A stretch of 63,372 nt of DNA, the filler included, from Collodictyon triciliatum (lineage: Eukaryota), in the NCBI GenBank assembly GCA_043381765.1. It is 4 parts of 4 records of this genome, joined end to end, with 100 filler letters (N's around TTAATTAATTAA, not from the genome) between each part and the next. Parts side by side here need not be neighbours in the genome. Positions count along the whole stretch, not along the records: positions 18,343 to 36,578 come from JBHJMP010001389.1; 3 more parts are not named here. One strand, 5' to 3'. Shown here in pieces: positions 1 to 63,372 of the stretch. Below the pieces are notes generated by a model. That model ran no database searches, was not told the origin of the DNA, and saw only the letters and a program-made list of their open reading frames with translations. Numbering within the stretch: position 1 is the first letter of the stretch; each line of letters opens with the position of its first letter. Both the position numbers and the translations under genes were made by a program.

Positions 1-300
1 TGTTTGTTTGTTTGTTTGTTTGTTTGTTTGTTTGTTTGTTTGTTTGTTTGTTTGTTTGTTTGTTTGTTTGTTTGTTTGTTTGTTTGTTTGTTTGTTTTTG
101 TTTCTTATTTTATATTTTCGTTTTTTGTTTTTGTTTTTGATTTTGATTTTGATTTTGATTTTGATTTTGATTTTGATTTTTTGTTTTATTGTTTCTTATT
201 TTTGTGGTATTATCCCCTCTATTATATAGGTGATAATACGACAATTTTTTATTTTTATTTTCGTTTTTTTTGTTTTTATTTTTGAGTTTTTTATTCTTCC
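1..300. repeat. (TGTT)n, (TTTTGA)n and T-rich simple repeats; probably the decayed A-rich tail of the adjacent retrotransposon fragment
   Basis: Directly visible; lies 3' of the minus-strand element at 330-625. Confidence 0.9.
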
Positions 301-329
301 TTTCAATTTTGTGCAGGATAGTAGGGGAT

Positions 330-625
330 GTTGGCTTTGGTTCGCTAGCCATTGTTTGCATGGACGCTACTTGGTGGCCGGGTGGGGGAGAAGTAGTCGG
401 TAACCAGGAATTGCATCCTGCGGTTTGGCCTGTAGCCTGGGTCTTGTGCTTGCATGAGGGATACAAGGCGAGGTTTAATATCTTTCTCAGCCTCTTTCCA
501 CATATATCTTCTCACAGGGTCTGAGAAGTAGAGAACATGCAGGTGGCGAAGGAAGCTGTTGAGAAAAGAGAATTGTATGATGTATTCACAAGGCTTTCTT
601 GAATGATTCGTGTGTTTGGTCATCT
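330..625 (-). mobile_element. Truncated 3' fragment of a non-LTR retrotransposon (ORF2 C-terminus)
   Basis: 343-570 aligns by eye with 62668-62893; both encode SFLNSFLRHxHVLYxSDPVRRxMWKEAEKDIxPRLVSLMQAQDP, which in the second copy lies downstream of a zf-RVT-like motif. Confidence 0.7.
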
Positions 626-1446
626 ACCGTTTTCAGATATTAGAATGTATGTACATGCACATCAAAGGCGAGCTTTAGATTTGTTCGCTGCGTCGGTATT
701 GCAAAGTGTCTGTATTATTGCGCATGATTTTCCTATGTTTCAGAAAGTAAAGTAGAGGTTCAGACACCCAAAGGTGTCCTAAAAGCTCTCTTCGAACAAA
801 GAAATAAACAACAAACAACAGACACGGACAAAAAAAAGGATAAAAAAGGCCATATATCATTTGATAAGTTAGGTAAAGAGTTCAGGTGCTCATGCCCTCT
901 ATAAGCGACTCCTACCAAAACCGCTTCGGCGCAGAAACTGAGACCCTAACCTTTCCACCCTATGACGCCACCTGCCTAATTGAGACTCTCCAAAGCCGGG
1001 AAACGTTCTGTGGTATTCTTGCAGATGCCATCATCTCCTCGCGGGGCGAATGCGAATAGAATTATGTATAATTGGTTGGGTATAAAAAGGACGGTGTCAG
1101 AAGCCCGCGAGCACAATCCGAATAGTTGGGAATGCATCCCTCGAAGGCCTGCACTGATTCAGAAAAGATGGAGAAACAGGCACCCTTTTGGCCTGCATAG
1201 GTTATATATCTGCCCCGCCTGCTTCTGATGGCCGGCAGATACATGAGATGTCTGGTTGTTTCGTTAGCTGTCCCTGTTGTTGAGAGATATTCGCCAGGGT
1301 GATTCCTTGTCAGGGTCTACGTAAAAATCCACGACTTGTCCTGGAGCCAGAGAGTGTGTTTGTCTGCGTAAGAAGCATCTAAGTAGACATATATGCCCAC
1401 TGTATCCTCCCAACACGAAGCAGGAGACGCGAGGAATCTTAACCCC

Positions 1447-3073
1447 ATGTCTGCGCCGTTGAGGTACACGGTCTTTTGTGGGTTGAGCCCAGGGAACAAT
1501 CCGAAATATTTGGAGGTGGCTTATGAACTGGGAAAGGAGATCGCGCGTCGTGGATCGCCTTTGGTTTATGGAGGAGGTAAGTTAGGACACCTGACCTGGC
1601 CCTCCTTTCTTTCCACTTGTTCTATTCTGTTTTATCCTGTTTTATCCTATATTTCTTCATTTTTTTTAACAATAACTATTGTGTTTTATTCTGCTTTTCT
1701 TCTTTTGATTCTCTTTTATCTTTTAATTCATGTCCATATTCATCACGATAAATCATTTTGCAGAGATTAAAAGCATCCACGGCGAGTATTTTTGTCTCGT
1801 ATAGTTTTTCGCTTCAAGATTAAACAAGTCGAAAAAGAATTGCACTTAACTTTTGTTGATACCAAGGTAATTCCGGACTCATGGGTGCTGTGGCACGAGG
1901 AGCACGTGAAAATGGAGGGAAAGTAAGACGTATCAATTTTCAATTTAAAAGGAAGACATTAATAATTGTAATTAAGCAATTAAGCAATGCCATTATCACA
2001 GGTGATCAGCATCATCCCAGCTTCATTAATATTCACAGAATCTGGTGAACCTGAGGATGAACGCACCGTCGTTGTAGAAACCATGCATGAGAGAAAAGCA
2101 CTCATGTTCGAGTACTTGGACGCAGCAATCACACTTCCTGGAGGATTTGGTCTTTATTCATTTGAATATAATCTGAAAATAGGATGGACTAGTTAATAAT
2201 ATCCAAATCCTAAAACGTCACACATGTACCACACAATTTTTGTGTACAACAACGTTGATTCAACTGTATGTAATACAAGGATGCTATTTTTTTCTTTTCA
2301 CGTTTCCAAAAGTCACAAATGGCTTTATTCACACAAAGTCAATTCGTAAAAGTGACGTAAGAATTAATCCACTGAAACAAATGTCAGGAACTCTGGATGA
2401 GCTATTTGAATTCACCACTTGGCAACAAATTGGTATTCACAACAAGAAATTGGCTATTTTGAATGTTGAAGGTATGCTGTAACTACTTGCATTCATCTTT
2501 GTCTTTGTCTTTGTCTTTGTCTTTGTCTTTGTCTTTGTCTTTGTCTTTGTCTTTGTCTTTGTCTTTGTCTTTGTATTTGTATTTGTATTTGTATTTGTAT
2601 TTGTATTTGTATTTGTATTTGTATTTGTATTTGTATTTGTATTTAACTTTTTTATATTGGTTGAGTTGGTGCATAAGTAACACATAAAATAACCCAAATA
2701 TATAACATATACCCACACAATTATCTTCCGTGGCTAACTTCATCTGCATTAAGGATTCTACGACCCTCTCATTCAAATGATGGACCGCTCCGTTGAATTC
2801 GGCTTTATCAGCGTATGAATTTTTTTTTCCATTGCAGACCAATCTCAACGCGTGCCCAATATTTTATTGAATTGCAGTGCATTCGCCCTCATCTTTCTTT
2901 TCTCCTTTTGAAAATCTATGAAGCCTCAATCGAGGAGTGCTCTTGTTGTTGGCAAAACAGTGGAGGAGGTTATGGAACTGATTGATGGGCAAGTTCCTCC
3001 CAAAAGCCCAATCACCTGGAAATCATCCCCCTATGTCAACTCTCGCCGGATTCCTGATGAATACTTCCAATAA
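1447..3073 (+). CDS. LOG: LOG-family cytokinin riboside 5'-monophosphate phosphoribohydrolase, about 6 exons
   Basis: VFCG..G, LVYGGG|NSGLMGAVARGA, MHERKALM, PGGFG|TLDELFE, QIGIHNK motifs joined by GT-AG introns; alternative start at 1393. Confidence 0.9.
2497..2645. repeat. Intronic compound microsatellite (GTCTTT)n-(GTATTT)n
   Basis: Directly visible. Confidence 0.95.
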
Positions 3074-3662
3074 ACACGTTGTTGAGATAAGAGATTAGGC
3101 ACATGGCGCGCATGTAGGATGGCCTTTCAAGGAACAAACTATATTGAGTGTCTTGCAAGGAATAAAAAAAATCTTATCATCATAGCGCTTGATATTTTTT
3201 TTTCAACTAACTTAGCCCAGGCCTACGTTCCACAAACCCATGCAATTCTTTTTGTATTGTTTCATTTGATTTCTATCGCACTTAAGAAAAAACTATGTTA
3301 AAACCCGAAGATGAAAAAAAGCGTCGCACTCCGCCCTGGGCTTAACATCTAAATACGGAATTATCCTTATTCGTCCAGGTCTTTTTTTAGGCGAACTTTT
3401 TTTTTTTTGCCTCTAACCTTTAGGCGAAAATTCTCCTTGCGCGAACCGATCCCAGGTCGCCGAGCACATCGTGACTGGAGAAAAGTCGGCTCCGCGGCGC
3501 ATATAAAGGAATCGTCATCGCTGGTAACCAAGTCCAAGAAATCATGTGTCCAGAAGACTCCATGCAAGTATCAGAAGTTCAACTAAGAAAGCCCAGCACA
3601 TTGATGTAAAGGATTAAAAAAAAATATCAACACAGAGCCCAAGAAGCTTTAGAGGACAGAGG

Positions 3663-5277
3663 ATGTCTGCACGATTTGTGTCTGAGGAGACCGAGGAGGA
3701 GGAAGTTGAAGCGGGACCGATGCCGATATCGAAGCTTGAGGTACCAAGAAAGAACTTTCAGAATTCGTTTCTTTCTTTTTTTTTTCGTCCCTTCGTCGAT
3801 TTTTCTGCATGCGCAAAACAAGAAAAAAAAAAAAAAAAGAAATAGGTTCGTAACCTGGCGACAGACTTGGATCAGTCATTTTAACTTTTTTTTTCTTGCA
3901 CCATCAACTTTTCAGCAAAGCGGTATCAGTGCCACAGACGTCAAGAAGTTGCAAGAGGCAGGATTCCACACGGTTGAAAGCATCGCATATTCGACGAAAA
4001 AAGTTCTACTGAATGTCAAGGGCATCAGTGAAGCCAAGGCAGACAAGTTGCTCGCCGAGGCTTCGAAGCTTGTTCCCATGGGCTTCACCACAGCTGCAGA
4101 ATACCACCGACAACGCTCTGAGATTATCCAGATTACCACAGGTTCCAAAGAGCTCGACAAGCTTCTAGGTGGCGGGATCGAGACCGGCTCCATCACCGAA
4201 CTCTTTGGAGAATTTCGCACAGGGAAGACACAGATTTGCCACACTCTCTGCGTCACATGCCAGGTTGGAACACAGCTCAACACCTTACACCGTTGTTATA
4301 ATTGCACATATATTGTATTCCATACTTTATTCTATTAATTATTTTTTTTAATTCCTGGTGAGGGGACTTCTCTGGCTCTTTGTCACTCTGTCTCATTTGA
4401 TCTGTCTATCCAGCTGCCTATGGATCGAGGGGGAGGTGAGGGAAAGGCGCTCTATATCGACACGGAAGGCACATTCAGACCGGAGAGGCTGATTTCCATC
4501 GCTGAAAAGTACGAGCTGAATGGTCAGGACGTATTGGACAACGTAGCCTACGCACGAGCATACAACTCCGACCACCAATGCGCTTTGCTTATGCAGGCCA
4601 GTGCAATGCTCTCAGAGTCCAGGTGCGATCCATATCCAATATCCTTCTCCATTGGTATACTTGCTCCTTTTCAATTCAACCTTGGAGAGAAATCCTGGAT
4701 TGGCCAGCCCGTGATTTATCGTCTTGTTTTTTGATAGATATGCACTTCTCGTTGTGGATAGCGCCACGGCCTTGTACAGAACAGACTATTCTGGCCGTGG
4801 AGAGCTTTCGTCTCGGCAGATGCACTTGGCCAAGTTTATGCGTTCCCTCATGCGCCTGGCAGACGAGGCAAGTGTCTCTTCGTTCTTTGTGGATTCCTCA
4901 CTTTATCCTTATTCTTGCTTCTTCTTTTTTTTTCTATCTATTTATTTGTTGCATTTATGAGTATTTGTATTATTATAATTTTTTTGTACTTTTTATTTCT
5001 TCTTCTGAGATTCATAACCTCTGTGGTTTAGTTTGGCGTTGCTGTTGTGATGACGAATCAGGTTGTTGCGCAAGTGGACGGTGCATCGATGTTCAACGCA
5101 GACCCAAAGAAGCCCATCGGAGGCAACATCGTGGCGCACGCATCAACGACTCGTCTTTCCCTTCGCAAAGGCCGCGGAGAGACGCGTGTCTGCAAGATAT
5201 ACGATTCTCCATGCCTGCCCGAGGCCGAGGCGGTCTTTGGTATCTACAATAATGGAATTGGTGATGCCGAAGCATAA
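3663..5277 (+). CDS. RAD51: DNA repair recombinase RAD51, multi-exon
   Basis: [15 protein letters not shown], Walker [70 protein letters not shown]. Confidence 0.97.
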
Positions 5278-5689
5278 CCGCAACCGTCTCCTCTCTCCTC
5301 TGCTCCTTCTTGTATCTCTCAGATATCATCCTTGAGATATTCATACATGTGTTTTCTCTTTGTCTATTTTTCTCTCTCCTTGTTTTTAATTTGCTTGACT
5401 CCCTCGATATCTGCTCTTTTGATTGGTCTGTCCAAGACGAATTAGGTCGGTCTAGTTTCTTTTTTACATTGGAAACTGCCAGTTTTTCTTTCTTTCTTTT
5501 TTGTTTTTGGACGCGCCATATTAGTGATAGTGGAGGAATAAAAGCTGCATAATATCCTCAGAATGCAAGTAGGCACATCTTATCTGGAAACGTGGGCTGC
5601 ACCACTGTCATGTGGATTTATCTGCTGGCTCCTTGGCTTTGGTTCCATGTTGGGAAACGGCGATTCATGTACAAAGCAGCCCGCGCGGA

Positions 5690-7453
5690 TTAGACAGAGG
5701 CTGTGCGGTTGGGCGTTCTCACAAGGACTCTGGGTTGAGCGGGTGTGCGGTGAGGAGGGGAAGGAAGGTGGATGGGACTGAGAAGGGTTTGGAAGACATA
5801 CCCATTGACAATCGTGGATGAGTGTGTCGGGGCTGCGTGGAGCTGGATGAACGGCAGCGGGAATTGGGATGTTGTCTTCAAGGAGCCCACAAATCCGATG
5901 ACGGTCCTGTTTTGTTTTGTTTTGTTTTGTTTTGTTTTGTTTTTGTTTTGTTTTTGTTTTGTTATTCACCATATCAGAAAGCACACAAAGAGATAGTCGT
6001 TGAACCAGTCGAAGACACCCCATGATATCAAGTAGCCGATGATAATTCCCGATAAATGCCCCTTATTATTACGGTCATTCCGCACATAAATCACAAAAAA
6101 AAATTCACATAAAAAATGATGGACGGCTCAAAGCATACACAAAAAGAAAATCAGTGTGTTTTTTTTTTCTTGATATTATGGCGATTGTATCTCTAAATGC
6201 AACATACTAAGAAGCTTGCTCGTGGAATGATGAGCGATGTGAATATCAGCGACCCAAATGGAGCCAGGCTAACTTGATTTATGATTAGTTGTTATTTTCA
6301 AATAGTATATTGTTTATTTAAAATATTAGCATCAGCGAACAGTGGCAAAAGAAAGTCGATTTGTAGAAAGAAAATATAGAAGAATTCCTTTTGCGAGGGA
6401 ATACAAAGGCCGGAAAGTGGTGAATCGGATGTGGGATTGGTAAAGTACTTGGGAGTTTGATAATCCCGAGTAAGTTTAGCTCGTGGCCAGGAATCTGCTG
6501 CTGCAATATGGTCATCCATCCGAATACAACGCTTTAGGGCAAGTTTGGAGATGTGTGAATCACGACTGAATGTGTGTTGATTATGGAATTCGAATAACGA
6601 CTCGAAGTAAAGTAAGCAAATACCAAAAGCATGCTATCATGCAAAAAAAAAAAAAATACCAGGAATATCCCAGAGCCACTGTATTTTTGTATTGCTCTTT
6701 CGAGAATCTTGTGATTAGAATATGATAGCTCGCAATAACAACTACCATGGAGAGGGTGACTAGGAGATATGTGTACTTGAAGTATGTCATTACTCCCAAC
6801 TAAAAAAAATTGTCGTTGTTGGCGTTGTTGCTCTGGATATTAAAATAAGACCTGACTAGGTAGTTAATGTGTCTTTTTTTTTTCTTTTTTTTTCTTTTTT
6901 TTTTTGCTTCCAAATATTTGCATAGTAGAAGCAGCGTATTAATTGGAAAATAAAGCACAATATATGTGTATACACCAAACGGTGTACCATTCTTTCGATC
7001 ACTCCGCAGGACCACAGAGAACTCATGTTGAATCCCAGATGGATGATGCTCACATGTGAAAATGATGCTGTGATTGCCCTCCAATATTGCTTTTCGGACA
7101 CAAATGCTGGTATATGTAAGGAAAGTACCCAACATTAACGAGATACATAAACCCCGTAAAACATCCCACCAACACCTTACAAACTGTCATGCTTATTTTG
7201 AATGCAAAGTGATACTTATCACCAAGGGCTATTTGACAGAGGCATTCTAATTAACACATCGAGCCTAGCTGGTGAAGAAATGCAAAAAGAATCAGGGAAG
7301 AGAATGATGAGTCAAACCTTGGTAGCTTATGCCAACCTCAGGATAGCCCCAGTTCTTTGAAGTCAGGTACAGCCACACACCAGAGCAGACGGCTATCATC
7401 ACGCTCGTGGCTGGCATCTCGGCAATGTCGTACACTATCGGACGAGTTGGCAT
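5690..7453 (-). CDS. Rhomboid-like intramembrane serine protease (similar to plant RBL13), multi-exon
   Basis: Exons read MPTRPIVYDIAEMPATS, YWRAITASFSHVSIIHLGFNMSSLWS, TVALGYS (catalytic Ser motif), LAPFGSLIFTSLIIPRASFL, GHLSGIIIGY (catalytic His motif). Confidence 0.85.
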
Positions 7454-8177
7454 TCGCGTGCTGATATGTTCTTCTGTCCTGGCCTCTCCTGCTCCCCTTA
7501 TTTTATTTTATTTTTTAAGTTTACTTTTTGTTTTCCTCCTTCTTTATCTTTTGGCTTGCCTCTTTATAATTTTTTTTTTATAGTAAGCAAGCACTTTTGT
7601 CAATTCATCTTGCCACTTCAACACCCGCAAGCAATCAGCTATCCAAAAAGTGCAAACCATCCGATTCTATTCATGGAAAATATTATATAAAGATCTTATG
7701 AGAGGTAATAAAGCTTAATTAGTTTATTATAGTAAAGAGAAAAATATATTATTATTTAATTATATATTGTTTTAATTCACTTGGCTGTGCTTATGGTTTG
7801 GGTGATTGTTATGATGGAATATTTGATAGTGGCGCATCTTTGCTACAGGGAGGATAATTGGACGGAAATTTCCACATATAATGAACAACCTAAAAAATCC
7901 ATCGACGGAAAATATTTGTGCCGTGGATCATTCTGCGGTTTGAGCCAATCGAGATGAATCACACGCATCAGGAATCAATGATGGCCGGTTGGCTTGGACA
8001 AGTGATCGTGTGTTTCTTTTAACAGCGTATGTGGACGATCGGCAGGGTAGTGACTCTCCAGGAGCGAGATCGTAGTATTTATTCGACCAGTCTATTTTAG
8101 AGCCCGTTTTGACTCAAACCATGCTATACGCCAGCTAAAAAGGTGACCATAAAAGAAAGACTGGGACAGTAGATCAC

Positions 8178-11284
<3,107 letters not shown>

Positions 11285-11875
11285 GCGATACATTCAAATA
11301 CGAGAATAAAGATTTGAAAGAAAAAAAGAAACCAACATTTGCGATTCAGAAAACACTTGGTCGCAACAACATATGTATAAAAACCAGTGCAAAAAAACGA
11401 GCATAAATTACTTCGTAGCTCTCTTTCGGGCTTGCGCGGTGCACAGATACACAGACACAGCCCATTCCGCCCTTGCCCTGTTTTCCAGAGACGGTATCGG
11501 ACAGGCCCCAAGTAGGGAACCAATATTCCATTTAAGGCATGGGGAGTTTGTTTCCGGTGGATTTCTTATTTCGTTGGTCGCGGGTTGGAAGCGGGAGGGC
11601 CTTTGTTTCTTAATCAAGAAAGATATCGGGCAAAAGGAACAGAACAGAACCCGGTGATATAACGCATACGCGAACTGAAGAAATCAGTATCCAAAACCCG
11701 CATACGTGTGACTCTGTTGGGGTGCTCAAGGAGTGACTCGGTGGACAATAGTTGGTGAGTGGGCTGTGGCAGATGACTCAATCACAACTAAACACACATA
11801 GCCGATGATGTATTCGATCCCAGGCTTGCTGACGGCGTTAATCGGCCTTGCTTTCATTCTTACAAGGTAACAAAC

Positions 11876-11972
11876 AAACTAAAAAAAACAAAAAACAAAA
11901 AACAAAAAACAAAAAACAAAAAACAAAAAACAAAAAACAAAAAACAAAAAACAAAAAACAAAAAACAAAAAA
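11876..11972. repeat. (AAAAAAC)n microsatellite
   Basis: Directly visible. Confidence 0.9.
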
Positions 11973-12226
11973 GCGCGGGTGCATCGCTTTCATGTTATGT
12001 TCGCGTCGTCTCGCACCTTCCATCTCCTTTTAGTTCAGTTATCCCATATCCTGCTCCTTCCCCTTCATCATTTTGAAGTTTATCCATATTATGAGAGTCT
12101 ATATATCATTTACCTTCGCATGTTCTTCATCTTGATAGTTGCGGCCACGTTCATGAGTTTGTCGACGAGTTCTGCTTCGCTGACGAAGGCGTCCTACGCC
12201 AACTAGACCGAGAATCTGCTGTGGAA

Positions 12227-15200
12227 ATGCTCATTATTCTGAAGCGAGATGTTTGTTCCTCGATCGAATCACAATCGCGGAGTGACGACGCACTTACTCG
12301 GGATAATTCCTTTGAGAAACATAGCAGTGAAACATATGGCATGGGCAGTACAGGCGAAGTACCCCCGGACTCACAAGACGAGATGGGGAATAATGGGGCC
12401 GTACCATTTTTCCATCAAAATCCGGGGTGGAACATTCCCAATGATACGTCTTATTCGAGTCCATCTTCTCCATCGGTCGGCCACAGGGAAATCCTCACAG
12501 AATTTTTCATACTGATGGAGGGAAAAGGCTGGAGAAATCACACGGGCTGGACAGAGCCTCATACATGTTATTGCGCCTGGTATGGAATTGGATGTCTTCC
12601 TTGTAACGAAATGCTGTGCCAGGTAGTCACTTATTTTGGTCATAATTTAAATAAAAATATCTTATTTAAAAAGAGAAAATACAAACAACACAAAACAAAA
12701 ATCACACGAAGGCACATAAAAACACATAAAAACACATAAAAACACATAAAAACACATAAAAACACATAAAAACACATAAAAACACATAAAAACACATAAA
12801 AACACATAAAAACACATAAAAACACATAAGATAAAATGTAAGACATTTCGAGAATGATGTATTTAATTTAAAACATTTACCACTCAGTAATTTGACCAAA
12901 AATTTCCAGATGAACGCATGCCTAGTAAATTCGATGCGATTATCAGAAAATGGTCTCAGAGGCAGATTGGACAATGTCACATCACTGCTGGAAAAACTAC
13001 CTGTGTTGATGTTCTTGGACTTGTCGCTGAACGAAATCGAAGGAACTCTGCCCGAAGTATCATTCCCGAGTCTAATCAGCCTCAATTTGATATACAATTC
13101 TTTGACTGGAGCCATCCCAACGTTTCAAAACACATCATCCATTTTATTCTTACGTGTTGGATACAACAATTTTAATGGGTCATTTCCTGACATCCAACTA
13201 CCCATGGCATTCTTCATCGAAATGAGCAGCAATCATATTTCCGGTAGCATGTCAGACCTTAAAAACATACCATCTACTACCATGTTTTTTGTAAACTTAA
13301 ACAATCTTCAAGGGTCTGTGCCTGACTTTTCGTCTATAAAGCTATCAAAATTTATAATGATGTCGGGTAATAACCTCTCAGGTAGTTTGCCGTCATTTCG
13401 GTACTTGCCAAATTTGATGTTTTTTCACGTCTCAGCAAATCAATTGACAGGTTCAATACCGGACTGTTCCAATATGCCACTATTACTCCGCCTAGATATA
13501 TCCACGAACGAATTTTCTGGAGGTCTTCCTATTGCAAACAGTATACCCCGCGTGATGCAACTTTATGCATTCAACAATAAATTGACCGGAGACATATCAG
13601 TAGTAACGGGTTATACTTTAATGAATACATTATCACTGGCCGAGAACATGCTTGCTGGAGAACTTGAATCGACCCGGTTCATGCCTATTCTGGTTAATTT
13701 GGACTTGTCTGTTAATAACATAACAGGGTCTATTCATGCGTTTTCTTTCAGCCCAGCCTTGCAATCCTTATTATTATTTAGAAATCAAATCACTGGGACG
13801 ATTCCGAATTTTCAATTGCCTAGATTACAATCTCTAGATGTTTCTGATAACAACTTATCAGGGACACTCCCCACATTTGATAAGTTAAAATCACTCTACT
13901 ACTTAGATGTGTCTGGTAACTCTTTACATGGTACATTACCAAAACAACTAGCAACTCTCACATCTCTTGTCGATGCTTTCTTCTCTTCGAATTGCTTTTC
14001 TGGGTCGCTAGACTTCAAATTCTTGTCCCTTCCTTACCTCTCTACATTAGATTTAAAGAGGAATTGCTTTGAAGAAAATCTGGAGACCTTCTACGTCAGG
14101 GAGTGGGACGGGAAAACAGTATTCAATCTTACTTATCTTTCTCTTGACTCCAACAAACTGAGTGGAACTATCGGATTTTATTCATATATACTGTTCCCTT
14201 ATCTTCGAGAGTTCACGATATCAAATAATTCGATTACGGCAATTTCTCCAGCACCATCACTCCGACCATGGAGAAACATAGACATATCAAACAATCCCAT
14301 ATCTGGCTCCATTCCCAACACTTGGAATCTGTTTTCCAAATTATCCTTACTGAATGTCACAGAAACGAAACTCTCCTGGAATAAAACTCAAAGCCTTCCT
14401 CCTTTTCTGATGCCATCAAAGCAGTTTCAAATCCAAACACCAGACTCTAACTTTATGTGCCCCAATATTGTGGGCACTAAATTGGGCACGACTGTGTATA
14501 TGGACCCAAGCTATTACAACTACAAATTCTGTCGCTGCTTGCCCAATCACTATGGGGAAGGGAGTCAGTGCTATGACTGCCCGTCTGCATGTGAGTGCTT
14601 GGGTGGCTCAAATATAACAGGATGTTTTCCAGTCATTTCCAAAAGTACAAGTAGAGCGTTACTCATCCAATGTCCGATGAAATCAGCTTGTAACCCATCT
14701 GCTGAGGAGGAATTCAAGTGCGAGAAAGGATATGAAGGGCGCCTTTGCTCCCGATGTTCTTCAGGCTATCACCAGCAAGGGCGGGAATGCATCGAGTGTT
14801 TGTCATTCTATCGATACTTTATTCCTGTTGCATACCCTATTGGAATAATAGCGCTAGTATGTTACTTGATATGGACTCCACCAAGAGCTACAGGTAAGAA
14901 GAAAAATTGTACTTTGAATAGTATCATATACAATATACTTGTGGCGATTCTTTTTTTTTGGTTTTGTTTTCTCTGCCCCAAAACACTGACTGAATTAGCT
15001 CAAACGCATATATGCTAACATATAGGGTCAATCAAAATATTCTTGTTTTATCTCCAGACATTATCAATATTGTCAACAATATACATGAACATCGGTGGGA
15101 TAACATCCTTTGTGGAAACATCTTTCGCAATATCAAGTTTGAATTTCCCCCTTATTCCATGCTTAATTGAAGAGCCAGGAATTGTAATCGTTACACTATT

Positions 15201-16860
15201 CAGTTACATGAGACTTCCGGTAATTGCGTTCTTTTTCTTCACTGGCTACCTAATCCTTAGCGATGAAAACAAAGACAAGGTAGTTTCTTGATGTTCTGAA
15301 AAAAAATCATCGTTTCTTTTCTTTTCTGTTGGTGAGATGGAAAACAATCTTGTGTTTTATTTCACGAAATATACTTTGAACCAAAACGTTAATGGATTTA
15401 TTGTTCACAACACAATTTCTAAAAACCACTCATAATATGTAAAACCTACATAGCTGGTATTCGTCATTCTATTCATGCTCCAGACGACATACTATGGAAT
15501 AAGTCGGGAGACATTTGGGACGTTCGGTTGCACTCTTTATGACCCATCCTCCGATGCATACTTTTTAAACTCCATTCCGTGGGTTCAGTGCAACCCAATA
15601 TCTGGAGAATACGGGCAGCTTCTAAAAATTTCCATACCCACGATGGTTCTGTATGTTTTATTGCTCCCAATTATTTTTTATGCTTTGCTTCAATCCATTC
15701 GGGATACAAAGAAGACAGACAAGGTTCAGAGAAGATATGGATTCCTCTATGTGTCTTTCCAAGAGGTAAATCCAAATCATCAATATTCCAAACATACTTT
15801 ATCATGATAGAAATGAGAAAAGAAATGAGAAAAGAAATGAAAAAAGAAAAGAAAAAAGAAAAGAAAAAGAAAAAAGAAAAGAAAAAAGAAAAGAAAAAAG
15901 AAAAGAAAAAAGAAAAGAAAAAAGAAAAGTTGATGGGGTATTCATCTTTCATTTTGATTATTTGTTAAGAGCACATTTACGGTTTTAATATTTATGGGTG
16001 ACTTGGTGGAATAATGTTGCAGATGTTTTATTTATATGATTTGTCGACATAAAAGGACTATCACTACTGGGAGATATACATTATGCTACGCAGGCTCGTG
16101 TTCAGTATGATTATGTCTGTTGTGCCATACACAGAGCCCACTGGACTCTTTGTCCTTATCTTCATCTTGCTTCAGGTACGCAAACATATCTAAATGATAC
16201 TTGTCACACATTAACATCAAAATTTATAATCAAATTTAATGAACGACTCACTAGAACATTTTTTTCTTTGCTAAAAGAACGAAATTCATGATTTGAGAGA
16301 ATTACACTGCATGATTCACATGAAAATAACACTACCTTTTCATCGCTAAAACTAACACATAAACCCTGTCTTTCACTCTGTCGAAAAAAAAGGTTTCCAT
16401 CTGGGTGCAACAATGGTGCTCTCCTTATGCACGCCCCATCGACAACCGCCTCGAGACATGGAGCCTTTATGTCATCTACTTTTCATTCTTTGGAGGAATC
16501 CTCGGCTCCTTCTACAAAGTGGCCTCGTGGCTGCCCCGCACCATCGTTTCCCTCAACGCCATCACCATCCTTGTGTTTCTGTACTACATTCTTGGTGTTC
16601 CCACATTGAGGTTCTTTCGTGACGTTTTTCGTTCAAAGGGACTCTTTTCTATCGAGAATCTCCCGGTCAGCAGCCCATCAACACCGGCCCCGTTCAGCAG
16701 CATCACTTCTATTGTGCCCGAATCTGCAGCCCACGAACTCAGTGATGACACGGGCAAAGCTATGCACAATAACAATTCGCTCACAGAGAACTCCCCACAT
16801 GCGATGTCTACATCCATCGTTTCAGTTGCAAAGCCTGCGTGGGTCTCTAAGATGGAGTGA
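12227..16860 (+). CDS. Receptor-like protein: LRR N-cap, many plant-type LRRs, Cys-rich region, multi-pass TM domain; 5' end uncertain (may start near 12.0 kb)
   Basis: GWRNHTGW...CAWYGIGC cap; repeated LxxLDLSxNxLxGxxP; CEKGYEGRLCSRC; hydrophobic segments plus RRYGFLY, YYWEIYIMLRRL and PYARPIDNRLE motifs. Confidence 0.85.
12713..12829. repeat. Intronic 10-bp tandem repeat (AAAACACATA)n
   Basis: Directly visible, about 11 copies. Confidence 0.95.
15808..15929. repeat. Intronic (AAAGAAAAAGAA)-type purine repeat
   Basis: Directly visible. Confidence 0.9.
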
Positions 16861-17341
16861 GCTATAGTGAAGGAAAACCATCGGTGGAGATGGCTCTTAT
16901 CAATAAGTCATGCCAATGTTCTTTTCTCAAAACTTTGTTCTGTTGATAGCATTAATTCGTGTCGACACTATAATAAAAAAACAAAAACCGCCCCGTTTAA
17001 TAGCACATCTATTACGTATATAATTCTGTCACTGTTTTTTCCCTCAGTCTCCCGTTCACCTTTTCATTCTAAATTTTCAACTGATATCCAATCACCTTTG
17101 AATCGAATAAAGGGAAAAAAACTTATAGCCAATCACCTTACAATGAAATACCAAAGGAAGAATAGTCATTTCGATAAGAAAATACCGACATAGTAAGAAT
17201 CTGATTTGGGTATCCGTACAAAGTATCCACACAATCCTAGCCTTTATCTGATTTGTTTTCCAAGTCTCGTCTCTTGTTTGACACGCTGTTCTTCCTGAGT
17301 TTGTGAGGAGTACGAAATATCGCATCATCTTCGTCGTCTGC

Positions 17342-18008
17342 TTAGAAACCAGACCCGGACGCGCTGGCCGCAGAAGACCCCCAATTAAGATAGTCCTCCG
17401 ACTCGCTCGCCTGGTATTCGTTGATCAAATTCATCACAACCTCTCTATGAGAAAGAAAAAAAAGGTGAAAAACTCAAAAGGAAGAACAAAGCGTTTCTAT
17501 CCAGGGTCTAAGTCAACCAAGATTAAAAAAATATGCAAATATGATGAGGTATGAAAGATGTGATGAAGGCAATTATTTTGGATATAAACTGTAATAAGAT
17601 AGCCCTTCACATAATATCAAATGAGTTAAATTGGATGTGTTGTTAAAATATTGTCTGATTATTATTATTATTATTATTATTATGCCTTGAGTCATCAAAC
17701 TCGCCCAAATCCTCCGCAAAAAGAGCCTCCTTCTTGTACGCCTCAAGATATGCATTTTTCTTCCTCATTTTGTCGTAGTGGTCGACAGCTTTTTTCATCA
17801 ACTGGGGTGTGCGTAGAGAATTATGTTTTAATATTCAATCACGGCCTTAGTAAAAATGGGACATCACTCAAAGTTATCAGTAATTATGTTTATATAGTTG
17901 TCTACATTCTGTCTCTCTTACAATACGAATCGAGGTGTGATTGGCCATCATAAGGCCACTAACACGATGCGCAGTTTGCACATATGGCGATTTTCGAGAC
18001 AGCGCGAC
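17342..18008 (-). CDS. TUBG: Gamma-tubulin, last three exons (5' part lost at contig end)
   Basis: Spliced translation [90 protein letters not shown] matches the gamma-tubulin C-terminus. Confidence 0.92.
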
Positions 18009-18129
18009 CTTAGTGTTAGTATGCCAGTCAGTTGGATACAAAATAGCCTTTCTGTGACACCATTACTTCTTTTGACATTGCAAGTATTACAAAAACTAAA
18101 CGTAAGATGAATTGGGTAAAAACAAGACG

Positions 18130-18242
18130 AAGCAAAGCAAAGCAAAGCAAAGCAAAGCAAAGCAAAGCAAAGCAAAGCAAAGCAAAGCAAAACAAAGCAA
18201 AACAAAACAAAACAAAACAAAACAAAACAAAACAAAACAAAA
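18130..18242. repeat. (AAAGC)n-(AAAAC)n compound microsatellite at contig end
   Basis: Directly visible. Confidence 0.95.
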
Positions 18243-18342
18243 NNNNNNNNNNNNNNNNNNNNNNNNNNNNNNNNNNNNNNNNNNNNTTAATTAATTAANN
18301 NNNNNNNNNNNNNNNNNNNNNNNNNNNNNNNNNNNNNNNNNN
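18243..18342. other. Artificial contig linker N44-TTAATTAATTAA-N44
   Basis: Identical 100-nt spacer occurs three times; the core has stops in all six frames. Confidence 0.98.
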
Positions 18343-18401
18343 ATCAAAAGATAAAATAAAAATATAAGTTGATGTAATCGCTACCGTCATGAAAAACCAT
18401 T

Positions 18402-18506
18402 AAAAACCCATAAAACCCATAAAACCCATAAAACCCATAAAACCCATAAAACCCATAAAACCCATAAAACCCATAAAACCCATAAAACCCATAAAATCCA
18501 TAAAAT
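18402..18506. repeat. 9-bp tandem repeat (AAAACCCAT)n
   Basis: Directly visible, about 11 copies. Confidence 0.95.
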
Positions 18507-18658
18507 CAAAACGAACACTCTTTTTCCACTGCCTATCCTTTTTATTCAGTATCAGATCCTAGGCAAGAAATCCTTTCTTTTCCATATATCTTTTCGAGAG
18601 CGACATTCGTTTTCACCTTTTAATAAAAGCCTCACAACAAAAACAGCTTAGCTGAGCA

Positions 18659-21600
18659 ATGGAAATTGAGTGCACCTGTCCCTGTTGTGGGAAAACCTTT
18701 GCCGATCCGCGCATTCTTCCCTGCAAGCACGTTTATTGCGTCAATTGCGTCCAAAAGATGAGCAAAACGCCAGTCGATCTGCTTGACGCAAGCAAAGGAA
18801 CAAAGTCGTGCTGCTTTATCTGTGAGGCTGCGTTTACACTCACGAATGGAAAGCCAGAGAGTCTTCCGCGAGCTGAGGAATATTTGGGCTATGTCGAGAC
18901 ATATAAAAATGCGGCAACGTTTGTGTCCCTCAAATGCGTGGAGCATACAGATAAAGAGGCAATCAAGAGGTGCCTGAGCGGGTGCAGCCACATTTGCCAG
19001 GATTGTTTTTCTGCTCATAGAATTTTGTTGAAAGTTCATAAAATCGAGTACGTCATTATTCATTTTACTTTTAATATGTCAACTTAAATTAGGAAAACAT
19101 GTCTGCAGCATTTCTGCAATTCGAATGCATATACCTTTTCATTTACCTTTTTCCATTTTTTTAAAGGGATATCGACAAAACAAGGCCTGTCGTTTTTGAG
19201 AGTGCCTGTTCGAAACATGCACAACCTTTTACAAAAGTTTGTGGCAAACTCTCAGAAAACCCTTTCATGCGTGATATGTGCACTGGGAGTCACTTCGAAG
19301 AACTAGGAATTCATGAGCATGACAGCTATGAGGCTGGCACAAAGAAATTTTTTCAGCATCTCCAAGAAAACAAGGCGAAAATCGAAAAAACTGGAGACTT
19401 GATAAAAGAAAGTGAGAAAAGAGTCGAGGGAAAGCGCAAAAAGGTATCCATCGCAACTGTATTCGTTCTTTAACAATAAAAACATGAAACCTCATTATCT
19501 CTTTGGGTATAAATCAGATTGAAAATTATATCTCGGAACTGAAGAGAGAAGCGTCGAGCGAGTTCGAAAAAGCAAAGAATGCTATCGCCGAAGAGGAAAG
19601 GCGATTCATGGAGAAGGTTCATATTTTTAAGACTGTCGATTTTATCTTTGAAAATAATTGGATTTTAAGTAATTTATTCATAAAAGATTTCCCACTCACT
19701 CTCTTTCATATAGATTGACCAATTCAACAAATCCATTCTGGGGCCATATGTTGCACTCGGGGATTTCTTGGAAACGTTCAAAATTCATCTGGCGTATTCA
19801 TCAAAGTTTATTGACGAGTCTATCCTTGTGTTTACAAAAGACAAGTCGCCTCTTAAGCTGCCAACTGCAAAGCGCATTTCATATTGTGTATTGCAGAAAA
19901 AAATAGTGCAAATTCCTGAAGAAACGCAAGTTTTCTCGGAGAAAATTCCAACATTGGTTCTCTTTCCTAAAAAATCATCTGAAGTCGAATCTGTGCCAAA
20001 TTCCCAACGACTAGGCACCATAACAGGGCAAAGACAGACTGAAAAGATTTCCAATCCAAGCGCACCAACACAGTCCAACCAACCAGCCAGATCAACATCG
20101 GTGGTCATTCCAGTCAAAAACACTCCAAGAGAATCTGTTACAACCAAAATAAACCGAGTGATTGACCAGATTGGAGAGTCAACAGCTGCAATCAAACAAA
20201 AACAACTAATGGGATGCCCAGAGTATGGCGCATTGGGACAGCAGATGGGCGAGTTACAAACTTTAATGCAACAAACTGAATTCAAAGAAGCACCAAAGAA
20301 AGAGATTGGTGGCATTTTCGACAAATTATTCGAAGCAATCAAAAAGGTACAACTTAATTCATATATATGAACTTGTCTACAATTAGGAAATGATTTTATT
20401 CGTAACATCCTCAAATTATTAAAAAGGACGTAAGTTTTCTATCTTTCCAAAATATCCTGTAAATTAGCAGGTATTTTCTAATCTTGTCAAATTATATTAG
20501 TTGGTGAGTATATATAATTCATGAAAAAATAATTGAGTGCGACTTAATCTATATTTTTTCGTGAAAAAAAATTAGTTTTAATAATCACTTTTAATCGATT
20601 TCAGGTGACTATAATTTTCATTCCATTGTTATTATGATTTATTTGAATTAAAAAATGAAAATATGCTTAACAAAATTTCTGCTAAAAATGATTCAAAATC
20701 ATAGATAGTAATTTTTCTGCTTGAAAGAATAAATTCATAAATCATAAGGAAAATATACATTGTTTATGTAAATTATAGCATATGAGTATGAATTCTAACT
20801 GTTGAGTATTTTAACTGACAGATACCAAAATACTAAAATCAAATATATCGCATCATATACCTAAATTTCATTTGAAATCATAGTATGTAAAATTTTGTTA
20901 TTATTGAATAATACTATGTTATGATATTGCCAATAAACGTACGTGTGTTAATGCAAATAAGTCATGGATATGATAAAAGGAAATGCGTGTTTAACCAACG
21001 CGGACATGAATTCGTATTAATACAATATATGATTTCTGTAACTTATTTGTACATAATCATAGTATGTAAGTTTTTATTGTTCTTGGATGATACTGTATTA
21101 TGAAAATGATAAGAATCGATCGCACATGTGATTATGTAAATATGGGATGACTATTATAAAAGGAAATGCATATTCAACATACACACACGAGTTCGCAATA
21201 ATACAATATTTATGTGATTTCTGTGAATTATTTGTGCATAATCTTAGCCTGTAAGTTTTTATTGTTCTTGGATGATACTAAATTATGAAATTGAAAAAAG
21301 AAGCTTATATTTGTTAGTTATATATGTGATGACTATGATAAAGGACATGTGTGTTCAACAGACACATAAGACTACGCAATAATACAATAATTAATGATTT
21401 CTGTGACTTATTTGTACGCATAATTATAGGGAGTAAGTTTTTATTGCTCTTGAATGATAATCTATTATGAAAATGACAAGAAAGGAGCATGCATATGTTA
21501 GTGTAAATACGTAATGGTTATAATGAAAGGACATGGGTGTTGAAAAGACACACACGAAATTGCAACAATACAATAATCTATGATTTCTGTGATTAATTTG

Positions 21601-24600
21601 TGTGTAACCATAGGTTGTAAGTTTTTAATTTTCTTTGATGATAATCTATTATGAAAATGACACGAATCAAGCATACGTGTGAAAATGTAAAGATAGAATA
21701 GCTAAGATAAAAGGAAATGGGTGTTCAACTGACACACACGAGCTCGCAAAAACACAATACTGACATGATTTCTGTGACTTATTTGATTATAATCACAGAT
21801 GGTAAGTTTTTAATGCTCTTGAACGATAATATATTATGAAAATGACAAGAAAGAAGCATGCATATGTTGATGTAAATACGTAATGATTATAATGAAACAA
21901 TATGTGTGTTCAACAGAAACACATACGAATTCGCAATAATTTAATAATTATATGATTTCTCCAACTCCTTTGTCTATAATCATAGTTCGTAAGTTTCTAT
22001 TATTCTTGAATGATAATATATTATGAAAATGATAAGAAGCATACATTTATTTACCTATATACGTGAAGACAATGATAAATGAAATGAGCGTTTAACAGGC
22101 ACACACGAATTCGCAATAATACAATATTATATTATTCTGTGACTTATTTCATTATTATCATCAAAGAATGTAATTTTTTATTGTTCTTTAATGATACTGT
22201 ATTATGAAAATGATAAGAATCGATCGCACATATTATTATGTAAATATGTAATGACTATGATAAGATGAAATGTATATTTAACAGACATATACGAATTTTC
22301 AATAATAAAATATTTATACGATTTCTGTGACTTATTTGATTATAAACATAGCTTGTAAGTTTATATCGTTCTTGAATGACATTATATTATGAAAAATTAC
22401 AAATAAGAATATTTTATTTGTTTATGCATTTATGGAATTACCATGACTAAAGAAATGAAAGTGTTTAACAGACACACACGAATTCTCAATAATATAAGAA
22501 TTATATGAATTCTGTTACTTGTGTGTATAATTATAGGTTGTAAGTTCCTTTTGTTCATAAATGATACTATATTATGAAAATGACAAGAAAGAAGCATACA
22601 TTTGTGCATGTAAATATGGGATGACTATGATAAAATGAAATGTATGTTTAACAGACATATACGAATTCCCAATAATTCAATATTTGTATGATTTATGTGA
22701 CTTATTTCATTATAATCATCAAAGGATGTGAGTTTTTAATATTACTGAATCATAACCTATTATGAAAATGAAAAGAAGCATACACCTATTTATGTATAAT
22801 ATATATGGAATTACTATGATAAAAGGAAATGGGTATTCAAAAGACACACGAATTCTCAACAATTTAATAATTACAAGAATTCTGTTACTTGTGTGTATAA
22901 TTATAGTTTGTAAGTTCCTTTTGTTCATAAATGATAATGTATTATTAAAATGACAAGAAAGAAGCATACATTTGTGCATGTAAATATGGGATGGCTATGA
23001 TAAAAGGAAATGGGTGTTTAACCGGTACATGCGATTTCTCAGAAATACAATATTTTTTGTGATTTATTTTCTATTGTAATCATAGCATGTAAGTTTTTAA
23101 TGTTCTTGAACCAGTAAAATATTATAAAATGACATGAAAGAAGCATACATTTGTTTATGTAGATTTGAGATGATGAAAGGAATGAGGGTTTTTAACAGAC
23201 ACACATGAATTCTCAATAATAAAATATTTATATGATTCATGTGGCAAATTTGTTTATAATAATAGCCTGTAAGTTTCTATGATAATTGATGGCATTTTAT
23301 TATGATAATGACAAGAAAGAAGCATACATGTTTTTATGTAAATTTGGGATGAATATGATAAAAGGAATGAAAGTTTTTAACAGACACACACGAATTTTCA
23401 AAAATACAATATTTATATGATTTACTAACTCATTTTTGCGTAACAATAATAGTATGTAAGTTATTATTGTTCTTGGATACAATAAATATAAAATATCAAG
23501 GAAAAAACATAAATTTGTAAATGTAAATTTGGGATGAATATGATAAAAGGAATAAACGTTTTTTATAGACTCACACGAATTCTCAATAATATAATAATTA
23601 TATGATTTCTGTGACTTATTTGTGTTCAATCATAGCTTGTAAGTTTTTATTGTTTTTTAATGATGCCATAATACTATAAAATATCAAGGAAAAACACAAA
23701 TTTGTTTATAGATTTATGGGATGGCTATGATAAAAGAAATGGATGTTCAACAGACACACACGAATTCTCCATGATACAATATTTATATGATTTCTGTGAT
23801 TTTTTGTGCATACATATATATAGGTTGTAAGTTTTAATTATTCCCGATTGATACTATAGTATGAAAATGACAAGAATCAAGCATTCATTTGTTAATGCAA
23901 ATATGAGATGAACATGATAAAAGAAATGGAATTTCAACCGACACACTAGAATTAGTAATAACAAAATATTTATATAATTTCTGTGACTTATGTGTATAAT
24001 CGTAGTATCTAAGATATATTTGCTCTTTAATTATAAGATATTATGAAAATGAGAATAAGCAAGCACACATTTTTCCATTTAAATATGTGATGACTATGAT
24101 AAAAGGAAATGTGTGTTTAACAGACAAATGCGAATTTGAAGTAACATGTCATTTTGTGCAATTTATACGATTTATGCGCATAATTATAGTTCGTAAGTTT
24201 CTATTGTTCTTAAATGATACTATATTATGAAAATGACAAGAAACGAGCATGCTCATGTTAATGTCAATATGTGATAATATGATAAAAGGACATGCATGTT
24301 TAACCGACGCGCACATGAATTCGCAATAATACAATATATATATGTGATTTCTATGAATTTCGTGTTTAATCAAAGGATGTAAGTTTCTGTTGTTCTTTAA
24401 TGATACTATATAATGAAAATGACAAGAAAAGAGCATGCTCATGTTAATGTAAAAATGTGATGATTATGATAAAAGGAAATGTGTGTTCAACAGACACACG
24501 AAAACGAAATAATACAATATTTATATGATTACTGTGACCTTTTTATGAGTAACCATAGGGAGTGAGATTTATTGTTCTTGAATGATACTTTATTATGAAA

Positions 24601-27600
24601 ATGTTGAAATAAGTATATATTTTTACGAAAATATGTGATGGATATGATAGAAGGAAATGCGTGTTTAAAAGACACAAAAACTCGCAATAATACAATTTAT
24701 ATGATTTCTGCGAATTATTTGATTATAATCATAGCGAGTAAGTTTTTATTGTTTATGAGTGATACTTTGTTATGAAAATGACAACAAGTATACATTTGTT
24801 AATGTAAATATGTGATGATTATGACAAAAGGAAATGCGTGTTTGACAGACACACGAATTCGAAATAATACAATATTTATATGATTTCTGTGACTTATTTG
24901 ATTATAATCATAGCGAGTAAGTTTTTATTGTTTATGAGTGATACTTTATTATAAAAATGACAACAAGCATACATTTGTTAATGTAAATATGTGATGATTA
25001 TTACAAAAGGAAATGCGTGTTTGACAGACAAACGAATTCGCAATAATACAATATTTATATGATTTCTGCAATTTTTTGTGAATAATCGTAGGTTGTAAGT
25101 TTTAATTGTTCGTGAATCATACTATATTATGAAAATTACATGAAAAAACCATACTTAGTCAATGCAAATATGTGATGATTATGAAAAAAGGAAATGCGTG
25201 TTTGACAGACAAACGAATTCGCAATAATAAATTATTTATATGATTTCTGTGACTTATTTGATTATAATCATAGCGAGTAAGCTTTTATTGTTCATTAATG
25301 ATACTATAATATAAAAATGACAAGAAAAAAAGCATATTTAGTTAATATAAATATGTGATAATTATGATAAAATGAAATGAGTGTTAAACCGACACGCACG
25401 AATTCTCAACAATAAAATATTCATATGATATCTGTGACTTTTTTGTGAATAACCATAGGGAGTAAGTTTTTTGTTATTATTGAATCATAATATATTATGA
25501 ATTTGAAAAGAAAGAAGAATAAATTTATGTATTTAAAAATATGATCGATATGATAGAAGGAAATTGTTTCTTAATAGAAACACTCAAATTTGCAATAATA
25601 CAATATTTATATCATTTCTGTCACTTATTTGTGTATAATCATAGCTTGTAAATTTTCGTTCCTATTTAATTATACTTTATAATGAAAATGACAAGAAATA
25701 AGCATGTATTTGTTAATATAAATATAAAACGACTACGACAAAATGTTATGGATGTTAAATAGACACACACGAATTCGAAAAAATACAATATTTATATGAT
25801 TTTTGACTTATTTGTGTACAATCTTAGCGTGTAAGCTATTATTGTTCTTGAATGATATCGCATTTTGAAATTGTCAAGATAGAAGCATTCTTTTGTGTAG
25901 GCAAATATGAATTGACTATGATAAATGGAAATTTATTTTAAACATACAGAAACTAATCCGCAATAATACAATATTTAAATGGTTTCTGTTACTCGTTTGT
26001 AATTATGATAGGTTGTGAGTTTTTATTTTTTCAACTGATAACACAATAAGATATGAAATTTCATTAAATTAAGAAGCTATCGTTTATTATTTTCGTATGA
26101 AACTAGGAATATGTGGTTAATTTATATGATATTTAAAAGACAATTGAATTCTTAATCCAATATCAATTCAATTTTGTATGTTTTTTCTGCAAATGTCACA
26201 ATCATACAATTCCATGCATTTTAATTTCGTTTGATAAGCTGATATTAATTTTTATTCTATCTTATTCTTGATGACTGATTCAGGAGGTAAGTTTCAAGTC
26301 AATATAGGTTAAACAAAAATATGATAGTTAAAGTATGTTTAATTCTAAACCAATTAAGAGAATTAAAAATTCAAACATCATTTACGCAGAAACCAGCGGA
26401 TGTAATTTGGCGAAATTAATTCTGAATAGATTATTATATTTATTCACTTTACTAATTTTATGTTCATATTTAGCTGGTAACTAAAAGAATAATGAATTTT
26501 TATCATTCATAATTCTGAAATTATAATAACTTTACTAATTTAAATTATATCCAGGATAAGGTAAGTCAAATTCTATATCCTTTATTTTCTCCAAAATAAC
26601 AAATCGCAGTTTAATAAAATTCATTATCTATGTTGGTTAAAAACACTAGGATTTTGTGGGTTTCTAATATATTAGATTAAATATTATCTTTATTTCCAAT
26701 TCTAAGCTTTCCTTGTTTAAAATGTCACTTCTGATTATAATTATTTTAATTAAAAATTAATTTTCATTAAAAATTTATTTCAAAACATCAAATGCCATAT
26801 TTTAAAATTTTCAATAACATTCATTAAATTTTAAAGGGAGTATGCTTTCTCGAATTTTTTTTCGAAATTGAAATCAACAGTGTGCTTAATCAATTATTTG
26901 TGAAAAGGGAGTAACCATTCTTTTGATATTTTGAATATTATTCAATTAAATGAAAATAGTATTTTAAAGGATGTATTTTCTTAATCTTAAAATCAGGATG
27001 TGAGATTATAGAATCAAAATGATATTTATTTTGTAAAATATTTATGTCAACATCCAATAATTTACCAACAGGACGTAATTTGCTAATATATATAAAATTG
27101 ATAGAAACACTTTCTACTCACACATTTTTGTAAGCTGGCTGTAAGAATAATAAATTAAAATAAGACAAAAATTAAAATCCATAATATTAACCTCGTCTTT
27201 CTTTAGCTTCGGCTGGTAAAAATTACCATTTTAAAATCAAAAAGTTCAGTACAGCTATACTTCGATTCTTAATATCTTTTCCTCAGGTTAAGATTGTAAT
27301 CTGATATTTTTTGTTATTTTGGAGGGAATCAAAATTTTAATCAAATGCTGTAAAAGGCTGTAAGCTTTAATATTCATTCAAATATCAGAATATGCTTTCA
27401 GATCCTAACCATAATGTTCTACAAATTTCAATCAGCGAGAAATGGTATTTATTTTTCATCGCTCATTTAAACATCATTCATTAACTGACACACAAAACAG
27501 AAGCAACTGGTATTTTGTAATCAATTCCATCGTGTCAATTAATCTACTTCCATTCTAGAGCCTCATAATTTTCCTAGTATCAATAACATCTGCATTCTTA

Positions 27601-27930
27601 TTATTAGGCGGTTTGCTTTATAATTTTCAATTTGAAATCAAACCTTTTTTTCCTTTATTCGATTCAGATTATATTTGAAATCAGGGATGTTTTATTTACA
27701 CACTGATGATATGCTCATTTTTTTATCAGGGAGACTCGGTATACATGAACGCCTTATTCCTCATTTAAATTATCCCGTAATTGGTATCTTATAATTTCAT
27801 TCTTTTATAAAAACCTTTATTTTTAATGTTATTTCAGAATATCCACGTAAGATTTCTATTCCATTTCAATAATAAAACAATAATCCCTTAATCTTATAAG
27901 CCATGTGATTATGCTTTTGTTGCAAAATGA
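18659..27930 (+). CDS. TRIM-like RING / B-box / coiled-coil protein; conventional exons 18659-19048, 19167-19443, 19518-19616, 19714-20346, then a predicted chain of about 45 microexons and a terminal exon 27901-27930
   Basis: RING CPCC..PCKHVYCVNC..CFIC; B-box CVEH..CLSGCSHICQDCFSAH; second B-box-like CSKH; coiled coil. Exon 4 ends in phase 0 (AAG|GTAC) and downstream AG|3n|GT units continue without a stop to PCDYAFVAK*. The RBCC part is well supported; the 3' extension is inferred. Confidence 0.7.
20690..26040 (+). repeat. Tandem array of 30 AT-rich units (period 176-188 bp), each an intron-like repeat plus a variable 3-nt microexon
   Basis: Conserved ...gatttctgtgacttattt...aatcatAG|NNN|GTaagttttt...atgaaaatgacaag... 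in each unit; 29 of 30 units keep both AG and GT. Confidence 0.9.
26284..27930 (+). other. Series of 3-, 6-, 9- and 12-nt in-frame microexons separated by non-repetitive ~55-180-nt introns, plus terminal exon
   Basis: AG|exon|GT at 26284-6, 26390-401, 26474-6, 26555-60, 26650-5, 26837-9, 26908-10, 26997-9, 27072-4, 27135-40, 27207-15, 27287-95, 27357-9, 27436-44, 27501-9, 27608-10, 27730-8, 27838-46. Confidence 0.7.
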
Positions 27931-30900
27931 AATTTAAACCGAAGCCTCCAAAAACAATTAATCATTCTGGGAACAGCAGGGATAAGGTTTTATTTCATAT
28001 CAAACACATTTATGTTAGTCCTCTTCATTCTTTTAAAATAGAAATATGTAATGTTATTTTTTTGTTGACCTAACTACTGATTCGAAAATGCAGCCAGACT
28101 ATTCATTTTTTTATGGTCGCTTGGATAAGTGCGACTCTCGAGTTGTAAGTGTCTCGATTTCAAAATTGGTTGACGTTCTCTTGAATTAAATTTTATAACT
28201 TTATTAATCAATTATGAATTTCTTTAAAAAGAAATGCGACGGCGCTGACTTGACTCTTCTCATCTCTTCCTCTTGCTTCTACTTCTCACACTCTCACGGC
28301 CGGGTTTTTTTAAGCACAAGCTTTTTTCCCGAGAGCCATTCCCCTTATTCTACTTTCATTCTTTCATCCACTACCGAAACACAAATAAAAATGAAAACAG
28401 AACCAGATGAATAAGATTCCTTCCTTGATTTACAAAAAGAATGTCTGTTTTTGGATTAAAAACGGTAATTAATAGGCCAAAATACTATAACCATACTGCA
28501 CACCAGCAATGCTGTAAAAAAGCTTGCTGTATTTTAACATGAATAATTCCATTTACTTGTTGATGTTAAATGTCACTTGTTTTAAATATTAATGCGTGCT
28601 ATGTTTATCTCTCGAAAATATTGTCCTTTTGGAAAACCTAAGTAACGAATAGATTTTTCATCAAAATACGTAATAGTTTCTTAGTTTGATTATATCAAAT
28701 ATTATGCTAAATACAACCAGGTTAAATATTTTTGAACTGGATATCTATGAAGGGCAAACAATAAAAAAAATTTGGAATATGGTCTGGACAATTAGACTCA
28801 TGAAAGTTTTGTCAAAATGACCATTCATGAAAGCAATTTCAAATGGGTAATTTTTCCTCTTTTTTGAAATTTCAGATAGTTCTCTTAAATTATAATCAAT
28901 CACAAACAAGAGTGACAAAATGATTTTATTAAAGAAAATCAGACGAAATAGAGAAGAATTGTTTTTTTTTAAGAAAAGTGTTTAAGTTTCCAAGGAAAAG
29001 AAACAGTGCTTTAATAATTGAAATTCCGACGGTGATATTCACCGTTTTGAAAATCATTATTGGTCCAAAATAGCATGTTACATTCATTCCTATCCTTTTG
29101 TATTGTTTCTTGTTTTCTTAAAATTCTATTGAAGAAAACTGGAGTCGACTCAGCATCCCAACAGACCAAGGTTATCGAGATATGAACTAAATTTTTTGAA
29201 TGCTTAGTTGAAGTTTTTTGAAACTTTTTATGAATCAATACTCTTCAGTTTAGCGGGCATTAAAAATTCCACTCTTTGTCTCAGATAATCCTCTATTACG
29301 AAGGTTACACATTTGAAGACTACTCATGTATGACATGGCCACAAAATATAAAGGGAAGAATTTCTATCCGTATTGCAGCCTAAAAACTTGAAGTGAATTA
29401 TTAATATCTTTTGCACAAAATATTGTCTCTCAAGATGCAAGTCTTCAGCACGTTCTCAGGAAGTCGTTTTTTCCTCGAAAATTCCCTTAAAAGAGTGAAC
29501 TCTATTTTTTTGGAGATAAAACCGAAAATTTTCATATAATTTGTCTATAGTTTAAATTCGATAAGATAAATATTCGAAGAGGAAATGAAGTATATAGCAG
29601 ACTATAACTATTTATGTGACTCATCGTTTCCTTCCTCGCCCAGGTTTTTTTTGTATTTTCGTCTTTTTATAACGCTCAGATTTATCGGAACCGGTGGCAA
29701 TTTTTCTCAACTATTCATGTATTTCATTTACAAAATAAGTGTATTGCACGAATAATGGCCACTATTTTGTTCTGAAAGGGCAATAGCACAGAGACACCCT
29801 TTCTATCTCAATTTTTTTTTGTTAAATTTCGGATTATTTGTCTGAAGAGTTCATTTTCGAATTTTGATGAGGAATGATAGCCAACTAAAGCATAATAAAT
29901 AGAATTCATAGCTAATAAATGGGGCAATATATTTAATATGGGCGATTTATTTACGAGACTCCACAATATTCAATTTGGATGTAATTTGATGATATCTGTT
30001 GCAATAACAGATAATTGATTTGAATGCGATGAAGGCACACTCTCTTCTATGCGGTTATATTTATACATTTAATTATAGCGAGTCTATTTTCTCAGAAAAT
30101 TTGGTATATGGTTCACTAGAATCAGTGACATCAAAAGCGCTATATTATCTCTTAGAAGTCCGATGTATTTCTGCATCATTAACTGAAACAATAATACGAA
30201 ATGACGTTGCATATTCAAAAAAATTTTCCATGGTCGAACTCAAGAAATACAAAAACTTTACAACATCTAATATTAGAATGACCAGCGTCAATAACTTTCG
30301 TTACCCGATGAAAATCAGTATGACATATTTCGATTACAAAATTCTTGATCTTGACTCTGTCAAATCCAAAATCACGGATCATAATATATTTTCTATCAGG
30401 CAACATGAAATCAGCTAAAATCAGCTAAACTGATAACGATTATGTCGCCAATGATTACTTTCCTTCCATTCAATTATAACCGAGCCTTAATTTTAGTTGA
30501 CTTTAAAATGCGACACAAAAAACACTGGGCTTTACGTGTGCAGATAATTCGTGTCCATGTTATTGAATTCATAATCATTTCCTTGCTTACAAAAAATATC
30601 ATTAATTAGATCTTACCGATAGATATTGATAAAATTTGGTCCTTTGTTTGCACGCGTTGAATGTATAGTTTCGGGGTACTCTTCAGACATTCCAGCGTGA
30701 CTTCTTCTGTGATGATTACAAGGCTGATTATTTCTGTACTTGCCCCAAATCAATGGACTTTAAGAATTATAGGCTATATGCCCCATAAAATTTGCACATA
30801 TAGACTGATATTGCCATTATATTCAATAGCCGTATAGGTATGAACGTGGATAATCGCTTTTGAAGAGAAAAAGACGAGAGTGACGTCAGGATTGGTACTA

Positions 30901-31928
30901 CAAACAGAAAAGATATCATATTCTCTTCATTCAATTTTCCGCTGCTCATTTTATTTATTGTGACGCGGAGATCTTAACTCCAAAATTTTAGTCAGAAAAG
31001 AAAGTAGCTAATTAAAATTCAACTGATTAGAAATGAGCAAACTGAACCTTACATTTCCCAAGGAAACAGTCTCAATTGGAGCCTAGTCAAGCCAATTTTG
31101 AATTATTTGGACACCTCTTCTATTGATATGCTACACCATCATCTCTGTAGCAAGAGAGAGACCTTCCCTTTTTTCGCTTCATAATAACCCAAATCGATTT
31201 TATGTCTCTTGGAGTTAAAAAAATCTCTAAATAGACAAAATCATGGCGGTTATGTGATTCTCTTAATTTCATCTACCTTGCCCGAGAAAATACCAAAGCA
31301 TTGTAAAAAAAAGAAGAAAATAAGAAAGTTATTTATGTAACGAGATAGCATTGGAACCCATAAATCATTTGAATATGATGATACATGTATGTGTGCTATT
31401 GCCTCAGCAAAATACTCCCGTCTCTTAGTGACTCCCTTTCAATCATCTGAATGCGATTAGTGAATGTGTCAGGTGGATTCCTCTGAACTCACTTGGAACA
31501 ACTAAATATCGAATAATTAGTTTTCGCTTGGAGTTTCTTTACTTCGGGCGATGTGGATACCCACTCCCTTTCTACGCACGCTTATTTATTATTTTTGGAA
31601 AAGAATCTGGTTTATGGCAAAGCGAAAGAATCATTTATTCATTATTGCGAAGGTTTGCTATCATTTTTTGTGGGAATTTTCGTACATATGCGCGACGCTT
31701 TGCAAAGCCATTAAGCCTGGATACAGCCTCTGGCTGAGCGAATTATTGAATCGCATCGTGTCGTCTTCCTCCGGTCAAACGAGATCTGGTCGGTTGAGGG
31801 ATCAGGCCTCGCATAACAAGTGCCGCGTCCTTCCTTGCCTCTTCGTCAACATTTTTTTGTTATTGTTATTTTTATTATTATTATTGTTATTATTATTATC
31901 ATTATGACTGACAGGTTGTCCAGCGCCC

Positions 31929-34429
31929 ATGGGAAACAGCAACAAGAAGGCTGCGCAAGATGAAGCTGTAGCAAAGATCGACACTATCTTATTGGAGGGG
32001 TCAGACACGCCAAGCAATGCAACACGCCTCCTTCTTGACTTTAAAAAGATCGATTCGCTCATGTCTCCGATATCTCGTCTCAAAGATCTGGAGATCCTCG
32101 CACTCAATCATACACGTGTGTCTTTCCTCCCTGAGTGGATTTCTGTGTTGAAGAAGCTGAGAAGACTTTCTGTATTCGAGACGCTTGTAAGTGTACCATA
32201 TTTCACAGCTCTCGTGAAGTCATTTTATGTTTATAGTTTTATATGTAATTGTATTTGCATTTGCATCTATTTTATTTGTTTTATATGTATTATTTCTATT
32301 ATTTGCTTGTATTTGTTTCTGTATTAGTATTTGTATTGTATTTATATTGTATTTATATCGTATTTGTATTGTATTTTTATTGCATTTGTTTTATTTGTAT
32401 TATATTTATTTATACTTATTTGCATTTCATAACTTATTTGTGACGGTGACAGGTTGAATACTTACCGGATGCAATCACACACTTGACGGCTCTCGACACG
32501 CTCCAAATTGAATATCGCGGACATATATGTGTTAAAAGAGCTCATGCAGCCACACAGGCTTTGCCATGTTGGCACAACACAACAGAGCCACCAAGTGGGA
32601 TGTTAATGCCGTGTTCTGAGGCACTGAAAAAATTGGAATTGTATGATTGCGTCATGGCAAATAAGCTTATTGCAGATGTCTCTGTTTTCATAGACGATTG
32701 GAAAGTACTTTGCTCCATCGACCTTTCATTCAATAAGGTAACTTGGTTTTTTGTTCGTTTTTGTTCGTTTTTGTTCTTTTTGTATACATCCGCGCAAACC
32801 TGACCCTGGTTAATCCTTTAGATATCATTCTTGCCCACCACCCTTTCGCAACTGCAAAAACTGGAAATGATTTCACTTAGTCACAATTGCGTAATCCATA
32901 TATGCAAAAAAAAAAAATCATGTTTATAATCGCTTCTTGAAATGTTCTTTTCTGTTGTCGTTTCCCATTGCTCTATTTTTTTATTTTTTTTTTACTGCGT
33001 AAACGCTCCTTCTTGTATTATGATAGTTGATCAATATACCTGGACCTTTGTTGAGTATTCCAAATCTCCGGCACCTTTGTTTATCACAAAATAAGGTTTG
33101 GCTGATATTTCTCTCCAATAACAGATTACATGTATATTGCGATTTTTATGTCATGCTGATTCCTTTGCAGATTACGGAGATTCCTCCAACAATTACATCA
33201 TTATCAGGACTTTCCTGTCTAAATTTGAAAAATAACCTTGTAAGTTAAAGCTGGTTACGGTTGTACTGCCCGAAAGGATAGCCAGTTATAGGAGTCTTTT
33301 TTTTCTTTTATATCTCTAAAAACACACTTTCATCTTAATTCCCTTTTTCAATCAACAGTTGTCATATTTGCCGGCTTCTTTCTCTTCTCTGCTTCATCTA
33401 AAACACCTCAACCTCTCTCACAATCAGGTAATATGAATAACTGTGTGCCCTTAACCCACCCCACATGATTCTTAAGATTTTCATATTTAGTTCACTGAAG
33501 TTCCTGATCTTTGCGGCCTCGAATCATTGCTTCTTTTTGACATCGCGCACAATTGTCTTTCTCCTTATATCCAAAAAACAATTGATGATTTATCGACCCA
33601 CCGGGATGTTGCCAATCTACAATATCAAAGATTATCTGAAATCCCATCGCTCTTGCAGATGGTTTTGCGAAAATTCAAAGCGATAAATATATGGAGCAAT
33701 CATGTATGTCCTTACTATTGCTCTATTGAAGCACGCATTGTTTTGAGCTGCCACTTTTTCGACCAAGTCGAATATCAACATGTGTATCCCCCCCCCCCCC
33801 TTACAGATTCCAGTATTTCGAATATACATCTGACTTGAAGACATATTTTTAGATTTCTGACCTTCCATTATGGTTTTTTCGGTTGGAAAGGCTTTGTGAA
33901 TTGGACATATCAATCAACAAACTTTCTTCGCTTCCCGAGGAGGTTTCGATGCTGACTTCACTCAAGGTACTTAATATCTCCAGCAACTACATTTCGGTCC
34001 TCCCGGATTCCATCTCGCTGCTGGCAGGCCTCAGGAGCGTCAATATTAGTCGTAATCAAGTTTGTTTCTCGATATATGTGACGTGAAGTAATATGTAAGA
34101 GATGTAATCTTTGTATTAAAAAAAAAGCCTTAACCTGCACCTCCATGAGCCAGTTTCCTGAGCTTCCATTCGTCATTTGCTCCATGGTTGAAATTATATC
34201 TCTCGACTTCTCACATAACAAGGTTTTTGTGATGCAATCGAATTTCGATGTGTTGTTTTCTTCCTTCCATTTTGTACTAAGGATTTTGAATACATTCACC
34301 AGATAGTAATTCTGTCAGTGCCAAACAATTAGCATGTATAGACACAACAACCGTATCTGAATTGATAAACCTTATTATTCTATCTTTTTATCCTATCAAA
34401 AAAAAACTTAGATACGTGAGATTGCATAA
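31929..34429 (+). CDS. Intracellular LRR protein with N-myristoylation-type start (MGNSNKK), multi-exon
   Basis: Repeated LPxxxxxLxxLxxLxLSxN; several exons are exactly 69 nt (one LRR); end coordinate tentative. Confidence 0.8.
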
Positions 34430-34982
34430 CCGCTTCGCTGCTTAACCTGCGCACTCCAGAACCAAGCTGTCCGGTGGCTGCGTTATAAAGTAATTAAAAA
34501 AATGCTAATTCTGTATCGTTCTTATTCAATTGTTCTGCAAAAATCAAAGGAAAAAAAATATTCCTTTGGTAAATAAAACACACATCATTATCCATTGCAC
34601 AAACGTATAGAGCTTGGCATCTAGAACAAAAGTAAAATCAGCAGCGAATTGATATAGATGACCCAGTATGAGGTAAAAATTATACTCTCACCAAAGGAAC
34701 TCAGCTTGTCTCATGGTTGTAAGGAGCGGACCGATTTTATAACCTACAGCCGAATTCTTTCTGCAGATGTTTTTCATATTCGCCCAGGCCACTCAGCGAA
34801 CAATACACATCATTAAGAATTATAATAGTAAAAGGAATCAACAGAAGGTGGTCGTCAGACCATTATTCAGCGCACTTGTGTTTGAATTCATCGGCGGTTG
34901 GCTTTGCTCATGCTTTATGTTATCCGCAATCAAGAGGTGTCCAGAAAGAAAGAAGGAAACAAAGGGCTGGAGATTGATTGCG

Positions 34983-36578
34983 TTATTCGTGTGAGTCGGA
35001 AGGATGAGATCGAATGAAAGAAAGTAAAAAGGAGGTTAAGCAAAATGCTTCACTTGGCGCGCAACTCGTCACGGGCCCTCCTCCTATCCAAGCGATGTTG
35101 AATAAATCACACAAGTATGTCGAATCATTCGTTGAACAAAAAACAGTGTTGCAAAAGTTTGGGGAAGAAGAGAAAGAGGATGACCCAGAAACTTGTGACA
35201 GGTTATGAGTGGAACAGGAAGCAGTTATGGTAAAAACAGATATTGGGAAGCGTTGTTGTACCTCAGAGCCACTTTCGTAAATCGCAAGCTCCACGTTTCC
35301 TTTTGCCTTTGAACGAAGCAGTGTGTATTGCTCGCTGATGCTGCGGTGGCGATTCCACAACACACCTACCACAACCAAAAGGAAAATAACCACTGCGACG
35401 GAGCCGACAACCGCCATCACCGGAACAGGGAATTCATCTGAACCGTATTAATTCGTATTTAAGATGAAGGTGGCTTGTTGTAGTGATGCTAGAAGAGTTG
35501 AGGCAAGTCAAGTCAAGTCAAGTCAAGTCAAGTCAAGTCAAGTCAAGTCAAGTCAAGTCAAGTCAAGTCAAGTCAAGTCAAGTCAAATCAAATCAAATCA
35601 AATCAAATCAAATCAAATCAAATCAAATCAAATCAAATCAAATCAAATCAAATCAAATCAAATCAAATCAAATAGCGAATAGAGCTATGAATGAGGAAGT
35701 TAAGTTTTGTTTGGCCTTTTCTGGTTTGCCCACAATACCGCAGTCCTCGATAATATCTTTCGGTTCGTCTCCAAAGCAGGTGGAAAGTTTCAGATGTGTT
35801 GTCAAGCGTCGACCGTTTTCGCAGCGCCCTTGGAAAGGCTTCAGGTCAGCGGCCTTGCAAACGGGGCATCCATACTTTGAAGTCCAGCGGATGACGTGGT
35901 TGCATTCTTCTTCTGTAGCGTTGAAGACAGGAATCCCCTTTTCGTAGTTCGGGTCACATTCGAATCGTATAGTGCTAGCGGTTAATTTGTTCATTTATTT
36001 ATTTTAATCAATTGTAATTCTTAATTTTGTCTGTGAATAAGATTATAAGTTTGGATAAATTAATGCCGTTCGAATCTCAAAGATTGTATTGTTGTCAGCC
36101 ATACGTTGAGAGACCGTCGGGACATTTCTTTGTGGATTTTCCATTGGAATAGATAACGACCAGGCCTTCCAGTCCCTGGGCTAAGATATGGGTGGAATTG
36201 TTTTAATAGGTATGTATATTAAGACTTAGATTACAAACACATCAGGATACATGACATGGGCATGCTTAATTAGGTTGGTGTTGATTATATTCTCACCGAA
36301 ACTCATGTAGCTTCCTGTGTTTGAGTGACTATCGACAGAACTTGCCTTCATTTTGTAAAGTGGTATTTTATTAAAAAAAAAAAAAAAAAGTAATCGTAAA
36401 GTGACGGCTTCGGGGGTGTGAGAAAAATAGGAGAAAGCATACCTAAGAAACATCAACGCGTCTAAAAATATTGCAATATAATATGTCCTTACAAAAAAAA
36501 AATTAAAGGGAGAAAATACCATGCAAGCAAACGGCTGTTGGGAGCACAGCGAATCCACTGGCGTGGGCCTCTTGCACA
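34983..36578 (-). CDS. C-terminal part of a type I membrane protein with an MRH (mannose-6-phosphate-receptor homology)-like domain, ELAPOR/KIAA1324-like; 5' truncated by gap
   Basis: STIRFECDP...ECNHVIRWTSKYGCPVC, Cys-rich linker, TM VMAVVGSVAVVIFLLVVVGVLW, cytosolic YTLL motif; 3' end uncertain. Confidence 0.65.
35504..35672. repeat. Intronic compound microsatellite (AAGTC)n-(AAATC)n
   Basis: Directly visible. Confidence 0.95.
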
Positions 36579-36678
36579 NNNNNNNNNNNNNNNNNNNNNN
36601 NNNNNNNNNNNNNNNNNNNNNNTTAATTAATTAANNNNNNNNNNNNNNNNNNNNNNNNNNNNNNNNNNNNNNNNNNNN
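36579..36678. other. Artificial contig linker
   Basis: N44-TTAATTAATTAA-N44. Confidence 0.98.
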
Positions 36679-37182
36679 CACGTGGGTCGGTCTGAACGGC
36701 TTCAGCTCCTCACGAAGGAGTTGCGGCCACACGTCCAGCGGTAGTTGGTAGAGCATCACCGAGGTCTCTGTTGGTTTGCTTCTGCTGAAGCTGGTTATAA
36801 TATCGCTCAAAATTACCTGCTTCAGTTCCAGAAGCTTTCGCGCGTTTTCTGCAGTGCGGAAGGCTATCAGGCGAAGGCCTTCGCTGTCTGGTAAGCGCAG
36901 TTGGATGGACTCTTCCCAAAGTTTGTTCGCTTTCAAGAAGGAGGCGAGCGCATCAGTGAGCCTGCGGGCCTTGTTCTTGTTGTAAATTACTTGCTCAACA
37001 TCATGCAAAAATACTGTCCGATCAGACAGACTTGCAGGCGGCTTCCTTGCACGGGCCTTCCTGGACTTACGTGAAACTTGGGGTTTTTCCGCGCCAGCGT
37101 TGGAACCTGAAGAACTGGCTGCAACTTGCAAAGCCTTTGACATAAGAGGTCGCGGCTTGTATCTCCCATCAGGCGTAAACAA
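36679..37182 (-). mobile_element. Intronless basic ORF running into the gap; probable ORF1 (gag/RRM-like) 5' end of a non-LTR retrotransposon
   Basis: Basic N-terminus, LIAFRTAENARKLL and VMLYQLPLDVWPQLLREELKPF resemble L1/Tx1-type ORF1 RRM patterns; intronless; at a contig break. Confidence 0.5.
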
Positions 37183-37274
37183 CCCGATTAACCCAGAAAC
37201 TCATATCTTGTCACAAATATATATAATACGTTCATGTCTTGAAAGACCCACTTTATTTGCTGCGAGGGGGCATC

Positions 37275-40200
37275 TTATTTCTGCTGTGGTTGCGCAATGG
37301 TGACATCCTTCAGGCCGTCGAGGAAATGCTGAAGCGGGATGTTCGGGTTGAGGTAGTTGCGTCGTTGCAGCTGAGCGGCGTGATTCTCCTCGGGTGCGTG
37401 AACGTGATGGTGCGTGTGGGACTGAACAATGACAGATGGATTGGCAGCTGCTTGAGTGGAGGCCACATTGGTCGAAACAGGCTGCGAGGGCTGGTGGAGC
37501 GAATCGGCCTTGGAGGACAACGGACTGGAGCCAACTTCGGCCTCTGCTTTGCGCTCAGGAATCTCGCGTCCGCGATGAGTTCCTCGCCTTGTTGCTCGGT
37601 CGCCTTTCAAACCTGACGGGGTGGACGGGCTGCCGCTGGTAGAAAGCGGGGCGGGCGATATGCTGAGGGAGGCTCCGCTGGCGACTGCGGCTGGCTTGCT
37701 GCCGATTGGGATGCACGAGGAAGTGGCGTTGGGGCTTGCGGCTGGCTCGGCACTAGGAGTTGGTGTGGGGACTGCTGCGGCTGCGTAAGAGATGTGCATA
37801 AAAGAAAAAAAAAAGCGATTATCGGCGTGGTATGACTCGTCTCTTTGGTGCAGAATGCTCGAACCTTTCTTTGACATCCCTCTTCTCTCCACTTCCCACG
37901 GACTCTGGTTGGCGCCAGGGCTCATGGAAATCTCAAGACGGAAGCGCGCAGGGTCGTCCAATGGGCGGCTGGGGTTTTCATACAGGCGGAAGACGATGTG
38001 AGTCAGATAGTTGATTTCAAACTGCTCTCGGAAGCGGTCGGCAAGGCGCGATGAAATGATGGGTGGGGCGTCCGGGTATATCTGCGCGGTGGATGCGATA
38101 ATTGTTTGTAATAAGTAGCTGTGGTGAAAAAGGGATGTGGCGGTGATGATGGATATAATAATGGAAGAAGGAGGAAAAGGGAGACGGAAAAGATTCGAAG
38201 CGCAAAAGGTAACACCAGCCGATTTCAAAGATAGCCGATGTATTGGAATACGAGAAGAGAAGAAGACGAGAAGACGAAAAGAGAAGACGAAAAGAGGGGA
38301 CGAGAAGAGGGGACGAGAAGAGGGGAATGCAGATGAAAATGTGGATTAATTAACAGACATCGCTGGTGTATCGGAGAACGTTCAGCAGGGAATGAAGATG
38401 AGACTCGCTGGTAAAATACAGTCTGGAATACAAATATATTTAAAAAATGCACTGAATGAATTGCTCTGCATGTCAAGCTCAAATGTTTATAAGTTTGAGA
38501 GAAAGGACGTATTATTTGACCAGAATTTGATTACAATGAATTGAACTATTGTTAATACACTAGGAATCACGACAGTCTGAACAACAATAGGAAAATCAAA
38601 TATATGCGAGTACCTTGTTCGGACGAATTCTTCTCCGCTCTCTCCGCTCGGCCCACTCGAGCGGTTCATAATGTTGGATAGCTTGGACGTATAGGTCTCT
38701 CCAGGAATCGGGGCGGTAGAGACTGGGTCTATCAGAGATGAAATCAGGTCGCTCTGGATCTTGTTCAGTAGTAACTGACACATCACGGAGCCAATCTCGA
38801 CTTTTTCCTGTGCAGTCATTCTGCATGTTTTGGTATTCCATTCCCATATAGGAATAAAGTCAAATCAGCATCGATGCGAATGAGAATAAACTTGTAGAAG
38901 TGTTTGGATTTCAGGGAATCAATTAATGGAGTGTAGCTTCACGACCCAAAACAAAAGAAAAAGGTAAAGGTAAAAGGGTGGTGATTGCAGTAGGCAATTT
39001 GATTTGTTTTGGATGGAGGAAAAAAGAAAATACACAAACCCATATTCCTGCGGCACCACAATATCATTTAAGGATTTGGCTTGGTTATAAAGTTCACGAA
39101 TATTTTTAAGTCCAAGTTTGAAGTTGTGAAGCGCATCATATTTGATACAATCAAAAATATCTGGTATCTTGCTAATGTTGTACTCATTCTTTCTTTTGCA
39201 AAAGAAATCGCTTTCCAGCTTTTGCCATCTCGCAAACATCAAATGTATTGTTTCTTGCTCGCAAAGGGTGTGTGGTGGCTAATGTATTTGCGATATAATC
39301 AGCAAGATTTGCATAGAGGCCATGTTCGATTGAACTGTAGGCATAATTAACGAAAATAAGAGTTTGTAATTTGGGTAAAACATTAAGTTTCTTTTTTTTA
39401 AAAGAAAAATGTTTTTAATTACAGGTTTCCCTGCCATGAGAGCAGCTTCCGTGTTTTGAACCATAACTCTGAGCTGAGCAGTAATCGATTTGATGGTATC
39501 GTACAGTCGCATGAGAGACCTGTTTATTGTTCACGTAAGCTCATAAAAGAATGTGCATATTTAAGTGGTATATTAATATTTGCTTTTTGTTGGCAATTAT
39601 GAGCTGGAGTACCTTCTCGGGTTTCCAAGCTCCTTGAGCATTCGAATGGGTGGGTAGCTTCGTGCTGGGGTGTTCATCAGTTCTTTGATATAGCTCTTGG
39701 GTGCGCAAATAGGATCATTGAATTTTTAATGTAATGAGTTATACTGTGCTCAGTTTGAAAGAAATGTATGTGTTTACGCATATAAGACAACGCTTGAGCA
39801 AACGCGATTACTGAAAAGAGTGTACAAATAATGAATGAAGCATTTAAAAGTCATTTACCTCTTCCATGACATTGTCAGAGCTCATGATAGTAAGCAAACG
39901 CTGTTTTGTTTCTGTGATTCTGCCATCTGTCTCTCCAGTTACATCAAGCAACTCATTTGCGGATTGGTCTTTTCGCACAATGCTCACCAGAATAGGCGTC
40001 AGCTCTCCTTCGAGATTAAGAAATCCTCTAGAAAAGGCAGCGGCTGTCATTTGCACTCTGCCTTCATCGGATGCATAGATCTTAAGATCGTGCCTATTGG
40101 CACTATGCAATCTCACCAAGCCATGGAAGGCATCTTTGTGTGACGATAAAAAAAAAACATCAGTTAAAAATAATACAACTCATCTGTAATGAGAATAAAT

Positions 40201-43200
40201 TTTTTTAAAAATAAAAAAAAAATTGGGCTCTATTGGTTAAAGGCCTCTTCATTCTACGTATATTGTATATCAGTTCGACTTTATGTTATTTTGTTGGTAT
40301 TTACCAGAATACATCGTCTGGCGGAAAGTAGTTCCGAGAGCCTCGGCCTGCTTCTGCCCTGCGTGGGTCAGCTCTCCACCCCACTTCAGAACGAATAGTG
40401 CCTGGTCAACAACTTCGTACTGCTCTATGACCTTGGGCTCCTCTCCATCCACTGGCTCGGACATTACCACAACTTTTCGTGTCTTTGTCGGCTTCAGCTG
40501 AGCCTTTCGATTAATACCCGAAAACTGAGTTCCAAACTTGCCGTCTCCTTTTAACTTGTGCGATTTTCGCTCAAGCACCTGCTTTATTTGGAGAATCTTT
40601 TCAAAGTATTCCTCTTCTTCAGCCTCTTCTTTGGATCGCTTAAGCTGTTGGTCATCTTGGCCACTCGAGTCTGCGGGCCCTAATGTTGCCAACACTGGCA
40701 CTTGGCTTGGTGGCAAAGAGTCCTGTGTCTTTTGCGTCTCGAATGGATTGGCCTTATGTTCCGTAGTTGGTGTGGACACAAGCACAGGGATGGGAATTCC
40801 TCGGGCTCTACGCTTTTCCACCAAGTCGTCGTAAACTTGGTTTGTGACATCAAGCAAAGCCTGTAATTCCACCGCGGATTTGAGCTTCAGTTCCCTGATT
40901 TTGGGGCGCCCGTTGGAATCTTTGCTTTTAGAGAACTTATCAAACATCTGCAAGTAGCGTGAGTCTGTCATTTTGATTTTAAGCTTCTGTTTGGGGGTGC
41001 GGTCGCCATGGCGAATGACAGCGATGATACATCGGAGGAATTCCGGATTTTTCTTGACCACCTTCATGAACTGAGTGGGCTGTGCTTTTGGGCTGGGGAC
41101 TGTCTGTGGTGTGCTTGGTGAAGTTTCAGTGTTCGAAATAACGTCTGTCAAAGAGGCACCCGGCATGAGTTGAGGGATGTTACCAAGATTGCCACTGGAC
41201 TGATCAGACATGATGGTGCGGTAAAGGTCTGTTTGTTTTATAAAGCGTCGAATGAGGAGCTTTCGGATGATCCGAGCAGAATCATCATAGTACTTGACAG
41301 AGTTTTTCACAAAGCTCAGTCCGTTGACATCACAGACATATGATTTACTGTCATCACGAAGGAGGTCGAACCCGCAAATACTTTGCTTAAAGGCCAAACT
41401 GATTTGCAGTGCGACATTCTTTTCAAAGGTGGTAAGCATGATTGGATATCTGACTTCTTTCCCTTCAGCATCTCGCTGTACTCGCCCATCCACCACGGGC
41501 GACTTCCTAGCCTCTGCGTGAGAATATTCGCGCCCGACAGAGTAGACTTTGATGTCTGTCCCCTCGGTCGACAGAAACTCTTCATATATGTACGACCTAT
41601 CTCTCCGAACGTTGGAGACATCGGGATAAAACTGGCTGCTTCGATTCTCGATCTTGCGAAAGAGGCGTTTGCTTCCTCCTCCAGCAGACTTTGGGTAGTA
41701 TATGTAAATGTTGTGATTTTCTCCACTTACAGGCTTTTCGACGAAAGGCTTTTCGATACGACGGCCGTCAACAACCACCGCATCCTCGTATTCTTCAAAG
41801 GTACTCCAGTCCTCGGGTTTTGTTTCAGGCTCCTTTGGGACGTTTTCAGGTGCAAGCTCCTTGGAAAGCTCCTTTACGTTTTCCTCAGTGACTTTGGGAG
41901 TTCCACGATTCATCACCACATGGTGCGGAACCGGGATGCCGTAGTCTTGGAGGATTTGGTACACTCTCCTTCGATCTAGAAGCTCCCTTTGCATAGATAT
42001 GTCGTTTATCTAGGGGGGAGGAAAAAGATACGCATGAATTAGATGTGCGATTCACGTTCAAATTGTGACATCATGTACTGCGTGAAACTACGTAAGTTGA
42101 ATGAATATAAAGGAAAACCTGATAGGGCTTTCTTAATGCCACGTATGCCTCTGCTTTGCTAAGTGGAAACCCAGTGGAATAGAAGCAAAGAAATGCGTCA
42201 CATTTTGGCCACTCATCAATAGGCTTGTCGAATATGATGTCTTCAGTAAACATGATAATCTCAAAGTTTTGGTAGTTTCGAATACGATTCAGAATCTCCA
42301 TCATCGGCTTTGCACTGACCTGCGCAATATTATATTTCTAAAAATGTATATATATATATTCTAAAGAGAAGCTTATGATAAAGAAGTAGTATGAGAAAAA
42401 CATATGAACAGAAAGGAGACTTCCTGATAAGCTGTTATGATGATATCTTTTACATGTTGGTTGTTTTGTTTTGTGTTTTAGTAAGATTATTATCATAAAG
42501 AAAACATTTCGCGTGTTCTGAATAAAAAAAAAAAAAGGGTCTTTTAAAATTGGTTCTATGTCTATCAGAATTTGGTATTGAATTTGATTATGTTTTCGGA
42601 ATACACGAACCTTCTTTTCCATGGCGCATATACCAAGCTTGATGAGTCTCCTTTGTTTCAAAACCTGATTGCGAGACTCACGTTTGTTTCGCAACGGAAG
42701 GTTTGTGGATGAAATGAATGGAGAAATGCTGGAAGCTATTTGCCCGAGCGAGCCGAATGAGACTGTGCGGGACGAAAGTGCAGTAGAAAAGTCTAGTAAA
42801 AAGAAATATAAGAAAATAGAAAGGGTGTGATAATTTACATGCAAGTTTGAGTTTATGATAGAATTAAGTCATCTTATGAGAATGAACACGGTAGTTTTTA
42901 TCAGGAATATCTTTTAAAATCAACATGTAGGTTTTAATATCTAAATAAAAATCGTGGGTGGAGTAAAAACAGAGAAAGGACTGGATTGCCTTAGTGATAA
43001 ATATGTGCATATATATGGAGTGCCCGCCAAACTCCGCAGAACGAGATGTATAAAAGAAGACGAAAAGGAGAAATATTCAAAGTTTAAATGAATCTGAAAA
43101 ATAAAGTGAAGCATTGGACTTTGAATCGAATAAAGGGAAGAAAAAAAGTGAAGCATTGGAGGTGGTGCACAAGAAGGAAAATAATATGCAACAGAGAAAG

Positions 43201-43634
43201 GAAAGAGAAAAAAGGAAAAGAAAAGAAGAAATGAAATGAAAAATGAAAAAAGAAAAAAGACAAAGAAGAAACAAACTGCTCGCGTCCATCCTTTCGTTCG
43301 AGATCGGAACCGGGGACGAGACCCGCTTCAAAGGTGGGAGTCCGTCCCCCACGTATGCAATTGCGTTTGCGAGGTGCGGCGGAGTCGGTGGGCCGGAGGA
43401 GGCGGCTGAGCTGAGATCAGACTTTGACTCGGGGCGCGACGCCTGCGGCTGTGCGAAGGGCGCATCGTCCGTGGGAGTTGTGTAGCCCGAGCGGATCGGC
43501 AGCGGCGGCGGAGGCGGAGGCGGCAGCGGAGGCGTCGGGGAAGCAGACGGGGACGGCGGTTCGCTTCCGATCGCCTCTGTTGTGCCGCTCGTGTGGGACG
43601 CAGAGAGTGGAGATGGGGTGTGTTCTTGGCTCAT
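37275..43634 (-). CDS. VIP1: Inositol hexakisphosphate/diphosphoinositol-pentakisphosphate kinase (PPIP5K/Vip1), multi-exon
   Basis: [51 protein letters not shown], phosphatase [49 protein letters not shown]. Confidence 0.96.
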
Positions 43635-43639
43635 GCTTT

Positions 43640-44041
43640 TCTATTTTGTTTTTGTTGTTGTTTTGTTGTTTTGTTTGTTGTTTTTTTGTTGTTTTTTTGT
43701 TGTTTTTTTGTTTTTTTGTTTTTTTGTTTTTTTGTTTTTTTGTTTTTTTGTTTTTTTGTTTTTTTGTTTTTTTGTTTTTTTGTTTTTTGTTTTTTGTTTT
43801 TTTGTTTTTTTTGTTGTTTTTTGTTGTTTTTGTTTTTTGTTTTTTTGTTTTTTTGTTGTTTTTGTTTTTTGTTTTTTTGTTTTTTTTGTTTTTTTTGTTT
43901 TTTTTTTGTTTTTTTGTTTTTTGTTTTGTTTTTAATTTTGTTTTTGTTGTTTTTTGTTTTGTTTTGTTTTGTTTTGTTTTGTTTTGTTTTGTTTTGTTTT
44001 GTTTTGTTTTGTTTTGTTTTGTTTTGTTTTGTTTTGTTTTT
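43640..44041. repeat. ~400-bp T/G low-complexity tract ending in (GTTTT)n
   Basis: Directly visible; immediately upstream of the PPIP5K start codon. Confidence 0.95.
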
Positions 44042-44196
44042 ATATCCGCCGCTCCTGCTGTGTCTCCGACCTTTGAGATTTATAGTGTGCTTGTGGCAAA
44101 CGCCCCAATGTCTGAGAAATGGCGCCCGTCTTGATTTCGCAGGCTGGGCAATTTTTTGACATCGGGGTGTATTCGGTCTTGAAGGCTGGAAGGTGC

Positions 44197-44475
44197 TCAC
44201 GAACGCGAACGCGAACGCGAACGCGAACGCGAACTAGAGCCAGAGCTAGAACCAGAGCTAGAACGTGACCTTCTCGAACGGCGTCTTGAGCGTCTCCTCC
44301 TGCGACCCCTTCTGTCCGAGTCACTGGAACTTGACCTTGAACTTGACCTTGAGCTCGACCTGTACCTCGAACGGCTCCTCGAGCGGCTTCTTGAGCGGCC
44401 TCTGGCACGGCGCAATGCGCGAAGCTTGCGCTCCGATTCGATCATGTCTTCCTCGCGCTCTTCACGCTCCCTATC
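44197..44475 (-). CDS. Arg/Ser-rich coding segment, probably a terminal exon or a small gene
   Basis: CAG|GAT acceptor, then DREREEREEDMIESERKLRALRRARGRSRSRSRS...RSRS*; varied codons rather than a pure microsatellite. Confidence 0.5.
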   Translation of the reverse strand, partial: DREREEREEDMIESERKLRALRRARGRSRSRSRSRSRYRSSSRSSSRSSSSDSDRRGRRRRRSRRRSRRSRSSSGSSSGSSSRSRSRSRSRS

Positions 44476-44857
44476 CTGGAAAGTGGTCCTTTTGTTTTAG
44501 GGGGGAAGTTTGGCGGTATATGATATACTGCAGCTGAGGTTGAGAGGCTGCGAGTAAGAAAAATAGCATGTGTATGATTGGTGTATGCGGCAAAGATAGG
44601 CAGGGCTGCGCGTTGTTATAGGTTGATGAATCGCGGCTGGTCGCTTGGAAAATAAACAAAGAATATAATAGCCTGCAAACTTGCTCTTCCTTCTTTTTCT
44701 CTTGCTCTGCTTGTTCTTTTTTAACTGTATTATTTGATTCATATTAGTCTTTTTTTTAAAAAAAAAAAAAAAGAATACCCAACAAGAACATCAGTAGTAT
44801 ATACACATGGACGAACTTGGAGACTAGCAAAATGTATGGGACGATAAAGGATAATTA

Positions 44858-47800
44858 AGCTAAAGAAAGATTTCATATCGGCGGGTCTTGATTGCCTTTG
44901 TATTGAGACTCCACAACTTACTGACAGTGTTCAGCTGTTTTCTCATTTTGATTTTTAACTTTTCAGCAGGCGTCTGTAATATTTATCCATTTCAGAACGG
45001 TGTAGGTATTTAGATTAATATTCATTATATTTTTGGAACCAAAGTAAACATCAGCCATCGCAGTTTAAGTTTGAGGTATCATAAAGAAAAGCAACACCTA
45101 CCAATTTGAGTAAATCCTTAACTGTTTTCGACGGTCTGATGTCAATAGTATTATTTTGTGATAAGTAAATAAATTCGTGTATAAAAAAAGGGATAATGAT
45201 GGATTGTGTTTAAATAAACAAAAGAAACAAAAAGAAAAAATAACGAGGTGGAATGAATTTTAAAAGATGACATCGTACTCGACCGACTTCTTTGTGCCCT
45301 TTGATATGGATTCAACAAGTTCTGGGTTATAGATTGCCTCACTTTTGCGACTTCTGCGAGAGCAATTATTTTGTGTTGGGATGAGGGAAGGTAAATAAAT
45401 AGGTTAGGATACAGGAAAACTAATAGTAGAATCAAAATTCGATTGTTTATGAATAGGACAGCTTCATTCCTATTATATTTCTAAACTAGTGTGACACAAC
45501 AGATACAGCCGTATGTATTTGAATTTAAAGTAAAATTCGCCATGAAACATTGATATACATATCATAAGATAGATCATCGAATGAAAAGAGAAAATTCAAA
45601 CGCATATGGCCATCTAATATATACCAAACTGCTACCACCTTGGTTCATCATTAGAAATCGAAAAAGATGTGATGAACTCTCTCTTGATCTTTAGAGACAA
45701 AGAGAATATACAGATGAGTAATTTCACCCATGAATATCAAAATATTGAGATAAAAAGATAAAAGAAACATTTAAAATTACAAATGCTAAGTAATCTATGA
45801 TTACGAATAAAGAAAATACATAGATACATGTTATCAATCCTTCAAATCCATCTAATAAATAGGATACATATCACACGAATGGTTACCTCTCCACGGTTGG
45901 GGGATGGAGACCTTTATTAAAAAATAATACCGATGATGAGAAATACGTCAATATGATTATCATCACAAATATGCTATGACAGAATATAACGTATCAATAA
46001 CCTGGGGCCACGACGATATGGTTCGTAAGTAGGACTCGAACGACTAGGAATAGAAGAATCGTAAAATTGTAACAAAATTAGAAACGATTTCATATACTTC
46101 ATATATCAAATGGTGATATTAGACAAAACAAAACAAAACAAAAATAGACGGCGTAAATAGAAATGATATTTTGAGGCTGAAATAATATTCCGAGTAATTC
46201 TTTTGGTATTAAAGGGTTACACGAACGAAGCTACAGATTAGGTGTGATATTAGAAAGATTGAAAATTACTCCTTCCTTGGAGGCGACCACTCTGAGTACG
46301 GACCGCGCGTTTGCAAACGAACTTTTTCTCTCTCTCTTTGCCGCTCTCGCTTTGTAAGGTGTTGGATCTGCAGTTTTAAGGTAGTTACATCAAATCAAAA
46401 GGATGGATACCAAAAAAAAATGAGGATTTAGGTAGTTTCGTTTCAAAAAAAAGAAAGTATTTCTTACTCTATCCTCTAATTCCTTCTTACTTTCAATCTC
46501 AGTTTGCTTACTTTCTTCTTCACGAACCTGCCACAGTTGGGACACAGAATAATATATCAAAGACAAGTTACATAATTATGTGCAGTTGTGAATTTATTTA
46601 TGGCAAGGGTACATACAAATCTGCGCAGAAACCGACAGAAGTTTGGTATTCCGTATGTGTACGCAATCTGGTCAACAGTTTTTTGCTATATTTTGTGAGA
46701 TAAGGCATGTAAGCCGTGTGATTCTAACTAGAACTTACAATAAAATTATTGCTCAGAGAAAGACGAATTGTGTCAATATTTCTATCGGTCAACAGCCCAG
46801 TGCATGAGTACATAAACACCATATAATAAAATAAGAGAGAAGGAAACGCATATACATGTGGACACATCCCACAAGTCAATACCTCTTTCTCTTCCATGTC
46901 CAAAATTTTGTGCTCGATAGTATTTGTCTCTTTAGCAGGTGGAGGTCCTTCTTCCTCTTCACTTTCTTCTTCACTTTCACTGCTTTTGTCATCGAGCTGA
47001 CTTTCTTCGTATTTGAAATGGACACTTGAATACTGTCCGGATGTTGCTGTTCTAGTGGTGGGATATTTAAAGTAGAATTTAGTCATAGATAGAACCTTCT
47101 GAAAATTTTTAATATCTGATTATTTGCCTCCTTATTATTGACAGGTGAACAGGATTGTTAAAAGAAAGGGGGAAAAAAACCGAACTGGCAATATATCCAA
47201 TATATGTAATGATTTCTTATTCTTCCTTTCGATATTATGCAAGAAATATATGTAATGAGATTCAATCAATATCCCAAACGGTGCAGGGGGCTTGGGTTTT
47301 GGTTGGTATGGCTTTGGTGCCAGATCAGCCACTTCGATTTCAACCAGTTTGATTAAGTCTTCTTCTGTCACTAAATTGTAATAATAAAAATTAAAGGTTT
47401 TATTTCGATGAAAAAGGTACATCTTTTTGGAGAATTTTACACGATTATGTTTTACATGTCGTCTGGGAAGACACCACCAAGTCTCGATATCTTTCAAAGA
47501 ATTGCATGATTCTATGGTTGACGAATTGTGAGCACGTTCAAATGAGTGAGTAATAAGGATGCAAAAGACTAGTGTGCTTATCGGCGATGAAATAAGTAAT
47601 ACTCGTCTTCTTTTTCTGTCTCCGACAACTCAGGGGCTCGGCTACGCTTAGGGTCGTACTCGAAGATGATATCCAAATGGGAGCGCACGTCATACCTTTT
47701 GAGGTTGTTGTTACGTTTGATAGAAAGCATTCAACTCAGCTTTCTGAGAACAAGAACAAAAACAAAAGAAGGAAACGATGAACTTTCATAGATTATTTTA

Positions 47801-49080
47801 TTGTCGTATTTCCTTTTTGTTCGAAGAGCGAAAACGACACTTTGATCGAAATCATAATTCGGAGCAACTGAGGGATCAGACCTATCGATGAGGACGTCGG
47901 CTTTGCCTTGCCAGCAGACGCTAAGAATGGATGTATGGTAAATTATGTGATTGTCCAGGAGGGCCAAGATATTGGATTTGAAATTGTTGTCCCATCGTTC
48001 CAATGTATAGAGTACAAATAAAAGGAAATATGTGAAAATCACATGTAAACTAAGAATAAAGTAAAAGATATAGTCGTTAAAAAAAAAAACTCACAGCGCG
48101 TCTTTGCTTTCGTTTTGATAGTGCGCATTTGTATCTTTGTGAATCTTGCATGCTTTCCCTTCCACTCTGATCAACTTCTCAGGATCAATAAGCTATTGTT
48201 TGCGGAAACGGTAGAATGGGAAAGTCAGAGGTATCTATGGTTCTTATTCTGGTGCAAAGGGGGAGAATATTGGAACAAAGCCAAAAGGCAAGAGGGTCTG
48301 TTCAGCATCCAGAGAGTAAATATTAAGTGTAAGCAAGAAGGGGCCCTTTTTGTGTTTTGTAGCAAGATTCAAGACTCATTGTGGTTAACAGTAGTAATAA
48401 AACAATACTGATCCTGATCCATATAACAGAAAGGAAAAGGAAAAGGAAAAGGAAAAATAAAGTGCTACATTCTTGCGTTCTTTCTGGCGGCGCTTCTCTG
48501 CTTTCTTCCTGCTGTCGCTCATCATTTGGTAGAGAGCTTTGTCCTGCTTGCGACATGTGTGCCACATCTTCCGGGTGGGAACTTTTTGGGGTTGCGGTGC
48601 GGCTGCGCAGACTGATACTCACTCACTTTTTCTGTCAATGCCAGCATGCTTGGAAGCAGATGCTCTGCTGATCTTTGATCTAAAGAACCTGTGATTTGTG
48701 CTTTGTATACAATTCTGGAATATATATTTATACCCAACTTGAATTCCATTATGGCTTTTTTTTGCATTTGCATACATAAATTTTTAATATTTGACAGAAT
48801 TTTTCATAATGTAGTTTGGAATAGACTGCAAAAAGCCGCCTGAAAAATATTCGGGGCTGGATAGTTGTTTGTGTGCCAGCAAGATGACATTTCTGGGTAG
48901 GTCGTTGATAGCGAGTATCACCAAGCGGGTGACCCATAAGATTCATTGAGTGTGTAGGTAGCAGAGGCTGTATACGGGACGGGGGATTGATAACAACATT
49001 TTCCCACGCTTTTGCCCCCAGTTGCAATGGTAGACAATGCGGGCGTCTTCGGGCAGGCCATCGACTAAATTTTGATTATT
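44858..49080 (-). CDS. Hypothetical multi-exon protein; boundaries approximate
   Basis: GC-richer blocks bounded by splice sites, e.g. SSESEEESEEEEGPPPAKE, EEDLIKLVEIEVADLAPKPYQPKPKPPAPF, ERWDNNFKSNILALLDNHIIY; no family recognised. Confidence 0.4.
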
Positions 49081-49619
49081 TTTTTCTTGAGTCTGTGTCG
49101 ACGTTGCCAGTTTTTATACATATAAAAAATGACTAGGCACACAATTAGCTTTAGCTTCGGTACTGGAGTACACAATCTCATATGTACGTGGGAAATTTGT
49201 GATTTGGCTTCGTAGCCTCGTTTACAAGGCCTAATTTATATGATTAGAGCGAGTGAATCTTCGTTGAAGCTGATTGTGCAAGAAAGGATTGTTTATCTTG
49301 GTTGATGTGTATAATTTCGGCCATGCGTTGTGTTTTGGTGGTATTGGATTAACTCCTAGAACGGCAAGAAAAAATAAGAAAAATGAGAATGGAAGAAATA
49401 AATGAAAATGAAAGTACGACCACACGAACGAGAGGAAAAGGATTCAGCTGAAATATAACTATTTAGAGAAAGAAAATTGTACTAAAAGGGTGTCTTGTCA
49501 TATGCCCTCTTTCGACAAACAAAACGGAATAAGGAGACGAAAGGCAAAACAGGAGAATCAAAGTAAAGGTGGTCGATGTTTGAGAGGTAGGGTGAATCCG
49601 AGCCTTCATAGTACAGCTA

Positions 49620-52600
49620 CTACTGCGGTCCTCTCTGCATTTCCTGCATGATTAAATTCCACTGCTCTTTGTTGTCAAGTGTGCAATCTCTGAATATGGA
49701 TAATCCAGGTGCTACATCTGCCAAGTGGCTAAAAATGGGAACGCCAATCGCACCTATGAATCCCATCTGCATTTGTGGTAGTATTACTTTGTCTCTGTCC
49801 ATTATGGGTGTAACTGGGATGTTATATTTCTTCTCTGCATCTCCTTGGTTAAAAAATTCGATTGTCACAACACCTGCCCAGTGCTTTGCAAGGAGAAATG
49901 GCTTCGCTATAATTTAGGGAACAAGATTACTCTAATGCCAGACAGAGAATATTAAAGTCGATAAACAGATAACTAATTCAATAGGTAGCATCGAGAACTG
50001 AGAAAGATAAAGCGGAAAGAAAGGAGATTGAAAATGAAATCAAGGAAACCCGCTTTATTCGAAGAATTTGTTGAAATATTGTTAATGTAATAGTAAAAAA
50101 AAAAAAAACATTTTTCTATGTTGAATTTCTTAGATGGAAAGGTTTAGGATAAAATAATGAAATCAAATAGGCTAAAAATAATTAGTCACTATAAAACAAT
50201 AGACCAAAAACAAAACAAATGCAAGTAGTTTATGGTATACTTAGAAAAAGTCACTATTAGGATGGAAAATATTTTAAATTAACGGCAAAAGATAAAACAG
50301 ATATAAAAATGATAAAACATACAATACCTATGTTGGATATATCCGAGCATTTAATTAGAATATTGGCAAATAATTTTCTATCGTCCTCATTTTCTTTCGT
50401 GTAGCTTTTTTCTTGTGCAACTTTTTGTATCTTAGATACGTATTCGAAATGACTTGCCATATCAGTCGCGAGGATGGAGGAAATTATAACCTATCGTTAA
50501 TTAAATGCGCATTTATATTAGTTTGTTTCAGTTTTGAGATTTGTTTGGAATCTGCATTAAAATGAACATTTACAAACCTGCCAAACTTGCCCATATTCAG
50601 CTTCTGATAATCCTTCCAAAATATTATTCTCTGGTATACTTAAAATAGTAACAGCTGTTGCACAATGATGATTCTCCATCACAGCGACATTATTGTATAG
50701 TAGCGCTATCGGTGACTTCATCTTGACTTGGAAAGCATTATTGAATCCTCTACACAGAAATAATCGAATGATATTTTAGCTGGAGTATTGATTACAAAGT
50801 CTCAATTCGTATAGAATGATGACCACCTGTGGTCCAGGTCGTGGCAAACACACGCAACAAATAGTCCAAAAACCTCAATTTCTGTCAGGTATTGTGATAT
50901 ATCACAATACTTGTAGAATAAATACGTGCAATGGGTAACATCAAATGCATGTACAAAATTGTGATAAGGAACATCAGAGCGGTAAAGTGATTGACACTTC
51001 AAAAGGAAATTAAACCTATGGATGACATGTAAAGTATTATTTCCAGTTTGCAGTCACCAGTACCATGCAATCATTCATTTCATCATTTATATTTATATTT
51101 ATATTAATATTAATATTATATTTGCTACCACTATTATTTAAATTATTATTTATGTTATCGATTATTTGGTTTGCTACACAGCATCAAACTTATCTAAATG
51201 AAAATAGTTCAAGTGCAAATTCTAAATGGACATCATTGGAATTTAAACGAGTAAATTTGGAAGAAAAGCTTACAATTTTAACTTATCAATTTTGTATTTC
51301 TTGATAAATCCCAGGTCTTCAAACATGTAAACAAAAAGACCAACAATCTCGTCCACAGAGTAATCCCAGCATTGAAAGTATATATTTGCGATGGTGTCCC
51401 TAGTTTTGGTCAGGATAGCATGTTTTAGGCCTTTCTCAGTTTCTGTTGCACGAAAATAAATGCAATCTCATCGTACTTTGCTTTTTCGGGTACCCGGTAT
51501 CTTTTCTCAAAATAATCCAGTGACCCTTTCAAACGAACATCCTCCACAGCAAACGGGTCATTCAGATCGGAGAGATTAGTTAAACTCATGGATAGGAAGG
51601 ATGTGAAGGCTAAGTTTGAAATATAATTAATAAAGGAAAAGGTTTGAAATAAAAGTATATCAATAGATTGCGATTTATATCTAAATTCCATTTGATAAAT
51701 CATCCTGTGCATACGGGATTAAAAAGTGGCAATCACTCGCCTTTGAGAACCTCCAAATCATCCTTATCAAACGGACATTCGGACCTTTTGTTAATCATCT
51801 CTACAACACCAACCAGATCAGAAACTTTGTTAAATATTGGAACGCACATGACATCCCGTGTCCGATATCCAGATTGGCGATCAATTTCACTATAGAATCT
51901 CTATAATCACATATGAAAATACAAACGAATGTTAATGAACGGTAAACATGTCTCTTTTTTTTTGCTTATGCTTTAAAAAAAAAACTATCCAAACCGCGTC
52001 AAGGGAAACCTCCTCGACGATTACTGGCTCTTCAGAAGATACAACATGCCCAACGATACCCTTGCCTATGGGTACAATGATATCGTCCATCCCAATAGAA
52101 AATTTCGATTTTATCTGCATGTTCCTGCCAGAATAAATAAGCCTTTTTAGATAAAAAAAAAATCGGATGTTGTAGTATATTCCCTAATTTATGTATACAC
52201 ACATTCTATCGACTTCAAAGACAGCAAATCGGTCGGCATTCACGACATCCTGGGCCTGCGACATAATAGCTCTCACCATTGACGCGATATCATTTCCTGA
52301 CCTAAATGTATTAGAAGCGCCTAAAAAGGCTTCTATTGTATATTCTAACCGGTGTGCCTTTGTGCTTAACGAATAATTTCGCATAACCAGCCCACATAAT
52401 GTCGAGAACAAACTCAGAATTTTCATATCCTTCCCAGTGAACAGACTATTCCTCTTGTTCCAGAGCTCAATAACACCAACTATATGTTGCTCTACAATTA
52501 CTGGGAAGCAGATAACATTCAGCATTTTAAATCCATCTGATGAGAGTTCATGTTTCAACGTCCTTGAGTCAGACATAGAATCTGGGATTATGATGGCTTC

Positions 52601-54656
52601 TCCAGTATGAAGGATATGCCCCTCAATCCCATGGTCTTTTGGAATACTAATGTTTCTGTTTGCTCCCAATAAAGGGCTGCTCACCCATGAGTCTCGCTGC
52701 TCATTCATTTTGAACAATACGCATTTTTCAGACATAGTTAATGCGCTGGCATGCATTAGTATTGATCCAATGTATCGGTCTACTTCTTCAACTGATCCAA
52801 GGTCTTGAGTTTGAGAAAGTCTTGTCGTATTAGCGCTTAATGGTGATGTGCTTAAGGATATTGGCGGTAATTTTGGCCCCATGCTCTCCTCCTTGTTTTC
52901 ATGTAACTCGAGAAAGGCAGATATATGAATACTGACATATGAAAGCACATTTTGTAATATGTGAGAGGCTACCTTTGAAAAAAGCCCATCTGGTAAGTTA
53001 ACACAAACGCAGACTGCAGCAAAATGAGCGTTAAATACTGGGGCAAGCTCATGTGTGAAAGGAAATGCAATAAAATTGTTGACCTTCATCGGAGGGATAT
53101 CCCCCCCTTCTAATGATGGGTTGTAACGCAATTGAAAGTCTTCGAAATCACTTTTTTGTTTCTTGAAAGAGTACGTGGCTCCACTCGACATGATATCAAA
53201 AGATATAGATGAAGCATTAGATGACCCACTCGTCATTTCTTCCATGTCGACCCGGAATGGGTTGTTCACTAATATTTGGCCGTCTTGTTTGAAGAGTAGG
53301 GTTACAGACTCTGCGTTGAGTAAATGAGCCAGTTTGGTTTGTAGTGATGGAATAAATTTCTTGATGTCGAGAACGCAAGGGATGATGCTCTGAGATAATG
53401 CCGAAAAACAAGAAGCCATGTCAAACTCGGCCTCCTCAACGACATCACATTCTTTTTTTTGGGTGGGTGGTATTGGTGTGCAATTTCCCTTTGAATCTTT
53501 TGTTCCTTTGTTTAAGGATTGATTTCTTTTTGACTTGGATGGCGTTTCTTCCCTCTGTAAATTTGAAATAAAAATAATCAGAAAATATTAAGGGACTACA
53601 TAGTATTGCATGACAGCACTTGTAAATCCCTTTAATTCAGGTTGGCCGAGTACCTTCAAATTATGTTCGTAGGTAGTAGCCGCGGGAGATGTATGTCGAG
53701 ACAACGATAGTCTATTTGTGTCGACAAATACTTTCTTTCCGCGACATTCACCAGTATTTTGCTTTTCCTCCAGAGTCTGTTTACTCATTTGGTTAATAAT
53801 TTGATTTAAAGCTTATAATTGTGTGAATTATGGCTATAATTGGTTGATATGATGAGGGATTTTTTGGAATGTGATCGGCGTAGGTATTTGTAAACACAAA
53901 AATAGACATACATTTGATACTGGGCTTATGGCTTCATTTGTTTGTGACAGCTCTTCCATAATCCCGATAAGTATGTCCCTTTGGGAGCTTTGGAGCTAAT
54001 AGCAAATCTTGTTACATACATCTTTATTCAAATAATTAAATAACTGACTGCTCTATGGATAGAAATAACAAGATTTTTGGCGTGGCCAGACCCATTTTAA
54101 ATCAAAATAATAGTAAAAAATTATGTGATTGTTCAAACTACACAAATGATAATCATAATCATAACTAGAATAACCTTGAGGAGAGCCGAAAGCTGTGCCC
54201 TCAATCTTTCATTGTGTACAACCACAGAGTCAGCCTTTGGAGTTAAAACTGATTGCTCGGGTCCATAATCTCCCACAGAGTTGAGTGAATTTTGTGGGGA
54301 TAGTCCCGACTTTCCACCTCCGATGGGATGCAGAGATACATTCTTACGAGAGGGAAATCGTCCTTCTCGACTGCTACTCCCCTATGGTCGGTAGGAAATT
54401 ACTATCAGATTCATATATTATTCAATCGTAAGATTTGCGATAGTATAAATATTGGGTCGATGGCATCTTGTTTTTTTCTCGTATATATCAAAAGATAAAG
54501 AGAATTTGAGAGATGATGAAAAACTGGCCATACATGATAGGTTATATTTACCTTTGAAGAAAACTCTCCGTTATGAACGAAAGCGCTGGTCGGTGTATCC
54601 ATGTATGGATTTCGGGCAGCAGGAGATTTTGGTCTGGCTTTGTTTGAATTTTGCAT
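49620..54656 (-). CDS. GAF-domain class I cyclic-nucleotide phosphodiesterase; 5' end uncertain
   Basis: GAF motifs (GIEGHILHTGE..., VGVIELWNKR..FTGKD; GIVGHVVSSEE..., LVGVVEMINKR); catalytic YHNFVHAFDVTH, HDLDH, MENHH, LIKCSDISN, EFFNQGDAEK. Confidence 0.93.
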
Positions 54657-54796
54657 TGATGGCTGATGGAGCAGACAGCCCAGTTTGTTCACTTCGGCTG
54701 TTCAATGTAATTGAAATAAAAAAAAACCATGAAGCCTCTAAATTGTGTCAGGAAATATGACACAGAGTGCGAGAGCTTCTTTCAATTGGACAGATC

Positions 54797-54893
54797 TTTT
54801 TTTCTTCTTTTTTCTTCTTTTTTCTTCTTTTTTCTTCTTTTTTCTTCTTTTTTCTTCTTTTTTCTTCTTTTTTCTTCTTTTTTCTTCTTTTTT
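54797..54893. repeat. (TTTTTTCTTC)n repeat at contig end
   Basis: Directly visible. Confidence 0.9.
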
Positions 54894-54993
54894 NNNNNNN
54901 NNNNNNNNNNNNNNNNNNNNNNNNNNNNNNNNNNNNNTTAATTAATTAANNNNNNNNNNNNNNNNNNNNNNNNNNNNNNNNNNNNNNNNNNNN
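54894..54993. other. Artificial contig linker
   Basis: N44-TTAATTAATTAA-N44. Confidence 0.98.
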
Positions 54994-55299
54994 TTTTTTT
55001 TCCTTCTTCTTCCTCTCTCCATATATTTTTTTTTATGACACGCAAAGGCGAAAAAATAATATAAAATCAATTTTAAAAAAGAACAACTTGTTCAGTGGTG
55101 TTACTTCCAAAGTGATTTTGCAAGGTCTTTGCTACTATTACAATTATTTATCTTAAATCGTTTGGTGTGGATGTTGCTGGAGAATAATGATGAACAAGGT
55201 CGACAAAAAGGAAACGATTCAACCCAACCAAGCATCAAACACTGACAGCCTACTCATATCATCCATCTCAACAGGAATTCACATACCCAGATATGAAAA

Positions 55300-58200
55300 A
55301 AAAAAGGGCTGACTTGAATATGTTGCAGGCGTCAGAATTGGCATCTGGCGGCCTGACTTTTGATTCCAACACATCTTTTGAATAGTTCTCTGGGATAAGA
55401 AAAAGAACTGGGTCGACACATTATACGATGATTCACTCAGCGACGGCCTCTGCTTTCGACAGGCCGAAATGAGTATGTAACCTCATTATCAGCCTCGTGT
55501 TCGGGTGACTGGTTCGAGTAAGGCGATGTGGAAAAACTAATGCGCGGTGATTGATCTGCAGGCGATACGAATGCTGATGTGTGGCTCTGTCTGCGACTTC
55601 TGCGGTCATCTGGCGGTTCTGTTTGGATACATAGAATATTAGTTTTTTTTTCTTAAGAAGCAGAAAAAATTAGAGCGATATCCAGTGTGATGGAATGATC
55701 AATCGACTGTCATTTAAAGCCGTAAAAAAACAAGTAAAAAAGACTTGGAGAGAAAGCAGGCGGTGTTATAATCTTCACAGGGACGTGCGACAAGCGCCGG
55801 GTGCTGGCAAGCATAGGTGACTCCCGAGGCTGTCAAAAAAAAAAGAAACCAAGATCAAAATCGAAAGAAACCATTTATAATTTGTAATACTTGATGATTT
55901 TTTTTTCAAAAAGAATTAACCACCACTTTGTTGTAACTAGGACTTGATGATATCTCTCGAAGAACAATATTCGCCAGCTTTTGATAGAATGAGGGAACCG
56001 GCTTAATGAACGCACGCCGAAGACTGAATTACGATTTGGATTATGATAATAAATAATGTGATAGTCCAGCAATACCACCAAACCTTTCTGGTTCTTGGGC
56101 GAGAAGTGGCCTGGTTATCAGACTTTACATTGAAGCCCCAACTAATCAAGTCGCTCTCTGATGAAGGAGGAAAAACACCCATGGCTGTACCGTCCTCCGA
56201 AAAAATCCTTGCTTTCCCATCAAAGAATGTGAAGACGATGGCGAACGGATTTTCCACCACAACCATACTATAGATTCACATAAATGAGCGATATATTTAC
56301 CAAATATAAATACAAATATCAGTCTCTATTTGTGGATAATACCAAGTAATCAAATCATCCGATATTGCCCAGTGATGCAAAAGTACGGGAGGCTGACTGA
56401 GTTTAGCTGTTGATAATTGCAGCACAGTGATTTGACACATAAATACTTCTAGTTTGATATATAGACATGTAGAAAATATTATCCGAATTTTGTACCCGCA
56501 TTCGACCGAGAAAAATAATCTTGCCATTTCTTTGAGTTTGAAATCTAATGAGAATCAACAACAATAATTTTCCACTGCAAAGCTTAAAAGGAACCTCCTC
56601 GTTTCGCATAAGCTGCGCGAATATAGAAAATAGGCAACTTACATCCCCTTCTTTTTCAATGACAGATTGGCTTTGTTCAAGACTTGAAATCATTCCGTCG
56701 AAGGAATCCAAAAATGATAAATGCCAGACTCGGAGATAGTTTTTTTCATCAACTTTTTTATATCAAAATATGAGGGCGGCAAATGATTTGTTTACATTTG
56801 GAGTAATTTTGACTTTCATAGTATTATAATAACAATATTTATGCATAGAGGCTAGTAACCTGTAAAAAGTTTGAACTCTGAAGGATGAAATGCCATCTTC
56901 AAAACCGCTACAGGTGTGTTTTCGTAGTTCGTAATATGCTTAACACAATTATTCTTGTTTGACATTGGGTGGGTGGTAAAGAAGCGTATGTTTCCCTAAA
57001 TATAAACATTTACTCGCGAAACCAACTGAGTTTTACACAATATAATGATTTTAATAGATACTAAACCAATGTGAATGGAATATCTAACACTCAATTTCTA
57101 GATATTACAAACATACCATAGAATCACTGGCAACAATAACTGGGGCCGAGCCGAGAAAAGAAATAGCAGTAACTTCCTTTTTTTTTTTTAAGACAAGCAT
57201 TAGAGTAAGGCATAGCTAATCCCACAAAAATAACTGTCGGTAATTATTTTTTTTAACGAGAAGAAAAAGTCTCAAAGTTATATTTTTGAATGTCAGTCCA
57301 ACATGTCTATTTAGATATCTTTTTCTAATCCATGGAATTGAGGTATACTCCATCCATGTGAACAATCCCTTCACATCCATATTTATGTATATCCCACAAA
57401 TATATGCTGCGGTCAGTCGAACCAGAGGCCAATATACCATAGTCATCCAGGAATGCAGCGCAAGTGAGCACACCACTCTGACTAATTAGAGAAAATATGC
57501 ATCAAAACTTAATAAGACGACAAAATTTTCATGCTTAGCGGCTCTGATGGACACAATCCAAAACATCATACCCAGTCATCGCTTTCACAGTAGGATTTCT
57601 TGTCTCATCCGTGTCGATATGAATATTAATAACAGGAGACCGGCCAGAAGAAATCGATACCAAAGCTAAATAGTATCCTCATATGAACAAATTTAATTAC
57701 ACAAGAATCGAGTTACAAAATAGACCTAAAATCAATATGCAAGAATGAAATTAAAGAATATTCCTTAGGACTTTGTGTAAATAACCTTTGACTTTGTTTG
57801 AGTAAGCCAAAAAAATGATTTCGTCAGGATTTGGCACAAATTGTCTGATTAAATTCCCATTTTGATATCCGAATGACTGTGCAAGCAAATGCAAGACAGT
57901 AGAATTCGTTTTAAAAGACCATAAGAGACTTAATTGAAGAAATAGACTATCTTTTTGGTTTCTTTTCAAAGTAAAAAAAAAAAAAAGGTAAATGATAATT
58001 TCGAAATCACTTAAAAGAATGAAAATTTGAAGAGAATTGAAACCCCTCAATAACCTTTATGTATCCGGAATTATCCCCAAGGAAAACCCTTTTTTCTCGG
58101 TAATCAAGACACATGGCAGTGATTTCTGATGCACTTAAATCGTGGTGTGTCTTGAATAAAATGCCAGTGGAGGCATCCCATATCTAATAGGGCACTTTAG

Positions 58201-61200
58201 TTAAAATATGTCCACATTTTTTCATTCATTGTAAATGAATATTTAATCTTTAAGTGCCGACCCTATCTCCATCATACAAACCTTAAGGTCAACGCCCGAA
58301 GCCGAAATGAAAGTCAAAGCGGACGAATTGTACAGAAGGCATGTCATTGGGTGTCCTTCTTCAAATGTTGCCTCGTTATGCTCTTTGTATCTTAAAAGGT
58401 ATAGGAAAGATGAGAAATACAGAAATGTTATGACTATAAACAATTGAATACTTATCCAAAATCAATAACATATCTTAATTTTTATAAAATGAACGGATTT
58501 GAGTGACAAAGAAAAAATACTAAATTAGATTAGTGTGTATTACTGTTAAAGTTTTTTTTTGATAGAAAAATTGACTCACTCGTAAATATTTATCTTGGAG
58601 AAAGTGGAGCAAATAAATTGCGTGGGAGATATCACGGAAAAGCTTGTGAGTTCTTTCATAGACGTTGTATTCATCGTTTGCAGGCATGTAAAAGTTCGTC
58701 TTTGGTGAGGGATGGAGAGAAGTAAAGAATGAACAATATTTCATATTGTTTACTTTCGATATGTATCGCATGTTGACATAGCTGTGTAATAAAAACAAAA
58801 AACAAAAACAAAAAAATTACAATATACTTTGATTTATTTTCAATCTCGAAAATAAATGATCATTTACATGTCCCAAAATTTCACAAATCCCTCCCGATCA
58901 GCAGATAACAACATGTGGGTGTTTGGGATGTATTTTGTGGATACTAATGAGCTTTGGTGGCCTACAGGAGAAAAAGGGAAGAATCAAGTGATAAGTAAAT
59001 TCATATGAGGGTATTTATAATAAACTCTTGTATTTTAGCCAACATCTCCCTCGTCCTGCACAATATTGAAAGGAAGAGTAAGAAAAACTCTTGTATTTTA
59101 TCAACAGACCCTTGAGCTTGGTGACATGCTTTTTTATAAATGGATTCCAAACAAACACATCTTTATCGAAACCCGCCGACATGATGAGCGTGTACGGCTT
59201 TGCAAATGATAGAGAGCATATACCCTAATTACAAATAGTTTGCGTTACTTTTATGAATGATCAAAAAAAAAAAAACGGAGAAAAGAATGCTTATTTCACA
59301 AAGGAATAAATAGATATACTTTTTGGTGTCCATGCAAAGTGGATCGACATGATTTCGAGCCCACATCCCACACACGCACCTTAAGTGATAATGAAGAAGA
59401 ATGAACCATGAGTATTTAGGACGTCGAATATCAACTATTGATAATGTGAAGTAAAAAGTAGCTTTACAACGAAAGCCACGTACTGTTGAGTCAAGACTAC
59501 AGGTCATCAGCATATCTAGGTCATTGTCATAAGTCATATCTGTTATAGAATCTTCATGTCCGGTCAAAATAAATTTATCTGTGAGCTGTGGGTTATATGT
59601 TTGATAATTTTTAGTTGTCTCTAAACTGCATCGAATAATTTGCCTAATCACATTAAACCAGAATTCAGTCACACCGTATTGATATCCCATCCATATATTG
59701 TGCCCGTCGTACTATTTGAATAATAAGCGAATAAATACTCAAACATGATATATTATCCCTAACTCATGGATAACACACCTGCCAGAGAACAGTAGAGATA
59801 TATTTGAATTCCAGTGAAGAGAAGCCTGGGCATTCATGACCTTTATTCTTCTTTTTTGAATCATCCCTGCCAAGTCCCAGAAACCAATTCTACGCAAACA
59901 AATACACGGATAGAGGCATGAATTTTTTTAATTTTTTATTTATTAGAGGCATGTAAAATAAAATAAAAGTGATGAATACAAACAGGGATTGAATAAAATA
60001 AGATACCATTCATATATGAAATTGGCTTTTTAAAACATTATCTAAAGATTACATATTGTTCGAGAGCGAAGTCGCCATCATATTAAATTCTGGGATATGT
60101 TCTGGGAAGAATTTTAGTATTTTGTTAAAATATATATCGAAGCAGGAAATATATAACTGAAATTTCCATTGAAGCAGTTTTACCACATGTGATATAAGAT
60201 GAAGTGTCTTTCAACTTCATTGTATATTGCAAGTGTAATGACTATTTGAAAAAAATTCGTGGATGAGTTTTGAAGCGATTAAATTACGCATTGAAATGCT
60301 GTGTAATGGTTTGATAAAATTAACACACATATAGACCTGAGGATGAAAGAATCGCAGGTTCGAAGATTTCTCGACAGCAAAGACAATAGGAATATGTTGA
60401 AAGTAGAATATCTTCTCAATATTCACAAAATGGTGGTTTTCATCAGATTGGTTAAGTCTACTCCACCCCTGCAATGAGGAAACATAACATATTTAATAAT
60501 CTAATATGAAGGACACTATGAATTTACATACCTTTCGAATCAATTCATCCTCCATAAAGCCTCGATGTTGCACGCCAAGATCAACCATGTAGTTGATAAA
60601 GTCCTGTACCATTTTTTACACATGTTTTGTGTTAACATTTAGCATCAATTTGGAGAAGATTTATGATGGGACTAAACTTAAAATCTTTTGTGTATTATTC
60701 TTGTAAATTGTCAAAATTATTGAATTTATACATTCCATTCAACTTTGTCGTCCTCATCCGAGTCCATCTCGATAAATAAATCACATATCATACCAACTAT
60801 CCGATCCAATCTTTGGCCAGAAGAAATCCTCTTCTTCATGATCGCCACAAACTATAGAATTTTTGGTAAGTTTATTTTCTTGACCCAAAAATTAATGCGC
60901 TTGATGTTGCTTGGACGACGATATATGAATGCATTGTTTTACTATGACGGAAAGCCGGTATGCTGTAGACTGTATTCGACAACTAAAAGATCAAAATGTG
61001 CATTACATCACTGATGGATATTTTTCCGTCTGGATTGTGAAACGATTCAAACTCCTCCATCATACGAACAATCTCATCTTTGGTAAATTCATTGACAATA
61101 TCTTGAATGGTGAACTTCGTATCTGCGGAATATTTATTGATAGATTAGATTGAAGATATATTCGTGATAAAAATTTCTCTAAATAATCGGGCTTTTTTTT

Positions 61201-62065
61201 TTTTTGAGGAATTTGGGTTTTTTTGCTTTATTATTTTTTTGAAAGAAAGCAGACTAATTCAAATGTTCACCTTTGAGTTTCTTTAAAAATCTCTTTTGTG
61301 CATCAGACGGAACAGCTGCACCTTTTAAATCCTTTTCTTACTTTAGAATAATCAAATATATGCTGTCTTGATACTTCCCGTTTTGATTCCTTACCTGAAA
61401 ATGCAGTTTCCTTGAAGGTTTTAAAGCGTCTAGAGAGCTTACTCTTCTTGCACTGATGTTTCCAGGGCTTGAAGGAGAATTCGACAAACTCTTTCTTCCA
61501 GGACTCAGTTTTGGCAAGCGAGGGCTTGATGCAGACAGGTGGTCCTATTTCGATACATAGGATTGTTTCTATTCTCAGCTGGAGAAGATATTTGAAATAA
61601 AATGCATGGCAGCAACAAGACATTTTAACACAAGATAATTGTAAAAAGGACAAAGAAAAGTTAACTGAAGAAGGGAAACTGGTTGAGACGGGGATTTATA
61701 TACAAAAGGAGGGAGTACTAAATATCTGTGTGACTTTGAGATTCTGTCAGTGTGAAGAGAAAAAATACACATTATTATTATTATTATAAACAAAAAAAAA
61801 AAGTAAGAGGGAAAGGAGAGAGTGTTGCGCTAATATTTTACGTGTAAAATACCTGCACTCGAGGGGATGACACGCTTAAGCCTGCAAATCCTGGGTTAGA
61901 AGAAAAGGGAGAGTGGAAGGTAACCAATGAATTTGTTGGCTTTGAAAGAGGCGGGGGGAGTGCACTGATCGCTCCACGCGTTATGAGGGAGAGTCGTCGG
62001 TAAGCAGGACTTTGCGGAGCGGCCACGGATAAATGCGTATCGGTGTCCGCCTCTTCGCTGTCCAT
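55300..62065 (-). CDS. EF-hand + WD40-repeat protein (WDR49/EFCAB8-like architecture), many exons; 3' end approximate
   Basis: EF-hand DLFIEMDSDEDDKVEW; WD40 units GHEDSITDM..TCSLDSTVR|VWD, GHQK|GICSL..SAGFDKDVFVWNP, SADREGFVKFWD, SASGVDLK|IWD, SDRSIYLWD. Confidence 0.75.
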
Positions 62066-62592
62066 GCCTTCGCATAAGTTGGATTAGTATGGTTTCTTTT
62101 TCTTTTACTCCTTCTTTCCTCCCCCTCTTTGCGGTAGTTTTCAGAGTATGTCTTTTTCTTGGGTGTTTATACAGGCGGAAAAGCCTCCCTCGCTTATGAA
62201 TCGCGAGCAGTCATCCATACGTTTGCATTATCCGCTTGGACACCAGTAAAAAAAACCACATACAGAGAAACGGCAAAGATTGACTGAACAATGCAAGTGC
62301 AAGAGATCTCCTACCAAGATACCTTTTTTTCTTCTTTATTCAACTCGACTTTATAGATATGTTTTTGGCTCTATTCTACGCTGCCATATCTGCTTCCTTT
62401 CGCACTGGTGTACTACTTGCAACCGCGCCTTGAACAAAGACGCGCCTTCGAGTAGGTTTTGTGGCTGCGGTGTGTTTGAATGGAGGTGCTCCGGAGTCGT
62501 TGGAGTCACACGGGTTGCTAAAAGGACGCCAGCCGTTTGAAAGAGAGAATTTCCTTGTTTTCTTCTGCCGCATCCTTTCGGGCCTTCTTTGC

Positions 62593-63372
62593 TTTTTTTT
62601 TTTCGTTGTTGTTTAATTCATTCATTTGTCTATCAATGCGAGATGGTGGACACTTTGGCGTTGATTTGCTAGCCTTCGTTTGCATGGAAGCTACTTGGTG
62701 ACTTGGTGGCGGAGAAGCAGTCGGTAATCAGGAGTTACATCTTGCGGTTTGGCCTGTAGCTAGGGTCTTGTGCTTGCATGAGAGAGACAAGGCGAGGTTG
62801 AATATCTTTCTCGGCTTCTTTCCACATGTTTCTTCTCACAGGGTCTGAGTAATAGAGAACGTGCATGTGGCGAAGAAAGCTGTTGAGGAAAGATATTTAT
62901 ATGATGACATTCAGCCTGTTATGACATCATTTATATATTAATATTAATATATAAATGATGTCATGTTATCAGGAATGGGTGGCTGGTTGTTGAGTCTTGC
63001 TTTGCGTGAGTATATGCGTGCTATCCACATAGTCCATAGCAAATGGCCTCGCTTCACTGCCCAGAATGTTTTTGCGTCTGGACGCAGCTGTTGCAGAGGC
63101 AAAAATATCGCCTGGGTTGGGCCAACAGCCGCAGCCGTCTTGAGTGTCAGTCGAACAATCTCACCGGCTGTTTCGTGCAGGTTTTGAGCGAAGGGACATT
63201 GCGCAAATGTGTGCTCAATGGATTCATCACCGTTGCTGCAAAGTGTGCATTGTTGGGAGACTTTGACAGCTTTTGCCGCGCGTGTGCCTATCCATAGCTC
63301 CCTATTGGTGATATTAAGCATTAGAGAGCGGTGATTTGGAAGGACTTGCGGGATTCGTGCTTGTCTCCAGCT
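62593..63372 (-). mobile_element. 3' end of a degenerate non-LTR (L1/Tx1-like) retrotransposon with an A-rich tail
   Basis: zf-RVT-like CTLC...ESIEHTFAQC and LWTMWIAR; frame disruptions; A-run at about 62593-62603 on the minus strand; paralogous to 330-625. Confidence 0.8.

What the first reader, a model, noticed from the sequence alone, without database searches (positions are those of the whole stretch)
20690..26040. Tandem array of 30 single-codon (3-nt) microexons hidden in a ~183-bp 'satellite'
Seen in sequence: every repeat unit has an acceptor, exactly 3 nt, then a donor (YAG/AAG|NNN|GTRAG-like). The flanks are conserved while the triplet varies. Triplets by start position: ATA 20705, TAT 20884, TAT 21063, CCT 21248, GGA 21430, GTT 21614, ATG 21799, TTC 21986, AAT 22167, CTT 22352, GTT 22537, GAT 22725, TTT 22907, CAT 23086, CCT 23266, TAT 23453, CTT 23636, GTT 23824, TAT 24006 (donor lost), TTC 24190, GAT 24376, GGA 24559, CGA 24735, CGA 24914, GTT 25092, CGA 25274, GGA 25459, CTT 25645, CGT 25828, GTT 26012. 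That is 14 distinct triplets encoding 12 amino acids, with no stop codon in phase 0 despite very AT-rich DNA. The upstream exon ends in phase 0, so full inclusion reads IYYPGVMFNLVDFHPYLV(Y)FDGRRVRGLRV. Inference: each unit is an intron plus a one-amino-acid exon, so any skipping pattern keeps frame, and splicing or unequal recombination could produce a very large set of peptide variants at single-residue resolution. It resembles Schistosoma micro-exon genes or Dscam in concept, but I know of no description of repeat-unit single-codon cassettes. ORF finders cannot see it.
Basis: partly seen in the sequence, partly recalled or inferred. Interest (0 to 1): 0.96.

Follow-up and report, generated by a model that had tools for sequence, protein, structure and literature searches.

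The report
Thirty one-codon exons in tandem
Behind a RING/B-box gene lies a 5.3-kb repeat that reads as thirty short introns, each separated by one codon; this would be an exceptional run of one-amino-acid exons, but no RNA data could be found to prove they are spliced.

Summary
All 30 triplets sit where stated, in a 185-bp tandem array. AG is 30/30 and GT 29/30. The triplet is the most variable 3-column window of the unit, ranking 1 of 181.

Triplets differ 2.5 times more than the surrounding intron in 15 independent nearest pairs (27/45 against 10.75 expected, P=2.6e-7). They do not follow intron relatedness.

In 26041-27960, 19 of 26 candidates keep frame, against 36% elsewhere on this strand and 31% on the opposite strand. 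They are GC-rich (0.505 against 0.247), have 54-103-nt introns, and end in a stop-bearing last exon.

With four ordinary exons (RING, B-box) this gives one open frame of 540 codons.

I read it as a micro-exon gene outside flatworms, part of which grew by duplicating a one-codon exon with its intron.

No RNA run, genome, orthologue or publication could be found, so splicing is inferred, and diversification by exon skipping is untested.

The parts
18659..19047 (+). Exon 1 of the host gene: start codon, RING finger and B-box-like zinc finger. Donor GTACGT, ends in phase 2.
   Evidence: Pfam PF13445 at 25.6 bits (cut-off 25.2); PF00643 B-box at 20.1 bits (below cut-off 24.1). Boundaries and frame checked. 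128 distant RING/B-box relatives, best 36% identity.
19167..19443 (+). Exon 2, lysine- and glutamate-rich and coiled-coil-like by eye. Acceptor AG, donor GTATCC.
   Evidence: Hand-built model. The joined frame is open. No Pfam hit.
19518..19616 (+). Exon 3. Acceptor CAG, donor GTTCAT, ends in phase 0.
   Evidence: This is the only donor that joins the two open frames (intron 97 nt). Checked.
19714..20346 (+). Exon 4: 211 codons, no known domain, phase 0 at both ends. Donor GTACAA. If unspliced, the frame stops 24 nt later.
   Evidence: No Pfam family. No homologue in two word-indexed searches.
20427..20503 (+). Two candidate 3-nt microexons before the array: GAC at 20427 and TTG at 20501, with introns of 80 and 71 nt. 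A third candidate (CAG at 20468) would leave introns of 38 and 30 nt.
20661..26087 (+). Tandem array of 30 copies of a ~183-bp unit. Each unit is one intron (173-185 nt for the typical ones) plus one triplet. GC is 0.26.
20705..26014 (+). The 30 candidate one-codon exons, at the start positions listed in the finding. Each is bounded by AG and by GTAAG-like sequence.
24006..24008 (+). The one unit whose donor is lost (CTAAGA).
   Evidence: An open frame at 24006-24230 is listed.
26284..27846 (+). Sixteen candidate microexons in unique DNA: 3 nt at 26284, 26474, 26837, 26908, 26970 (or 26997), 27072 and 27357; 6 nt at 26555 and 27135; 9 nt at 27207, 27287, 27436, 27501, 27730 and 27838; 12 nt at 26390. 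Introns are mostly 54-103 nt.
   Evidence: Not homologous to the repeat unit.
27901..27930 (+). Candidate last coding exon: 9 codons plus TGA, after acceptor TAAG.
   Evidence: Closes the 540-codon frame.

Best explanation
This is the 3' part of a protein-coding gene of the micro-exon type, in an unidentified eukaryote.

Four ordinary exons encode a RING, B-box and coiled-coil-like protein. The transcript is inferred to run on for 7.6 kb through about 49 tiny exons, all 3, 6, 9 or 12 nt and all in phase 0, and to end in a 30-nt exon with the stop codon.

Thirty of these exons are single codons that lie in a tandem repeat. An ancestral unit of one-codon exon plus ~180-nt intron was multiplied by unequal crossing-over. 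Each unit is removed as a self-contained short intron:
- a strong GTAAGT donor, which makes up for an exon that lacks the usual -1 G;
- a CTTAT-like branch site about 20 nt upstream;
- an ATAG acceptor.
Each splice leaves one codon in the mRNA.

The introns keep being mixed by recombination or gene conversion. The codons do not follow them, which means selection acts on the codons, whether to keep them or to diversify them.

Full inclusion would add about 74 residues to the C-terminus, 30 of them from the array.

Shown: the sequence anatomy and its statistics. Inferred: transcription through the region, splicing, translation, and any exon skipping.
For: 1. Splice dinucleotides are invariant in a diverged repeat. 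AG is 30/30 and GT 29/30, while the mean column has 5.4 departures and pairwise intron distance is 0.29.

2. The triplet is the most variable 3-column window: 1.04 bits against 1.80 for the next, and rank 1 of 181 by differences in nearest pairs.
- In 15 independent nearest pairs, 27 of 45 triplet positions differ against 10.75 expected from the flanks (P=2.6e-7).
- In the 8 closest pairs, 14 of 24 differ against 3.93 expected (P=3.7e-6).
- Codon positions 1 and 2 vary more (0.74, 0.71) than position 3 (0.51).

3. Triplets are independent of intron genealogy. The 28 pairs sharing a triplet are no closer in their flanks (0.294) than the other 407 pairs (0.300). Nearest neighbours by left and right flank agree in 2 of 30 units.

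4. The architecture continues in DNA that is not homologous to the repeat.
- In 26041-27960 on the + strand, 19 of 26 candidates of 1-12 nt are multiples of 3.
- Controls: 270/750 elsewhere on +, 219/704 on the whole - strand, 16/51 on the - strand of the locus, and 24/74 and 13/50 in AT-rich control DNA.
- In a sliding scan of both strands, only windows inside 21001-29000 on + reach P<0.01.

5. The chosen downstream microexons have GC 0.505 in a region of 0.247 (0 of 10000 random draws reach it). Regex controls have 0.38-0.40. Array triplets have 0.356 against 0.257.

6. Predicted introns of 54-103 nt resemble hand-inferred real introns of the window, which are 74-118 nt in the host gene and about 85-110 nt in the VIP1 gene.

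7. One open frame of 540 codons runs from the ATG at 18659 to the TGA at 27928-27930.

8. The array donors are much stronger than ordinary donors here. GTAAGT is 20/30 in the array, against 0 of about 10 hand-inferred introns. From general knowledge of 5' splice-site compensation, this is expected when the exon cannot contribute.
Against: - No RNA evidence of any kind and no orthologue. Every step after transcription is inferred.
- The exon-4 donor (GTACAA) is weak, and an in-frame stop follows 24 nt later. A transcript that ends or stays unspliced there would give a complete 473-residue protein without the microexons.
- The downstream chain was picked with a regular expression and by eye. Alternatives exist (20468; 26970 against 26997; possible extra sites in the 220-276-nt introns). 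Donors in this genome are so degenerate that candidate density in the region equals background (26 in 1.9 kb against 750 in 55.7 kb). Only the frame bias stands out.
- Absence of stops in the array is not significant once the triplets' own composition is used (P=0.41).
- One unit has lost its donor and the first two are degenerate.
- I found no published run of consecutive 3-nt exons. Whether a spliceosome can process one is unknown.
- The excess variability of the triplet proves selection only if the intron is close to neutral.
Confidence: 0.6

Rival explanations
1. The gene is a real micro-exon gene, but the array is now a dead intronic satellite. It descends from one true microexon plus intron, and the whole 5.8 kb between about 20504 and 26283 is removed as one intron or by variable cryptic steps. 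The 30 triplets would then be pseudo-exons that never reach the mature mRNA.
For: - One donor is already lost and two units are degenerate.
- The stop-free run is not significant.
- The peptide encoded by the array is compositionally odd: 20 of 30 triplets end in T.
- The unique microexons on both sides would give a complete in-frame tail without the array.
Against: - A dead satellite should lose AG and GT at the rate of other columns. Observed departures are 0, 0, 1, 0 against a mean of 5.4. The chance that four given columns all fall among the 27 of 183 with at most one departure is about 5e-4.
- It should also homogenise or diverge its triplets along with the flanks. Instead they differ 2.5-fold more and ignore flank relatedness.
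- All other hand-inferred introns of the window are about 75-120 nt. A single 5.8-kb intron would be about 50 times longer.
Confidence: 0.2
2. There is no coding function. The region is intergenic, 3'-untranslated, or a non-coding transcript. The AG-NNN-GTAAG core is conserved for another reason, for example U1 snRNP binding that suppresses premature polyadenylation in AT-rich RNA, or a DNA-level protein-binding site of the satellite.
For: - The host protein can end just after exon 4.
- No homologue of any part of the tail was found.
- No RNA support.
Against: - It does not explain why AG is invariant as well as GT.
- It does not explain why the spacer is exactly 3 nt in 30 of 30 units.
- It does not explain why unrelated flanking DNA shows a strand-specific excess of 3n-length AG...GT intervals (19/26) with raised GC.
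- It does not explain why everything joins into one open frame ending in a stop.
Confidence: 0.08
3. The repeat is a host for intron-encoded small RNAs such as C/D-box snoRNAs, one per intron. The splice sites are kept so that the RNA is released from the lariat, and the tiny exons are irrelevant and free to vary.
For: - One sub-threshold Rfam match, snoZ163 (C/D box), at 22066-22145: 21.7 bits against a gathering score of 39, E=0.4.
- The model would explain conserved introns with variable exons.
Against: - Only 1 of 30 units gives even that weak match.
- A C box (RTGATGA) is present in 8 of 27 introns, and any CTGA in 2 of 27.
- RNAalifold predicts 0 conserved pairs in 27 aligned introns.
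- A candidate 6-bp hairpin does no better than shuffles (128-178 of 500 reach the observed values) or slid controls.
- The model does not predict 3n lengths in the unique flanking microexons.
Confidence: 0.03
4. This rival concerns origin only. The triplets were never copies of one another. A mobile, introner-like intron inserted again and again into a pre-existing 90-nt exon at codon boundaries, so the codons are old unique sequence and only the introns are related.
For: - Triplets are as different as unrelated sequence (pairwise 0.65) while introns are at 0.29.
- Triplet identity is uncorrelated with intron relatedness.
Against: - No copy of the unit lies anywhere else in the 63-kb window. 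The 5 single motif hits in the metagenome contigs show no array.
- Thirty insertions at exact 3-nt spacing has no known mechanism.
- Several young pairs carry identical or one-step triplets (CGA/CGA, GTT/TTT, TAT/AAT), as expected from DNA-level duplication of the whole unit.
Confidence: 0.07

Closest known systems
Micro-exon genes (MEGs) of parasitic flatworms (Schistosoma, Echinococcus, Hymenolepis)
   Same: They have runs of very short exons whose lengths are divisible by three, so that skipping keeps frame and proteins can differ by as little as one residue (passages of 10.1101/2020.04.08.031872). Exons of 3-81 bp are reported (abstract and passages of PMC10526429). The predicted model here meets the operational MEG definition given.
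   Different: - MEG products start with a signal peptide and are secreted. This gene starts with a RING finger and has no hydrophobic N-terminus.
- MEG introns are long, up to 5 kb. Here they are 54-276 nt.
- The organism is not a flatworm as far as can be told. Its VIP1 kinase fragment has no hit above 56% identity (best 56% over 44% of the query; 37-44% for hits covering most of it), and the closest hits are plants, oomycetes, animals and Physarum.
- The MEG texts I read mention no run of single-codon exons inside a tandem repeat.
Tandemly repeated 81-base exons in Schistosoma mansoni transcripts (Davis et al. 1988)
   Same: Exon-plus-intron units multiplied in tandem within a gene now classed as a MEG.
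   Different: Those exons are 81 nt, not 3 nt. I saw only the title, in the reference list of PMC10526429. The paper itself is not held, so no further comparison was possible.
Isolated 3-nt exons in animals and other eukaryotes (RPS24, MAP4K5, PICALM, Amphidinium)
   Same: They show that a spliceosome can include an exon of exactly 3 nt: RPS24 microexons of 3, 18 and 22 bp (listing abstract of PMC12207440); a conserved three-base exon in MAP4K5 (title of PMC8632122); exons as short as 3 nt in a dinoflagellate (passage of PMC12584245).
   Different: These are single exons or groups of up to three, in unique sequence. They are not tens of consecutive one-codon exons in a repeat.
Combinatorially spliced mini-exons of fast skeletal troponin T (TNNT3)
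   Same: A block of small cassette exons (exons 4-8) near one end of the protein is alternatively spliced to give many isoforms (start of the abstract of PMC2447309 in the listing).
   Different: There are five exons, each longer than one codon (recalled), and they are not in a tandem repeat. Inclusion patterns there are shown experimentally; here they are untested.
Recursive splice sites (ratchet points) in long introns (recalled, no paper read)
   Same: A 3' splice site motif lies right next to a strong GTAAGT donor, repeatedly along a long stretch. This would let a long sequence be removed piecewise.
   Different: Ratchet points have zero nucleotides between AG and GT and leave nothing in the mRNA. 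Here 3 nt lie between them in 30 of 30 units, so each step would add a codon. One zero-length AG|GT junction does exist at 20605.
Dscam-type arrays of tandemly duplicated alternative exons
   Same: Exon arrays made by tandem duplication are used to diversify one protein (abstracts in the listing; PMC9013439 abstract).
   Different: Dscam exons are full-size and mutually exclusive. Here the exons are one codon each, and nothing suggests mutual exclusion. No conserved RNA pairing was predicted in the introns.

Membership tests
Micro-exon gene (operational definition of 10.1101/2020.04.08.031872, section 'Identification of micro-exon genes') | At least 7 exons; micro-exons (<70 nt, divisible by 3) make up at least half of them; a run of at least 4 consecutive micro-exons | tested here: met
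   The predicted model has 4 ordinary exons plus 49 micro-exons of 3-30 nt, all divisible by 3 and all consecutive. The model is predicted from DNA, not taken from an annotation or from transcripts.
Micro-exon gene (flatworm MEG family) | N-terminal signal peptide; secreted product | tested here: not met
   The N-terminus is a RING finger (PF13445). The highest 12-residue Kyte-Doolittle mean in the first 40 residues is 0.89. No dedicated signal-peptide predictor was available.
Micro-exon gene (flatworm MEG family) | Transcript variants produced by skipping micro-exons | not testable with these tools
   No RNA run could be listed. No genome is held.
Micro-exon gene (flatworm MEG family) | Sequence relationship to a known MEG family | tested here: inconclusive
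   Exon 4 has no homologue. The joined tail could be compared only with the 128 stored RING relatives, without a significant match (best E=0.85). It could not be sent to the large databases.
TRIM / RBCC E3 ligases | N-terminal RING finger | tested here: met
   PF13445 zf-RING_UBOX at 25.6 bits, above the cut-off of 25.2, residues 8-37.
TRIM / RBCC E3 ligases | B-box zinc finger after the RING | tested here: inconclusive
   PF00643 at 20.1 bits, E=7.4e-4, below the cut-off of 24.1. Many of the 128 distant relatives align over residues 6-123, that is across both fingers.
TRIM / RBCC E3 ligases | Coiled coil after the B-box | not tested
   Judged by eye only, from the charged heptad-like sequence of exons 2-3. 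No predictor was run.
Recursive splice site (ratchet point) | 3' splice site directly abutting a 5' splice site, with zero exonic nucleotides | tested here: not met
   Exactly 3 nt lie between AG and GT in 30 of 30 units.
C/D-box snoRNA host gene | Conserved C box (RUGAUGA) and D box (CUGA) in each intron | tested here: not met
   C box in 8 of 27 introns and any CTGA in 2 of 27. Only one Rfam match, below threshold.
Introner-like mobile introns | Many dispersed, near-identical copies in unrelated genes | tested here: inconclusive
   No copy outside the array in the 63-kb window. The metagenome contigs gave 5 single hits of the degenerate junction motif, with no repeat array at them. The organism's genome was not available.
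Dscam-type mutually exclusive exon cluster | Docking and selector RNA pairings that enforce the choice of one exon | not tested
   RNAalifold found no conserved pairs inside the unit. Pairing to a site outside the array was not searched.

The most novel reading that the evidence does not exclude
The array is a working combinatorial cassette. Each of about 29 one-codon exons can be included or skipped independently without changing frame. A single RING/B-box E3-ligase gene would then produce a huge repertoire (up to about 2^29) of C-terminal tails that differ at single-residue resolution. Unequal crossing-over would also reshuffle the array between individuals. This would be a splicing-based diversity generator fused to a ubiquitin ligase in a eukaryote with no close relative among the proteins I searched, possibly serving recognition of variable targets, as the variable C-terminal domains of animal TRIMs do.
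Probability: 0.15. Interest if true: 0.95.

Novelty: new variant of a known kind. Interest (0 to 1): 0.8.

Why it matters
If the triplets are spliced in, this is a run of thirty consecutive exons at the one-codon lower limit. None of the papers I searched or read describes anything like it. It would be a natural test of how a spliceosome handles an exon that consists only of the -3 to -1 positions of a donor.

It would also extend the micro-exon gene design, known from parasitic flatworms, to an unrelated eukaryote and to an intracellular-looking RING/B-box protein. It would show that a satellite-like repeat can be coding sequence that ORF finders and standard gene predictors cannot see.

The decoupling of codons from their homogenised introns is a clean system for studying selection on minimal exons. 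It also makes two questions directly testable with one RT-PCR or long-read cDNA experiment:
- Can frame-neutral one-codon cassettes generate protein diversity?
- Do tandem intron-exon units evolve like minisatellites?

If the array turns out to be skipped as a block, it is still a useful example of a pseudo-exon satellite that keeps perfect splice motifs.

Tried and rejected
Access and data routes:
- Whole genome: none is held for this window.
- RNA: no RNA holder was listed for 18650-20350. That used the single search, so read laying could not be used.

Homologues:
- Exon 4: none at E<=0.001 among proteins of 371-2000 residues (719 candidates) or 116-370 residues (83 candidates).
- Organism: the VIP1-kinase open frame (579 aa) gave 1657 hits. 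The best identities are only 37-56%, spread over plants, oomycetes, animals, a Physarum transcript and unnamed EukProt transcripts. Only proteins of 318-1014 residues were searched and the true protein is probably longer, so even this is weak. The organism stays unidentified.
- Orthologues of the RING/B-box exon, sought so that their C-termini could be compared with the predicted tail: 128 hits at E<=0.001, best 36% identity, E=2.9e-12. None resembles the tail or exon 4 (best E=0.85 and 0.017 against those 128).

Related arrays elsewhere:
- The junction motif in metagenome contigs gave 5 single matches (after two unanswered tries). None carries the repeat: one 36-nt profile hit at the motif itself.
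- Another micro-exon locus in the window: none. The sliding scan flags only 21-29 kb on the + strand.

Structured or small RNA in the intron:
- Rfam gave one sub-threshold snoRNA hit.
- RNAalifold predicted 0 pairs.
- C and D boxes are not conserved.
- A (TG)n/(CA)n hairpin that looked compensatory by eye is no better than shuffles or slid controls.

Literature:
- Searches found no tandem array of single-codon exons.
- The Hymenolepis preprint's "array of micro-exons genes" is an array of genes.
- The Amphidinium paper only notes isolated 3-nt exons.
- Davis et al. 1988 is not held.

Stop codons: absence of stops turned out to be weak evidence.

Full report
WHAT IS THERE

The window is eukaryotic DNA with spliced genes: Rad51-like, proteasome ATPase-like, a VIP1-type kinase and an LRR receptor-like gene.

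Tandem Repeats Finder reports one array at 20876-26027, with period 185, 28.1 copies and 73% matches. A profile built from the units finds 30 head-to-tail copies at 20661-26087 on the + strand and no copy elsewhere in the 63 kb.

- Acceptors are TAG 26, AAG 3, CAG 1.
- Donor hexamers are GTAAGT 20, seven other GT variants 9, and CTAAGA once, at 24006.
- Spacing is 176-188 nt.

IS IT MORE THAN CHANCE?

In the alignment of the 30 units, AG is invariant, and G-T-A-A-G is kept in 29, 30, 27, 30 and 26 of 30 units. The three triplet columns carry 0.12, 0.22 and 0.70 bits, against a mean of 1.22 bits elsewhere.

The triplet is the least conserved 3-column window of the unit (1.04 bits against 1.80 for the next). 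It sits between columns that belong to the 27 of 183 with at most one departure from consensus. The mean column has 5.4 departures.

I paired units greedily by lowest flank distance, giving 15 independent pairs that cover all 30 units.
- The flanks predict 10.75 differences in the 45 triplet positions. 27 are seen (binomial P=2.6e-7).
- Among the 181 three-column windows, the triplet ranks first.
- For the 8 closest pairs the figures are 14 of 24 against 3.93 expected (P=3.7e-6).
- Codon positions 1 and 2 differ more often (0.74, 0.71) than position 3 (0.51). The intron mean is 0.29.

The triplets also ignore the genealogy of their introns.
- The 28 pairs of units with the same triplet are no closer in their flanks (0.294) than the 407 other pairs (0.300).
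- The nearest relative of a unit's left flank is also the nearest relative of its right flank in only 2 of 30 units.

So the introns are mosaics that keep being recombined or converted, while the codons between them are not carried along. A repeat with no function at the triplet should homogenise or diverge there as elsewhere. This pattern needs selection on the codons, either to keep them or to diversify them. The alternative is an origin in which the codons were never copies of each other (rival 5).

The same architecture continues outside the repeat.
- Between exon 4 and the array lie AG|GAC|GTAAGT (20427) and AG|TTG|GTGAGT (20501).
- After the array come sites of 3, 12, 3, 6, 3, 3, 3, 3, 6, 9, 9, 3, 9, 9, 9 and 9 nt.
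- The series ends in a 30-nt exon with TGA at 27928-27930.

This DNA is not homologous to the repeat unit. I used one fixed pattern: AG, then 1-12 nt, then GT[AG][ACT].
- In 26041-27960 on the + strand, 19 of 26 candidates are multiples of three.
- The controls are 270/750 elsewhere on that strand, 219/704 on the whole opposite strand, 16/51 on the opposite strand of the locus, and 24/74 and 13/50 in other AT-rich DNA.
- In a sliding scan of both strands, only windows within 21001-29000 on + reach P<0.01.

Candidate density itself is not raised. The frame bias is the signal.

The chosen downstream microexons have GC 0.505 in a region of 0.247 (0 of 10000 random draws reach it). Control hits have 0.38-0.40.

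Predicted introns are mostly 54-103 nt. This resembles the introns I inferred by hand in the host gene (74-118 nt) and in the VIP1 gene with the help of tblastn.

THE HOST GENE

I built the model by hand:
- Exons are 18659-19047, 19167-19443, 19518-19616 and 19714-20346. They join into 466 codons without a stop.
- Exon 1 carries a RING finger (PF13445, above cut-off) and a B-box-like finger (below cut-off).
- Exon 4 has no family and no homologue.
- With all candidate microexons the frame stays open for 540 codons and then stops.
- The N-terminus is not signal-peptide-like.

Ordinary donors of this genome look degenerate (GTACGT, GTATCC, GTTCAT, GTACAA, GTTTTC, GTAAAT, GTACTC, GTAATT; hand-inferred). 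The array uses the full GTAAGT in 20 of 30 units.

By the known compensation between exonic and intronic donor positions (general knowledge, not tested here), that is what a donor needs when its exon has only three variable bases, and T rather than G at -1 in 20 of 30 cases.

HOW IT MOST LIKELY WORKS (INFERRED)

The pre-mRNA runs on past exon 4. Each short intron is recognised as a unit and removed, leaving one codon per repeat.

The array grew by unequal crossing-over of exon-plus-intron units. The evidence is as follows:
- Neighbours 24735 and 24914 have flank distance 0.075 and the same triplet.
- Units 22537 and 22907 have flank distance 0.112 and triplets one step apart.
- Units 21063 and 22167 likewise have triplets one step apart.

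Because all candidate exons are phase 0-0, any skipping keeps frame. Whether skipping happens is unknown.

The unit at 24006 has lost its donor. Use of its acceptor up to the next donor would give a 187-nt, frame-shifting exon, so it is probably skipped.

RIVALS

1. A dead intronic satellite derived from a true microexon (0.2). It fits the degenerate units but not the invariance of AG/GT or the behaviour of the triplets.

2. No coding function at all (0.08). It does not explain the exact 3-nt spacing, the AG invariance, or the strand-specific 3n bias in unrelated DNA.

3. A small-RNA host (0.03). One Rfam hit is below threshold. Boxes are present in 8 and 2 of 27 introns. No conserved pairs are predicted. 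A hairpin seen by eye is no better than controls.

4. An introner-like spread into an old exon, as an origin story (0.07). No dispersed copies were found in the window, the 5 metagenome motif hits show no array, and young pairs with identical or one-step triplets argue for duplication of whole units.

COMPARISON WITH WHAT IS KNOWN

The closest kind is the flatworm micro-exon gene.
- It has runs of exons divisible by three that allow single-residue variation by skipping.
- Its exons are 3-81 bp.
- The predicted model meets that paper's operational definition.
- It fails the signal-peptide feature, has short rather than long introns, and comes from an organism whose VIP1 kinase fragment has no hit above 56% identity in the database searched. 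I therefore do not file it in the flatworm family.

Tandemly repeated 81-base exons in Schistosoma are known to me only from a title in a reference list (paper not held).

Single 3-nt exons are documented in animals and a dinoflagellate.

Six full-text searches found no tandem array of one-codon exons. Supplementary exon tables could not be opened.

LIMITS

The downstream chain is one of several possible choices. The real intron sample is small and hand-made.

VERDICT

The microexon reading is well supported by sequence statistics but unproven. Diversification by splicing is untested. Its probability of being real (about 0.6) and the lack of any similar case in print make it well worth one cDNA experiment.

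Noticed in passing
window 26970-26999: Two candidate 3-nt exons with the same codon (GAT) lie only 24 nt apart: AG|GAT|GTATTT at 26970 and AG|GAT|GTGAGA at 26997. The gap is too short for an intron here, so at most one can be used per transcript. This may be a small mutually exclusive pair.
   Followed up: no
window 20599-20612: A zero-length junction, TTTCAG directly followed by GTGACT. It resembles a recursive splice site and lies in the 201-nt interval before the first array unit.
   Followed up: no
window 12835-15018 (+), continuing to about 15800: A long open frame encodes plant-type leucine-rich repeats, a cysteine-rich DUF7630 domain (PF24633, 28.3 bits) and hydrophobic segments. It is a receptor-like membrane protein next to the RING/B-box gene.
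   Followed up: partly
window 18243-18342, 36579-36678, 54894-54993: Three pairs of 44-N runs, each pair separated by 12 bases, are spaced about 18.3 kb apart. The regular spacing looks like masking or scaffolding rather than biology. None touches the array.
   Followed up: no
window 15780-15990, 18050-18560, 35480-35700, 43420-44240: Long microsatellite-like tracts, for example a 9-mer repeat that reads FYG/KPI in several frames and 15-mer repeats that read KQNKT/KQSKA. They are frequent in intergenic and intronic DNA of this window.
   Followed up: no
window 37899-42313 (-): A VIP1/PPIP5K-type inositol pyrophosphate kinase gene with several short introns and large lineage-specific insertions. 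The best database identities are only 37-56%.
   Followed up: partly
window 62944-63372 (-): The end of an open frame with a reverse-transcriptase-associated zinc-binding motif. It is probably a LINE-like retroelement cut by the window edge. Judged by eye only.
   Followed up: no
window 22066-22145 (+): A sub-threshold Rfam match to the C/D-box family snoZ163 (21.7 bits, E=0.4) inside one array intron. It is not shared by the other units.
   Followed up: yes

What the first reader, a model, noticed from the sequence alone, without database searches (positions are those of the whole stretch)
18659..27930. TRIM-like E3 ligase whose target-recognition end may be built from variable microexons: candidate diversified defence system
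Established: in TRIM/RBCC proteins the C-terminal domain (e.g. PRY-SPRY of TRIM5/TRIM21) determines substrate or pathogen specificity. Seen here: RING, B-boxes, coiled coil, a Ser/Thr/Pro-rich linker and a helical segment, followed by the microexon-encoded part. Inference: a hypervariable segment, rich in aromatic, hydrophobic and Arg residues, sits between two helical regions and is coupled to a ubiquitin ligase. This could give a protist an antibody-like repertoire against intracellular bacteria or giant viruses.
Basis: inference. Interest (0 to 1): 0.82.

Follow-up and report, generated by a model that had tools for sequence, protein, structure and literature searches.

The report
Single-codon exon array behind RING gene
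A freshwater protist's RING-type ubiquitin-ligase gene is followed by about thirty near-identical short introns separated by only three bases each, which look like one-codon exons that change much faster than the introns; I found no description of this layout, saw it again in fungal DNA, and had no RNA data to prove it is spliced.

Summary
The anatomy is real. A four-exon gene on the + strand (18659-20346) encodes a TRIM-like RING, one weak B-box, a long helix, a disordered linker and a helical end. It stops at a phase-0 donor. From 20884 to 26014 there are 28 tandem units of 173-185 nt. Each is a canonical intron: 27 of 28 start GT (20 GTAAGT) and 28 of 28 end AG. The units are separated by exactly 3 nt. 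Further lone AG-NNN-GTRAGT sites flank the array on the same strand.

On a tree of the units, triplet positions 1 and 2 are the two fastest-changing of 185 columns, and position 3 changes less. None of the 34 triplets is a stop. This fits one-codon exons read in phase 0 and selected at the amino-acid level.

Four metagenome contigs, two of them kinase genes related to Glomeromycota and one an ankyrin gene, show the same layout with unrelated introns.

No RNA data were available, so splicing and translation are inferred. Nothing supports or tests isoform diversity or a defence role. The nearest named relative is Diphylleia rotans. Six literature searches found no description of such arrays.

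The parts
18659..19047 (+). Exon 1: start codon, TRIM-like RING, one weak B-box-like finger. Ends GA|GTACGT (phase 2).
19167..19443 (+). Exon 2: Cys/His-poor stretch (no B-box detected), then a long helix.
19518..19616 (+). Exon 3: charged, helix-like continuation (33 codons).
   Evidence: read from the sequence
19714..20346 (+). Exon 4: disordered Ser/Thr/Pro-rich linker, then a helical bundle of about 70 residues. Ends AAG|GTACAA in phase 0.
   Evidence: no relatives found
20347..20370 (+). Alternative ending: if the donor is not used, 7 more codons and then TGA.
20425..20712 (+). Three lone candidate one-codon exons ahead of the tandem units, in sequence unrelated to the unit: triplets at 20427-20429, 20501-20503 and 20705-20707, with donors GTAAGT, GTGAGT and GTAATT.
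20884..26014 (+). Tandem array: 29 triplets separated by 28 intron-like units of 173-185 nt. Each unit has a 5' GTAAGT-type donor, in 13 of 28 a CTNAY branch-like motif 10-35 nt before the end, and a 3' TAG, AAG or CAG.
24006..24014 (+). The one unit whose donor is dead (CTAAGA). Its triplet would be lost in a double-length intron.
26282..26566 (+). Candidate microexons after the array, in non-repeat sequence: 26284-26286 (donor GTAAGT), 26474-26476 (donor GTAACT) and a 6-nt one at 26555-26560 (donor GTAAGT).
26900..27930 (+). The 3' end of the gene is not established.
   Evidence: read by eye; unverified

Best explanation
The RBCC-like gene does not end at exon 4. Its transcript runs on through an array of short introns, each removed on its own by intron definition from 5' to 3'. 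Each removal leaves one codon joined to the growing exon and places it directly before the next strong donor. The C-terminal part of the protein is thus built one residue per exon: about 30 residues from the tandem units, plus a few from lone microexons on either side.

The array grew by tandem and segmental duplication of an [intron + codon] module. This is tolerated because every splicing outcome stays in frame. After duplication the codons diverged quickly at their first two positions while the introns stayed alike.

Shown: the anatomy, the phase, the rate contrast and the recurrence of the layout elsewhere. Inferred: splicing, translation and selection on the residues. The default product would be one fixed hydrophobic, aromatic and Arg-rich tail, not a repertoire.
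For: 1. 27 of 28 units start GT (20 GTAAGT) and 28 of 28 end AG (24 TAG). Introns are 173-185 nt, similar in size to the organism's own introns.
2. The spacing is exactly 3 nt at all 29 sites, although unit length varies by 12 nt and is not held to multiples of 3 (residues mod 3: 6, 7 and 15 units).
3. Exon 4 ends in phase 0 at a donor. None of 34 triplets is a stop, with P about 0.03-0.04 from the local composition. Offsets 1 and 2 of the joined triplets hit stops early (read by hand from the list).
4. On a tree built from intron columns, triplet positions 1 and 2 each show 14 changes. They are the top two of 185 columns (intron mean 3.4, median 3, maximum 13). Position 3 shows 8. Position 1 is 68% G+C against 25.5% in the array region.
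5. Three more AG-NNN-GTRAGT sites, and a 6-nt exon with a GTAAGT donor, lie on the same strand in flanks unrelated to the unit. By my hand estimate about 0.1 such sites are expected by chance.
6. The same layout with unrelated introns occurs in 4 of 97 metagenome loci. One follows an ankyrin ORF ending in phase 0, with TACTAAC-type branch sites. One sits between a start exon and a kinase exon and stays open.
Against: There is no transcript evidence of any kind.
- The stop-free result is only mildly unlikely, and it is not unlikely at all (P 0.33) if the triplets' own composition is taken as the background.
- The exon 4 donor (GTACAA) is weak, and a stop follows 7 codons later if the intron is retained.
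- The first acceptor after exon 4 is a poor AAG.
- A CTNAY branch motif is found in only 13 of 28 units.
- The intron interiors could be kept alike by constraint or gene conversion, which would mimic fast-evolving triplets.
- In locus L088 a related array lies upstream of a start codon, so such arrays need not be coding.
- For L009 the open frame is expected in 1058 of 2000 random orders of its triplets.
- No terminal exon or stop was identified.
Confidence: 0.5

Rival explanations
1. The array is transcribed and spliced but not translated. It would lie in an untranslated region (the 3' UTR of the RING gene, which then ends at 20370, or the 5' leader of the downstream LRR gene starting near 31929) or in a non-coding RNA. 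The triplets would be meaningless spacers.
For: In L088 a homologous kind of array ends directly upstream of an exon carrying a start codon. A stop lies 7 codons after exon 4. No terminal coding exon was found.
Against: This does not explain why positions 1 and 2 change more than position 3, the match with exon 4's phase, or the lack of stops. Thirty introns in a 3' UTR would normally expose an mRNA to nonsense-mediated decay (established knowledge). The LRR gene starts 5.9 kb beyond the array.
Confidence: 0.2
2. Plain intergenic or intronic satellite. The gene ends at 20370 and the splice-like motif of the repeat is an accident of the founding unit, copied 28 times.
For: All 28 units descend from one unit, so their motifs are not independent. 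The region is AT-rich and lacks long ORFs.
Against: The variable spot falls exactly between AG and GT. Lone sites of the same form lie in unrelated flanks, on one strand only. Independent arrays elsewhere sit in frame next to coding exons.
Confidence: 0.12
3. Host gene for intron-encoded small RNAs, as in SNORD115/116. Each intron would carry a conserved small RNA, and the tiny exons would be free to drift.
For: This would explain conserved introns with variable exons. One of the 28 units gives a weak match to a C/D-box family (snoZ163, 21.7 bits, E 0.42). Many units hold a small GT-rich/AC-rich hairpin.
Against: The match is far below the gathering score of 39 and is seen in only 1 of 28 units. 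RNAalifold finds no shared structure, with 0 pairs. The box-C-like GTGATGA is not conserved across units. The 63-nt introns of L066 are too short for a snoRNA (the size limit is from my own knowledge). This reading does not explain the codon-position pattern.
Confidence: 0.07
4. The triplets are included in varying combinations, giving each cell or clone a different recognition segment on a ubiquitin ligase, which is used against intracellular bacteria or viruses.
For: In phase 0 any subset of one-codon exons stays in frame and free of stops. The residues diverge fast. The RING is most similar to those of TRIM5, TRIM21 and TRIM34.
Against: There is no evidence of alternative inclusion. Short introns favour constitutive removal (established knowledge). 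No recognisable binding domain was found: Pfam found no family in the 136-aa and 68-aa ORFs downstream, and nothing else downstream of exon 4 was searched. Similar arrays sit in kinase and ankyrin genes, which suggests a general gene-structure phenomenon rather than an immune device.
Confidence: 0.07

Closest known systems
Micro-exon genes (MEGs) of schistosomes
   Same: Runs of very short, frame-preserving exons. PMC10526429 gives 3-81 bp (abstract seen in the listing). They are thought to vary the protein by exon skipping (recalled: DeMarco et al. 2010).
   Different: MEG exons vary in length, and their introns are long and are not tandem copies of one another. MEG products are secreted. Here every array exon is one codon, the introns are one repeat family, and the gene starts with a RING.
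Recursive splicing and RS-exons
   Same: A 5' splice site is re-formed right after the upstream junction, so a long stretch is removed stepwise from 5' to 3' (PMC6224609, abstract seen in the listing).
   Different: Recursive sites leave 0 nt, or an exon that is later removed. Here each step would keep 3 nt, and the steps are tandem repeats.
Intron gain by tandem genomic duplication
   Same: Tandem duplication creates new, frame-neutral splice-site pairs (PMC4974935, abstract seen in the listing).
   Different: That model duplicates an exonic AGGT segment once to make one intron. Here the unit is a whole intron plus a codon, repeated 28 times.
Isolated 3-nt exons in animals
   Same: They show that a 3-nt exon can be spliced. 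Examples: the RPS24 microexons (PMC12686416, abstract seen in the listing) and the NCAM AAG exon (recalled).
   Different: These are single exons, not arrays, and their flanking introns are unrelated.
TRIM/RBCC E3 ligases (TRIM5, TRIM21, TRIM34)
   Same: RING most similar to TRIM RINGs, a B-box-like finger and a long helix.
   Different: No second B-box, no PRY-SPRY or other known C-terminal domain, and a non-animal lineage.
SNORD115/116 host-gene arrays
   Same: Tandemly repeated introns with conserved interiors between short exons (PMC11608373, abstract seen in the listing).
   Different: Those introns carry clear C/D snoRNAs. Here nothing reaches a family threshold.

Membership tests
TRIM/RBCC E3 ligase | N-terminal RING finger | tested here: met
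   Pfam zf-RING_UBOX 25.7 bits against 25.2 and zf-C3HC4 24.7 against 21. All 8 PDB matches are TRIM RINGs.
TRIM/RBCC E3 ligase | One or two B-box zinc fingers after the RING | tested here: inconclusive
   zf-B_box 19.5 bits, below the cut-off of 24.1, at residues 92-129 of exon 1. Exon 2 gave no B-box match.
TRIM/RBCC E3 ligase | Coiled coil after the B-box | tested here: inconclusive
   A single helix over residues 54-90 of exon 2, pLDDT about 70-75, from a model made without an alignment. No coiled-coil predictor was run.
TRIM/RBCC E3 ligase | Known C-terminal substrate domain (PRY-SPRY, NHL, filamin and the like) | tested here: not met
   Exon 4 has no significant Pfam family and no relatives. 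The downstream ORFs have no family.
Micro-exon gene (MEG-like) | Consecutive symmetric microexons that preserve the frame | tested here: met
   29 triplets in the array plus flanking 3- and 6-nt candidates, all multiples of 3. This is at the DNA level only.
Micro-exon gene (MEG-like) | Signal peptide and a secreted product | tested here: not met
   The N-terminus is a RING finger starting at residue 7. No signal-peptide predictor was run.
Micro-exon gene (MEG-like) | Isoform variation by exon skipping | not testable with these tools
   No RNA run was listed.
Introner-like mobile intron | Near-identical intron copies dispersed in many unrelated genes | tested here: inconclusive
   A profile of the unit finds 28 copies, all within the array, and none elsewhere in the 63-kb window. 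The whole genome is not held. In the Glomeromycota-like contigs one unit family does occur in two loci.
snoRNA host gene | Conserved C and D boxes with a terminal stem in each intron | tested here: not met
   One of 28 units matched, at 21.7 bits against a gathering score of 39. There is no consensus structure.

The most novel reading that the evidence does not exclude
Arrays of one-codon exons are a real and so far undescribed eukaryotic gene architecture, present in at least a collodictyonid-like protist and in fungi. Tandem duplication of an [intron + codon] module would lengthen a protein one residue at a time. Every splicing outcome stays in frame, and the codons then diversify under selection, so new peptide sequence is built from scratch. 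Variable inclusion could additionally yield many tail variants of a ubiquitin ligase from one gene.
Probability: 0.35. Interest if true: 0.85.

Novelty: new variant of a known kind. Interest (0 to 1): 0.72.

Why it matters
If the triplets are spliced in, this is the densest run of minimal exons I know of. It would be a natural test of how a spliceosome handles 3-nt exons in series. It would also be a new route to protein sequence: residues added singly by repeat expansion, each free to evolve alone.

The same layout in kinase genes related to Glomeromycota and in an ankyrin gene suggests a general process that gene predictors miss. Affected proteins would then be mis-annotated as truncated. 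The idea can be tested directly with one long-read cDNA experiment.

Tried and rejected
- Own genome: not held.
- RNA: no RNA holder was listed.
- DNA runs X1-X4: only scattered pieces of about 151 nt. A few are identical to the array (X2 at 20939-21089 and 24589-24739). Only two pieces reach a triplet (21063-21065 and 24735-24737), and both are identical there. No strain comparison was possible.
- Exon 4 relatives: none among longer proteins. One weak hit, E 8.6e-5, in 1.84 billion representatives.
Most are (GTAA)n-type microsatellites. L053 is a 22-nt satellite. L095 has a constant TTT triplet. L022, L024, L078 and L081 are irregular or simple-repeat-like. Only L003, L009, L066 and L088 were kept.
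- Exon-shredding idea (a normal exon cut at every codon by a mobile intron): rejected. The spacing is always 3 nt, and by eye the L009 triplet-coded stretch does not resemble the zinc-finger region that 19 paralogues have at that place.
- Repeat read as a continuous ORF on either strand: rejected, because unit lengths are not multiples of 3.
- Structured RNA in the units: Rfam gave nothing at threshold and RNAalifold gave 0 pairs.
- Earlier findings of this scan: nothing relevant.
- Folding spliced isoforms: not done, because joined sequences cannot be handed to the fold tool.
- One search failed on a mis-set frame and was corrected.
- Literature: no paper describing tandem arrays of 3-nt exons. 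Supplementary files were not seen.
Full report
**What is there**

The window is eukaryotic, with spliced genes read in the standard code. No whole genome is held for it. On the + strand an ORF starts at 18659. Reading the splice junctions from the sequence gives four exons: 18659-19047, 19167-19443, 19518-19616 and 19714-20346.

- Exon 1 carries a RING: Pfam zf-RING_UBOX 25.7 bits against a cut-off of 25.2, and zf-C3HC4 24.7 against 21.
- All 8 of its matches among solved structures are TRIM RINGs (TRIM34, TRIM21, TRIM5, TRIM69; E 3e-4 to 7e-3).
- One B-box-like finger scores below threshold (19.5 against 24.1 bits).
- A second B-box was not found.
- AlphaFold models made without alignments give a long helix at the end of exon 2 (residues 54-90, pLDDT about 70-75).
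- In exon 4 they give a low-confidence first 137 residues, followed by helices over residues 142-210 (block means 68-88).

Exon 4 has essentially no relatives. There were none among longer proteins, and one hit at E 8.6e-5 among 1.84 billion representatives.

**The array**

Exon 4 ends AAG|GTACAA in phase 0. If that donor is ignored, a stop follows after 7 codons.

Tandem Repeats Finder then reports 28.1 copies of a 185-nt unit from 20876 to 26027, with 73% matches. A profile of the unit finds 28 copies, all on the + strand between 20887 and 26011, and nothing significant elsewhere in the 63 kb.

Every unit is bounded by splice-like signals:

- 27 of 28 begin GT. Of these, 20 are GTAAGT. One unit is dead (CTAAGA).
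- 28 of 28 end AG: 24 TAG, 3 AAG and 1 CAG.
- Lengths are 173-185 nt.
- A CTNAY motif lies 10-35 nt before the end in 13 of 28.

Between each AG and the next GT there are exactly 3 nt, at all 29 sites. This holds even though unit length varies by 12 nt and is not kept to multiples of 3 (6, 7 and 15 units in the three residue classes). That variation also rules out reading the repeat as a continuous ORF on either strand.

The exact motif AGNNNGTAAGT occurs 24 times in the window against 1.17 expected (largest of 100 shuffles: 4). Of these, 22 lie on the + strand between 20425 and 26292.

Sites of the same form also lie outside the repeat, in sequence unrelated to the unit, and on the same strand:

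- triplets at 20427, 20501 and 26284, with GTAAGT or GTGAGT donors
- a 6-nt exon at 26555-26560

In these flanks GTRAGT occurs 5 times on the + strand and once on the minus strand.

**Are the triplets special?**

In an alignment of the units, the three columns between AG and GT have top-base frequencies of about 0.3, 0.3 and 0.6. Nearly all other columns are at 0.6-0.99.

On a tree of 27 units built from the intron columns only, Fitch counts are 14 and 14 for triplet positions 1 and 2. These are the two highest of 185 columns (intron mean 3.4, median 3, maximum 13). Position 3 has 8 changes, and 13 intron columns reach that value.

Position 1 is 68% G+C against 25.5% in the array region.

None of the 34 triplets from 20427 to 26476 is a stop. 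The probability depends on the background chosen:

- about 0.03-0.04 from the local composition
- 0.33 if the triplets' own composition is used

So this point is weak on its own.

Fast change at the two positions that decide the amino acid, slower change at the third, and agreement with the phase of exon 4 is the pattern expected of translated codons under selection for change. A mutational hot spot, or a barrier to gene conversion, would not single out positions 1 and 2.

**The same layout elsewhere**

I made one scan of metagenome contigs for three such sites at 160-190-nt spacing. Most are (GTAA)n-type simple repeats. Four have the same anatomy with unrelated unit sequences.

- **L066.** A 450-codon ankyrin ORF (Ank_2, E 3e-86) ends in phase 0 at a donor. 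It is followed by 63-nt introns with GTAAGT, ACTAAC-type branch sites and TAG, each separated by a variable triplet.
- **L009.** Its best protein matches are Rhizophagus kinases, at up to 72% identity. A 52-nt start exon and a kinase exon (Pkinase, E 6e-9, for the next exon) are separated by 18 triplets with introns of about 95 nt. The frame is open with all triplets included, and also with all skipped. It is also open in 1058 of 2000 random orders, so this says little.
- **L088.** It has the same unit family, but its array ends just upstream of an exon that carries a start codon. Such arrays therefore need not be coding.
- **L003.** A further family, with units of about 170 nt.

In all three families the triplet columns are among the least conserved of their neighbourhood: the lowest in L066 and L009+L088, and position 1 in L003.

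These loci were found by searching for the motif, so the motif's presence is not independent evidence. The flanking in-frame exons, the branch sites and the triplet variability are independent.

**Rival readings tested**

- Small-RNA host gene: the only Rfam signal is a snoZ163 match of 21.7 bits (gathering score 39, E 0.42) in 1 of 28 units.
- RNAalifold finds no shared structure.
- A short GT-rich/AC-rich hairpin recurs in many units. I do not know what it means.
- Assembly artefact: unlikely, because units differ by about 27% and several metagenome pieces match the array exactly. Those runs may not be independent of the assembly.

**What could not be tested**

- No RNA holder was listed.
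- The four DNA runs gave only scattered 151-nt pieces.
- Spliced sequences cannot be handed to the fold tools.

Splicing, translation, the 3' end of the gene, isoform diversity and strain diversity therefore all remain open. Candidates beyond 26.6 kb have weaker donors and were read by eye only.

**Organism**

The PPIP5K exon of the window is 65% identical to a transcript-derived protein of Diphylleia rotans. It is at most 47% identical to every other protein among the best 120 listed. The DNA turns up at low share in freshwater metagenomes.

**Comparison and novelty**

Single 3-nt exons, schistosome micro-exon genes, recursive splicing and intron gain by tandem duplication each share one aspect with this locus. 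For these papers I saw only the abstracts shown in the search listings.

None of them combines one-codon exons in series with tandemly repeated introns. Six full-text searches found no such description. The one paper that mentions 3-nt exons in a protist genome (PMC12584245; passages read) does not describe arrays.

**Verdict**

My best reading, at 0.5, is a C-terminal tail built from one-codon exons that arose by repeat expansion. The defence-repertoire idea is unsupported, at about 0.07.

Noticed in passing
L009 (minus strand), L088, L066 (minus strand), L003: Four metagenome contigs carry arrays of short canonical introns (63-175 nt) separated by variable 3-nt spacers. They sit next to kinase exons related to Glomeromycota (L009, L088) or an ankyrin ORF (L066); L003 has no coding flank on the contig. 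L009 and L088 share one intron family at two different loci.
   Followed up: partly
window 20887-26011, about unit positions 100-130: Many units hold a small hairpin (a GT-rich arm, a loop of about 5-9 nt and an AC-rich arm), with some changes on both arms (for example GTATAT/ATATAC). RNAalifold did not call it.
   Followed up: partly
window 21258-22554: One contig of run X2 joins 21258 to 22554, skipping 1295 nt (seven units), with 5 other letters in between. This may be a copy-number variant of the array or a repeat-collapse artefact of the contig assembly.
   Followed up: no
window 18130-18505; also about 10084-10623, 35468-35947 and 43400-44230: Pentanucleotide (AAGCA)n and 9-mer (AAAACCCAT)n microsatellites lie just upstream of the RING gene, beside a run of N. 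Similar 5-mer repeats recur between genes across the window.
   Followed up: no
window 30008-30418 (+): A 136-codon open frame in a 31% G+C stretch between the array and the next gene. It matches no Pfam family. Its length is unexpected for this composition.
   Followed up: partly
window 12835-15018 (+) and 31929 onward (+): Two LRR genes. One is a 727-codon exon with plant-type LRRs and a DUF7630 cysteine-rich module. The other starts MGNS..., which is myristoylation-like by my reading.
   Followed up: no
window 62944-63372 (-): Fragment of a reverse transcriptase with a zf-RVT finger (E 1.5e-8). It is a retroelement at the edge of the window.
   Followed up: no
window 37299-42772 (-): A PPIP5K/VIP1 gene that aligns along its length to the Diphylleia rotans protein, with ordinary introns of roughly 50-230 nt and loose donors (GTTTTC, GTAAAT, GTACTC). 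The strict GTAAGT of the array is therefore not the organism's norm.
   Followed up: partly

What the first reader, a model, noticed from the sequence alone, without database searches (positions are those of the whole stretch)
26284..27930. Second, non-repetitive microexon chain that spells a plausible protein C-terminus
After the array, AT-rich DNA with no ORFs contains regularly spaced AG|3n|GT islands: GAG, AAACCAGCGGAT, CTG, GATAAG, GATTTT, GGA, GGA, GAT, GAC, CTGGCT, CTTCGGCTG, GTTAAGATT, GCT, CGAGAAATG, AAGCAACTG, GCG, GGAGACTCG, AATATCCAC, then AAG|CCATGTGATTATGCTTTTGTTGCAAAATGA. Joined in phase 0 they read EKPADLDKDFGGDDLALRLVKIAREMKQLAGDSNIHPCDYAFVAK*, which includes an amphipathic helix-like stretch. 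All are multiples of 3 and most are GC-richer than their flanks. Because these introns are unique sequence, this supports the microexon reading independently and suggests an older, diverged part of the system. I picked the exons by eye, so some may be wrong or missing (26040-26280 is unresolved).
Basis: partly seen in the sequence, partly recalled or inferred. Interest (0 to 1): 0.85.

Follow-up and report, generated by a model that had tools for sequence, protein, structure and literature searches.

The report
Chain of codon-sized exons ending a gene
The AT-rich DNA after a tandem repeat holds about 19 tiny, evenly spaced, splice-site-flanked islands, each a multiple of three bases, which most likely form the microexon-encoded tail of a RING/B-box gene, although no RNA data could be found to prove it.

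Summary
All 19 islands lie at the stated coordinates, flanked by AG and GT.

Chance is excluded.
- A chain search finds 18 stop-free AG|3n|GT[A/G] islands spaced 45-220 nt. The mean in 2000 dinucleotide shuffles is 1.5 and the maximum 6; none of the 2000 reached 18.
- The opposite strand gives 2, and non-3n length sets give 1 and 2.
- Neighbouring AT-rich DNA gives 1-4. The maximum in 208 other windows is 11.

The islands have exon-like GC (0.50, against 0.23 for the spacers). Donors are enriched for GTA, and branch-like motifs lie upstream of the acceptors. The spacers are unrelated to the 185-bp array unit, but a few units are old paralogues of one another.

Best reading, at confidence 0.72: these are phase-0 microexons completing the RING/B-box gene at 18659-20345. 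This resembles schistosome micro-exon genes but is more extreme.

Not shown: transcription or splicing. No RNA run was listed, no genome is held, and no relatives were found. The amphipathic-helix claim is not significant.

The parts
18659..19047 (+). Exon 1 of the host gene. It has the start codon, a RING finger and a weak B-box match.
   Evidence: Pfam: zf-RING_UBOX E = 1.1e-5, zf-C3HC4 E = 2.1e-5. The zf-B_box match scores 19.5 bits, below the 24.1 cut-off. The exon end was read from ORF continuity.
19167..19443 (+). Exon 2, an ordinary exon
   Evidence: ORF continuity across a 119-nt GT..AG intron. No Pfam match.
19518..19616 (+). Exon 3, an ordinary exon
   Evidence: ORF continuity across a 74-nt GT..AG intron, phase 0.
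19714..20345 (+). Exon 4, 210 codons, an orphan sequence. It ends in phase 0 at a GT donor. If that donor is not used, a stop follows after 8 codons (20368-20370).
   Evidence: No Pfam family. One weak hit among 1.84 billion representatives. No usable Atlas hit.
20658..26083 (+). Context: a tandem array of about 29 units of about 185 bp. Each unit carries AG, three variable bases and GTAAG.
   Evidence: TRF: period 185, 28.1 copies. HMM hits fall only in this interval. The three-base column set is the least conserved of 185 triplets (0.348 against a mean of 0.703), while AG is invariant.
26107..26112 (+).
   Evidence: AG/GT flanks, and a member of the best chain. It gives introns of 92 and 171 nt.
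26284..26286 (+). 3-nt microexon
26390..26401 (+). 12-nt microexon
26474..26476 (+). 3-nt microexon. A TACTAAT-like motif lies upstream.
   Evidence: (D6)
26555..26560 (+). 6-nt microexon. A TACTAAT-like motif lies upstream.
   Evidence: (D6)
26650..26655 (+). 6-nt microexon
26837..26839 (+). 3-nt microexon. Its unit is paralogous to those at 26908, 26970 and 27608.
   Evidence: (D7, D10)
26908..26910 (+). 3-nt microexon
   Evidence: D7
26970..26999 (+). Two alternative 3-nt microexons with the same codon (26970-72 and 26997-99), 24 nt apart. Only one can be used.
27072..27074 (+). 3-nt microexon
27135..27140 (+). 6-nt microexon
27207..27215 (+). 9-nt microexon
27287..27295 (+). 9-nt microexon. 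A nested acceptor would give a 3-nt form (27293-95).
27357..27359 (+). 3-nt microexon
27436..27444 (+). 9-nt microexon
27501..27509 (+). 9-nt microexon. A nested acceptor would give a 6-nt form (27504-09).
27608..27610 (+). 3-nt microexon with a weaker GTT donor. Its unit is paralogous to the one at 26837.
   Evidence: GTT donors also occur in ordinary introns of this window.
27730..27738 (+). 9-nt microexon
27838..27846 (+). 9-nt microexon
27901..27930 (+). Terminal coding piece: 9 codons plus a TGA stop, preceded by an AG acceptor. The extent of the 3' UTR is unknown.

Best explanation
The interval 26284-27930 is the 3' end of a spliceosomal, protein-coding gene of a eukaryote. The first four exons of that gene are ordinary (18659-20345) and encode a RING finger, a probable B-box and an orphan region.

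After exon 4, which ends in phase 0, the reading frame is carried by a long run of phase-0 microexons. First come the single-codon exons of the 185-bp tandem array. Then comes the chain examined here: about 18 microexons of 3, 6, 9 or 12 nt, separated by 54-181-nt AT-rich introns. The chain ends in a 30-nt coding piece with the stop codon.

Inferred mechanism. Each short intron is recognised as a unit (intron definition) and removed in order as transcription proceeds. Each tiny exon is therefore already attached to the growing upstream exon when its own donor is used. Donors that tend to be stronger than in ordinary introns (GTAA at 11 of 18, against 3 of 11) would make up for the lack of exonic sequence.

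Inferred origin. A module of one small exon plus one intron was repeatedly duplicated in tandem. The introns then diverged, and occasional exact intron loss would fuse 3-nt exons into 6-, 9- and 12-nt exons and keep every length a multiple of three.

Shown: the anatomy, the statistics and the splice-signal content. Inferred: that the chain is transcribed, spliced and translated, the order of splicing, and the origin.
For: 1. 3n-specific, strand-specific excess. There are 25 3n islands against 8.5 +/- 2.8 in shuffles (none of 2000 reached 25), while non-3n islands are as expected (14 against 12.7). The best chain has 18 islands, against a shuffle mean of 1.47 and maximum of 6. The minus strand gives 2 and non-3n length sets give 1 and 2. 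208 other windows reach at most 11, and adjacent AT-rich DNA gives 1-4.
2. Only 1 of 24 3n islands contains a stop codon, and that one is not in the chain.
3. Island GC is 0.50, against 0.23 for the spacers. The gene's ordinary exon 4 has 0.41.
4. Splice signals. Donor +3 is A at 15 of 18 chain donors, against 11 of 37 other GT dinucleotides (P = 3.7e-4). YTRAY lies 9-42 nt upstream of 15 of 19 acceptors, against a background of 0.43 (P = 0.0018). No acceptor has G at -3 (0 of 19).
5. Spacer lengths of 54-181 nt resemble the gene's own introns of 119, 74 and 97 nt.
6. Exon 4 ends in phase 0 and every island is 3n, so the frame runs unbroken to the TGA at 27928-30.
7. Independence from the array. 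The unit HMM hits only 20658-26083.
8. Some chain units are old paralogues in which AG and GT are kept while the codon changed (26837 against 26970 and 27608, z = 4.6-4.8; D7 and D10).
9. In the neighbouring array, the codon columns are the least conserved of 185 triplets, while AG is invariant and GT nearly so. This pattern is expected if the splice sites are under selection.
10. Codon usage of the 45 codons fits the window's coding exons better than composition-matched random codons do (2.8% of simulations reach it).
Against: - There is no evidence of transcription or splicing of any kind.
- No homologue of exon 4 exists that could show a matching tail: 1 weak hit of 1.84 billion representatives, and nothing in metagenome contigs.
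- The joined peptide could not be handed to any database search, so its protein-likeness rests on a weak codon test (P about 0.03). The amphipathic moment is not significant (8.2% of shuffles reach it).
- Five of 19 acceptors are AAG, and one donor is GTT.
- Several exon choices are ambiguous (26970 or 26997; nested acceptors at 27293 and 27504; other 18-30-nt stop-free islands listed).
- Ordinary genes mapped in the same window showed exons of about 60-1700 nt and no microexons: the inositol pyrophosphate kinase gene and the Rad51 pieces. The organism is therefore not shown to splice 3-nt exons elsewhere.
- The stronger-donor trend (GTAA at 11 of 18 against 3 of 11) was counted by eye and is not significant on its own.
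- The chain-search parameters were chosen after I had seen the region, although they were applied identically to all controls.
Confidence: 0.72

Rival explanations
1. Fossil or silent tail. The chain was once a working microexon tail, or arose as a by-product of array turnover, but is no longer part of the mature mRNA. The gene now ends 8 codons past exon 4, at the stop at 20368-20370, or the region is spliced out as a whole.
For: Reading through the exon 4 donor gives a stop after 8 codons. One array unit (24007) has already lost its donor. No expression evidence was obtainable. Exon 4 has no relatives that could show a tail is needed.
Against: All 19 AG/GT pairs, all 3n lengths and the stop-free frame are intact, although the spacers have diverged beyond detection from the array unit and mostly from each other. 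Neutral decay should have broken some of them. Island GC remains exon-like.
Confidence: 0.13
2. Non-coding array of splice sites. The spaced AG..GTA elements act at the RNA level and the retained bases have no coding role. For example, they could drive stepwise (recursive-like) removal of a 7.6-kb AT-rich intron. Or they could be repeated U1-binding sites that protect an AT-rich transcript from premature polyadenylation.
For: Donors in the chain tend to be closer to the GTAAGT consensus than donors of ordinary introns in the window (11 of 18 against 3 of 11 with GTAA; read). The region is very AT-rich. The recursive-splicing and U1-protection models are recalled from the literature and were not tested here.
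Against: A non-coding role does not explain why only 3n lengths are in excess, why stops are avoided, or why the frame connects exon 4 to a stop. Classical recursive sites have no bases between AG and GT.
Confidence: 0.06
3. The exons are the same, but their origin differs. An ancestral ordinary 3' exon was fragmented by many independent intron insertions (introner-like elements), not built up by duplication of exon-plus-intron modules.
For: The spacers are mostly unrelated to one another and to the array unit. Intron-generating elements are known in several protist lineages (recalled, not tested).
Against: Independent insertions would not all fall in phase 0. Several units do show residual paralogy that includes the exon and its splice sites. 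No dispersed copies of any spacer were seen elsewhere in the window (for the array unit only).
Confidence: 0.07
4. Chance pattern in AT-rich intergenic DNA, picked out by eye.
For: AG and GT are short and frequent (61 AG and 55 GT in the region).
Against: None of 2000 shuffles reach the observed counts or chain length. The opposite strand, non-3n length sets, adjacent AT-rich DNA and 208 other windows all fall far below.
Confidence: 0.01

Closest known systems
Schistosome micro-exon genes (MEGs)
   Same: Both have runs of very short, symmetric (multiple-of-three) exons that can be dropped without breaking the frame, attached to conventional exons. MEGs are described as composed mainly of exons of 36 bp or less, with splicing-based protein variation (passages read in PMC8293314).
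   Different: The exons here are 3-12 nt, and eight or nine of them are single codons. They make up only the C-terminal part of the coding sequence. The protein starts with a RING finger and shows no signal peptide by reading. Introns are 54-181 nt. There is no sequence relation. The organism has no close relative in the protein database: best identities for a conserved kinase are 43-53%. Alternative splicing is untested.
Isolated 3-nt microexons of animals (Drosophila homothorax micro-Ex8; the human MAP4K5 three-base exon)
   Same: A single codon flanked directly by an acceptor and a donor and kept in the mRNA (PMC7392893 and PMC8632122; titles and abstract starts seen in the listing only).
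   Different: Those are single exons within otherwise ordinary genes. Here eight or nine single-codon exons and ten of 6-12 nt follow each other, after about 29 more in a tandem array.
Recursive splice (ratchet) sites in long introns
   Same: An acceptor is immediately followed by a strong GTAAGT-like donor, repeated along a long AT-rich stretch, implying ordered stepwise splicing (recalled knowledge, no paper read).
   Different: Recursive sites have zero bases between AG and GT and leave nothing in the mRNA. Here 3n bases lie between them, and the 3n constraint points to translation.
Intron gain by tandem genomic duplication
   Same: Duplication of a segment that carries AG..GT creates a new spliceable intron (PMC4974935 and PMC3265369; abstract starts seen in the listing only). 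Residual paralogy between units here and the neighbouring array fit repeated use of that route.
   Different: The known cases are single events that restore the original mRNA. Here each duplication would add a codon-sized exon, many times over.
Small microexons of plants (<=15 nt) missed by annotation
   Same: Exons too short for gene finders and read aligners (PMC8831610; abstract start seen in the listings).
   Different: The plant cases are reported as evolutionarily conserved and crucial for gene function. Here they form a long lineage-specific chain in an orphan tail.

Membership tests
Micro-exon gene architecture (schistosome MEG sense) | Exons are short (<=36 bp) and symmetric (multiples of three) | tested here: met
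   All 18 internal islands are 3, 6, 9 or 12 nt. The excess is specific to 3n lengths.
Micro-exon gene architecture (schistosome MEG sense) | The gene is composed mainly of micro-exons | tested here: not met
   Four ordinary exons of 389, 277, 99 and 632 nt carry most of the coding sequence. The chain adds 138 coding nt and the array about 29 codons.
Micro-exon gene architecture (schistosome MEG sense) | The product is exposed or secreted, and belongs to the schistosome-restricted families | tested here: not met
   The N-terminus is a RING finger and no hydrophobic leader is visible by reading. No signal-peptide predictor was run. No homologues were found at all.
Micro-exon gene architecture (schistosome MEG sense) | Protein variation through differential splicing of the micro-exons | not testable with these tools
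   No RNA run could be obtained and no genome is held. Alternative sites exist in the DNA (26970 or 26997; 27293; 27504).
Spliceosomal GT-AG introns (for the spacers) | GT donor, AG acceptor, a branch-like motif, and lengths in the organism's range | tested here: met
   Comparison introns were read.
Spliceosomal GT-AG introns (for the spacers) | Removal from the transcript | not testable with these tools
   No RNA run could be obtained for this stretch.
TRIM-like / RBCC E3 ligases (host gene) | N-terminal RING finger | tested here: met
   zf-RING_UBOX scores 25.7 bits (cut-off 25.2) and zf-C3HC4 scores 24.7 bits (cut-off 21).
TRIM-like / RBCC E3 ligases (host gene) | B-box zinc finger after the RING | tested here: inconclusive
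   zf-B_box: E = 0.0011, 19.5 bits, below the 24.1 cut-off.
TRIM-like / RBCC E3 ligases (host gene) | Coiled coil after the B-box | not tested
   Only an impression from the charged, heptad-like sequence of exons 2-3.
Recursive splice sites | The acceptor AG is directly abutted by a donor GT (a zero-length exon) | tested here: not met
   3-12 bases lie between AG and GT at every site.
Introner-like intron-generating elements | Many dispersed, similar copies acting as introns in unrelated genes | tested here: inconclusive
   Within the window the array unit occurs only in the array, and the chain spacers are mostly unique. The rest of the genome could not be searched.

The most novel reading that the evidence does not exclude
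The tail of this RING/B-box protein is built and varied one codon at a time. Each module of one tiny exon plus one intron is a unit that can be duplicated in the genome and skipped in the transcript. Because every exon is phase 0 and 3n, a single gene could then produce a very large combinatorial family of C-terminal tails on an E3-ligase scaffold. That would be a protist counterpart of splicing-based diversity systems. The hypervariable codon within conserved splice sites in the neighbouring array and the duplicated alternative sites in the chain are what such a system would look like in DNA.
Probability: 0.15. Interest if true: 0.95.

Novelty: new variant of a known kind. Interest (0 to 1): 0.8.

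Why it matters
If it is transcribed as predicted, this gene holds one of the most extreme exon-intron structures described. About 18 consecutive exons of 3-12 nt follow about 29 single-codon exons, all in phase 0.

It would matter in four ways.
- It would show that intron-defined splicing can handle long runs of codon-sized exons.
- It would give a living example of coding sequence growing by duplication of exon-plus-intron modules.
- It would provide a second, independent case of the micro-exon gene idea outside schistosomes.
- It exposes a blind spot. No gene finder would predict this tail, and short-read aligners cannot seed 3-nt exons, so such tails could be widespread and unseen.

Five literature searches found isolated 3-nt exons and the schistosome genes, but no chain or array of codon-sized exons.

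Tried and rejected
- RNA evidence. The look-up of sequencing runs on window:18600-28300 with kind rna listed no RNA holder. Read laying could therefore not be used.
- Whole genome. None is held for this window, so paralogues and dispersed copies could not be sought.
- Relatives of the gene. The exon 4 protein gave 1 weak hit (E = 8.7e-5, 31% identity) against 1.84 billion representatives. It gave no usable hit in the ESM Atlas.
- Metagenome contigs. The search for related loci matched 211 pattern stretches, but none was confirmed. A DNA pattern spanning two adjacent microexons and their splice sites gave 0 matches.
- Placing the organism. A conserved inositol pyrophosphate kinase ORF reached only 43-53% identity to anything in the database. 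No close relative or own proteome is present there.
- Rfam on 18000-30000 gave no family at gathering score.
- A positive control for microexons in a conserved gene of the window found only ordinary exons. Profile positions 804-850 were not placed by the search, and a later by-eye reading suggested they lie in a longer ordinary exon.
- The amphipathic-helix claim is not significant.
- The joined peptide was not submitted to any sequence, family, structure or fold search.
Full report
**Setting**

The window is eukaryotic nuclear DNA with short GT-AG introns. Ordinary genes surround the finding:
- Rad51 pieces at about 3955-4650 (Pfam E = 1e-27 to 1e-29);
- an AAA ATPase;
- a leucine-rich-repeat ORF;
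- a GAF-domain ORF;
- an inositol pyrophosphate kinase on the minus strand at about 37900-42300.

The kinase reaches only 43-53% identity to anything in a 5.8-billion-cluster database. The organism therefore has no close relative there, and its own proteome is absent.

**Host gene**

A gene starts on the + strand at 18659. Exon 1 (to 19047) carries a RING finger and a sub-threshold B-box match. Reading ORF continuity across GT..AG pairs gives:
- exon 2, 19167-19443;
- exon 3, 19518-19616;
- exon 4, 19714-20345;
- introns of 119, 74 and 97 nt.

Exon 4 is an orphan. It has no Pfam family, one weak hit among 1.84 billion representatives and no Atlas hit. It ends on a complete codon at a GT donor. 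If that donor is not used, a stop follows after 8 codons.

From about 20000 to 29000 the GC content falls to 0.22-0.30. A 185-bp tandem array of 28 copies by TRF occupies 20876-26027. Each unit contains AG, three bases and GTAAG.

**Checking the observation**

No + frame of the region is open for more than 52 codons.

I found five points of detail.
- The two identical 3-nt islands at 26970 and 26997 are only 24 nt apart, so they are alternatives.
- Nested acceptors would shorten the islands at 27287 and 27501.
- The island at 27608 has a GTT donor.
- Several longer stop-free AG..GT stretches (18-30 nt) exist, but they lie too close to better candidates.

**Is it more than chance?**

Yes, by a wide margin, and in a way that is specific to coding.

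- Island counts. AG|x|GT islands with x = 3, 6, 9 or 12 number 25 in the region. The mean in 2000 dinucleotide-preserving shuffles is 8.5 +/- 2.8, the maximum is 19, and none of the 2000 reached 25. Islands of the six other lengths from 4 to 11 number 14, against 12.7 expected. The opposite strand has 12 and 15.
- Chain length. I ran a chain search for stop-free 3n islands with a GTA or GTG donor, spaced 45-220 nt. It finds 18 in 26030-27900. Shuffles give a mean of 1.47 and a maximum of 6, and none of the 2000 reached 18. The opposite strand gives 2, and length sets 4/7/10/13 and 5/8/11/14 give 1 and 2.
- Other DNA. The adjacent AT-rich DNA at 27950-31870 gives 1-2 on the + strand and 1-4 on the minus strand. 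208 other windows of the same size outside the locus give a mean of 3.6 and a maximum of 11.

I chose the search parameters after seeing the region, but every control used the same parameters.

**Do the spacers look like introns and the islands like exons?**

- Composition. Island GC is 0.50 and spacer GC is 0.23. Exon 4 of the same gene has 0.41.
- Donors. Of 55 GT dinucleotides in the region, 18 are chain donors. 15 of those 18 are followed by A, against 11 of the other 37 (Fisher P = 3.7e-4).
- Branch-like motifs. A YTRAY motif lies 9-42 nt upstream of 15 of 19 acceptors, against a background of 0.43 (P = 0.0018). Two adjacent introns share a TACTAAT-like block (D6).
- Acceptors. None of the 19 has G at -3.
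- Lengths. Spacers are 54-181 nt, like the gene's own introns.
- Stops. Only one of 24 3n islands contains a stop, and it lies 12 nt from another donor and is not in the chain.
- Donor strength, counted by eye. GTAA occurs at 11 of 18 chain donors, against 3 of 11 donors of ordinary introns in the window. This is a trend only. It fits tiny exons needing strong intronic signals.
- Codon usage. The 45 codons fit a table built from 2149 codons of the window's ordinary exons better than composition-matched random codons do. The log-odds is 5.3 bits against -5.3 +/- 5.6, and 2.8% of simulations reach it. This is modest support.
- Amphipathic helix. The proposed helix is not significant: the maximum 18-residue moment is 0.523 and 8.2% of shuffled peptides reach it.

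**Independence from the array, and origin**

An HMM of the 30 aligned array units hits only 20658-26083. It finds nothing in 26084-27935 even at E = 10 with filters off. The chain is therefore not a degraded continuation of the same repeat, and it counts as separate evidence.

It is not entirely unique sequence, however. The units around 26837, 26908 and 26970 share their exon-proximal flanks (D7 and D10). The unit at 26837 also aligns over about 60-80 nt with those at 26970 and 27608 (z = 4.6 and 4.8 against shuffles). In these pairs AG and GT are retained while the three bases between them differ.

In the array itself, the three-base columns are the least conserved of 185 adjacent-column triplets. 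Their mean pairwise identity is 0.348, against 0.703 overall. AG is invariant, and G, T and the +4 A of the donor are at 0.93-1.0.

Both observations fit growth by tandem duplication of a module of one small exon plus one intron, with selection keeping the splice sites and the frame while the codon is free to change. Exact loss of an intron between two such exons would give 6-, 9- and 12-nt exons and keep every length a multiple of three. The 3n rule therefore does not by itself prove exon skipping.

**Most likely mechanism (inferred)**

The short introns are recognised by intron definition and removed in order during transcription. Each microexon is therefore already joined to a long upstream exon when its own donor is used. 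The frame runs from the end of exon 4 through the array and the chain to the stop at 27930, adding roughly 80 residues to the protein, of which 45-47 come from this chain. I put this at 0.72.

The rivals are:
- a silent or fossil tail (0.13);
- a non-coding array of splice or U1 sites (0.06), which does not explain the 3n specificity or the avoidance of stops;
- the same exons with a different origin, by many intron insertions into one ancestral exon (0.07), which does not explain the uniform phase 0;
- chance (0.01).

**What could not be done**

- No RNA run was listed for the locus, so no reads could be laid.
- No whole genome is held.
- Two metagenome scans found nothing.
- The joined peptide could not be handed to database, family or structure tools.
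- A positive control for microexons in a conserved gene found only ordinary exons of roughly 60-1700 nt.

Splicing of 3-nt exons in this organism therefore rests entirely on the sequence statistics of this one locus.

**Comparison with what is known**

The nearest described architecture is the schistosome micro-exon gene. These genes are composed mainly of exons of 36 bp or less that are symmetric and can be removed without breaking the frame (passages in PMC8293314). This locus shares the symmetric micro-exon run but fails other defining features. Micro-exons are only the C-terminal minority of the coding sequence, the product starts with a RING finger and not a secretion signal, and there is no homology. 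It works like such a gene but is not a member of those families.

Single 3-nt exons are known in animals (listing), and intron gain by tandem duplication is known as single events (listing). Five literature searches found no description of a chain or array of codon-sized exons. Supplementary files were not consulted.

**Verdict**

The microexon reading is the best explanation, but it is unproven at the RNA level. I rate it a new, more extreme variant of a known kind of gene architecture, with an interest score of 0.8.

Noticed in passing
window 20876-26027 (array); codon columns at e.g. 21063-65, 21248-50 ... 26012-14: In the 185-bp array, the three bases between AG and GTAAG are the least conserved of 185 adjacent-column triplets (0.348 against a mean of 0.703). 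AG is invariant. None of the 29 triplets with intact flanks is a stop. The unit at 24007 has lost its donor (CT in place of GT).
   Followed up: partly
window 20427-20503: Three unique 3-nt AG|NNN|GT islands lie between exon 4 and the array, at 20427, 20468 and 20501. They are only 38 and 30 nt apart, shorter than any spacer in the chain. They are more likely alternatives than consecutive exons.
   Followed up: no
window 18130-18241 and 18403-18505; also 15800-15960, 35480-35700, 43600-44100: There are many long microsatellites: a 5-nt unit repeated 22 times and a 9-nt unit repeated 11 times just upstream of the gene. Lysine/glutamine-like low-complexity ORF artefacts from similar repeats occur elsewhere in the window.
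   Followed up: no
window 18243-18342, 36579-36678, 54894-54993: Six runs of exactly 44 N occur in three pairs, each pair separated by 12 bases. They look like masking or scaffold gaps next to simple repeats.
   Followed up: no
window 19048, 19444, 19617; minus strand 42116, 40303, 39857, 39612, 39420, 39036, 38612, 38362: Donors of ordinary introns in this window are weakly conserved beyond GT. GTT, GTAC and GTAT forms are frequent, and GTAA occurs in 3 of 11, read by eye. AAG acceptors also occur in ordinary introns.
   Followed up: partly
window 37900-42320, minus strand: An inositol hexakisphosphate / diphosphoinositol-pentakisphosphate kinase gene has ordinary exons, including small ones of about 84 and 99 nt at 39613-39695 and 39421-39519. 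Its best database identities are only 43-53%.
   Followed up: partly
window 38885-40089, + strand: The longest 3n-island chain outside the locus has 11 islands. It lies antisense to the kinase gene in G-rich DNA and looks like chance.
   Followed up: partly
window 31908-32160, + strand: An ORF begins with a Met-Gly start that looks like a myristoylation signal and continues into a leucine-rich-repeat-like sequence. It has no Pfam match at E <= 0.001.
   Followed up: no
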